NCBI RefSeq assembly: GCF_009674535.1
Contig: NZ_WKJK01000009.1
Location: forward strand, 28,099 to 60,098
Length of the DNA stretch: 32,000 bases
DNA from: Duganella guangzhouensis
GTDB taxonomy: Bacteria > Pseudomonadota > Gammaproteobacteria > Burkholderiales > Burkholderiaceae_D
Direction: 5' to 3'
The notes under the pieces are model-generated. The model was given only the letters and a program-made list of their open reading frames with translations. It had not been told where the DNA came from and did no database searches. Shown here in pieces: positions 1 through 32,000 of the stretch. Each line of letters opens with the position of its first letter. Within the stretch, counting starts at the first letter, position 1. Made by a program: the position numbers and the translations under genes.

Positions 1-1
1 C

Positions 2-193
2 ATCCTTCACAACGTGCATGAGATGACCAGACTGTTGAAGGAGATCCAGTCGAAAGGGTATGAGCTAACGGAAGAGGTGCTACGCGGGTTGGGACCGTAC
101 CGCAAAGGGCATATCAATCGCTTTGGCGAGTATGTGCTTGATTTGGACAAGGAGGTGGAGCCGATGAACTATAAGGTCGAATTCTCGCAATAA
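2..193 (+). CDS. tnpA: Tn3-family transposase, extreme C-terminus only (63 aa; the gene starts left of the window)
   Basis: Frame 2 is open from the window edge to TAA at 191-193. It is absent from the ORF track because it has no start codon in the window. Translation: ILHNVHEMTRLLKEIQSKGYELTEEVLRGLGPYRKGHINRFGEYVLDLDKEVEPMNYKVEFSQ. The L.PY...HINRFGEY.LD tail resembles, from memory, the conserved C-terminal end of Tn3-family DDE transposases. The segment is visibly more AT-rich than the rest of the window. Confidence 0.5.
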   Translation: MLHNVHEMTRLLKEIQSKGYELTEEVLRGLGPYRKGHINRFGEYVLDLDKEVEPMNYKVEFSQ

Positions 194-202
194 ATCATAG
201 AG

Positions 203-236
203 TTAAGACACTTTCTGCGAAAAAATCCGCAATCCC
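203..236. repeat. Candidate Tn3-type terminal inverted repeat (inner TTAAG ... outer CCC), very tentative
   Basis: The sequence ttaagacactttctgcgaaaaaatccgcaatccc lies 10 nt after the transposase stop. Tn3-family IRs (about 38 bp) typically read inner ..TAAG to outer GGGG/CCCC and lie just past the tnpA 3' end. Here only CCC is present and the partner IR is outside the window. Confidence 0.2.
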
Positions 237-568
237 GGCCGACCCTCGGTATTGCCCGTAAGGCGAGGCGACGGCGGCGACGTGATTTTACATAATATAA
301 ATTATGCGAAGTTATGGAGATTTTGCCATGTGCCGAAACGGCTCATACAGCAATACCTTCAGCATCTAACTAAATAGTTAGTTATACTTGCGTCTTCGGC
401 TTATTTCAGCGAAGCCGATTTATGAGATGCGGTGCCGGCCGCCCGGTCGGTGTGAATCTGCGTGCGTTCCTGCAGCGCAGACGACAACGCTTGCCTTCAC
501 GGCGCAGCCGACACGTCGAGCGCGCCCGCCACCGTTTCAATGCAGGATAGTTCTCGGAGAATTTTCAA

Positions 569-3001
569 ATGACAAAAAGTGAAACCCATCATTCAGTTGC
601 ACTGAAGACCGGGTGTATATTGCTCGGCCTGGTCTTGCTGGCCACCGGCCTGTTCTTCGCCATTGGCGGCGCGAAGCTGGCGGCCTTGCACGGCAGTCTG
701 TACTTCTTAATCGCTGGCATCGTCATCGTGGCGGCTGCGATCCAGTTCATGCGGCTGAAGTCGTCCGCAGTCGTCATTTACGGCGCGGCTTTCGTCGGCA
801 CCTTGATCTGGGCGTTGGCGGATGTTGGCCTCGATTTCTGGCCGCTGGTGTCGCGCCTGATGCTGCCCGCCGGTCTGATGCTGCTGGCCTTGCTGGCATG
901 GCCGTCGCTGCGCAAGGCCAACACCGGGACCGCCGCCGGCAAGCACGCCTACGCCGTGGCCGGCGTGCTCGGGCTAGCGATGGTTGCCGTCTTCGTGCAG
1001 ATGTTCCAGCCGCACCCGACCGTCCCATTCGAAGGCACGCCTACGCCCTTGGTCAAAGTTGCTCAAGGGAAAGAACAAAAGAACTGGAGCCATTACGGCA
1101 ACACCGCAGGCGGCAGCCGCTTCGCCGCGCTGGACCAGATCACCCGCGACAACGTCCAGCAGCTTGAGGTCGCGTGGACCTTCCATACCGGCGATACCCC
1201 GATCAGCCCGTCGGGCAACGGCGCGGAAGACCAGGAAACGCCGCTGCAGATCGGTGACCGGGTCTACCTGTGCACGCCGCATAACAACGTGATCGCGATC
1301 GAGGCCGATAGCGGCAAGAAGATCTGGGAGCGCACCATCAACGCGCAGGCCCAGGTGTGGAACCGCTGCCGTGGCCTCGCCTATTTCGATGCGACCCAGC
1401 CACTGGCGCAACCAACCGTGGCCGGCGCGACGCCGGTCGTGGCGGCCACGCTGCCAGCCGGTGCGAATTGCCAGCGCCGTATCCTGATGAATACCATCGA
1501 CGCCCGCCTGGTCGCCATCGACGCCGACACCGGCGCCATGTGCGACGGCTTCGGCAACGGCGGCTTTGTCGATTTGAAGGCGGGCCTGGGCAGCGCGGAC
1601 GATCCCAAGTACCAGCTGACGTCGGCGCCTACCCTGGCCGGCACCACCGTGGTGGTCGGCGGCCGCGTGGCGGACAACGTTCAGACCGACATGCCGGGCG
1701 GCGTACTGCGCGGCTTCGATGTCATCACCGGCCAGATGCGCTGGGCCTTCGATCCGGGCCATGACGATCCGAACGCGCGTTTGCAGCCGGGCCAGACTTA
1801 TGCCCGCAGCACGCCGAATTCGTGGGCGCCGATGTCGTATGACGCCGCGATGAACACCGTCTTTATCCCTATGGGCAGTTCCTCGGTCGACCTGTGGGGC
1901 GGCAATCGCACGCCGCTGGATCACCGCTACGCCACCTCGATTCTGGCGCTCGACGCCAGCACCGGCAAAGAGAAATGGGTCTACCAGACCGTGCATAACG
2001 ACTTGTGGGACTTCGACGTGCCGATGCAGCCTAGCCTGATCGACTTCCCGACCAAGGACGGCGCGACTACGCCGGCCGTGGTGTTCGGCTCCAAGTCGGG
2101 CCAGATCTTCGTACTCGACCGCCTGACCGGCAAGCCGGTCACGCCGGTCGAGGAACGTCCTGTGAAAACGGCCGGCATCACCGCCGAGCAGTACTCGACC
2201 ACGCAGCCGTTCTCGGTCGGCATGCCGCAAATCGGCGCCGAAACGCTGAAGGAATCGGACATGTGGGGCGCTACCCCGTTCGACCAGTTGGCGTGCCGCA
2301 TCAGCTTCAAGTCGATGCGCTATGAAGGCCTGTTCACGGCGCCGGGCACCGACGTCTCGCTGAGCTTCCCGGGTTCGCTGGGCGGCATGAACTGGGGCAG
2401 CCTGTCCACCGATCCGAACCACCACGTCATCTTCGCCAACGACATGCGACTCGGCCTGTGGGTGCAGATGATTCCGCAGAATACCGACCACGCCCAGGCC
2501 AGCAACGGCGGCGAATCGGTCAACACCGGCATGGGCGCGGTGCCGCTGAAAGGCACGCCGTATGCTGTCAACAAGAACCGCTTCATGTCGCCACTCGGCA
2601 TTCCGTGCCAGAAGCCACCGTTCGGCACGCTGTCGGCGGTGGATCTGACGACCCGCAAGGTGTTGTGGCAGGTCCCGGTCGGCACGGTGCAGGACACCGG
2701 TCCGTTCGGCATCAAGATGGGCATGAAAATGCCGGTCGGCATGCCAACGCTGGGCGGTACGCTGGCGACCCAGGGCGGCCTGGTATTCATTGCCGGCACC
2801 CAGGATTACTACCTGCGCGCCTTCGACAGCGCGACCGGCAAGGAAGTCTGGAAAGCCCGTCTGCCGGTAGGCAGCCAGGGTGGTCCGATGAGCTATGTGT
2901 CGCCCAAGACCGGCAAGCAGTACGTGCTGATCTCGGCCGGCGGCGCACGCCAATCGCCAGACCGTGGCGACTACGTGATCGCCTATGCATTGAAAAAATA
3001 A
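569..3001 (+). CDS. gcd: Membrane-bound PQQ-dependent (quinoprotein) glucose dehydrogenase
   Basis: 810 aa. The N-terminal ~150 aa carry five hydrophobic helices (CILLGLVLLATGLFFAIGG, LYFLIAGIVIVAAAIQF, VVIYGAAFVGTLIWALA, LMLPAGLMLLALLAW, AYAVAGVLGLAMVAVFV). A PQQ beta-propeller follows (NWSHYGNTAGGSRFAALDQI, repeated W/G propeller motifs, C-terminal GGPMSYVSPKTGKQYVLISAGG). Size and architecture match E. coli-type Gcd. An SD (GGAGA) lies 8 nt upstream of the ATG. Confidence 0.93.
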   Translation: MTKSETHHSVALKTGCILLGLVLLATGLFFAIGGAKLAALHGSLYFLIAGIVIVAAAIQFMRLKSSAVVIYGAAFVGTLIWALADVGLDFWPLVSRLMLPAGLMLLALLAWPSLRKANTGTAAGKHAYAVAGVLGLAMVAVFVQMFQPHPTVPFEGTPTPLVKVAQGKEQKNWSHYGNTAGGSRFAALDQITRDNVQQLEVAWTFHTGDTPISPSGNGAEDQETPLQIGDRVYLCTPHNNVIAIEADSGKKIWERTINAQAQVWNRCRGLAYFDATQPLAQPTVAGATPVVAATLPAGANCQRRILMNTIDARLVAIDADTGAMCDGFGNGGFVDLKAGLGSADDPKYQLTSAPTLAGTTVVVGGRVADNVQTDMPGGVLRGFDVITGQMRWAFDPGHDDPNARLQPGQTYARSTPNSWAPMSYDAAMNTVFIPMGSSSVDLWGGNRTPLDHRYATSILALDASTGKEKWVYQTVHNDLWDFDVPMQPSLIDFPTKDGATTPAVVFGSKSGQIFVLDRLTGKPVTPVEERPVKTAGITAEQYSTTQPFSVGMPQIGAETLKESDMWGATPFDQLACRISFKSMRYEGLFTAPGTDVSLSFPGSLGGMNWGSLSTDPNHHVIFANDMRLGLWVQMIPQNTDHAQASNGGESVNTGMGAVPLKGTPYAVNKNRFMSPLGIPCQKPPFGTLSAVDLTTRKVLWQVPVGTVQDTGPFGIKMGMKMPVGMPTLGGTLATQGGLVFIAGTQDYYLRAFDSATGKEVWKARLPVGSQGGPMSYVSPKTGKQYVLISAGGARQSPDRGDYVIAYALKK

Positions 3002-3027
3002 TGATCTGATTTGGTTTGAAACGATAT

Positions 3028-4362
3028 ATGCAATACGAAAATGAACTTATGGCGCGGTCCCGGCGCGACGGCGTCCGCCGTCCACGCGCTTGGGCGCGCA
3101 CCTGCCCGGCGGCTTTGGTAGCTATCGTCGCGCTTGCTTCGCCAGACACCCGAGCGGACGACTTGCAGACGTCAACGGAATCGTCCACGCTCACCGGGGA
3201 CTGGGGCGGCGCGCGCTCCCGTTACGCCAAGGCCGGCGTGAACTTGCGTGGCGATTATGTCTCCGAGACGTTTGCCAACGTCAGCGGCGGTCTGCAGCGC
3301 GGCAGCACCTATGCCCAGCAAGTACGTCTGGGTGCCGATTTCGACATGGCGCTGCTCGCCGGCTGGTCCGGCACCACGCTGCATTTCACTATCAACGACC
3401 GGCGTGGCGAGAGCGTGTCGGCCGACTATATTGGCAACCGGATGCCGGTCCAGGAAGCCGCCGGCGGCTCTTACACGCGGCTCAGCGAGGCCAGCGTTGA
3501 ACAGAAACTACTCGGCGACAAGCTCAATCTGCGCCTCGGCTTTTTCGCCATGGGCAATGACCTGGGCGGCATGGCCGTGGGTTGCCAGCTGGTGAACGCG
3601 GCGTTTTGCGCGCACCCGCTGTCGATGTCGGGAAATAGCGGCTGGTACAACTACCCGAATGCGCGCTGGGGCGCGGCTGTCCGTTACCAGCTGCAGCCGG
3701 AACTGTATTTGCGCAGCGGTGTTTACCAGGACAATTCCAAACTTGGCAACAAGGAGAACGCCTTCCGTCCGTTCGCCGCCGGCACCACGGGCGTGGTGCT
3801 GCCGTTGGAGCTGGAATATGCGCCGGGCAGCGCGCCGAACAGTGCGGCATTGCCCGGCCATTACAAGCTGGGCGCGCTCTACGATACCGCGCAGGCCAAG
3901 CGTCAGGGCGAAGCCGGCACGGTGGGCGAACGCTACGGTGTTTACCTGCTGGCGGACCAGATGATCGTGCGCGACGGCGCCACCGGTCGCGGCCTGGCGC
4001 TGTTCGGTCAGATCACGGCGAACCCGCAGGCGTCGGCGCAGATCACACGCTGGTATGCGGCCGGCCTGGTCAAGACCGGCACCTTCGCCGGCCGGGATCG
4101 CGATACGGTCGCGCTGGGCGTGGTGCGGGCGCAGGTCAATCCGCGTCTGCGCGCGAGTGCCGCCGCCGCCGATCCCGACATCGGTGGTTATGCCGCGCTG
4201 CCGGCCGGTGAAACCGTGGTCGAACTGAGCTATGGTTGGCAGCCGCTGCGCTGGCTGGGCGTGCGGGCCGATGTGCAGTACATCATCGACCCGGGCGCTT
4301 TCAGCTACCGCTCGACGCAAAACGCGTTGGCGATCGGCACCCAGCTCAAAATTACTTTCTAA
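3028..4362 (+). CDS. oprB: Carbohydrate-selective porin, OprB family
   Basis: The product has a signal-peptide-like N-terminus (CPAALVAIVALASPDTRA). It carries the OprB-type motif LTGDWGGARSRYAKAGVNLRGDYVSETFANVSGGLQRGSTYAQQVRLGADFDM and a beta-barrel terminus ending in F. It starts 14-48 nt after gcd, and gcd-oprB linkage is well known. The start is ambiguous: TTG 3016, ATG 3028 or ATG 3049. Confidence 0.85.
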   Translation: MQYENELMARSRRDGVRRPRAWARTCPAALVAIVALASPDTRADDLQTSTESSTLTGDWGGARSRYAKAGVNLRGDYVSETFANVSGGLQRGSTYAQQVRLGADFDMALLAGWSGTTLHFTINDRRGESVSADYIGNRMPVQEAAGGSYTRLSEASVEQKLLGDKLNLRLGFFAMGNDLGGMAVGCQLVNAAFCAHPLSMSGNSGWYNYPNARWGAAVRYQLQPELYLRSGVYQDNSKLGNKENAFRPFAAGTTGVVLPLELEYAPGSAPNSAALPGHYKLGALYDTAQAKRQGEAGTVGERYGVYLLADQMIVRDGATGRGLALFGQITANPQASAQITRWYAAGLVKTGTFAGRDRDTVALGVVRAQVNPRLRASAAAADPDIGGYAALPAGETVVELSYGWQPLRWLGVRADVQYIIDPGAFSYRSTQNALAIGTQLKITF

Positions 4363-4369
4363 GCCGCAG

Positions 4370-5023
4370 TCAGGGCACGCACACCGCGCGCAGCACGGTT
4401 TCCACCACCGATGCGCGCCGTGCGGCGTGCACCTCGGCGGTCCCGAGGTCGCGGTCGAAGATGAAGCTGAAGGTATGGCGATTCGACACGTTATAGAACG
4501 ACAGCGCGCTGATCGACATGTGCAGGTCGACCGGATCGACATCGGCGCGGAACACGCCCTCGGCAATGCCGCGCTGGCACACCTGTTCCAGCAGCGTGAT
4601 CGCGGAGTGGTTAATCGCGCGCAGTTCCGGAATCTGGCGAATGTACTCGCCCTGGTTGATGTTCTCGCCCATCACCATGTGGATGAATTCGGGATGGGCC
4701 GCATGGAAGTCGAAACTTGCACTGACCAGCTGGCGCAAAGCCTGCACCGGCGCCAGACTGGCGTCGACCTCCAGCCCGCCCTCGATCTCGCGGAAGCGCA
4801 GATAGCTTTCCTTTAGCGCGGCCACGTACAAGTCTTTCTTGCTGCCGAAGTGGTAGTAGATCATTGCCTTGTTGAGTCCGCTCTCGGCCGCGATCGCGTC
4901 GATGCGGGCGCCGCTCAGCCCGAGTCGGGAAAATTCCCGCAGCGCGACATCCAGAATTCTTGCGCGGGTGCTGTCTTCCTCGGTCTTGGCAGGAGCGGTC
5001 TTCAATCTGCTTGCTTTAGTCAT
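4370..5023 (-). CDS. TetR/AcrR family transcriptional regulator
   Basis: The N-terminal HTH is RILDVALREFSRLGLSGARIDAIAAESGLNKAMIYYHFGSKKDLY. The ATG at 5023 is preferred over the TTG at 5026. The gene starts only 10-13 nt after the integrase stop (TAG at 5037-5039). Confidence 0.9.
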   Translation of the reverse strand: MTKASRLKTAPAKTEEDSTRARILDVALREFSRLGLSGARIDAIAAESGLNKAMIYYHFGSKKDLYVAALKESYLRFREIEGGLEVDASLAPVQALRQLVSASFDFHAAHPEFIHMVMGENINQGEYIRQIPELRAINHSAITLLEQVCQRGIAEGVFRADVDPVDLHMSISALSFYNVSNRHTFSFIFDRDLGTAEVHAARRASVVETVLRAVCVP

Positions 5024-5036
5024 CAAGCCATTCTAT

Positions 5037-6221
5037 CTAACTTTGAGAAGTAACGGTACGTGTGCCGTTCAGCGACGCCAGGATTTCGTCGTGTCGCTCG
5101 TTGTCGGTTTTATGCAGATACGCCGCAGTGGTGGCGATGCTGGCGTGGCCGGCGGTTTCCTGCAGCGTCTTCAGTTGCACGCCATTGTTGGCGTGGTTGG
5201 TCAGCATGCTGTGCCGCAGCCAGTGGGCCGAGGCCTGGCGCAGCGTGGCGGCCATATCCACGTCGCCCATGCCGGCCGCCGCGCTGGCTGCGGCCGCGAA
5301 AATCGCCTTGAGCGCGTCGGACGCCGCTTCATCGGTGATACGGACCAGCGCCGCTCCACGGCTCGACAGCACCAGCGGCGTGTGGTCGCTGCGCACGGCA
5401 TGCGGCAGCAAGTCGTAGGCGGCACGGTATTGGCGGAACGCGGCCAGCATGTCCGGCGGCACCGGCAAGCGGCGCGGTTTGTCGCCTTTGCCCATGACGT
5501 CCAGCCACCAGCGGCCGTTGCCTTCGGTGTAGAACGCGCCCATATTGGCGCTGACGATTTCGTTCAGGCGGGCGCCGGTGTGGATGTAGGTGATTAACAG
5601 GAAACGATCGCGCTCACGCCGGCGTACCGCCGCTGGCGTCAATGCCTCGCGCGCGGAAACCGTGGCGATCGCCAGTTGGAGCGCGTCCGAGGTCAGATAG
5701 CGCGTGATCCGGCTGGCGCCGATGGTTTTGACGTGCTTGACCAGCGCCGCCGGATCGCGCCGCAGATAGCCGGTTTGGGCGGCGTACGCAAACAATCCTT
5801 TGACCGCGATCATGGCCTGGCGCCGGCTGGCGTCCGACAACGGACCGCTGAACGGCCGATAACGCGGATCGTTGCGCGGCCATTTGGTGGTCGACACCCA
5901 GTCCGGCGGCGGCGCCTTGATGAATTCCTTGTAATGATTCAGGTCGGCCACATTCAGCTGGCGCAGCGTTTTGCCTGCCTCCTCCCGGCACCAGGTCAGG
6001 AAGCGGAACAGCTCTTTCTGGGTGTTGGCGACCGATTTCGGTCCCAGCTCGCCGTGGCTGATGAATTCGCGGGCAATTTCGCTATCGGTGCGGGCATCGG
6101 TGATGGCGTCTTCGGCGATGCTACGCAGGGCGTTGGGATCGCGAAAACGTCGTTCCGCAGCGCCGCCGCTTTGGGAGGGAAACGGGTCCAGGTTGATGAG
6201 GTCGAATTTCTTTTCCGGCAT
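5037..6221 (-). CDS. Tyrosine-type site-specific recombinase/integrase
   Basis: The C-terminal catalytic region has HTGARLNEI (Arg), HWLRHS (His-x-x-Arg) and GHASIATTAAYLH (His...Tyr nucleophile). An N-terminal SAM-like core-binding region is present (ELFRFLTWC...LNHYKEFI). The start is ATG 6221 or GTG 6233. Confidence 0.9.
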   Translation of the reverse strand: MPEKKFDLINLDPFPSQSGGAAERRFRDPNALRSIAEDAITDARTDSEIAREFISHGELGPKSVANTQKELFRFLTWCREEAGKTLRQLNVADLNHYKEFIKAPPPDWVSTTKWPRNDPRYRPFSGPLSDASRRQAMIAVKGLFAYAAQTGYLRRDPAALVKHVKTIGASRITRYLTSDALQLAIATVSAREALTPAAVRRRERDRFLLITYIHTGARLNEIVSANMGAFYTEGNGRWWLDVMGKGDKPRRLPVPPDMLAAFRQYRAAYDLLPHAVRSDHTPLVLSSRGAALVRITDEAASDALKAIFAAAASAAAGMGDVDMAATLRQASAHWLRHSMLTNHANNGVQLKTLQETAGHASIATTAAYLHKTDNERHDEILASLNGTRTVTSQS

Positions 6222-6234
6222 TGCAGGCTGCACA

Positions 6235-6299
6235 AAATACTGTATGAACGTCTAGTCGATTATACAGTATTTCATACAGTTATATTGATCGACAATATA
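6235..6299. promoter_or_regulatory. Inverted-repeat cluster plus a TATAAT box upstream of the integrase gene
   Basis: There is an 11-bp perfect inverted repeat: AAATACTGTAT (6235-6245) and ATACAGTATTT (6262-6272). A minus-strand TATAAT (plus-strand attata, 6259-6264) overlaps the right arm. A second inverted repeat is TATATTG-n5-CAATATA (6281-6299). The direct repeat GTCGATTA occurs at 6255-6262 and 6309-6316. Confidence 0.35.
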
Positions 6300-6338
6300 G
6301 GTAGTAATGTCGATTAGACTGGGCTACCAGAATTCATG

Positions 6339-7067
6339 TCAACTGGTCGCGTCGTCTCTTCGCAGGGGCGGTTCTTCGACCATGGCTGTTAGCATGGCTT
6401 TCAGGGTGCCGCAGGCTTGGTCAAAGGTCGGGTGAAAATTGAGGGCATCGACCGCCTCGAATTGCTTTTTCAACGGCGCATATCGCTCGTCGAGTTGCTG
6501 GAACACTGCGGCAGCATGGCGGACCATCCATTCGGCCGCCGCCATGAGTGCCTCGGTCTCCCGCTCGGCAATCAACGCAAAGTCGAAGATATCGCGCCCC
6601 GTGATGCGATCACCCCGATGCCACATTTTCTTGGCGATGATTTCCACCGAGGTTTCCACCCGGACCTCCTGCCCCATGATGGTTTTAATCTCGAAGCCTG
6701 GTGCGGTCAGGTTCGGCGCCGCCACGAAGTCAATTTCTCCCTCGGGGAGATAGAGCTTCACGTAGCTGGCCGCTTCGACGTAGTCGTTGGTGATCGACTC
6801 AGCGACCTTGCTCAGGCGAGGCGTGACGAAACCCAGGGACTGCGGATCGGGAACGAAAATGTCAATGTCCTTGCTGAAACGGTGGCCGTAGCGCAGCATC
6901 AGGACCGTGCCGCCGCCAAAAGTCCAGAACGGATCAGCACGGCCATGGCGGGCGATCTCGCCGATGACCGTCAGGGCATTGGCGAACAGCGTCTCCCATA
7001 TCGTAGGGATGCCCGGATCGCCCGCCATCACCAGACCGTTCTGCATACTTGCCACTGCTCGGCCCAC
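6339..7067 (-). CDS. Nucleotidyltransferase toxin, AbiEii/AbiGii (DUF1814) family
   Basis: The motif WTFGGGTVLMLRYGHRFSKDIDIFV matches the GGTAL...R.S.DIDF nucleotidyltransferase signature of AbiEii toxins. The gene lies immediately downstream of an HTH gene. An alternative in-frame ATG at 7028-7026 shares one base with the upstream TGA (7030-7028, TGATG), which suggests translational coupling. Confidence 0.72.
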   Translation of the reverse strand: MGRAVASMQNGLVMAGDPGIPTIWETLFANALTVIGEIARHGRADPFWTFGGGTVLMLRYGHRFSKDIDIFVPDPQSLGFVTPRLSKVAESITNDYVEAASYVKLYLPEGEIDFVAAPNLTAPGFEIKTIMGQEVRVETSVEIIAKKMWHRGDRITGRDIFDFALIAERETEALMAAAEWMVRHAAAVFQQLDERYAPLKKQFEAVDALNFHPTFDQACGTLKAMLTAMVEEPPLRRDDATS

Positions 7068-7504
7068 GAGCTTAGGTTTTTCATGATTTTTCTCGCAGGC
7101 ACGTCGGGCGTCGCCGCCTCGGTCACAGCCTTGACGACGACCGGCAGCGGGGTTTCATCCAGCAACGTCATCAGGTGTGGCTGGAATTGTTCAGGCGCCT
7201 GGCCAGAACGCAGCATCAGCGAAAGCATCTCGGGCGTCACGACATCCCGGTAACTGGTGCTGATGCTGCGCGCAGCGATCACTAGCGCACTTTTCAATCC
7301 AGAGGGCTGTACTGTTTCCATGTCGATACCCAAAATGTCCATCACGGCCTTGAGCTTGGTGTAGCCCAAGTCCTTCAGCGCCCCATTCTCCAGTTGATTA
7401 ATCGTGACGCGGGACAGACCCGCAAACTTGGCCAGATGCTCCTGCAGCAGGCCGGCCTGGACACGCTTGATATGAATTTCACCGCCAATTTGTGCAAGAT
7501 TCAT
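7028..7504 (-). CDS. XRE-family HTH protein, putative antitoxin/regulator of the AbiEii-like toxin
   Basis: The N-terminus is IKRVQAGLLQEHLAKFAGLSRVTINQLENGALKDLGYTKLKAVMDILG, a Cro/C1-type HTH. It is followed by a ~90-aa C-terminal domain with no motif I can name. The gene overlaps or abuts the toxin ORF. Confidence 0.85.
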   Translation of the reverse strand: MNLAQIGGEIHIKRVQAGLLQEHLAKFAGLSRVTINQLENGALKDLGYTKLKAVMDILGIDMETVQPSGLKSALVIAARSISTSYRDVVTPEMLSLMLRSGQAPEQFQPHLMTLLDETPLPVVVKAVTEAATPDVPARKIMKNLSSWAEQWQVCRTVW

Positions 7505-7576
7505 GTTAAAACCAAGGTTAAAACTAAGTAATGTTAAGTATATTTAACATTATAGCTGTAGTCGCGGCAATTCCAA
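7505..7576 (-). promoter_or_regulatory. Putative sigma70 promoter with overlapping palindromic operator for the XRE/AbiEii operon
   Basis: On the minus strand the promoter reads TTGGAA (7571-7576), a 16-nt spacer, then TATAAT (7549-7554). A perfect 9-bp inverted repeat, TAATGTTAA (7529-7537) - n6 - TTAACATTA (7544-7552), overlaps the -10 box. Two more direct GTTAAAAC copies sit at 7505-7512 and 7517-7524, next to the start codon. Confidence 0.5.
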
Positions 7577-7627
7577 GCCCTTGTTTCATCTTAGGTCGCG
7601 CGTCCGATATATATCGCGTTATTGTCA

Positions 7628-8614
7628 TCAAGCGAGACTTGCCAGTTCATATAGTTCTCGCGCAAATTCAGGCAGTAGCACCAATGACTCATGTTCTATC
7701 CAGCGTTGGCTGGTAACCAGTTCATGCAATATCGGCCCAGACAGTAACGACGCCGGCAGGTCCTGCACTGGCCACGGCTGCGGTAGCGGCAACGCATGAG
7801 TAGATAGCAACGTGCCGGCCGCGCGGGGAATCCATGGCGCAGGTCGCCTCCCGTCGGCAGCACAGCGCAAAGATAAGCCTATGCGTAAGCCATTGGGGTC
7901 GAGATCGGCGAAGTGCAACCACGGAATATTGTCGGGTAAGCGGGCGATGAACTTCGTTGCCAACCCTGCATTCCAGCCCGGCGCCTGCAGCATCAGTACG
8001 GAGGGCACAAGAGGAAAGTCCACAAAAGCGCCCAGGTTTTCCACCGTGAGGATCAATCGCGGCATAACGCCGGCCAGCTGCCACTCCCCTGTCAACGCCC
8101 GCTCCGGTATCGATACCTCGCCCAGTAACGCCAAGCAGGCGTCCAACTCCATTCTGCTCCCTGCCCCCACCATCTCCAAGCCCGCGTTTGGTCGCAGGCG
8201 CAATACCTCATCGGTCGTCAACAGTACGCCTTCAGGAGGCGCGCGCTGGCCCGACTTGGAATGCGCGCCGGCCCACGCCGCCCACGTTTTGCGATTCAGC
8301 CGGCTGATGCCCGCCGGCAGTATTAGCGATGATCGCCGCTGCGCCCGCAACGCGGCCGTCGAAATGCTCTGCGGGTTGGCGGAAAACGCCGCTTCCACTT
8401 CCGGCAGTTGCGGCCACCGCTGCAGCAGATAGCAGCGCAGCACGTCCACCTTCTCGGCGTGTAGCTGATATTCTCCACTGCGGCGAGTTGGCCCGATCAG
8501 TCCAAGCTGCTCAAGTTGCAGCAGCCACGATGCGGCCGCCTTCGTGCTTGTCAACCGACGTGTGAGCAATAGCCGCAAGGCCCCTGCCCGCACAGAATCA
8601 TCATCCCAGTTCAT
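7628..8614 (-). CDS. mksG: JetD/MksG-like Toprim-domain protein (putative nuclease subunit of the Wadjet/MksBEFG system)
   Basis: The ATG at 8614-8612 overlaps the mksB-like stop (8613-8611) as ATGA, giving 328 aa; the longer track ORF is an upstream extension. The C-terminal motifs are ILTVENLGAFVDF (Toprim Glu), GWNAG, WLHFADLDPNGLRIGL (DxD) and RWIEHESL. From memory these parallel the DUF2220/JetD C-terminal domain pattern VENxxxF ... WGDxDxxGxxI ... LEQE. Confidence 0.72.
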   Translation of the reverse strand: MNWDDDSVRAGALRLLLTRRLTSTKAAASWLLQLEQLGLIGPTRRSGEYQLHAEKVDVLRCYLLQRWPQLPEVEAAFSANPQSISTAALRAQRRSSLILPAGISRLNRKTWAAWAGAHSKSGQRAPPEGVLLTTDEVLRLRPNAGLEMVGAGSRMELDACLALLGEVSIPERALTGEWQLAGVMPRLILTVENLGAFVDFPLVPSVLMLQAPGWNAGLATKFIARLPDNIPWLHFADLDPNGLRIGLSLRCAADGRRPAPWIPRAAGTLLSTHALPLPQPWPVQDLPASLLSGPILHELVTSQRWIEHESLVLLPEFARELYELASLA

Positions 8615-11600
8615 GCGCTCATGCGAGTGCCGCGGATGGTGACATATTCCTCCCTCCCCCGCAGACTGCGCTGGAGCTGAAACACCGTGGATCGCCGCGG
8701 CTTGTCCAAGCCGGGGGCCGCTACCAGCGCCTGCACGTCCATGCGTTGGCAAAACTCCGTCAGGGTATCGAGTGCGGATTGATCAAGCCGGTTTGCCTCA
8801 TCCAGCAGAATTTGTTGCATGGCATAGCCGGCAGCGCCGGACAGGCGATTCGCTTCATCATTCCACGTGCGCAAGATCATAATGAGCACTGCCGCGCCCA
8901 CTCCGATCGCCTCACCTGTCGACAGGCCGTCGGTCGCTTCCCATTTACCGTTCAGACGTTGGACTTCAAGATGCAGGCGCAGATAGTTGCGATAATCGAG
9001 TAATTTCGTACCCTTGATGGTTCCGCCCGTTTCGCGGTGATACATTTGCGCCAGCGTTTCTTCCAGCGGTAAGCCAGAATCAAACAACGACAGCTGGTTA
9101 TGCTGTCGCAGACAGTTCAGCATCGTCTCCATGTCCTCCGGCTGACTGGACTTGATCGTCAGGCCCTGTATCGATCCGAAGCGGACCTGCTCCAGCTCAT
9201 GACTAAGGCGGTTGACCAGCGCTCTTGCTGAGCGCAGACGCACGCTAATGCCATCCGCCAAGCCGGACGAGCGGTTCCGCATGTCTTGTTCCTGCACCAG
9301 CAAAGTACGTCGCAACTCGCCCAATTTTTCGGTCATTTGCGCCAGTGCCAGTTGAGGATCGTCGGCGGTGGCAATGGTACGCGGAATCCGCTGCTCGATA
9401 TGCAGCCGCACTCGCTGCCAAGCGTGCAATGTCTGGATCGCCCTGCGCTTGCCGGCATCCTCGGCAAATCCTTCAATACGCTTCACCTTTTCCAGCACGT
9501 CGGGATATGACCTCAGACGCTCCAGCAAGATCCCCTGCTGCTCCTGAGACGCGTGAAAAGCGTTAATAGGGCTTCCGGGCGGCAAATGCTTTTGCCGATT
9601 GGCCGTAGTGTCAATTTTTCCATGCAGGCCCAACTCGTCCACCACGCGCTGCAACTCGCGCTTCGCCTGGCGCTCGCCCCGCAACACCGACAACTGCTGG
9701 GTGGCCGCCTTGTCCTGCGCCGCCATCACGTCAGTCAAGCTGCCAAGTAAAGTGACCGCCTCAATGTGCTGCTTGTTGGCAGCTTCGCGCGCCGGCGTCA
9801 GCTGCGCCAGCAGGGCACGAAGGCGTTCCAGGTGGCGCCGAGACAAGCACACTTCGTCGGTGCTGCCGGTGGCGCCGGTGGCGGCCAGTTCTTGCTGAAG
9901 GGATAGGCACTGCGCCTCTTTCGCTTGTAGGTTGCCCTGTTGCAGCGCGTTACTGGTTGCTGCTGAGCGCGTGAGTTCCCGCGCTTCCTTCAGTTGGCCC
10001 CGGCTGATATCCAGTAGTGTCTTCGCTGGCGTAAGCTTTTTTTTCAGGGCGTCGATCACACTCCCCTGTTCATGGTACTGCCGCTCGTCGTCGTCACGGT
10101 CCAGATGATCGATCACGCTCAGCAACCGCTGCAGCGCATCGCGTTGCCGCGCAAGATGTGCGCGGCTGGAGGTCAGCCGTGCCATTTGCTGTTCCAGCGC
10201 TTGCAGCTGGCCGGCCACAGGCACCGCCGCCAAAATCGGCAATTCTGCCAAGATCTGCGTCACCGCATCGCCGTGCTGTCGCAGCCATGCGCGCGCCTCC
10301 TGGCCCGCTTTCAGCTCACGTTCCAATTGCAACACCGTTTGCGCAAACAACGGTGGATCCAGCAAACTGCGCCGCGACTCCAGCTCGACCAGTCGTCCAC
10401 GGCGGTGATCGGCGCGGACGGCCTGCTCGCGCAAGCTGTCCGCCCGCGCCTGCAAGGTTGCAATGGTCTGGGTGAGCGTCCTCACTTCTACCTGCAAGGC
10501 GTGATAAGCTGGTTCGGGGTTCGGCTCCCAGGCAGCGCTGCCGAGCGCCAGCCAGTCCGATGCGAGACCGAGACTCCGCTGCAGCGTACGCGCCTGCTCA
10601 TGCAGGCCTGCCAGCGCCGCTTCGAGCATGGTGACATCGTTCTTCAGCCGGGTCATCTCCAGCTGGCGCGCGCGGCGCCCCAGCACCGGTCGCTCGGGCC
10701 GGCGCGTGAGCCGTGCCAGGAGTTGTGGCAACTTGCCTTGCGTGACCAGCTCGCTATCATCAAGACTGATGGCATCGAGCGATTGCCGGGCCAGTTGTTC
10801 AGACATGAAAAGCAGGGTATCCGGGCGATCGCCGAGCTCTGCCGCCAGACGGGCCGCATGCGCCGGCTGGTCAACCACGATGGCATCTGCGAACAGGCCC
10901 AGCCGTGCTTCAGTGGTGGCCGCCTCCCCTGCGGCCAGATCATCAAAACGTTGGGCCAGCAACGAGCCTTCGACATGGGCCGCGACCGTGGCGATACGCG
11001 GGTCCAGCGTGCCGGTGCTACTTTCCAGCTGACCTATTCGATGACGCAGCAGATATAAATCCTTTTCGGCCACGCCGCGGTGTTCCTGCACCACGAATTG
11101 CTCCTGCCGCTTGAGATCAGCCATGCGCTGGACTTCGGCTGCCGATGTCAGCGGGGACCACGCCGTGTCAAGTGCCGCCAGCTCGGCACGGAAGTTACTC
11201 GCCAACTGGTAGCAGCGCAGCGCTTCCTGCAGCGTCGGCAACTTGCCTTTCACTTCCAGCAAGCGCTCCTGACGCGTTGCCAGCTCAATGCCCAATGCAT
11301 TTTGCTCCGTCTGGTTTTTAGCCAGTTCCGCATGAACCATGGCCTGCGCGTCGCTCAACTCGGCACCGCTATGAATACCCAATTTTTCCGCCTGCTGACG
11401 AACCGCCCGCTGTTCGCCAGCAGTATTGCGGGCGTATGCGAGATCGTGCTCCAGCCTGTCAATAGCATCGGCAGCGACAAGTTGTTCGCGCCGCCGTACC
11501 TCCAGCGCCATCGCGTAGGCATGCGCGCCCTGCATGGACGGTGGCGTTTTCGATTGCGCCCGCGCCAACTTGCTGATTTTGGCGTACAAATTTTCAAATC

Positions 11601-13014
11601 GCTCCCGTTGCTGGTCAAACGCATCGAAGCGCGCCTGCGCATCGGTCTGGCGCAATGTCGCCACCTCGTACTGCACATCGACCACGTTCTTGATGGCTGC
11701 TGCGGTGTGCTGGTCTACACGCAGTGGCACCATCACCGCCTGGGCTGCGGCCCAGTGCTCCCGTGCGATACGCAACTCCGTCACGCGCCGTATCAATCCT
11801 TCATAGGCTTGCTGAGTGTTGCCCAATTCTTCGGCCAAGCGCGTGTGCTCATCCTCCGCGCGCTGCTGCACCAGCATGGCCTGCCTTTCCGCAAGCTCAT
11901 ATTGTTCACATTGAAGGCGGGCAGCTGCGGCAGACTGCGTCAGCTCGGCGCGCTCCTCGTCAGCGGTTTGCAGTTGGGTGCGCAGCTTGTGTGCCTGCTC
12001 CTTGCTCTGCAAGTCAATGGACGCGGCCTGCGCCTGCTGCTCAGTAGTGCTGAGTTGCAGGCTTAGCGAGTCCACCAGCTCCTGTAATCCCGCGGCCTTT
12101 TCGGTATCACAGGCATGACGCCTGCGCACCTGCTTGGCCAAGCAGGCTTGCTGACGCCAGTTGCCGAGCTCCTGCTCGTATCGGCCCAGTGCGCCGAACA
12201 GCGCAAACGATGTCATCTTCCAAGCGGCATCAAACAAGCCACTGATTTCGGCATGGGCTTTTTCAGCTTCGTCCAGCTGACCACGGGTAATACGGCATTG
12301 TTCAAGCGCGTCGCGCATCAATACGGTACGGCGCTCAAGCGTGGCATCTTCCAGCAGCAGATAATCGCGCAGGCCGGTCTGGATCAGGCTGGCCAACGCG
12401 GAGCCTTGCATCGAGGTCGACAACACCCGGTAAAACCGTTCCTGCTCCTCGTGTGTGGTCATAGGCAAGGGGGTAATGCCGAGATCGAACAGCGATTTCA
12501 TGTACTCGGCCAAGGTCTTGCATATGGTCAGCTTTCCGCCACGAAAGTTGATTTGATCTCGCAACGCGTTCAGTTGCGGGATCACGCTGCGTTCTCCATC
12601 ACGCACCAGCAGGATCTCGTACGGACTGGCTTCGGTCGGCACGTCTTCAATAATGAAACTCTTCACATCGATGGCCGGCATAGCTCCCCGCAGCAGGGCC
12701 ACGCCGGCCCATATACTCTTGCCACGCGGAGTGATCCACTCGATCACGGCATAACTGATGCCCTGCTCACCGAGCCGCCCCCACAAACCGCCATCACCGC
12801 GCGTGGCACTCACGGCACCGTTGATGTTCTTGAACTCCAGCAGGCGCAGGTTGGGCAAAATCGCGGTGACAAATGCCGCCATGACCGTAGTCTTCCCCGA
12901 GCCATTCTGGCCCTCCAGACCAGTCACGTGGCGGTCCAGGTCAAAACAGTGAAATACGATCCCCTTCCAGTTGGCAATTACCAGCCGTCTTGCATATGTG
13001 CGATACAGTTTCAT
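8611..13014 (-). CDS. mksB: MukB-like SMC ATPase (MksB/JetC subunit), 1467 aa
   Basis: The N-terminal head is LVIANWKGIVFHCFDLDRHVTGLEGQNGSGKTTVMAAFVTAILPNLRLLEF, with the Walker A at 12886-12912. From memory this is close to the E. coli MukB N-terminus. Long Q/A/E/L/R-rich coiled coils follow. A non-coil hinge-like block lies at about 10650-11020 (TLDPRIATVAAHVEGSLLAQRFDDL...DAIVVDQP...RRPERPVLGRRARQLE). The C-terminal head is LSTGEAIGVGAAVLIMILRTWNDEANRL...QILLDEANRLDQSALDTL (signature-like motif plus Walker B). An SD (GGAGG) precedes the ATG. Confidence 0.92.
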   Translation of the reverse strand: MKLYRTYARRLVIANWKGIVFHCFDLDRHVTGLEGQNGSGKTTVMAAFVTAILPNLRLLEFKNINGAVSATRGDGGLWGRLGEQGISYAVIEWITPRGKSIWAGVALLRGAMPAIDVKSFIIEDVPTEASPYEILLVRDGERSVIPQLNALRDQINFRGGKLTICKTLAEYMKSLFDLGITPLPMTTHEEQERFYRVLSTSMQGSALASLIQTGLRDYLLLEDATLERRTVLMRDALEQCRITRGQLDEAEKAHAEISGLFDAAWKMTSFALFGALGRYEQELGNWRQQACLAKQVRRRHACDTEKAAGLQELVDSLSLQLSTTEQQAQAASIDLQSKEQAHKLRTQLQTADEERAELTQSAAAARLQCEQYELAERQAMLVQQRAEDEHTRLAEELGNTQQAYEGLIRRVTELRIAREHWAAAQAVMVPLRVDQHTAAAIKNVVDVQYEVATLRQTDAQARFDAFDQQRERFENLYAKISKLARAQSKTPPSMQGAHAYAMALEVRRREQLVAADAIDRLEHDLAYARNTAGEQRAVRQQAEKLGIHSGAELSDAQAMVHAELAKNQTEQNALGIELATRQERLLEVKGKLPTLQEALRCYQLASNFRAELAALDTAWSPLTSAAEVQRMADLKRQEQFVVQEHRGVAEKDLYLLRHRIGQLESSTGTLDPRIATVAAHVEGSLLAQRFDDLAAGEAATTEARLGLFADAIVVDQPAHAARLAAELGDRPDTLLFMSEQLARQSLDAISLDDSELVTQGKLPQLLARLTRRPERPVLGRRARQLEMTRLKNDVTMLEAALAGLHEQARTLQRSLGLASDWLALGSAAWEPNPEPAYHALQVEVRTLTQTIATLQARADSLREQAVRADHRRGRLVELESRRSLLDPPLFAQTVLQLERELKAGQEARAWLRQHGDAVTQILAELPILAAVPVAGQLQALEQQMARLTSSRAHLARQRDALQRLLSVIDHLDRDDDERQYHEQGSVIDALKKKLTPAKTLLDISRGQLKEARELTRSAATSNALQQGNLQAKEAQCLSLQQELAATGATGSTDEVCLSRRHLERLRALLAQLTPAREAANKQHIEAVTLLGSLTDVMAAQDKAATQQLSVLRGERQAKRELQRVVDELGLHGKIDTTANRQKHLPPGSPINAFHASQEQQGILLERLRSYPDVLEKVKRIEGFAEDAGKRRAIQTLHAWQRVRLHIEQRIPRTIATADDPQLALAQMTEKLGELRRTLLVQEQDMRNRSSGLADGISVRLRSARALVNRLSHELEQVRFGSIQGLTIKSSQPEDMETMLNCLRQHNQLSLFDSGLPLEETLAQMYHRETGGTIKGTKLLDYRNYLRLHLEVQRLNGKWEATDGLSTGEAIGVGAAVLIMILRTWNDEANRLSGAAGYAMQQILLDEANRLDQSALDTLTEFCQRMDVQALVAAPGLDKPRRSTVFQLQRSLRGREEYVTIRGTRMSA

Positions 13015-13026
13015 CTCAACCTCCGG

Positions 13027-13686
13027 TCAAGTGTCAGGGTCGGCTTCGTCATCGTCTTCTTTAATCTGTCCTTCGGCAATCAGGCGGCCCAGCGCCAGTT
13101 CCAGCTCCTCGGCGCCGCGCACCGGATCGGCAAAGCGCATCACAGCCGACAGCGGCACCACCACACCCAGTTCGCCACGGCCTTCGCGTCGCACGAACCC
13201 CAGCCGCTCCAGCGTCCGTAGCGCCATGGCAAATGCTTCGCGCAATTTACGCGCATCCTGGCCCAGGTCCTTGCCGCGCCTTCTGCCGGCCAGCCGTATC
13301 AGTCCTTGCTCGCCAAGTAATTGCTCCATCAGCCCGAAGATAGCGAGATCCGGTATCCGGTGATTGGTTTCCAACCATTTGTGATCCAGTCGCATCAGGG
13401 CCAGGGTCTGGCCGGTCAGCATTTCCATGACAGACAACTTGCGCAGTCCCAGCGGTGGCGGCACCGCCAGCCGGTCGGGCAGCAGATAGAAGTAGCCCTC
13501 GCTCCCCTGCAGCAGGGCGACGCTGAAGTAACTGTAAAAGCGTTCCATCAGCTTGCTCGTACTGCTGAGAAAATCAAACAGCGCGGTATCATAATCGGGG
13601 CCGATATGTCGGCCGCGGCGCAAGGCAAGGTCGGCGCGCGCGAACATCGGGTCCTCGATCACCTCTTCCAGGGTGTGATAGATCAT
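13027..13686 (-). CDS. mksE: MukE-like KITE subunit (MksE/JetB)
   Basis: The ATG at 13686-13684 overlaps the upstream stop as ATGA, giving 219 aa. The EGYFYLLPDR motif resembles MukE EGFFYLRPR, and the acidic tail is EDDDEADPDT. The gene sits between the kleisin-like and SMC-like genes, in the mukF-mukE-mukB order. Confidence 0.8.
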   Translation of the reverse strand: MIYHTLEEVIEDPMFARADLALRRGRHIGPDYDTALFDFLSSTSKLMERFYSYFSVALLQGSEGYFYLLPDRLAVPPPLGLRKLSVMEMLTGQTLALMRLDHKWLETNHRIPDLAIFGLMEQLLGEQGLIRLAGRRRGKDLGQDARKLREAFAMALRTLERLGFVRREGRGELGVVVPLSAVMRFADPVRGAEELELALGRLIAEGQIKEDDDEADPDT

Positions 13687-15053
13687 TCCGGCTCCTTCAC
13701 GTTGAACGGTGGTGCGCGCTGCAGCTGCGGCAACCCGGCCGGCAGCCGCAGTTTGAGCGTTTGCGCTTCCAGCCGCAGCGACAGCGCAATCCATGGCTGG
13801 GGCAACATCGTCTCATGCGTGCTACCGTTTTTCAGCAGCTCGGGCGTGACGTGAGATAGCAGAGTGAAGCGCTCTTCGTCGGTAAAGTCGACGGCGATGT
13901 CCCGAACCGCCGCCACAATGTCGATATCGCCTTCGCCGAGTAGCCGTTGGACCAGTGCCGCCACCGCCTGTTCGACACGGTCGGGCTCAGCTTCGACGCG
14001 CTCCTGCAATCCTTGAGCAAGCAAGATGTCGTTTGGCACCGCGAGCGAAACGGTGGCCTCGGGCTTCAGCACCTCGCGCATGTGACGGAACGGTTCCGGC
14101 GCCACCAGTACCAGACCGAATGGGCGATCCTGGAACTGGCGTATTTGCTCGACCAGCCGGCCGCGCAATCGGTTATCGGGGTCAGTCTGAACAAAGTAAC
14201 GGATATAGATCTGGACGTTGGCGTAATATTGGGCCCAGTCTTCGTGCCGGCGCGCGCCCCAGGCGGCCAGCCGCAACAACTGGTTCTGCGCGCGCTCCAC
14301 CACTGGCGACAGTTCAGCGTGGCTGACCGCGAGCTCAGACAAACTCAACAATTGCCGCTGCAGCGACTCCACGTGTTCGCACAACACCGCGTTCAGCTCG
14401 CTCAGCGTCCGGTCGACGCTGCTCACCATCTCCTTGCAGCTGTCTGCAGCAACCAACCACTCACTGTCGAACAATTCGGTAATTCGCTGGCGCAGCCGCT
14501 TATGGGCGGCGTCCAGTCCCAGTTGCCGCTTCTCGACCGCAGCCATCATTTCCAGCATCACGTCGCGCATCGGGAAGATGACTTTCATTTCCCAGTGTTC
14601 ATGCGTTCCGCCCTCTGCTGCTGCCGCAAGCACCTGGGCCAGTTCGGTACGCATGCGCATCAACATGAATTCCAGACTGCGCCGGGTCAGCGTGCGTTCG
14701 TTCTGCATGCCTTCCGCCAGCGCCATTCCCAGCGGCGACAATGCGTACTCGCCTTCGTAAGACCATCCGCCGGAGTCGATGCGCAATAGTACGCCTTGCG
14801 CATGGAGACGGGCGATGATGAACGTGGCGCGCTGCGTTTCGGTGTCTGTTCCGGCGTTGGCCAATTCAAACACTACGGCATACACTCGGCGCAACGACTG
14901 CTCATCCAGGCTAAGGATAGTGGTATGTTGCAGGTACGCATGTATCCCTGCGATAAACGCGGTCTCTTCCCGGCCCAAATGCAGCGCACAGCCGCTGAGC
15001 CAGACTTCGGTAATCACACCGGCGACCGAAGGCCGCTCCTCATGCTGTTCCAT
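13683..15053 (-). CDS. mksF: MukF-like kleisin subunit (MksF/JetA)
   Basis: 456 aa from ATG 15053, with an SD (GGGGA) 5 nt upstream; GTG 15065 is also possible. Several blocks parallel my recollection of E. coli MukF: YALSPLGMALAEG, AAAEGGTHEHWEMKVIFPM and SEWLVAADSCKEMVSSVDRTLSELNAVL. It is the first gene of the operon. Confidence 0.75.
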   Translation of the reverse strand: MEQHEERPSVAGVITEVWLSGCALHLGREETAFIAGIHAYLQHTTILSLDEQSLRRVYAVVFELANAGTDTETQRATFIIARLHAQGVLLRIDSGGWSYEGEYALSPLGMALAEGMQNERTLTRRSLEFMLMRMRTELAQVLAAAAEGGTHEHWEMKVIFPMRDVMLEMMAAVEKRQLGLDAAHKRLRQRITELFDSEWLVAADSCKEMVSSVDRTLSELNAVLCEHVESLQRQLLSLSELAVSHAELSPVVERAQNQLLRLAAWGARRHEDWAQYYANVQIYIRYFVQTDPDNRLRGRLVEQIRQFQDRPFGLVLVAPEPFRHMREVLKPEATVSLAVPNDILLAQGLQERVEAEPDRVEQAVAALVQRLLGEGDIDIVAAVRDIAVDFTDEERFTLLSHVTPELLKNGSTHETMLPQPWIALSLRLEAQTLKLRLPAGLPQLQRAPPFNVKEPE

Positions 15054-15159
15054 GCATATCCCCACGCTATGTCAAAACGCTTGCACACTTTGCAATAAGC
15101 TAAAGTCTCCGCTCACGTCTGTCGCACGGTTTGATACAACGCAAGCGGACTCTCGATGC

Positions 15160-15185
15160 CAGGCTCGAAAGAGCCTGTTTGTCAC
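15160..15185 (+). terminator. Orphan terminator-like hairpin (CAGGCTC-GAAA-GAGCCTG followed by TTTGTCAC)
   Basis: The stem is 7 bp (15160-15166 / 15171-15177) with a GAAA tetraloop and a short T tract on the plus strand. No plus-strand gene ends upstream of it. Confidence 0.3.
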
Positions 15186-15264
15186 CCGGGAATTACGACC
15201 ACAAGGAATGGTCAATATAGCATGGCCTGACGTCAAATTTCTCGTATTAAGCCCTTGATTTCGC

Positions 15265-15270
15265 TATAAT
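15265..15270 (+). promoter_or_regulatory. Perfect TATAAT -10 box upstream of the U32 gene (no convincing -35)
   Basis: The sequence tcgcTATAATtccc lies 30 nt upstream of the ATG at 15300, and an SD (AAGGA) follows. The -35 region (tcgtat / cgtatt) is a poor match. Confidence 0.35.
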
Positions 15271-15299
15271 TCCCGCCTTCACACGTAAGGAATCAAGCC

Positions 15300-17270
15300 A
15301 TGACTCTGCTAGCCCACCAGCTTGAACTGCTGTCGCCCGCCAAAACCGCCGAGATCGGCCGTGAAGCGATCCTGCACGGCGCCGACGCCGTCTATATCGG
15401 CGGCCCGGCGTTCGGCGCGCGTCACAACGCCAGCAATTCAATCGAGGAAATCTCCCGCCTGGTGGAGTTCGCGCATCGCTACCGTTCGCGCATTTTCGTT
15501 ACCCTCAACACGATTCTGCATGACGCCGAACTGGACGCCGCCCGCAAGCAGATCTGGCAGCTGTACGAGGCCGGCGTCGATGCCCTGATCGTGCAGGACA
15601 TGGGCTTGCTGGAAATGGACCTGCCCCCTATCCAGCTGCACGCCAGCACCCAGTGCGACATCCGCACCGTGGACAAGGCCAAATTCCTCGGCAACGTCGG
15701 TTTCTCGCAGCTGGTGCTGGCGCGCGAGCTGACCATCGAGCAGATCAAAAAAATCCATAGCGAAGTCGATACGCCGCTGGAATACTTCATCCACGGCGCG
15801 CTGTGCGTGGCCTATTCCGGCCAATGCTACATCTCGCACGCCGACACCGGCCGCAGCGCCAATCGCGGCGACTGCTCCCAAGCCTGCCGCCTGCCCTACA
15901 CGCTGAGCGACAGCAAGGGCGGCGTGGTCGCCTATGAAAAGCACCTGCTGTCGATGAAGGACAATGACCAGAGCGCCAACCTGGAAGCGCTGGTCGACGC
16001 CGGCATCCGCTCGTTCAAGATCGAAGGCCGCTACAAGGACATGGGCTATGTGAAGAACATCACCGCCCATTACCGTCTGCTGCTGGACGAGATTCTGGAG
16101 CGCCGTACCGAGTTCACGCGCGCCGCCAGCGGCAGCACCGAGATTTTCTTCACGCCGGATGTCGACAAGACCTTCCACCGCGGCCACACCGATTACTTCG
16201 CCAACGGCCGCCTGGATGATATCGGCGCCTTCGACAGCCCTAAATATGTGGGCGTGGAATTGGGCACCGTCAGCCGCGTCGGCACCGACCATTTCGACGT
16301 GGTGACCAATGCCGCCATGGCCAATGGCGACGGCCTGAACTACATGCACAAGCGTGAAGTCCACGGCATCCAGGCCAATGTGGTCAAGAAGCTGGATGAA
16401 AACGACGAAGGCCAGGTCTGGCGCGTGTTCCCGAACGAGACCATCAGCACCCTGCCCGGCCTGAAAGTCGGCTTGTCCGTCAACCGCAACCGCGATCACC
16501 ACTGGGAAGCCTCGCTGAACAAGAAATCGGCAGACCGCAAGGTCGGCGTGCATCTGACCTTGAGCGAACAGAACGGTGGCCTGCGCCTGTCGCTGTGCGA
16601 CGAAGATGGTTATCTGAGCGACACCAGCGCCACCATCGCGCTGCAGCCGGCGCAGAACGCCGAGCAAGCCGACGCTTCGCTGCGCGGCAGCCTGGCCAAG
16701 CTGGGCAACACCATGTTCGTGGCCGACAGCGTGGAACTGAAGCTGTCGCAGCCGTGGTTTGTGCCATCGGCCGCCATTAACGCGCTGCGCCGCGAGGCAA
16801 TCGAGGCACATGAGGCGGTGCGTCTGGCGGCCTGGGACCGTCCACAGCGCAAGGCGCCGGCCGAGCCGCCAGCCACCTATCCGGAGACGCAGCTGAGCTA
16901 TCTGGCCAACGTCTACAACGAAAAGGCGCGTGCCTTCTATCATAAGCACGGCGTGCAGCTGATCGCCGCCGCTTACGAGGCGCACGAGGAAGCCGGCGAA
17001 GTGCCGCTGATGATCACCAAGCACTGCCTGCGCTTTTCGTTCAATCTTTGCCCGAAGCAGGCCAAAGGCGTGCAAGGTGTGCAGGGCCAGGTGCGGGCCG
17101 AGCCGATGACCCTGGTCAGCGGCGACGAAACCTACACCCTGCGCTTTGACTGCAAACCATGCGAGATGCACGTGGTGGGCGCCATGAAGCCCGGCATTCT
17201 GAAGTCGGCGCCACCGTCGAATATTCCTTACAGCCCCCTCGTTTTCCATCGCCAGCGCCCACGCGCTTGA
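15300..17270 (+). CDS. rlhA: U32-family peptidase-like Fe-S protein, long form (YdcP/RlhA-like, putative rRNA hydroxylation factor)
   Basis: 656 aa. The N-terminus is LELLSPAKTAEIGREAILHGADAVYIGGPAFGARHNA. The four-Cys motif C169-x6-C176-x15-C192-x3-C196 (15804-15887) is GALCVAYSGQCYISHADTGRSANRGDCSQAC, typical of the U32 family Fe-S site. The length and C-terminal extension match the ~650-aa YdcP/RlhA class rather than the UbiU/UbiV/TrhP class. Confidence 0.8.
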   Translation: MTLLAHQLELLSPAKTAEIGREAILHGADAVYIGGPAFGARHNASNSIEEISRLVEFAHRYRSRIFVTLNTILHDAELDAARKQIWQLYEAGVDALIVQDMGLLEMDLPPIQLHASTQCDIRTVDKAKFLGNVGFSQLVLARELTIEQIKKIHSEVDTPLEYFIHGALCVAYSGQCYISHADTGRSANRGDCSQACRLPYTLSDSKGGVVAYEKHLLSMKDNDQSANLEALVDAGIRSFKIEGRYKDMGYVKNITAHYRLLLDEILERRTEFTRAASGSTEIFFTPDVDKTFHRGHTDYFANGRLDDIGAFDSPKYVGVELGTVSRVGTDHFDVVTNAAMANGDGLNYMHKREVHGIQANVVKKLDENDEGQVWRVFPNETISTLPGLKVGLSVNRNRDHHWEASLNKKSADRKVGVHLTLSEQNGGLRLSLCDEDGYLSDTSATIALQPAQNAEQADASLRGSLAKLGNTMFVADSVELKLSQPWFVPSAAINALRREAIEAHEAVRLAAWDRPQRKAPAEPPATYPETQLSYLANVYNEKARAFYHKHGVQLIAAAYEAHEEAGEVPLMITKHCLRFSFNLCPKQAKGVQGVQGQVRAEPMTLVSGDETYTLRFDCKPCEMHVVGAMKPGILKSAPPSNIPYSPLVFHRQRPRA

Positions 17271-17284
17271 GCGATTTTCACCTC

Positions 17285-17307
17285 GCACGCGGCTTTCTGC
17301 CGCGTGC
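17285..17307 (+). terminator. GC-rich hairpin after the U32 gene (GCACGCGGC-tttct-GCCGCGTGC)
   Basis: A perfect 9-bp stem starts 15 nt after the stop. There is no immediate T tract (attcat...), so it may be a weak or factor-assisted terminator. Confidence 0.4.
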
Positions 17308-17352
17308 ATTCATACCCCTGTGGCGTTTTTGTTGCACATCTGTCCAATTGGC

Positions 17353-17381
17353 TTGACAGGCAATAGTACGCAAGCTATCTT
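17353..17381 (+). promoter_or_regulatory. Putative sigma70 promoter of the discoidin/di-heme lipoprotein gene
   Basis: TTGACA (17353-17358), a 17-nt spacer, then TATCTT (17376-17381). This implies a 5' UTR of about 155 nt before the ATG at 17544. Confidence 0.45.
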
Positions 17382-17543
17382 CACCGAAGTTGCCGCACGG
17401 AAATAATTTAGCAGCGCCCGGATTCCTGTTGATTCGTGCGCTGTTAAAACTTTTTCTATAGCAAAATGCGCGTCGCTCGCGGATTGACCGCTAGGCAACT
17501 TCCACTCTTCCAGCCACTACCAGCCACAAGCCAAGGGGATAGC

Positions 17544-20500
17544 ATGAGAAAACTTCCATATCGACAGCGATCACTGGAAACCTTTCAACGTTTCACCACA
17601 ACAGGACTTCCACTCGCCATCAGCCTGACACTAGCCGCCTGTGGCGGTGGCAGTGACGGCACCCAGGACACCGCCAGCGCCGGCCCGGCGCGCATGATGA
17701 GCGCGCTCGCGGCCAGTCCGGAGGCGGTGCTGACACCGGTCGCGGCCACCGCCAGCGGTGCCGAACGCGGCGATTTGTCGGCCGCCGCCGCCATCGACCA
17801 TGATCTGACCACCCGCTGGAGCAGCCTGTTCAGCGACACCCAGTGGCTGACGCTGGACTATGGCAGCAGCAAGGTCATCAACCACGTCCACATCGATTGG
17901 GAAAACGCCCACGCCACGCAGTATCAGTTGCAGGTGTCGGACGATAACCTGAACTGGACCACCATCAAGACGGTGGACAACAGCCAGGGCGGCAGCGAGG
18001 ATTGGACCGGCTTGAACGGCCAGGGCCGCTACCTGCGCATGCAGGGCGTCAAGCGTTCGACCAACTACGGTTATTCGATCTTTGAAATCCAGGCCTATTC
18101 CGGCGGCAGCGTGTCGACCGATCCGGTAACCACCGAGCCGGTGACGGTCGACCCGACCAAGCCTGGCGTGGCGATCAAACCGGTGACGGCGACCTCGTCG
18201 GCGCTGGAAAACCCGGGCAATTCGGCCACCAATGCCATCGACGGCAGCACCACCACGCGCTGGGCCAGCGCGTTTGAGGACGGCGCCTGGATTCAGTTCG
18301 ACTTCGGCGCCAAGACCCAGGTCGGCTATATGAAGCTGCTGTGGGAGAACGCTTACGCCAAGCAGTACAACCTGCTGGTCTCAGACGATGGTCAGGCGTG
18401 GACGCAGATCCGCTCTGTCAGCAATGGCCTGGGCGGCACCGAGGAGTTCTTCAACCTGGGCGTCAACGCGCGCTATATTCGGTTGCAGGGCGTGGCGCGC
18501 GCCACGCAGTATGGCTACTCGCTGTTTGAGGTGTCGTTCAAGACGCCGGGTAGCGACAACTCGCTGTCCTCGTCAACCACGTCGGCGTTCAAGTTCCCGG
18601 CCAGCGGCGCCGGCTGGGCGCCCTTGCCTGCCGCCGCCGAGCCGCTGGAATCGCTGCAGTTCACGCTGGCCGACGGCACCCTGGTCACCCGCTTCGGCGC
18701 ACGCGGCCTGGCGCGTCACGGCCGCGAACGTGGCGAGGAATGGAATGAAATCGGCTATGGCCTGAACGAAACGGTGGACCCGGTCACCGGGCTGCCGGTC
18801 GATAAAGGTCCGGGCAATTATCTGACCTTTGTGCCGCAGTACTTCAAGAACCGCACCTGGGGCATGGAGATCATCGACAACAGCCGCGTGGCTGGCGTGA
18901 CCAAGCCGCAACTGATCGTCAACCAGTACTCCACGGTCGATTTCCTGCAAGGTGGCGTGGCCTTCTTCCGCGCCATCGACCGGCCGGGCGTGACCGGCTA
19001 CGGCTGGATGGCGCCGGGCCAACTGGTGGACGACAGCGTCAAGGTCTGCAAGCCGATCGCCTACCCGGCCAATAACAAGCTGGCCACCACCAACGGCATC
19101 AACGGCGCCTGCACCTTGCTGGTCAAGGAGTATCCGGGCATGACGGCGCTGGATACCAATGGCTTCCCGATCGAGGGCAAGAACATCGCCGCGCGTCCGT
19201 TGGTACAGGGCGATGTGATCGAAGTGTCGCCATCGATGTTCTCGACCACCGAGTCGATGCTGGCCAAGGGCGACAACGGCGGCATCCGCTACTACTCGTA
19301 TGAGTGGGTGTATGTGGTGGGTCAGGGTCTGAAGCCATGGTATGGCGTGCAGCCGCGTCTGAATTCGGTGCCGCTGCCGGCGGAAACGCTGTCCGGCGGC
19401 CTGGGTTCGGTGTCGTACAACTATTCGGACAACGCGCTGTTCATGTTCCAACAGCCGCAGACCAATGTCGGCATGCAGAATATGCAGCGCTTCGTCGAGG
19501 GGCGGCGCCTGTTCCATACCAACTTCACCACCGGCGACCATAACGAGCCGGGGAATGATCGTTATGATGCGGCGGTCGGCCTGCAAGGACAGCTGTTCAA
19601 TCAGTCGTCGTGCTTTGCCTGCCACGTGAATAACGGCCGCAGTGTAGCGCCGACCACGCTGAATCAGCGTCTGGACAGCATGTCGGTGCGGGTGGCGTCC
19701 ACCAGTGCGGCCGGTGTGCAGTCGCCACATCCGCTGTATGGCACCACGGTGCAGATGAATGCCCTGTCCTCTTCCGGAACGCCGCAGAACTGGGGCACCG
19801 GCGTGCGCGTCGGCAGTTTCGAAAGCACGATCAAGACGCTGGCCGATGGCAGCACGGTGGAACTGCGCAAGCCAGTGCTGGCGTTTGAAGGTCCGGTGCC
19901 GGATACGGTATCGCTGCGCGCCGCCCAGCCTATCATCGGCGCCGGGCTGCTGGAAGCGGTAGCGGAAGCTGACATCCTGGCGCGTGCCACCGGCGCGGCG
20001 GACGTGGATGGCGTCAAAGGTGTGGCGAACTATGTCTACGATCCGGAGAGTGGCGCGGTGCGTCTGGGCCGCTTCGGCTGGAAGGCATCCAAGGCGACCT
20101 TGCGCCAGCAGGCCGCGTCCGCGCTGCTGCAGGATATGTCGGTGGTCTCGCCGGTGTACCGCAACCGCTCGTGCAATACCGATCCCGCCGGTTGCCAGGC
20201 CGCCGCCGCGCAAAAAGGCATCACCGAAGATGACCTGCAAGCGCTGTCGCGCTATCTGGCGCTGGTGGCCGTGCCGGCACAACGCAGCCTGGCCAGCGGC
20301 TTCCCGAAAGGCGTGGCGCCGATCGACGAGATGAATGTGGATCCGGTCAAGGTGGCGGCGGGCGCCAAGGTGTTCACCACCATGCGCTGCTCGGCGTGCC
20401 ACACGGTGGAGATGAAGACTGGCAGCGGCCATCTGTTTGCAGAACTGCGTAACCAGACCATTCGTCCGTATTCGGATCTGCTGCTGCACGACATGGGCAC

Positions 20501-20756
20501 TGGATTGGCCGACAAGTTCGTCGAAGGCCAGGCCAAGGGCAATATGTGGCGTACCGCGCCGCTGTGGGGCATCGGTTATACCGACAAGGTGATGGGCAAC
20601 AGCACCAAGGTCGGCTACCTGCACGATGGCCGCGCGCGTAATCTGACCGAGGCTGTCATGTGGCACGATGGCGAGGCGGCCAAATCGCGCCAGCGCTTCG
20701 AGAATCTGTCGAAGACTGACCGCGAGGCGCTATTGGCCTTCCTGAAATCGCTGTAA
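17544..20756 (+). CDS. Lipoprotein with two F5/8 type C (discoidin/CBM32-like) domains, an unassigned middle region and a C-terminal di-heme DUF1111-type (cytochrome c peroxidase-like) domain
   Basis: The ATG at 17544 follows an SD (AAGGGGA). A lipobox is present (SLTLAAC|GGG). Two tandem discoidin domains lie at about 17727-18101 and 18171-18542 (AIDHDLTTRWSS...YSIFEIQAY and AIDGSTTTRWAS...YSLFEVSF). Two CxxCH heme c sites are present: CFACH at 19611-19625 and CSACH at 20388-20402. The tail RTAPLWGIG...YLHDGRA...AVMWHDGEA is typical of DUF1111 di-heme proteins. Confidence 0.82.
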   Translation: MRKLPYRQRSLETFQRFTTTGLPLAISLTLAACGGGSDGTQDTASAGPARMMSALAASPEAVLTPVAATASGAERGDLSAAAAIDHDLTTRWSSLFSDTQWLTLDYGSSKVINHVHIDWENAHATQYQLQVSDDNLNWTTIKTVDNSQGGSEDWTGLNGQGRYLRMQGVKRSTNYGYSIFEIQAYSGGSVSTDPVTTEPVTVDPTKPGVAIKPVTATSSALENPGNSATNAIDGSTTTRWASAFEDGAWIQFDFGAKTQVGYMKLLWENAYAKQYNLLVSDDGQAWTQIRSVSNGLGGTEEFFNLGVNARYIRLQGVARATQYGYSLFEVSFKTPGSDNSLSSSTTSAFKFPASGAGWAPLPAAAEPLESLQFTLADGTLVTRFGARGLARHGRERGEEWNEIGYGLNETVDPVTGLPVDKGPGNYLTFVPQYFKNRTWGMEIIDNSRVAGVTKPQLIVNQYSTVDFLQGGVAFFRAIDRPGVTGYGWMAPGQLVDDSVKVCKPIAYPANNKLATTNGINGACTLLVKEYPGMTALDTNGFPIEGKNIAARPLVQGDVIEVSPSMFSTTESMLAKGDNGGIRYYSYEWVYVVGQGLKPWYGVQPRLNSVPLPAETLSGGLGSVSYNYSDNALFMFQQPQTNVGMQNMQRFVEGRRLFHTNFTTGDHNEPGNDRYDAAVGLQGQLFNQSSCFACHVNNGRSVAPTTLNQRLDSMSVRVASTSAAGVQSPHPLYGTTVQMNALSSSGTPQNWGTGVRVGSFESTIKTLADGSTVELRKPVLAFEGPVPDTVSLRAAQPIIGAGLLEAVAEADILARATGAADVDGVKGVANYVYDPESGAVRLGRFGWKASKATLRQQAASALLQDMSVVSPVYRNRSCNTDPAGCQAAAAQKGITEDDLQALSRYLALVAVPAQRSLASGFPKGVAPIDEMNVDPVKVAAGAKVFTTMRCSACHTVEMKTGSGHLFAELRNQTIRPYSDLLLHDMGTGLADKFVEGQAKGNMWRTAPLWGIGYTDKVMGNSTKVGYLHDGRARNLTEAVMWHDGEAAKSRQRFENLSKTDREALLAFLKSL

Positions 20757-20761
20757 CGACA

Positions 20762-20787
20762 AAGCCGGGCACCTGCCCGGCTTTTTT
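20762..20787. terminator. Bidirectional rho-independent terminator between convergent genes
   Basis: The sequence is AAGCCGGGC-acct-GCCCGGCTT, a 9-bp stem followed by TTTTTT on the plus strand. The complement reads AAAAAAGCCGGGC-aggt-GCCCGGCTTTGTCGTT on the minus strand. It sits exactly between the stop at 20754-20756 and the stop at 20787-20789. Confidence 0.8.
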
Positions 20788-22742
20788 CATTTTGCCGCGT
20801 TGACGATGGCCGTGATCACCGCCGGATACACCTGTGCGCCAGTGGACCGGTTGAACAGGCCGGATTGATGGTTGGTGGTCGGACCATTGTCCCAGTACAC
20901 CGGCACCATCCCGTGCTGGTAGGCTGACTTGGTGATGTACTGGTCCCAGTACTGACGGTATTTGCCGGCCGCATCGTACTCGGTGCGCTGGCTGGCCGCG
21001 TACTCCCCCAGAATCACCGCCACGCCCTTGTCGATGAAGCGGGTCTTCATCTTCTGGAACTGGGCATCGACGTAGGATTCGTTGGCCCAGGTTTCGGTGG
21101 CCGCAGTGTCGGTGGCGATGCTGCCCCATTGCCAGATCGCGCTGCTGGTGTTCAGCGTGAAGTTGTATGGATCGTAGTCGTGCACCTCCATCATCAGGCG
21201 GCTGGTGGCGCTGTCGGTTGGCACCGTATTGGTCGCGTAGGTGTAGTCGATGTTGGTGTTGTAGCCCTGGACGATCAGGTGGCGGCTGGCGTTGTTGCCG
21301 CCGGTCGCGCGCACCGTGTTGACGAACACTTGATTGAAGCCGTTCTGCACCGCGATGTTTTCGGCGGTTGGCGCGGTGTAGACGCCATCCACCATCACTT
21401 CGTTGGTGCCGGCGAACAGCAGGTAATCGTCGTAGTACTGGAAGGTGGTGGCGATCTGGGTCCAGAACTTGGCCAGGCGCGCATTGGCTGTCGATTGCGC
21501 GGCGTAGGTTGGCTGCAGCCAGCCGCCGTCCCAGTGCACATTAATCATCACATACAGGCCAGCGCTGCGGGCCGCGTCCACCACTTCCTTCACGCGCGCC
21601 ATCCAGCTGGCGCTGATGTTGTAGTTAGCGTCCGCGTACTGACTCCACGATACCGGAATGCGCACGGTCTTGAAGCCGGCCGCCTTCACGGCGGTGAACA
21701 GCGCCTGATTGGCCGGCGGGTTGCCCCAGGCGGTTTCGCCCCCAATGGCTTCCAGCGAATTCCCCAGATTCCAGCCCGGCGACATCAATGCGGACAGCTG
21801 CACGCTGGTCAGGCTGCGCATGGCGCCCACGCGTACGGCGGTGGCGGAACCGGAGCTGGAACCGCCGCTGCTGGTGGTGAATTTGACCCAGTACCAATAC
21901 GGTACGCCGATGGTGGGCGTGGTATCGGTGTAGGTGGTGGCGCTGGCCGCCGGAATCGCAACCCGGGTACGGCCGGTGGCGTCGCTGTCGGTGTCGCGGT
22001 AGATTTGCAGGCCGGTGACGGTGCCGGTGACGGTCCACGTCAGCTTGATGTTGTCGGACGAGCCGGCGGCGCTCAGGCAGACGGTGGCGCCGCCCCCGGT
22101 GCCGCAACTCTGCGCCTGCGCTGCGCCGCACACCGCCAACATGGCCAGCAACGCAGCCGGCAGTTGCAGCCTGCGGCGAGCGCGCCACACCAGCAGTGTC
22201 AGCCCCGCCATCAGCATCACGACCGAACCCGGCTCCGGCACCGGCGCCGCGCTTTGCGTGATGAAGTCATCCATCACAAACCAGCCGTCGTCACGGGTGA
22301 TGCTCAGGCGCGAAACATTGCTGAAATTCGCCGCCACCCACTGGTAGCCCAGGCCGATGCTGACATTGCCGGTGCTGCCGATCACGTGGTCGGCAGCATC
22401 GTAGGCGGTAATGTTGATCCAGCTCGCGACCGCGCCGTTGGTGTTGGGCGCTGCGAACCACGCGCCAGCAAAGTTAAAGGCGGTGGCGCTGCTGATGCCC
22501 AGATTGTCCACGCCATAGCCGTTGGTGACAAAGGAGATGCCGGAGTGTGCGCCGTTGTCATAGCCTTCGACGGTGGTATCGCCGTAGTACCAATCCTCGC
22601 TCCACTGCAGCCCTGCATAGGGGCTGAGCAGCGCGGTCAAATCGCCATCCGCGTGCAGGTCTTCAAAGTCCACCGCTGCTTGTGCCTGGCCCACCAGCAT
22701 CAGCGTCAGGCCGGCCACCAGGCCGATCAGAAATTTTTTCAT
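20787..22742 (-). CDS. Composite ORF: signal peptide + PEP-CTERM-type domain protein, continuing in frame into a second signal peptide, an Fn3-like linker and a GH5 cellulase/endoglucanase
   Basis: The ATG at 22742 is preceded by an SD (GGGGAG) and follows the upstream gene by 13 nt. The signal peptide is MKKFLIGLVAGLTLMLVGQAQA. The PEP-CTERM module is VPEPGSVVMLMAGLTLLVWRARRR (about 22170-22238). It is followed by LQLPAALLAMLAVCGAAQA|QS, and then by GH5 motifs (WNLGNSLE, VMINVHWDGGW, LLFAGTNEV, VILGEYA). Confidence 0.8.
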   Translation of the reverse strand: MKKFLIGLVAGLTLMLVGQAQAAVDFEDLHADGDLTALLSPYAGLQWSEDWYYGDTTVEGYDNGAHSGISFVTNGYGVDNLGISSATAFNFAGAWFAAPNTNGAVASWINITAYDAADHVIGSTGNVSIGLGYQWVAANFSNVSRLSITRDDGWFVMDDFITQSAAPVPEPGSVVMLMAGLTLLVWRARRRLQLPAALLAMLAVCGAAQAQSCGTGGGATVCLSAAGSSDNIKLTWTVTGTVTGLQIYRDTDSDATGRTRVAIPAASATTYTDTTPTIGVPYWYWVKFTTSSGGSSSGSATAVRVGAMRSLTSVQLSALMSPGWNLGNSLEAIGGETAWGNPPANQALFTAVKAAGFKTVRIPVSWSQYADANYNISASWMARVKEVVDAARSAGLYVMINVHWDGGWLQPTYAAQSTANARLAKFWTQIATTFQYYDDYLLFAGTNEVMVDGVYTAPTAENIAVQNGFNQVFVNTVRATGGNNASRHLIVQGYNTNIDYTYATNTVPTDSATSRLMMEVHDYDPYNFTLNTSSAIWQWGSIATDTAATETWANESYVDAQFQKMKTRFIDKGVAVILGEYAASQRTEYDAAGKYRQYWDQYITKSAYQHGMVPVYWDNGPTTNHQSGLFNRSTGAQVYPAVITAIVNAAK

Positions 22743-22755
22743 GGTCTCCCCTTTT

Positions 22756-25242
22756 TTAGTTACATGCATCGCCGGTGACGACCGGGATGGCCGAGCCACT
22801 GACCGTCATCCCGAATTCCACTGTATTGCCAGGATAAATGTCGTGATTCCAGCTCTGATTAGGTGTCGCTGTATAGGTCGGGCTGCTGCCTGTAACGGCG
22901 GCGTTCCAGTACCCTTGCACCACTGAGTTGTCTGTATAGGTCCAGGTGACCGACCAGCCGCTGATAACGGTGCTGCGGTTGTTGGTGATGCGTACCGCCG
23001 CGTTGTAGCCGCCCTGCCATGCTGCCGTGACCACGTAGCTGCATTGGTTGACCGGCTGGCTGGTGCCAGGACCGTTCGCCACCGCCGTCACAGCGACGTC
23101 ACCGCTGTCGTCCACCTGGCCGTAGGCGATGCCACGCCCGGCGGTACTCATGTAGACGCGGCCATACACATTGGTGTCGCCATTGATCATGTGCGCATTG
23201 CCGCTGCCGCCGTACTGGTGAGCGTCATCGTTGACGCGTACCCAAGTGGCACCGGCGTCGGTGGAACGCAACACGCCCTGCGTGGTGCCGACCGTACCGA
23301 TCATGTACAGCGTGGGATAGGACGATGCCGGCGCCGCCTTGCCGAAGCCAATCGCGCCGCATTGATTGACACTGGCGATTTTGCTGAAGCTGGCGCCGGA
23401 ATCGGTGGAACGCGTCAAGCCGCCGCCGTTCAGGCACACCCACACGTCGCCTTCCCTGCCCGGCGCCACACGAATGATGCTGGAGCCGCCGGAACCCGGA
23501 CTACCCTTGGCCACAAAACTGACGCCGCCATCGACGCTGGCCAGCAGGCTGCCGCCGTCATACGCATAGAACTTGGCCGGATTGACCGGATCGGCCACCG
23601 GGCGCGCATTGTTAACCGCCAGGCCGGTGACCGGCGTCCAGCTGCCACCGTAGTTGGTCGAGCGGTAGCTGGTGGTGGAGTCCGCAGGGCTGTGCAGCAG
23701 CACATAGCCATCGGCTGACAGCGCCAGTTGCCCCTGCGCGCCATTAATCACAGCCGATTTGTTCCAACTGGCGCCACCGTTGCTGCTGTAGTACAGCGAC
23801 GATCCGGCACGTGCCATGATGCGGCCATCCAGCGCGGCCACCGCCAGTCCGCTGGTGGTGCCCATCTGTGGACTGTGCTGGATGCCGTATTGCGCCGGAT
23901 CGGTGTTGAGGAAGCCATCGAAGTCGCCGATCACCGACACCAGCGGGCCATTCGGCACGGCCTCGAAGTTGAACGGCACCGTTTCCTCAATGCCGGCCAC
24001 GTCAAAGGCCCAGGTGGTGGTCGCGGCGTCGATATTGGCGGTCTTGAACAGGCCATTGCCCGAGCCTACCCACACGTTTTTAGCGTCAAACGGATCGAAT
24101 TCAATCGCTCCGGCCCAATGGATGGAAGCGCCATTGCTGATCCAGCCGACGCCTGCGCCATCCAGAGCGAAGCCGCGCGCCACCACGTCGGTCCAGCTGC
24201 GGCCCGCGTCCAGCGAAGTGTAGACGCGATCGCCGTAGCTGTTGGCGCCCTGCGGCAGCCAGGTGTTGATGGTGGACGCCACCAGGTGCTTGGGATTGGC
24301 CGGGTCCACGCTGATGCCGCTGTAAGGATGGGCCGCGCCAGCCGGCGTGATATTGGCCCAGTTGCCGCCGACCGCGTTGTATTCCCAGATCTGGCCATTG
24401 TCCATCGGCTCACCCGTGACAGGATATGGTCCCGCGCCGTTGGCGTACGTGATGTACAGCTTGCCCTTGGACGAAATCGCGGCGCGCTGCGGCATCAGCG
24501 CGGTGGTCGGGCCGCCCTTCACCGCCGTGAACGTGGCGCCACCGTCGGCGCTGAAGTACAGATTCGGGCCGACCGAGGCTAGCCGCGACACACCGACGAA
24601 AATGCGCTTGGCTGCTCCGGCGGTAGCGCTGGTCGGATCGAGCAGCACGAAGCTGATGCCGTTGTCGTTTGGCGTGGTGGTCAGATCCAGCCCGGCCAGG
24701 CGGTTCCAGGTCGCGCCATAGTCGCTACTCCGGTACAGTCCATTGCGGCGCGTGCCGGTGTACAGGACGTTGCTGGCGCCGGGATCGACCTGCAGCTTTT
24801 CGCCGTTCTGCCGGCCCATGCCATTGCCGTGCGCTTTGAACTGCGACGACACATCGATGACGGTGAAGTTCTTGCCATAGTCGCTCGAGCGCAGGATGGC
24901 GGTTTTACCGTTGCTGAAGTAGCTGGTGCCGGCCAACAGGTAGACGTTGGCGGCATTGCGTGGGTCGACTGCCAGCGATTCGATGCCCAGCAAGCCGATG
25001 TCCGCTTCACCGATCCAGTCGGTGAGTGGAATCCAGCGCGCGCTGTTCTGGTCCCAGCGGTAAGCGCCGCCGACGTCGGTGCGGGCATACACCACACCGC
25101 GCTCCGATTTGCTGGGAATGACGCCTGTGACAAAGCCGCCGCCGCCCATCGCCACCGCGTCCCAGCGGTAGTTCTCCGCTGTACAGGCGAGCGGCATCAC
25201 CAGCGCTGCCATCAGCAGCGCCAAGCCGTGTTGTGCCTTCAT
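22756..25242 (-). CDS. GH74 xyloglucanase-like glycoside hydrolase with a C-terminal CBM2 carbohydrate-binding module
   Basis: The ATG at 25242 is preceded by an SD (GGAGA). The signal peptide is MKAQHGLALLMAALVMPLACTA. The GH74-type N-terminus is YRWDAVAMGGGGFVTGVIPS...VYARTDVGGAYRWD, with repeated Asp-box/BNR-like S.D.G.TW motifs (SSDYGKNF, SSDYGATW, SLDAGRSW, STNYGGSW, STDSGASF, STDAGATW). The CBM2-like tail is CSYVVTAAWQGGYNAAVRITNN...WNAAVTGS...GDAC. Confidence 0.85.
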   Translation of the reverse strand: MKAQHGLALLMAALVMPLACTAENYRWDAVAMGGGGFVTGVIPSKSERGVVYARTDVGGAYRWDQNSARWIPLTDWIGEADIGLLGIESLAVDPRNAANVYLLAGTSYFSNGKTAILRSSDYGKNFTVIDVSSQFKAHGNGMGRQNGEKLQVDPGASNVLYTGTRRNGLYRSSDYGATWNRLAGLDLTTTPNDNGISFVLLDPTSATAGAAKRIFVGVSRLASVGPNLYFSADGGATFTAVKGGPTTALMPQRAAISSKGKLYITYANGAGPYPVTGEPMDNGQIWEYNAVGGNWANITPAGAAHPYSGISVDPANPKHLVASTINTWLPQGANSYGDRVYTSLDAGRSWTDVVARGFALDGAGVGWISNGASIHWAGAIEFDPFDAKNVWVGSGNGLFKTANIDAATTTWAFDVAGIEETVPFNFEAVPNGPLVSVIGDFDGFLNTDPAQYGIQHSPQMGTTSGLAVAALDGRIMARAGSSLYYSSNGGASWNKSAVINGAQGQLALSADGYVLLHSPADSTTSYRSTNYGGSWTPVTGLAVNNARPVADPVNPAKFYAYDGGSLLASVDGGVSFVAKGSPGSGGSSIIRVAPGREGDVWVCLNGGGLTRSTDSGASFSKIASVNQCGAIGFGKAAPASSYPTLYMIGTVGTTQGVLRSTDAGATWVRVNDDAHQYGGSGNAHMINGDTNVYGRVYMSTAGRGIAYGQVDDSGDVAVTAVANGPGTSQPVNQCSYVVTAAWQGGYNAAVRITNNRSTVISGWSVTWTYTDNSVVQGYWNAAVTGSSPTYTATPNQSWNHDIYPGNTVEFGMTVSGSAIPVVTGDACN

Positions 25243-25426
25243 TGATATCGTCTCCGTAGTTTTATAGTTATCGCGCATTAGCACGCGTGAAATTATTCTG
25301 AGACTGGTTTCACGCCGCCGCAATTACGAAAACCGCCAAACGCGGGAACGAAATTTGGCAGAGACCAAGGTTCACAATGCGTGGATGATCTACAATCTGC
25401 TTGCCAATACATCAACAAGAGGAACC

Positions 25427-26191
25427 ATGAATCTGATTGCTCCCGTAGTTTGTGTGGCCTTCGCCGGCGTGTCGGTGGTGTTGTGGTGGCGGCTGAGCCG
25501 CTCCCGGCGCGAAGCCTACATCCGTGACTTCATCCTGCCGCAAGGGCTGTTCGACAAGCTGCGCGCGCGGCATCCGCATTTGTCGGTCAAGGACTGTCAT
25601 CTGGTGGCGCAGGGGCTGCGCCAGTTCTTCCTCGCGCACCTGAAAAGCGGCCGCCGGTTCGTCTCCATGCCGTCGCAGGTGGTGGACGATTTGTGGCATG
25701 AGTTCATCCTCTATACTAAAAACTATCAGCAGTTCTGTGGCCGCGCTTTTGGACGCTTCCTGCATCACACACCGGCGGCAGTGCTGAAGAAAGGCCAGCA
25801 AGGCAATGGCGGCATACAGCGCGCCTGGTACTACGCTTGCCAGGAGGAGAACATCAATCCACGCCATCCCTCGCGCCTGCCGCTGCTGTTTGCGTTGGAT
25901 AGCAAGCTGAATATCGTGAATGGATTTGTCTACGTCCCCAATTGCGCTAGCGTGCAGCGGCAAGGCGATAGCAGCGGCGCCACGCCTTACTGCGGCGCCG
26001 ACTTGGGCGCCGCCGGTGCTGGCTGTGGCGGCGACAGCGATTTCAGTGATGGCGGCGGACATGGCCACGGTCACGGTCACGGCGGCGATGGTGGCGATGG
26101 CGGCGGCCACGGAGGTGGCGATGGTGGTGGCGATGGTGGTGGCGGGGACGGCGGCTGTGGCGGAGGTGGCTGCGGCGGTGGCGGAGACTAA
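25427..26191 (+). CDS. Membrane-anchored glycine-rich-domain protein (GRDP/DUF1399-like core with a Gly/His/Asp/Cys low-complexity tail)
   Basis: The ATG at 25427 follows an SD (AGAGGA). There is one N-terminal TM helix (LIAPVVCVAFAGVSVVLWW). The core motif VVDDLWHEFILYTKNYQQFC resembles the D..WH.H.L..Y motif of glycine-rich domain proteins. The C-terminal 45 aa are GGHGHGHGHGGDGGDGGGHGGGDGGGDGGGGDGGCGGGGCGGGGD. Confidence 0.6.
   Translation: MNLIAPVVCVAFAGVSVVLWWRLSRSRREAYIRDFILPQGLFDKLRARHPHLSVKDCHLVAQGLRQFFLAHLKSGRRFVSMPSQVVDDLWHEFILYTKNYQQFCGRAFGRFLHHTPAAVLKKGQQGNGGIQRAWYYACQEENINPRHPSRLPLLFALDSKLNIVNGFVYVPNCASVQRQGDSSGATPYCGADLGAAGAGCGGDSDFSDGGGHGHGHGHGGDGGDGGGHGGGDGGGDGGGGDGGCGGGGCGGGGD
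26048..26188 (+). repeat. Coding low-complexity GGN-rich imperfect tandem repeats (Gly/His/Asp/Cys tail)
   Basis: Units such as ggccacggtcacggtcac and ggcgatggtggtggcgatggtggtggc recur. The whole region is in frame within the 25427-26191 CDS. Confidence 0.7.
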
Positions 26192-26264
26192 TCATGAAAA
26201 TGATTAAATCGCACACACCGTTGACACAGTTGGAACCGATCCCGATACTAGACCTGCACTCCTT

Positions 26265-26310
26265 CCCTGCCGGCGACACTCTCCGCTAACTCCCGTCTCC
26301 GCCGGCAGGG
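26265..26310. terminator. Long-loop GC hairpin between convergent genes (CCCTGCCGGCG ... CGCCGGCAGGG)
   Basis: The arms are perfect 11-bp repeats (26265-26275 / 26300-26310) separated by a 24-nt loop, followed by CTTTCTC on the plus strand. It lies between the stop at 26189-26191 and the stop at 26319-26321. Confidence 0.4.
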
Positions 26311-26318
26311 CTTTCTCA

Positions 26319-26948
26319 TCACTCCAGAGGTGTCAGCGTAACGTGACGAAGTTCGTAAGGCGTCCCCTCCAGCTGGAAGCCGATGCGTCCCGATGCCGGC
26401 GATACCTGCGTCACCCGGTTCTGCGGCACACCGTTCAAAGTCACCTCCACCACGCCATCGCGACTGACGATATCGCATGCATTCCACTCGCCCACCGGCT
26501 TCTCGCTGTCCGCCGCCGTATGCGCCTTGATGCGGGTTTCGGCGCCCGGCGCGCTGGTCAGCGGTTCGGCAAAACTGCCGGCCGCCATCGGCAGCAAATC
26601 GCCAACATTGCCGTTCTTGGTCTGCACCTGCAAACTGACCGGCCACACGCGATCAAACACACCAGGGCTGATATGCAGCAACACACCGCTGTTGCCTGGC
26701 TTGCCGCTCCAGCGCCACTCCACGTGCAGCTTGTAGTTGCGGTAGTTCTGCTGCGTGGCCAGGAAGCCGGACGGTTTGCCGGTCGACGCGATCACGCCGT
26801 CCGGCAGCATGCGGAACGCATCGTCAACCACCGCCTCGGGTTGCGTCTTCAATTCCCAGCCGCTGAAATCGCGGCCGTTAAACAATTCCACCGCGCCCGC
26901 CGATTGCGCGGACAACGTTATGATCACTGCACTTAACCACTTGTTCAC
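26319..26948 (-). CDS. DUF1080 (3-keto-disaccharide hydrolase-like, concanavalin-type) secreted protein
   Basis: The GTG start at 26948 has an SD (AGGAG) 5 nt upstream. The signal peptide is MNKWLSAVIITLSAQSAGA. The motifs ELFNGRDFSGWE, GFLATQQNYRNYKLHVEWRW, GNSGVLLH and IGFQLEG are typical of DUF1080. Confidence 0.8.
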   Translation of the reverse strand: MNKWLSAVIITLSAQSAGAVELFNGRDFSGWELKTQPEAVVDDAFRMLPDGVIASTGKPSGFLATQQNYRNYKLHVEWRWSGKPGNSGVLLHISPGVFDRVWPVSLQVQTKNGNVGDLLPMAAGSFAEPLTSAPGAETRIKAHTAADSEKPVGEWNACDIVSRDGVVEVTLNGVPQNRVTQVSPASGRIGFQLEGTPYELRHVTLTPLE

Positions 26949-26960
26949 CTTGTCTCCTCT

Positions 26961-27875
26961 ATGAAAAAACTACTGCTTATTCTGATGTTCAGTGCCGCCG
27001 GACTCGCATGCGCCGCGCCGCCCAGCGTGATTCCATTGTGGCCGGAAGGCGTGCCTGGCAAGCGCGATATCGGTCCCGAAAAAATCGGCGACGGTTATAA
27101 CAGCAACGTCAGCGAGCCGACACTGACCATGGTCGGCCCGGCGGTCGATCACCCCAACGGCACCGCCATCATCATCTGCCCCGGCGGCGGCTACGTGCGC
27201 ATGTCCACAGCGCGCGAAGGCGACCAATACGCCACCTGGCTCAGCACCCTGGGCGTGACCAGTTTCGTGCTGAAGTATCGCATGCAGGAGTATGGACATC
27301 CAGCGCCGTTACAAGACGTGCTGCGCGCGGTACGCACACTGCGTTCACGCGCCGCCGAATTCGGCATTCGTCCCGACCGCATCGGCGTCATGGGCAGCTC
27401 GGCCGGTGGTCATCTGGCGGCCAGCGCCGGCACACTGTTCGACAGCCCGCTGGGCCGTACCGGTGCACCACTGGACAGCGTCAGCGCCCGGCCGGACTTC
27501 CTGATGCTGATGTACCCGGTCATCACCATGCAAGATCCAGCCGCGCACGCGGGTTCGCGCAAGGCGCTGCTGGGCGCCACGCCATCGCAGGAAAACCTGC
27601 AGCTGATGTCGCTGGAAAAGCAGGTCACGTCCGCCACCCCGCCCACGCTGCTGATCCACACCCAGGCCGATAGCGCGGTGCCGGTCGAGAACAGCATCCT
27701 GTTCTATCAGGCGCTGACCAAGGCCAAGGTGCCGGCCGAGATGTACTTGTTCGAACATGGTGGCCACGGCATGGGCATGCGCGATGGACTGGGCACCTCG
27801 TCGCTGTGGCCACGTCGCGCCGAAGAATGGCTGCGCGACCGTGGCCTGCTCACCCCAGTGACTCAAGCGAAGTAA
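26961..27875 (+). CDS. Secreted alpha/beta-hydrolase esterase (carbohydrate esterase / lipase fold-3 type)
   Basis: The signal peptide is MKKLLLILMFSAAGLACA. An oxyanion-type ICPGGGY is present, and the nucleophile elbow is GSSAGGHLA. The downstream D (QADSAVP) and H (EHGGHG) are consistent with a Ser-Asp-His triad. Confidence 0.8.
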   Translation: MKKLLLILMFSAAGLACAAPPSVIPLWPEGVPGKRDIGPEKIGDGYNSNVSEPTLTMVGPAVDHPNGTAIIICPGGGYVRMSTAREGDQYATWLSTLGVTSFVLKYRMQEYGHPAPLQDVLRAVRTLRSRAAEFGIRPDRIGVMGSSAGGHLAASAGTLFDSPLGRTGAPLDSVSARPDFLMLMYPVITMQDPAAHAGSRKALLGATPSQENLQLMSLEKQVTSATPPTLLIHTQADSAVPVENSILFYQALTKAKVPAEMYLFEHGGHGMGMRDGLGTSSLWPRRAEEWLRDRGLLTPVTQAK

Positions 27876-28180
27876 AACACCTGCTTGAGCGGCCATTCGC
27901 GGGGCCGGTTACCCGGCTCCACTTCCATCAGGTCCGCCATGTAGTCCCACCAGCGCTTCATCACCGCTTGCTGCGGCAGGTCGGCTATGCTGTTCTCGGG
28001 CCGCAGCTTCAGCACCGCGAACAACGACAGCGTTTCCTCGTCGAGGAAGATGGAGTAGTCGTAGATGCCGGCGGCACCCAGCGCGGCGCCGAGGTCCGGC
28101 CATAGTTCATCATGGCGGCGCTTGTATTCTTCCACAGTGCCGGGCTTCAATTGCATACGGAATGCGCGTGTCGTCGTCAT
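27863..28180 (-). CDS. rhaM: L-rhamnose mutarotase
   Basis: 105 aa from ATG 28180, which is 1 nt after the rhaI stop (TGAtATG). The sequence is RAFRMQLKPGTVEEYKRRHDELWPDL...GIYDYSIFLDEETLSLFAVLKL...WWDYMADLME, the typical RhaM/YiiL pattern. It lies in a rhamnose operon. Confidence 0.85.
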   Translation of the reverse strand: MTTTRAFRMQLKPGTVEEYKRRHDELWPDLGAALGAAGIYDYSIFLDEETLSLFAVLKLRPENSIADLPQQAVMKRWWDYMADLMEVEPGNRPREWPLKQVFYFA

Positions 28181-28181
28181 A

Positions 28182-29477
28182 TCACACGATCCCACTGCTG
28201 CTGGCACCGGCCTTCGCCGGACGCGCTTCCGCCACCCGCGCGCGATAGCCGCTGTGACGATAACAAGCCACCGGATCGATGGCGCCATCATTACGCACCC
28301 GCGCCATCGCCAGAATGGCGCTGACGTCGGTGCGGTAAGCCTGCTTCAGCGTCTGCGCCGCTTGCAGCGCATCGTTGGCTTCCTGATGCGCGCGCAGCGC
28401 CACCCGGTCCACCAACTGCGCCTGCACGAAGGCACGCTGCACTTCGACCGCGCTGCTCATCAGGCTCTCGATCGGATCGGTCACATTGTGCGACTGGTCC
28501 AGCATATAGGCTGGCTTGAAGGCCGCGCCGTCGCGCTGCGCCGCATCGGCCAGCTCGTTAAACACCAGGAACAGCTGGAACGGATTGATGCTGCCGGAAT
28601 CCAGGTCATCGTCACCGTATTTGCTGTCGTTGAAGTGGAAGCCACCCAGCTTGCCGAATTGCGCCAGCCGCGCGACGATCATCTCGATGTTGGTGTTGGG
28701 GGCGTGATGGCCCAGATCGACCAGGCAGCGCGCCTTGTCGCCCAGCGTTTGCGCGCAAGCGAAGCTGGTGCCCCAGTCAGCGATGGTGGTGGCGTAGAAC
28801 GCCGGCTCAAACAGCTTGTGTTCGATGAACAAGAGCCAGTCGGCCGGCAGCGCCGCATAAATGTCACGCATGCTGTCCAGATAGCGTTCCAGCGCGCCGC
28901 GCAGATTGTGTTGACCGGGGAAGTTGGCGCCATCGCCCACCCAGACCGTCAGCGCTTTTGAGCCAAGCGCTTTGCCCAGTTCTATGCATTCGATGTTATG
29001 CGCCACCGCCTGTGCGCGGGTGGCGGCGCTGGTCGCGGTCAGGCTGCCGTACTTGTAGCTGTGCTGCTGATCCACCTGATCCTGGAAGGTGTTGGAGTTG
29101 ACCGCGTCGAAGTACAAGCCATGCGCCTCCGCCTGCTGTCGCAGCGCGCGCGCATCGGTGGTTTTATCCCACGGGAAGTGCAGCGAAACGCCAGGCGTGG
29201 CGCGCGTCAGTTGGTGGATGACAGCGCAGTCGTCCAGTTTTTCAAATACATTGCGCGGTTCGCCGCGACCAGGAAAGCGCGCAAAACGCGTGCCGCCGGT
29301 GCCCACGCCCCAACTGGGCAAAGCCACGGCGAAGCGTTGCGCGGCTTCGGTCAGATGTTCGATGTCGACGCCGCGCCGGGCCAGCATGCCGCCCAGCGCT
29401 TCGTAGTCCGCATCCAGGCCGGCGCGCAGCTGAGCGTTATGCTCCGCCACGCGGCCGCTGTCGATGATGATGCTCAT
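28182..29477 (-). CDS. rhaI: L-rhamnose isomerase (rhizobial/Pseudomonas stutzeri type, xylose-isomerase-like TIM barrel)
   Basis: 431 aa from ATG 29477, with an SD (AGGAGA) upstream. The sequence FAVALPSWGVGTGGTRFARFPGRGEPRNVFEKLDDCAVIHQLT and the downstream HFPWD and FNDSKYGDDDLDSGS motifs match my recollection of this isomerase family. The gene is flanked by rhaM and the rhamnulose-1-P aldolase/SDR gene. Confidence 0.82.
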   Translation of the reverse strand: MSIIIDSGRVAEHNAQLRAGLDADYEALGGMLARRGVDIEHLTEAAQRFAVALPSWGVGTGGTRFARFPGRGEPRNVFEKLDDCAVIHQLTRATPGVSLHFPWDKTTDARALRQQAEAHGLYFDAVNSNTFQDQVDQQHSYKYGSLTATSAATRAQAVAHNIECIELGKALGSKALTVWVGDGANFPGQHNLRGALERYLDSMRDIYAALPADWLLFIEHKLFEPAFYATTIADWGTSFACAQTLGDKARCLVDLGHHAPNTNIEMIVARLAQFGKLGGFHFNDSKYGDDDLDSGSINPFQLFLVFNELADAAQRDGAAFKPAYMLDQSHNVTDPIESLMSSAVEVQRAFVQAQLVDRVALRAHQEANDALQAAQTLKQAYRTDVSAILAMARVRNDGAIDPVACYRHSGYRARVAEARPAKAGASSSGIV

Positions 29478-29496
29478 AGTGTCTCCTTGATTGCTC

Positions 29497-31593
29497 TTAT
29501 CGCGTGAATGCGCCCGCGTTGCCGGCGTCCACGTTGAGGATATTACCAGTGCTCTTGGCGGATTTGTCACTCGCCAGGAAGTACACCGCTTCCGCGATAT
29601 CCTCCGGTAGCACGCTCAGTTTCAACATGCTGCGGTCGCGGTAGAAGGCTTCGACGTCGTCGGTGCCGATCTTGTTCGACTGCGCGCGTTCTTCCTTCCA
29701 CTTGCCGTCCCAGATGCGCGAACCGCGTATCACCGCGTCCGGATTGACGACGTTGACGCGAATGCGGTGCGGTGCGCCTTCCAGCGCGATGCAGCGCGCC
29801 AGATGGATCTCAGCCGCCTTGGCGGTGCAGTAGGCCGACGCGCCGGCCGACGCCACCAATCCGTTTTTGCTGGCCACAAACACCATGCTGCCGCCCAGCT
29901 TCTGCTGCTTCATCATGCGGAAGGCGGCGCGGCTGGCCAGGAAGTAGCCCTTGACCAGGATGTCCTGATTGCGGTCCCACACCTCCAGCGAAGTATCCTC
30001 CAACGGCGACGACGACGCGATACCCGCGTTTGAAACCAGCAGATCCACCCCGCCGAAACGTAGCGCGGAGGCGCTCAACACCTGCTCCACCTGCTCCTCG
30101 CTAGTGATGTTGGCCACCACGCTGCCGACATTGTCCTTGCCGCCGACCTTGGCCAGATCCTTGTGCGCCTGCTCCAGCGCCTCGGCATCGATATCGGTCA
30201 ACAGCACGCAAGCACCTTCCTGCAGCAGCTGTTTGGCCACCGCCTGGCCGATGCCGCCGGCGCCGCCGGTCACCAGCGCGATGCGGCCGGCCAGGCTTTT
30301 CGGCTTGGGCATGCGCTGCAGTTTGGCTTCTTCCAGCAACCAGTATTCGATGTCGAAGGCTTCCTGTTCCGGCAGGCCGACGTAGCTGTCGACACCATTC
30401 GCGCCACGCATCACGTTAATCGCGTTGACATAAAACTCACCGGCGATACGCGCCGTCGCTTTGTCCTTGGCGAACGACAGCATGCCGACACCGGGAATCA
30501 GATAGATGATCGGATTAGCATCGCGCACCGCCGGGCTGTTAGCGTGCTTGCAGCGTTCATAGTAGGCCACGTAGTCGGCGCGGTACTGCGCCAGCGCGTC
30601 ATCGAGGCCGGCCACCACCGCATCCACATTGGGCTGGCGCGGATCGAAGTCGATCACGAAGGGACGAATTTTGGTGCGCAGGAAGTGATCCGGGCAGGAC
30701 GTGCCCAGCGCCGCCAACGGCTTCAAATCGGCGCTGCAGACAAATTCCAGCACCGCCGCGCTATCATCGAAGTGACCCAGCTTGTACTCGTCGCGGCTGA
30801 TTTTCCCGCGCAGCAGCGGCATCAGTTTCGCCGCCAGCGCGCTGCGCTCTTCCTGCGGCAGCGGCGCCACCGCCTGGCCGCCGAATACCGGCTGCTGCAC
30901 GTTCGCGGCCAGCCATTCTTCGGCGCGCTTGATGATGGCCAGCGTGGTTTCGTAGCAGGACTTGGCAGTGTCACCCCAGGTAAACAGGCCATGGCCTTCG
31001 AGGATGATGCCCTTCAGTTGCGGCTGCGATTGCGACAGCGCTTCCAGCTTCAGGCCCAGGTCATAACCGGGACGCTGCCACGGCAGCCAACCCAGTTCAC
31101 CCTCGAAGATCTTCTGCGTCAGCGCAGCGCTGCTGGCGCAAGCAGCAATCGCGATCACCGCATCCGGATGCATGTGATCGACGTGCTTGCGCGCGATGTA
31201 GGCATGCAGCGGCGTGTCGATACTGGCCGCACGCGGATTCAGATTGAAGGTGCAGTGTGGCAGATACGCCACCATTTCATCTTCATTCGCCAGTCCGCGA
31301 TAACGCCCTTTGAGCGCCTGCAGCTTGTCCATGTACAGCGTGGAGAAGCCATCCAGCTTGATGCTGCCAAGGTCACCGCCGGAGCCCTTCACCCACAACA
31401 CCTCCACCTGCTGGCCGCTGAGCGGATCTTCCATCATCACTTTGGCCGAGGTGTTCCCGCCGCCGAAATTGGTGATGCGCAGATCGGAGCCCAGCAGATT
31501 GGAACGGTACAGCAGCAGTTCCGGTTCGCTCATTTTGGCGGCGGCGGCATCGTCCCATAACGAGGTAATCGGGGCTGGCGCGGGTAGGTTCAT
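29497..31593 (-). CDS. Bifunctional rhamnulose-1-phosphate aldolase / short-chain dehydrogenase (lactaldehyde dehydrogenase-type)
   Basis: 698 aa. The N-terminal class II aldolase/adducin-like part is YRSNLLGSDLRITNFGGGNTSAKV...HVDHMHPD. The C-terminal SDR has TGGAGGIGQA (Rossmann), NAGI and the YCTAK catalytic Y-x3-K. An SD (GGAG) lies 7 nt upstream. Confidence 0.9.
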   Translation of the reverse strand: MNLPAPAPITSLWDDAAAAKMSEPELLLYRSNLLGSDLRITNFGGGNTSAKVMMEDPLSGQQVEVLWVKGSGGDLGSIKLDGFSTLYMDKLQALKGRYRGLANEDEMVAYLPHCTFNLNPRAASIDTPLHAYIARKHVDHMHPDAVIAIAACASSAALTQKIFEGELGWLPWQRPGYDLGLKLEALSQSQPQLKGIILEGHGLFTWGDTAKSCYETTLAIIKRAEEWLAANVQQPVFGGQAVAPLPQEERSALAAKLMPLLRGKISRDEYKLGHFDDSAAVLEFVCSADLKPLAALGTSCPDHFLRTKIRPFVIDFDPRQPNVDAVVAGLDDALAQYRADYVAYYERCKHANSPAVRDANPIIYLIPGVGMLSFAKDKATARIAGEFYVNAINVMRGANGVDSYVGLPEQEAFDIEYWLLEEAKLQRMPKPKSLAGRIALVTGGAGGIGQAVAKQLLQEGACVLLTDIDAEALEQAHKDLAKVGGKDNVGSVVANITSEEQVEQVLSASALRFGGVDLLVSNAGIASSSPLEDTSLEVWDRNQDILVKGYFLASRAAFRMMKQQKLGGSMVFVASKNGLVASAGASAYCTAKAAEIHLARCIALEGAPHRIRVNVVNPDAVIRGSRIWDGKWKEERAQSNKIGTDDVEAFYRDRSMLKLSVLPEDIAEAVYFLASDKSAKSTGNILNVDAGNAGAFTR

Positions 31594-31861
31594 TGCGGGT
31601 CTCCATGGTTGGCGTTTGATTCCAGCCAGTAGAAATCAGCGGCAGATGAGTGTCAATGCGGAAGCAATCAACTTGGTGACCAACAGAAGAAATAATCATA
31701 TCGATGATCGGTTAATGAAAGCGATCATTTCTTTTTATCGAAACAGTCAATTCCTTGATCGAAGTGTGATTGACGTCGCGAGATTAAACGTTTAGCCTAG
31801 ATATTAACAAACAGACACGCCGCAGTAAACGACGGTAGTAGTCACAATAAAGGAGACTGAA

Positions 31862-32000
31862 ATGATCAATCACAAGCGCCGCAAACGCCTGCTGAAGCTT
31901 CTTGCAGAACACCAGACCGCCAGTGTGCCCCAATTGGTTGATTGGCTTAACGCCAGTCCGGCCACCGTACGACGCGACATCAGCTGGCTGGCCGCGCGCA
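31862..32000 (+). CDS. DeoR-family transcriptional regulator, N-terminal part (continues beyond the window); likely rhamnose regulator
   Basis: The ATG at 31862 follows an SD (AAGGAGA). The sequence RRKRLLKLLAEHQTASVPQLVDWLNASPATVRRDISWLAA is a DeoR-type HTH. The gene is divergent from the rhamnose operon across an AT-rich 268-bp spacer. Confidence 0.8.
   Translation, partial: MINHKRRKRLLKLLAEHQTASVPQLVDWLNASPATVRRDISWLAAR

Follow-up and report, generated by a model that had tools for sequence, protein, structure and literature searches.

A MukBEF-proximal SMC operon with a predicted Toprim nuclease in Duganella, a probable plasmid-restricting lineage of the Wadjet group

Described SMC nuclease systems and the Duganella operon

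Wadjet type I JetABCD (E. coli GF4-3, P. aeruginosa PA14) and C. glutamicum MksBEFG are encoded by operons that bring together an SMC ATPase, a kleisin, a KITE protein and a Toprim nuclease. Wadjet type II (Neobacillus vireti JET-II) is described as cleaving plasmids and as having a MukBEF-like dimer geometry and hinge, with arms of intermediate length and a JetB that is a single tandem-KITE protein. P. aeruginosa MksBEF is a Wadjet-group SMC complex that coexists with Smc-ScpAB in its host and has no nuclease subunit, the latter being thought to have been lost. Canonical MukBEF (E. coli, Photorhabdus thracensis), encoded by the three-gene mukFEB operon, has no MksG/JetD nuclease (PMC7617805). 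It has been proposed in the SMC field that a Wadjet-like system directed against plasmids lost its nuclease and was thereby domesticated into MukBEF, the essential chromosome organiser in E. coli, and the same researchers call the origin of MukBEF unclear.

We analysed a 32,000-nt stretch of DNA (the window) from Duganella sp. FT80W (Oxalobacteraceae), a betaproteobacterium; the window has a GC content of about 0.55-0.65, and the host fits the high-GC, non-enteric proteobacterium guessed in a preliminary description made from the sequence alone. The window contains four translationally coupled genes on the minus strand, in the order F-E-B-G, with the same four subunit types as JetABCD and MksBEFG. 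Gene F (13683..15053) encodes a MukF-like kleisin of 456 aa when read from the ATG at 15053, the first possible start being a GTG at 15065; gene E (13027..13686) encodes a MukE-like KITE subunit of 219 aa whose C-terminal tail is acidic; gene B (8611..13014) encodes a MukB-like SMC ATPase of 1467 aa; and gene G (7628..8614) encodes a predicted JetD/MksG-type Toprim nuclease of 328 aa. All four co-directional ORFs were found where the preliminary description had placed them, and direct reading of the sequence confirmed the couplings that it had listed, namely the ATGA overlaps at 13683-13686, where the start of E lies on the stop of F, and at 8611-8614, where the start of G lies on the stop of B, together with the 12-nt spacer between E and B (CCGGAGGTTGAG, 13015..13026, minus strand), inside which lies a Shine-Dalgarno-like GGAGG. 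The joint presence of SMC ATPase, kleisin, KITE protein and Toprim subunit G, coupled as had been claimed, supports the assignment of the operon to the Wadjet group (MksBEFG class in the broad sense). The intergenic region between F and a divergent peptidase U32 gene (15054..15299) presumably holds the operon promoter; a sigma-70 consensus scan of this region returned no site, and a terminator scan downstream of G found none. Since every ORF and motif is intact, a decayed operon was rejected.

Family matches of F, E and B and the predicted nuclease G

The Pfam families matched by F, E and B comprised only MukF, MukE, MksE and MukB families plus generic P-loop/ATPase domains, in agreement with the parallels to MukF, MukE and MukB that had been read by eye. 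F matched Pfam MukF_M (4.3e-18) and KicB (5.2e-7) and the NCBIfam MukF equivalog (7e-53; 180 bits, below the cutoff of 407), and its only matches among PDB sequences were MukF chains (best 2.5e-23); none of the PADLOC JetA models matched. E matched Pfam MukE (3.9e-22) and MksE (1.7e-19) and the NCBIfam MukE equivalog (9.9e-24; 84 bits, below the cutoff of 250), and only MukE chains in the PDB at E <= 1e-15 (best 1.4e-18). Its N-terminal motif, '..LEEvI.D..F...DL.LRrGRHIG', is common to E. coli MukE and the clade of the Duganella operon, so that a search of the E N-terminus for a clade-specific G-docking motif gave nothing diagnostic. For B, matches were obtained to Pfam MukB N-terminal (5.3e-54), MukB_hinge (8.3e-23) and SbcC_Walker_B (4.9e-7), and the NCBIfam MukB equivalog aligned end to end (8.2e-192). 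The protein consists of an N-terminal head (aa 5-224), a MukB-type hinge (aa 656-802; nt about 10609-11049, around the hinge block earlier put at 10650-11020) and a C-terminal head (about aa 1230-1464), with intact Walker A (K41), signature LSTGE (1364-1368, S1365) and Walker B (D1405/E1406) motifs. In the PDB it aligned with MukB across residues 7-1464 (1.2e-85), with no JetC match. Judged by these profiles, the family E-values of F, E and B are far beyond chance.

The operon has the gene order F-E-B and the Pfam families (MukF_M/KicB, MukE, MukB N-terminal, MukB_hinge) of canonical mukFEB, and B is of the same size as canonical MukB (1486 aa), to which it is 23% identical end to end (34-37% in the heads, 25% in the hinge). 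It could be read as a pure housekeeping condensin, a MukBEF orthologue that has replaced or backs up Smc-ScpAB and whose G would serve the chromosome, for instance by resolving entanglements, and not defence. The UniRef name of B, 'Chromosome partition protein MukB', and a MukB score close to the equivalog cutoff (640 versus 699 bits) favour this reading, but all three subunits fall under their NCBIfam equivalog cutoffs, the Duganella operon does not share the cmoM-mukFEB-ldtD synteny seen in E. coli, and canonical MukBEF has no counterpart of the fourth coupled gene, G (PMC7617805). Together with the distribution described below, these differences make a housekeeping role most improbable.

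The product of G was modelled with AF2 (pLDDT 91.4) as a CAP-like plus Toprim fold. Foldseek searches of the PDB with this model retrieved C. glutamicum MksG (8b7f, 1.4e-7), Topo VI-A (7.5e-6), P. aeruginosa JetD (PaJetD; 7til, 4.4e-5) and Spo11. The three JetD-type Toprim motifs recognised in the preliminary description are all present, VENLGAF at 191-197, ADLDPNG at 236-242 and IEHES at 306-310, and within them E192, D237, D239, E307 and E309 are invariant across 23 homologues. The magnesium-binding E/DxD residues are E248, D290 and D292 in JetD and E197, D249 and D251 in Topo VI-A (Liu et al. 2022), a pattern that E192 and D237/D239 of G fit when the motifs are compared. G thus has both its fold and its catalytic E/DxD motif in common with MksG and JetD, and it can be predicted, with high confidence in the modelled fold, to be an MksG/JetD-type nuclease whose metal-binding residues would be E192, D237 and D239. 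Its sequence match is weak (Pfam JetD_C, 20.5 bits versus a cutoff of 22; PADLOC JetD1, 1.9e-5), and at 328 aa it is shorter by about 40-70 aa than the characterised JetD/MksG proteins, whose solved chains have about 360-375 aa. Because of this shortness and marginal similarity, the docking of G on the complex may differ.

Membership of a catalogued Wadjet type was assessed by matches to the type-specific PADLOC HMMs for JetA, JetB, JetC and JetD, types I-III. Beyond the absence of a JetA match, JetC1 gave only 14 bits, confined to the P-loop, and JetB2 matched E with an E-value of 0.0024 over 40 residues, so that F, E and B match the Muk profiles with none to JetA and marginal ones to JetB/JetC. 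Likewise, none of the three has a sequence match to the JetA, JetB or JetC structures. The JetC1 model has 1118 positions, close to the roughly 1100 aa given for JetC proteins in the preliminary description, and B is about 350 aa longer. The operon also differs from type II in that E is a standard 219-aa MukE-like KITE protein, and from P. aeruginosa MksBEF, which is much less MukB-like, in that it retains G. The PADLOC models thus barely recognise the operon, and the lineage is probably under-counted in defence-system surveys. The suggestion of an under-described Wadjet subtype held as far as a position outside the catalogued types is concerned, but not in the sense of an undiscovered one: Data S1 of Bürmann et al., Cell 2025 (PMC7617805), lists such operons as 'FEBG' in Massilia sp. 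PAMC28688, Sorangium, Plasticicumulans and others. FEBG operons of the Duganella type receive no discussion in the paper's text, and beyond this supplementary-table listing our literature search found no paper describing them.

Phylogeny and distribution of the FEBG cassette

An SMC phylogeny placed Duganella B in a clade that is sister to canonical MukBEF, with a support of 100 on the full alignment and of 94 on head plus hinge, and outside a monophyletic MukB (support 100). The tree of Bürmann et al. (PMC7617805) has the same topology, with a UFBoot of 100 for the sister relation. All of the deeper outgroups that we checked were FEBG and thus nuclease-bearing. On these sequence-based trees, the Duganella clade is the nuclease-bearing lineage closest to MukBEF. 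Because the trees agree on the sister position and the outgroups checked carry G, we consider the operon a MukBEF-proximal Wadjet-group lineage outside types I-III, and the suggestion that it stands between MukBEF and Wadjet was borne out.

A second clade of long FEBG operons, found in Salmonella Paratyphi B SPB7, Vibrio parahaemolyticus, V. natriegens and Shewanella (loci L015, L061, L069, L070, L073 and L079), also has the order F-E-B-G, a MukB-sized B (1515-1527 aa) and a short G (about 325-335 aa). It branches outside MukBEF plus the Duganella clade, and local matches to its B show only about 30% identity. Salmonella and Vibrio also carry canonical MukBEF, and the occurrence of long FEBG operons in these genera argues further against a housekeeping condensin.

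The cassette with a B of about 1470 aa was found in at least 119 species-representative genomes from several phyla, and the order F-E-B(about 4.4 kb)-G was kept in nearly all of 80 retrieved loci, whose hosts include Burkholderiales, Chromatiaceae, Pseudomonas, Myxococcota, Planctomycetota and others. This conservation across phyla argues that G works with FEB, and a chance proximity of G was rejected on the same ground. Unlike canonical MukBEF, the lineage is patchy and extends to non-enteric phyla. Within Oxalobacteraceae, a family for which NCBI lists some 25 Duganella and some 60 Massilia species by name, only 3 species-representative genomes contained it, which argues against a core role. 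This sporadic occurrence and the variable neighbourhoods again speak against pure housekeeping: the flanks of the loci are unrelated, since the 140 flanking ORFs contain 104 Pfam families, none of which occurs in more than 2 loci.

The same distribution bears on a dual function, in which FEB would organise or segregate the chromosome like MukBEF and G would add cleavage of plasmid or foreign DNA, the operon being a living intermediate of domestication. This reading is favoured by the position of the clade as the closest nuclease-bearing relative of MukBEF, by a B with MukB-length arms, a MukB-type hinge and end-to-end alignment with MukB, by the shared chromosomal site of the operon in two Duganella species, beside the peptidase U32 gene, and by published reviews that speculate that Wadjet extrudes loops on the chromosome as well. 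On the other hand, the patchiness in Oxalobacteraceae means that close relatives manage without the operon. A further hint, and only a hint, comes from hinge and joint residues of MukB that we take to contact ParC (D745, E753) and AcpP (K1114, W1117, C1118, K1125): they are invariant in 6 canonical MukB proteins and not conserved in Duganella B and its clade. All in all, a dual function appears unlikely, and we favour plasmid restriction.

Next to gene G the window contains an AbiEii/HTH pair (6339-7504) and an integrase gene (5037-6233), the adjacency to an integrase and a TA module described earlier. This adjacency is real in the window, but it is not a conserved feature, since in Duganella alba the integrase homologue (85% nt identity) lies 6.6 kb from G, with metabolic genes between them and no AbiE there; for this reason, FEBG as demonstrable integrase cargo was dropped. 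A search for att direct repeats around the putative integrase-borne island (window 3800-16000) gave only short repeats at chance level, and no tRNA gene was found in the window or in loci L001, L003 and L013. Carriage on plasmids was limited to 2 weak plasmid/chromid matches, and no phage match was obtained. Gabija, PD-T4-6, transposase and integrase genes neighbour some of the loci, defence genes being only occasional. Together with the unrelated flanks and the scarcity in Oxalobacteraceae, these neighbours give the cassette an accessory character, which favours the plasmid-restriction reading.

The Gabija and PD-T4-6 genes beside some loci would also suit a defence system whose trigger or target is unlike that of Wadjet I/II, for example phage DNA, linear DNA or larger replicons. 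The missing part of the type I JetD N-terminal region in G and an arm length about 350 aa off the JetC1 model point the same way. However, no link to phages was found, a Toprim effector with an SMC/kleisin/KITE core consists of the parts of plasmid-restricting systems, and the divergent types I and II obey one extrusion-cleavage rule. A different trigger is therefore very unlikely in our judgement.

Proposed function and relation to MukBEF domestication

We propose that the operon probably encodes an SMC nuclease complex that restricts plasmids by loop extrusion followed by cleavage and that represents a distinct MukBEF-proximal Wadjet lineage. Kleisin F, KITE protein E and ATPase B would, by analogy with MukBEF and JetABC, build a dimeric motor for loop extrusion, with G as its effector, a Toprim nuclease dimer sharing the fold of MksG, JetD and Topo VI-A. 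Once loaded, this motor would extrude DNA, by analogy with JetABCD types I and II and C. glutamicum MksBEFG, and, in the extrusion-then-cleavage mechanism expected from type I and MksBEFG, G would be licensed to cut only when extrusion of a small circular molecule is complete. This licence would lead to the destruction of plasmids and spare the chromosome. That the subunits assemble, extrude loops, obey the circular-DNA rule and restrict plasmids is inferred from these relatives; the MukB-length arms may alter the size rule.

A more far-reaching and, in our estimate, rather unlikely idea is that the clade keeps the ancestral state from which MukBEF arose, its MukBEF-architecture motor doing double duty by folding the chromosome of the host and, through G, restricting plasmids. 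In that case, a MukBEF-like condensin would be obtained by deleting G, perhaps along with a few other changes, and experiments could retrace how an immune system was domesticated into a machine for chromosome segregation. As one of the closest nuclease-bearing relatives of MukBEF, the operon offers a concrete test system for the domestication idea. It raises the questions of whether a motor of MukB architecture can restrict plasmids and with what size rule, whether interactions with AcpP, Topo IV and MatP are later additions, and whether removal of G gives a condensin.

The poor recognition by the PADLOC Wadjet models, the shortness and marginal sequence similarity of G, the near-absence of the cassette from plasmids, its absence from phages and its only occasional defence neighbours were counted against the plasmid-restriction reading. 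The chromosomal site shared by the two Duganella species would also fit a chromosomal function that is stably inherited.

Gene order and family identity of the operon

The four genes read in the preliminary description, from sequence alone, as a MukB-like operon of the Wadjet/MksBEFG class were called as co-directional ORFs on the minus strand: F, a MukF-like kleisin (13683-15053, with a GTG at 15065 as the first possible start); E, a MukE-like KITE protein (13027-13686); B, a MukB-like SMC (8611-13014); and G, a putative Toprim nuclease (7628-8614). Direct reading showed an ATGA common to the F stop and the E start, the E stop followed by CCGGAGGTTGAG and the ATG of B, and another ATGA common to the B stop and the G start. 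The reported coupling and junctions therefore hold, and every peptide motif that had been quoted was found in the translations. G and B were 100% identical to Duganella sp. FT80W proteins (locus tags GJ699_17790 and GJ699_17795).

Pfam searches matched F to MukF_M (4.3e-18) and KicB (5.2e-7), E to MukE (3.9e-22) and MksE (1.7e-19), and B to the MukB N-terminal domain (5.3e-54), MukB_hinge (8.3e-23) and SbcC_Walker_B. The NCBIfam MukB, MukF and MukE equivalog models aligned nearly end to end with B, F and E, at scores under their curated cutoffs (640 vs 699, 180 vs 407 and 84 vs 250 bits). When all PDB sequences were searched, B matched MukB chains only (1.2e-85, residues 7-1464), F matched MukF chains only (2.5e-23) and E matched MukE chains (1.4e-18) plus one marginal designed-repeat protein; none of the three matched a solved JetA, JetB or JetC chain. 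With the PADLOC HMM library, JetA had no match in the operon, JetC gave a 14-bit match restricted to the P-loop, JetB2 gave E = 0.0024 and JetD1 1.9e-5. Over 1436 aligned columns B was 23% identical to E. coli MukB, identity being highest in the heads (34-37%), lower in the hinge (25%) and lowest in the arms (14-19%), and its ATPase motifs were intact (Walker A K41, signature LSTGE, Walker B D1405/E1406). Judged by the Pfam, NCBIfam, PDB and PADLOC scores, F, E and B are not MukFEB equivalogs, though they are far nearer to MukFEB than to the catalogued Wadjet subunits. The likeness to MukF, MukE and MukB that had been noticed by eye was thus confirmed, the Jet models being matched barely or not at all.

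G was only marginally JetD-like by sequence (Pfam JetD_C 20.5 bits vs a cutoff of 22; C. glutamicum MksG E = 0.28). In an alignment of 23 homologues, R139, R141, E166, R172, E192, H234, D237, D239, E307 and E309 were invariant, and the AlphaFold2 model built on 23 homologues was confident (pLDDT 91.4, pTM 0.75). Its best match among solved structures was C. glutamicum MksG (8b7f, 1.4e-7); further matches were topoisomerase VI-A (9o0g, 1d3y, 2zbk), P. aeruginosa JetD (7til, 4.4e-5) and Spo11, and nothing else among solved structures was significant. Mg-binding triads have been described in JetD (E248, D290, D292) and Topo VI-A (E197, D249, D251) (Liu et al. 2022), and a comparison of motif patterns showed that the E...DxD residues of G fit them. 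From the fold matches and this pattern, G is an MksG/JetD-type nuclease, short at 328 aa, whose catalytic residues are intact. The Toprim identity first proposed for the fourth gene is in this way upheld by the predicted fold, the structure matches and the invariant E192, D237 and D239.

A sister lineage of MukBEF

A second, more divergent clade of operons carrying the nuclease gene (FEBG) was found in Enterobacterales (Rosenbergiella, Phytobacter, Tatumella, Klebsiella indica and Scandinavium; loci L061, L069, L070, L073 and L079) and in Pseudoalteromonas (locus L015); here B has 1515-1527 aa and G is equally short. Enterobacterales should also carry canonical MukBEF, which lacks G (FEB). Neighbour-joining trees of 44 B proteins (100 bootstraps), computed from the full alignment and from head-plus-hinge columns, were rooted on these divergent proteins. 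Canonical MukB was monophyletic (support 100), as was the G-bearing clade containing the window B (support 100 and 94), and both clades grouped together with support 100. A deposited maximum-likelihood tree with wide sampling gave the same answer (Bürmann et al., Cell 2025, PMC7617805, Data S1). One of its clades comprises Sorangium So ce56 and So0157-2, Massilia sp. PAMC28688, Sulfurifustis, Thiococcus and Plasticicumulans, all six FEBG, plus two leaves outside this tally (AWV89344 and GAA19673); its sister group (UFBoot 100) consists of E. coli K-12 MukB and Endozoicomonas, both FEB. The outgroup leaves examined there were all FEBG (Azonexus, a Nitrosomonadales MAG, Salmonella Paratyphi B SPB7, Vibrio parahaemolyticus, V. 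natriegens, Shewanella and Calditerrivibrio), the Salmonella and Vibrio operons being of the divergent type. Parsimony favours a loss of G on the MukBEF stem, in which case the window clade is the nearest surviving nuclease-bearing relative of MukBEF. The earlier suggestion of an intermediate between MukBEF and Wadjet finds its counterpart in this sister position, in our trees and in the published one.

At the positions that we take to be the MukB contacts with ParC (D745, E753) and AcpP (K1114, W1117, C1118, K1125), all six canonical MukB proteins were invariant, and the residues were not conserved in the window B or its clade. This divergence is a tentative lead; it hints that the ParC and AcpP partnerships may have arisen after the loss of G.

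Canonical MukBEF was rejected as a classification, given the sub-cutoff MukB, MukF and MukE scores, the presence of G and the position sister to the MukB clade. The PADLOC HMMs did not recognise the operon as Wadjet type I, II or III; it falls within the Wadjet group broadly defined and is best named a MukBEF-proximal 'MukFEB-G' Wadjet lineage. The initial finding was real and its interpretation essentially right. Its novelty is tempered, because operons of this type already stand in a published supplementary table. Full-text literature searches turned up no paper in which a nuclease-bearing MukBEF-type system is named or characterised. How MukBEF arose is described as unclear in reviews, which propose that it descended from a Wadjet-like ancestor; through its sister position, the MukFEB-G lineage offers a useful handle on this recognised open question.

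Distribution and predicted activity

When one genome per species was scanned, at least 119 genomes encoded a G relative, and 80 of these loci were retrieved; by tblastn and ORF calling, nearly all have the F-E-B-G order and a B of 1465-1487 aa. Hosts include Oxalobacteraceae, Cupriavidus, Paraburkholderia, Chromatiaceae, Pseudomonas, Sorangium and other Myxococcota, and Planctomycetota. Among 1.84 billion representative proteins, a profile search returned 164 clusters at E <= 1e-30 and 258 at E <= 1e-10. Within Oxalobacteraceae only three species representatives carried the cassette, whereas roughly 25 Duganella and 60 Massilia species have been named. The flanks of 18 sampled loci shared nothing (104 Pfam families in 140 ORFs, each confined to one or two loci), with Gabija GajB, PD-T4-6, ISL3 transposase and integrase genes as occasional neighbours. 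FEBG was nearly absent from plasmids (two records), and a search of phage sequences found none. The pattern is that of an accessory cassette of the chromosome that moves horizontally, and beside it a purely housekeeping condensin, for all the likeness of F, E and B to MukFEB, seems very improbable.

The subunits, their motifs, the fold of G and the conserved cassette follow from the results above; by analogy with JetABCD types I/II and MksBEFG, we infer both an activity and a target rule. FEB would form a dimeric loop-extruding SMC motor with G as its Toprim effector, and the complex would extrude small circular DNA completely and then cleave it, a mechanism demonstrated for JetABCD types I and II and MksBEFG; such restriction is the probable function of FEBG. 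A dual role in chromosome maintenance and defence, which would suit the sister position to MukBEF as well as the nuclease, is considerably less likely. MukB-length arms, a MukB-type hinge and the shortened G could alter FEBG behaviour; defence with a different trigger or target is nonetheless unlikely, though somewhat less so than the housekeeping reading. Restriction of small circular DNA remains the preferred account.

In two of the 18 sampled loci a Gabija GajB-type UvrD helicase (E-values as low as 7e-237) and an AAA_21 ATPase adjoined FEBG, and in two PD-T4-6 matches lay in the flanks, so a defence-island context exists in some loci, not most. Two metagenomic proteins from the profile search, P0230 (975 aa) and P0241 (1052 aa), carry a G-type domain as their C-terminal ~300 residues, preceded in P0230 by a MukB-like N-terminal head and hinge-like segment without a C-terminal head. 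They could be natural fusion or deletion derivatives, or assembly or gene-calling artefacts.

Neighbourhood of the operon in Duganella

Left of G lie, all on the minus strand, a tyrosine integrase gene (5037-6233), an AbiEii-family nucleotidyltransferase toxin gene (6339-7067) and, upstream of the latter with a 40-nt overlap, an HTH_3/XRE gene (7028-7504); a sigma-70-like site (TTGGAA-16-TATAAT, 10/12; 7576-7549, minus strand) falls between G and the HTH gene. The pair resembles a module for type IV toxin-antitoxin or abortive infection in which an XRE-type protein takes the place of the classical AbiEi partner. The adjacency to an integrase and a TA module, already pointed out, is real. Right of F, and divergent from it, is a peptidase U32 gene. 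Duganella alba FT9W was colinear with the window from G through the peptidase gene and beyond (80% nucleotide identity), and its integrase homologue (17582-18823 of locus L001) was 85% identical in nucleotides. The DNA between G and the integrase differed completely, with 1.3 kb of AbiE in the window vs 6.6 kb in D. alba carrying LacI, ABC-transporter, asparaginase, CutC and ROK genes, as did the sequence on the outer side of the integrase. The integrase region is a variable hotspot. Neither att-like repeats (direct repeats searched at 3800-16000 of the window, with only short chance-level ones seen) nor tRNA genes (window, L001 and two further loci, L003 and L013) were found, and this integrase is a candidate for mobilising the operon. 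Farther right, at 17466-25323, are genes for carbohydrate-active and redox proteins, apparently unrelated to the operon, including a 1096-aa protein with F5/8 type C and di-haem oxidoreductase domains, a GH5 cellulase with a PEP-CTERM motif and a BNR/CBM2 protein; rhamnose-pathway-like genes, likewise apparently unrelated, follow to their right.

Follow-up and report, generated by a model that had tools for sequence, protein, structure and literature searches.

Background

Sorting signals such as LPXTG, PEP-CTERM and PGF-CTERM are defined by their C-terminal position, and internal copies are treated as noise by annotation pipelines and reviews. A canonical PEP-CTERM/exosortase substrate carries an N-terminal signal peptide and a three-part sorting module: a VPEP motif, a transmembrane (TM) helix and an arginine cluster. 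In 87% of cases fewer than 10 residues follow the PEP-CTERM domain (median 3), and non-terminal copies have been regarded as possibly non-functional (Haft 2006, PMC1569441). A non-terminal exosortase site is already present in the curated databases, judging from the name of family NF033207—'midcut-by-XrtH protein'—whose members are, by that name, thought to be cut mid-protein by an exosortase. A search for literature on internal or chained PEP-CTERM domains, and on 'midcut-by-XrtH', returned nothing.

Export across the inner membrane is subject to the -3/-1 rule for signal peptidase I and to the positive-inside rule, and helical hairpins are known from proteins such as Escherichia coli leader peptidase. 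Thöny-Meyer et al. reportedly described, in 1991, how the FbcH cytochrome b-c1 precursor of Bradyrhizobium japonicum gives rise to two proteins from one open reading frame (ORF). FbcH resembles the protein described here in its internal signal peptide after a membrane segment, which in FbcH is cut by signal peptidase; it differs in that the upstream part is polytopic and stays in the membrane, and in having neither a C-terminal sorting signal nor a second enzyme. In the structural polyprotein of flaviviruses (e.g., at E/NS1), a TM anchor is followed by an internal signal, and the resulting hairpin is cut lumenally by host signal peptidase. Such junctions share with the present locus a stop-transfer helix that a short cytoplasmic turn joins to a signal helix, all between two exported domains, but they are eukaryotic ER/viral and retain the upstream anchor, whereas sortase-like removal is expected in Duganella (general background on the flavivirus polyprotein: PMC6756788).

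Here, we characterize a Duganella guangzhouensis protein that has all four elements of a canonical exosortase substrate, but whose sorting module leads straight into a second export signal and an enzyme.

A PEP-CTERM protein and a GH5 enzyme in one reading frame

The ORF of interest occupies positions 20787–22742 on the minus strand of the window (the whole stretch of DNA analyzed, 32,000 nt in length), running from an ATG at 22742 to a stop codon at 20789–20787 and encoding 651 amino acids. It is preceded by a Shine-Dalgarno sequence, AGGGGAG (22746–22752, minus strand, read from the sequence; anti-Shine-Dalgarno duplex energy -8.3 kcal/mol), within the 13-nt gap after the TAA (22758–22756) of the upstream gene. 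Duplex energies at this ATG range from -5.4 to -11.1 kcal/mol across all orthologs. Gene callers split or truncate such fused ORFs; the call made for the window begins only at ATG 22211 (P0005, 474 aa), dropping the N-terminal module.

The upstream operon partner, assigned by Pfam matches, encodes a BNR-repeat (GH74-like) protein with a C-terminal CBM2 (22756–25323, minus strand). It is syntenic in fused and unfused relatives, including the unfused loci L001 and L002. Directly after the stop codon of the fused ORF lies a GC-rich hairpin terminator (20761–20784) that is common to the convergent gene at 17466–20756, and a scan for sigma-70 promoters inside the fused ORF gave nothing above shuffled sequences. 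The two partners of the fused gene, which were already translationally coupled, probably belong to a xyloglucan-degradation operon.

By inspection and hydropathy, residues 1–22 (22677–22742, minus strand; MKKFLIGLVAGLTLMLVGQAQA|A) resemble other signal peptides, with an MKK n-region, an h-region and an AQA|A site; dN/dS of this segment is 0.28. Residues 23–165 (22248–22676, minus strand) form the N-module, which includes the FVMDDF motif at residues 155–160. AlphaFold2 models the N-module as a beta-sandwich (pLDDT 78; 87–96 in the core), for which the best Foldseek matches are CBM4-2, CBM22 and CBM29 structures, xyloglucan-binding variants among them (TM 0.4–0.5). Since these fold matches are weak and a sequence search of the N-module against the PDB returned no match, the resemblance to carbohydrate-binding modules stays a suggestion. 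The N-module family comprises 263–517 members, nearly all of ~200 aa, the relatives being PEP-CTERM proteins of the Oxalobacteraceae. Four long homologs (P0295, P0304, P0371 and P0377) were considered as analogues of the fused protein and rejected: either no TM helix accompanies their 'PEP', or their PEP-CTERM occupies the usual terminal position. JGI names some of the stand-alone PEP-CTERM proteins of 200 aa 'endoglucanase'; function names leak across the fusion.

The N-module is followed by the sorting module itself, residues 168–191 (22170–22241, minus strand; VPEPGSVVMLMAGLTLLVWRARRR). It has the tripartite PEP-CTERM design, consisting of (i) VPEP (22241–22230), (ii) the GSVVMLMAGLTLLVW helix, G172–W186 (22229–22185; estimated dG ~ -0.1 kcal/mol), and (iii) the arginine cluster RARRR (22184–22170), all on the minus strand. 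A profile search had been proposed as a check on the first-pass annotation's identification of this segment, and both curated models score it above cutoff: PF07589 gives 22.0 bits for the full protein and 24.1 for the isolated segment or N-part (gathering cutoff 20.7), and TIGR02595 gives 19.1 bits for the full protein and 26.3 for the isolated segment, with 21.2 also obtained (cutoff 16). Across the fused proteins, TIGR02595 scores on the internal module are 23.8–28.7 bits, versus 19.0–22.8 in unfused relatives; the internal copy has not degenerated. The NCBIfam equivalog family NF038129 scores 27–32 bits against the 65 required, in a match confined to the C-terminal portion of its model, and NF033207 does not match the window protein at E <= 1. 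The module is not at the extreme C-terminus: 460 residues lie C-terminal of it, and stand-alone relatives have at most 32 residues after the sorting module (median 2). That such an arrangement is unusual for PEP-CTERM proteins, as had been remarked at first reading, agrees with the earlier survey of the domain (Haft 2006, PMC1569441). No exosortase gene lies within the 32-kb window; in the sister genus Janthinobacterium, XrtA/PrsK/PrsR is documented. PEP-CTERM paralogs are numerous in Duganella and Massilia.

A second export signal directly after the sorting module

The first-pass annotation described a complete PEP-CTERM signal in the middle of a protein, with no stop codon after it and the frame running on into an h-region and AxA cleavage site, and every one of these sequence statements holds. 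Residues 192–210 (22113–22169, minus strand; LQLPAALLAMLAVCGAAQA, then QSCG) align with the signal peptides of unfused GH5 orthologs, and retain the h-region and AxA site of the former GH5 signal peptide. The arginine cluster of the PEP-CTERM module has taken over as its n-region, such that RARRR, LQLPAALLAMLAVCG and AQA|Q provide, in order, a positive n-region, an h-region and small residues at -3 and -1. The motif AQA|Q[SN]CG is invariant in the ortholog alignments, and cleavage by signal peptidase I is predicted at A210|Q211, between positions 22113 and 22112.

This second signal is internal, beginning at residue 187–192 of the ORF without a conserved start codon of its own before it. The hydrophobicity of the second segment is +5.2 in the window protein and +3.5 to +5.6 among the fused proteins; ordinary signal peptides range from +1.6 to +5.3. 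The first segment of the fused proteins is a good TM helix (dG -1.9 to +0.1), and +3 to +4 charges lie between the two hydrophobic segments. A full-length AlphaFold model built from a five-sequence alignment (pLDDT 41) was not informative about a hairpin.

Downstream of the predicted cleavage site is a segment of approximately residues 211–305 (21828–22112, minus strand), in which Cys213 and Cys222 are invariant in the ortholog alignment. The Fn3-like label first given to it finds weak support in a match to the PelI N-terminal region (E = 3e-8), a faint PF25833 match on one ortholog, and beta-strands predicted in a low-confidence model.

The remainder of the protein contains, as originally identified, a GH5 catalytic domain: residues 330–621 (20880–21755, minus strand) match PF00150 at E = 2e-54, and the N447-E448 and G579-E580 motifs are invariant. 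The closest solved structures are CjGH5D (5oyc; E = 2e-88), BoGH5A (3zmr) and Paenibacillus XG5 (2jep). Overall, the C-terminal 340 residues match GH5_4 endo-xyloglucanases at E = 1e-78 to 1e-88 with the NE/GE motifs kept, and these closest structures point to a GH5_4-type enzyme with predicted xyloglucanase specificity. The PEP-CTERM N-module is absent from these solved enzymes and from ~2,800 homologs outside this Duganella group.

Origin and maintenance of the fusion

The fusion is found in six species-level Duganella genomes—the window genome, SG902, D. flavida, CF402, D. radicis and D. hordei—with full-length orthologs of 648–659 aa in the five others, and also in a JGI metagenome (P0003). 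Alignment with orthologous loci, suggested earlier as a way to look for a stop codon after the arginine cluster, reveals one in two unfused relatives, L001 and L009. In both, the upstream gene ends ...ARRSSRQP-TGA, with the stop codon overlapping the ATG of the GH5 gene (CCATGA), which lies in the +2 frame. Inserting 1 nt or deleting 2 nt would join two genes of this type. The overlapping gene pair represents the ancestral state, surviving in these relatives, and the fusion formed by loss of the stop codon that L001 and L009 retain.

The clade containing the window protein is monophyletic (100% bootstrap), while the fused D. hordei is sister to the unfused L010 and L030 (100% in the GH5 tree; 74–97% in the N-module tree). 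The old signal-peptide Met-Leu-Lys is kept in D. hordei and missing from the window clade. Because the trees place the fused genomes in two separate lineages, the fusion arose at least twice. A metagenome scan for junction variants returned two loci, one stand-alone and one abutting, and no new fused or frame-broken ones. Three short-called GH5 relatives (P0006, P0007 and P0012), considered as hidden fusions, are truly stand-alone genes in other contexts.

The fused clade shows dN/dS values of 0.11 (N-module), 0.15 (Fn3-like segment) and 0.076 (GH5), with dS of 0.6–0.9. The junction has undergone at least four indels in fused genes, every one a multiple of three; VPEP-to-QxCG distances are 123, 129, 135, 135 and 144 nt. 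Both halves are under purifying selection, and the fusion is evolutionarily maintained.

Competing explanations for the fused gene

The first-pass annotation had offered three readings of the locus: (i) two genes overlapping in the same frame, (ii) a genuine fusion with a membrane hairpin made up of its two hydrophobic segments, allowing both halves to be exported and then separated, and (iii) a recent stop-codon loss or an assembly error. Conservation, selection, frame and the layout of charge and hydrophobicity all favor the second, in which the processing itself is the inferred part. We consider it probable that the locus is a maintained in-frame fusion of a PEP-CTERM gene and a GH5 gene, with a hairpin that is processed by two enzymes to release the ancestral products. 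On this model, which is built from sequence, translation of the fused precursor would begin at the only strong start, 22742, and the N-terminal signal peptide would carry the beta-sandwich across the inner membrane. The PEP-CTERM helix would then act as a stop-transfer anchor, keeping RARRR cytoplasmic, and the old GH5 h-region, with its borrowed arginine n-region, would re-insert N-in/C-out, generating a helical hairpin and exporting the Fn3-GH5 part. Cleavage by signal peptidase I after AQA210 would free the enzyme, and cleavage by an exosortase at the PEP motif would free or attach the N-module. Only a hairpin of ~40 residues would be discarded, so that the two mature products would be those of the ancestral gene pair. 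Unchanged mature products could explain why the fusion has been tolerated, kept, and acquired more than once.

If the two halves were instead expressed separately, the GH5 enzyme would be made mainly from a start inside the helix (Met176, Met178 or GTG-Val185; Met194 in D. hordei). It would then be a normal secreted enzyme, if one with an extended n-region, and the full-length fusion would arise as a by-product that is minor or tolerated. We judge this unlikely. The in-frame GTG at 22190–22188 is indeed V185, as first claimed, in-frame ATG and GTG codons lie in the helix of all fused genomes, and Met175/176 and the Val codons, conserved inside the helix, could be candidate internal starts; but Leu-Met-Leu is also frequent in stand-alone relatives and is thus not fusion-specific. 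The PEP codons (CCGGAGCC) give a GGAG (-5.8 kcal/mol) upstream of Met175/176, but its distance from the Met, ~15 nt, is too great, and it is an inevitable result of encoding P-E-P. Although the window's gene call begins at ATG 22211 and D. hordei retains the ancestral ATG, the window's clade has, between arginine cluster and h-region, no start codon that is both conserved and preceded by a Shine-Dalgarno sequence; unfused, abutting GH5 genes have weak Shine-Dalgarno sequences only (-3.4). Further, the N-module ORF has no stop codon, such that each ribosome starting at 22742 makes the fusion and its product always includes GH5, and the N-module dN/dS and the frame kept through every junction indel also speak against a by-product. 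The reading of two in-frame overlapping genes accordingly finds little support.

The hairpin topology of the preferred, two-enzyme model is identical to that of an uncleaved protein, in which the hairpin would be a permanent inner-membrane anchor holding a CBM-like module and GH5 together at the periplasmic face, and the PEP-CTERM would be a mere TM segment that has lost its sorting role. Tethering of CBM-like modules to glycoside hydrolases is widespread, and non-terminal PEP-CTERM copies have been seen as possibly non-functional (Haft 2006, PMC1569441). However, an inert anchor needs neither an invariant AQA|Q, nor a canonical VPEP and arginine cluster, nor profile scores above those of unfused relatives. 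The hydrophobicity of the second segment is merely that of a cleavable signal peptide, and an endo-hydrolase with secreted relatives is unlikely to work while bound to the inner membrane. We therefore regard a permanent anchor as improbable.

Long ORFs arise easily in high-GC DNA, and one genome alone would leave room for an error in sequencing or assembly, or for a functionless stop loss of recent date on the way to a pseudogene. Six independently sequenced genomes and metagenome P0003 share the fusion, however, the junction indels are all in frame, there are two independent origins, and dS of 0.6–0.9 is accompanied by dN/dS of 0.08–0.15. An artefact or decaying gene is hardly credible on these grounds. 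Of the third reading, the loss of a stop codon between two genes stands; the recent date and the assembly error do not, given the presence of the fusion in six genomes of two separate lineages at dS ~0.6–0.9.

Implications

The same type of junction occurs four times per protein in an unrelated metagenomic family (P0272, P0395, P0396 and P0397), in which four to five PEP-CTERM units are chained; NF033207 scores 17 bits against P0272 (cutoff 45). Since an unrelated family uses this junction, the principle may be general. We tentatively suggest—as a conjecture that may well prove wrong—that PEP-CTERM helix, arginine cluster, h-region and AxA site together constitute a general, selectable and self-removing hairpin linker for secretory polyproteins, of which Duganella (with two origins) and the P0272 family would be independent instances. 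If so, cuts by signal peptidase I and exosortase at its two ends would leave no linker on the products, and exosortases would not need a C-terminal sorting signal.

The internal PEP-CTERM copy in Duganella is conserved, selected and recurrent, against the position-based definition of these signals, and the fusion provides a natural experiment on whether an exosortase needs a free cytoplasmic tail. Where the stop and start codons of two translationally coupled genes overlap, a single frameshift separates the pair from fusion, and such a fusion would do no harm if the tail of the first protein and the signal peptide of the second make up a correctly oriented hairpin. The junction could become a scar-free linker, by which two proteins are co-exported at a fixed stoichiometry.

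The fused ORF and its orthologs

The fused ORF (651 aa; minus strand, ATG at 22742 to stop at 20789–20787) opens with a signal peptide, MKKFLIGLVAGLTLMLVGQAQA followed by A (residues 1–22), and continues through a ~145-aa domain whose last residues are FVMDDF into a PEP-CTERM module, VPEPGSVVMLMAGLTLLVWRARRR (residues 168–191; window 22241–22170). Without an intervening stop codon, the module is followed by a second signal-peptide stretch, LQLPAALLAMLAVCGAAQA and then QSCG (residues 192–210; 22169–22113), an Fn3-like stretch and a GH5 domain (PF00150, E = 2e-54). The layout described in the first-pass annotation is borne out in every detail, including an in-frame GTG (V185; 22190–22188), and its PEP-CTERM call is upheld by two profiles that both exceed curated thresholds: PF07589 (22.0 bits on the full protein; cutoff 20.7) and TIGR02595 (19.1 bits on the full protein, cutoff 16; 26.3 bits on the segment alone).

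Full-length orthologs (648–659 aa) occur in D. radicis, D. flavida FT135W, Duganella sp. SG902, Duganella sp. CF402, D. hordei and a JGI metagenome. Every one is in frame, yet the junction varies in sequence and length; an assembly error, raised as one reading in the first pass, does not account for in-frame proteins in five further Duganella and a metagenome. Annotation of the gene is inconsistent: the window call (P0005, 474 aa) begins at ATG 22209–22211 (Met178), within the PEP-CTERM helix, and leaves out the N-terminal domain (N-module), while NCBI calls the full length (652–654 aa) in named sister species. Stand-alone ~200-aa PEP-CTERM proteins without a catalytic domain (P0125, P0128, P0130–P0132, P0135) are named 'endoglucanase' by JGI, which looks like annotation carried over via the fused proteins.

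Identity of the parts and neighbourhood

The GH5 domain is nearest to GH5_4 xyloglucanases (CjGH5D, 5oyc, E = 2e-88; BoGH5A; XG5) and conserves the NE448 and GE580 motifs; the gene upstream of the fused ORF is GH74-like with a CBM2. The N-module is a predicted β-sandwich (AF2 pLDDT 78, core above 87). By fold it comes closest to carbohydrate-binding modules, namely CBM4-2 (engineered xyloglucan binders among them), CBM22 and CBM29, at TM scores of only 0.4–0.5; a role in glycan binding is plausible.

A hairpin terminator (20761–20784) 3' of the fused ORF is shared with a convergent gene (17466–20756, +) for a 1,096-aa protein with two F5/8 type C (discoidin) domains, a di-haem oxidoreductase/peroxidase (DHOR) domain and a cytochrome c domain. 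Elsewhere in the window (569–4362, +), an OprB-family carbohydrate-selective porin is encoded after a PQQ-dependent dehydrogenase of 810 aa, a pair that fits a sugar-scavenging neighbourhood. Minus-strand genes for a phage-type integrase (5037–6233), an AbiEii-type toxin (6339–7067), a 374-aa ORF in the same stretch and a MukF/MukE/MukB-like (MksBEF-type) condensin trio (8611–15065) may together form a mobile or defence island (5037–15065).

Unfused relatives and the ancestral arrangement

Two loci, L001 (metagenome) and L009 (Duganella sp. CT11-25), carry the same operon, 3' of a GH74-like BNR/CBM2 gene, with the PEP-CTERM protein and the GH5 as two genes. The first encodes 199–200 aa and ends ...ARRSSRQP-TGA; the GH5 lies in the +2 frame, its ATG overlapping the PEP-CTERM gene stop (CCATGAAAGGTCATGACATGAAA). 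The Shine-Dalgarno of these GH5 starts is weak (-3.4 kcal/mol; N-module starts, -5.4 to -11.1), as expected for translational coupling. This abutting arrangement is the ancestral state, and inserting 1 nt or deleting 2 nt at the overlap would join the two genes in a single frame. A third arrangement is seen in L010 (Duganella sp. S19_KUP01_CR8) and L030 (D. violaceipulchra), where the two genes are separated by a small ORF (~4600–5100 in both) that has its own GGAG and looks like a CheY-like receiver domain (MPDDRMQTQRVLVVDDNHAAAG...).

About 19 more loci (Massilia, Pseudoduganella, Telluria, Rugamonas) hold stand-alone N-module homologs that stop a few residues past the Arg cluster, with no GH5 nearby. 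Stand-alone orthologs of 199–203 aa, 79–80% identical to the window's N-module, also occur at L005 (4001–4612) and L038 (2501–3100), with no GH5 within ~2.5–4 kb of downstream sequence; pairing with the enzyme is therefore not obligatory, even among close relatives. Among 112 close family members, the median number of residues after the 24-residue module is 2 and the maximum 32; the window protein has 460. For PEP-CTERM proteins a median of 3 has been reported, and it was suggested that rare long-tailed cases may be non-functional (Haft et al. 2006, PMC1569441).

Neighbour-joining trees of the GH5 part and the N-module (protein and DNA level, 200 bootstraps) cluster the window with fused L003, L004, L006 and L007 (the window clade; 100% bootstrap) and place the abutting pair in a separate clade (99–100%). 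Fused D. hordei groups with unfused L010 and L030 (100% for GH5, 74–97% for the N-module). The junction sequences point to the same split: that of D. hordei retains the old signal peptide's Met-Leu-Lys (QRRK-MLKPVAF...), which the window clade lacks (RRR-LQLPAALLAM...). Two independent fusions are more parsimonious than one fusion and two fissions, because each fission would need to restore both a stop and a start codon.

Selection on the halves and the junction

Within the window clade, dN/dS (Nei-Gojobori) is 0.11 for the N-module (dS 0.86), 0.15 for the Fn3-like segment, 0.076 for GH5 and 0.28 for the first signal peptide. The unfused pair L001/L009 gives 0.19, 0.13 and 0.057 for the N-module, Fn3-like segment and GH5; we read the window-clade values as the same or lower. 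The junction evolves rapidly (dN 0.28) but conservatively, keeping two hydrophobic stretches with +3 to +4 charges between them and an invariant AQA|Q[SN]CG. The VPEP-to-QxCG distances (129, 123, 135, 144 and 135 nt) imply at least four indels, every one a multiple of three; the chance of this for four indels is roughly (1/3)^4, or ~0.01. Internal modules also score higher with TIGR02595 (23.8–28.7) than the terminal modules of unfused relatives (19.0–22.8), the reverse of the deterioration reported for copies in atypical positions (Haft et al. 2006, PMC1569441).

Translation and proposed processing

The GH5 is strongly conserved, yet reliant on an upstream start and an unbroken frame, and its translation as part of a precursor is the simplest reading. 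That it is instead made by internal initiation seems unlikely. In the window clade all candidate starts (Met175/176, Met178, Val185) fall within the PEP-CTERM helix, and the stretch from the Arg cluster to the h-region has no ATG or GTG preceded by a Shine-Dalgarno. The best Shine-Dalgarno-like element, a GGAG ~15 nt away, is inherent to any P-E-P codon string, and the Leu-Met-Leu motif is common in stand-alone relatives too.

In the precursor, the first of the two hydrophobic segments scores as a competent TM helix (summed Hessa-scale ΔG -1.9 to +0.1 kcal/mol, window clade). The second is marginally hydrophobic (+3.5 to +5.6), as in ordinary cleavable signal peptides (unfused orthologs' signal peptides, +1.6 to +5.3; the protein's own N-terminal signal, +3.4). 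Because the Arg cluster separates the two segments, an N-out/C-out hairpin is expected under the positive-inside rule; E. coli leader peptidase has this topology, as do the anchor-plus-signal hairpins of flavivirus polyproteins. On balance, the sequence features favour a model in which the precursor is cut on either side of this hairpin to give two products: (i) signal peptidase I would cut after AQA210, freeing Fn3-GH5, and (ii) an exosortase would cut at the PEP motif, freeing the β-sandwich. Nothing but the hairpin would be discarded and the mature products would be unaltered, such that the fusion could be tolerated, retained and recurrent. The 32-kb window contains no exosortase gene; in Janthinobacterium, a sister genus, XrtA/PrsK/PrsR are present, as are at least 27 PEP-CTERM genes.

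Chained PEP-CTERM proteins

An exhaustive search returned 517 representative N-module homologs, nearly all of 180–215 aa. One exception, P0272 (1519 aa), is a five-unit chain: each of units 1–4 finishes with VPEP, TM helix and Arg cluster, from which the frame passes straight to a signal-peptide-like stretch (...PAAARA|D, ...PGASQA|L, ...PPASA|Q, ...PPAAQA|Q), and the final unit closes with a normal terminal PEP-CTERM. Five near-identical copies come from independent assemblies (ENA, JGI, Logan), and relatives of 58–68% identity (P0395, P0396, P0397) keep the same in-frame junctions through indels. These metagenomic chains (L036 686–5245, L037 447–5006, L040 1226–5539, L041 335–4711) are of 1,123–1,519 aa with 4–5 tandem units, are stop-free at 71% GC (dN/dS ~0.5) and have a YhhN-family gene downstream. 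NCBIfam PEP-CTERM models match up to five stretches per chain and the generic TIGR02595 one to four, varying by chain. The junction therefore extends beyond Duganella and is no curiosity of one genus.

The name of NCBIfam NF033207, 'midcut-by-XrtH protein', indicates that curators have met mid-protein exosortase sites; P0272 matches it weakly, the window protein does not, and no publication on it was found in the searchable literature. PEP-CTERM, GH5_4, internal signal peptides and helical hairpins are all known; as far as the searchable literature shows, their combination, and the evidence of selection on it, are new. The fusion, in which a sorting-signal/signal-peptide hairpin links a PEP-CTERM protein and a secreted GH5, is real, conserved and recurrent.
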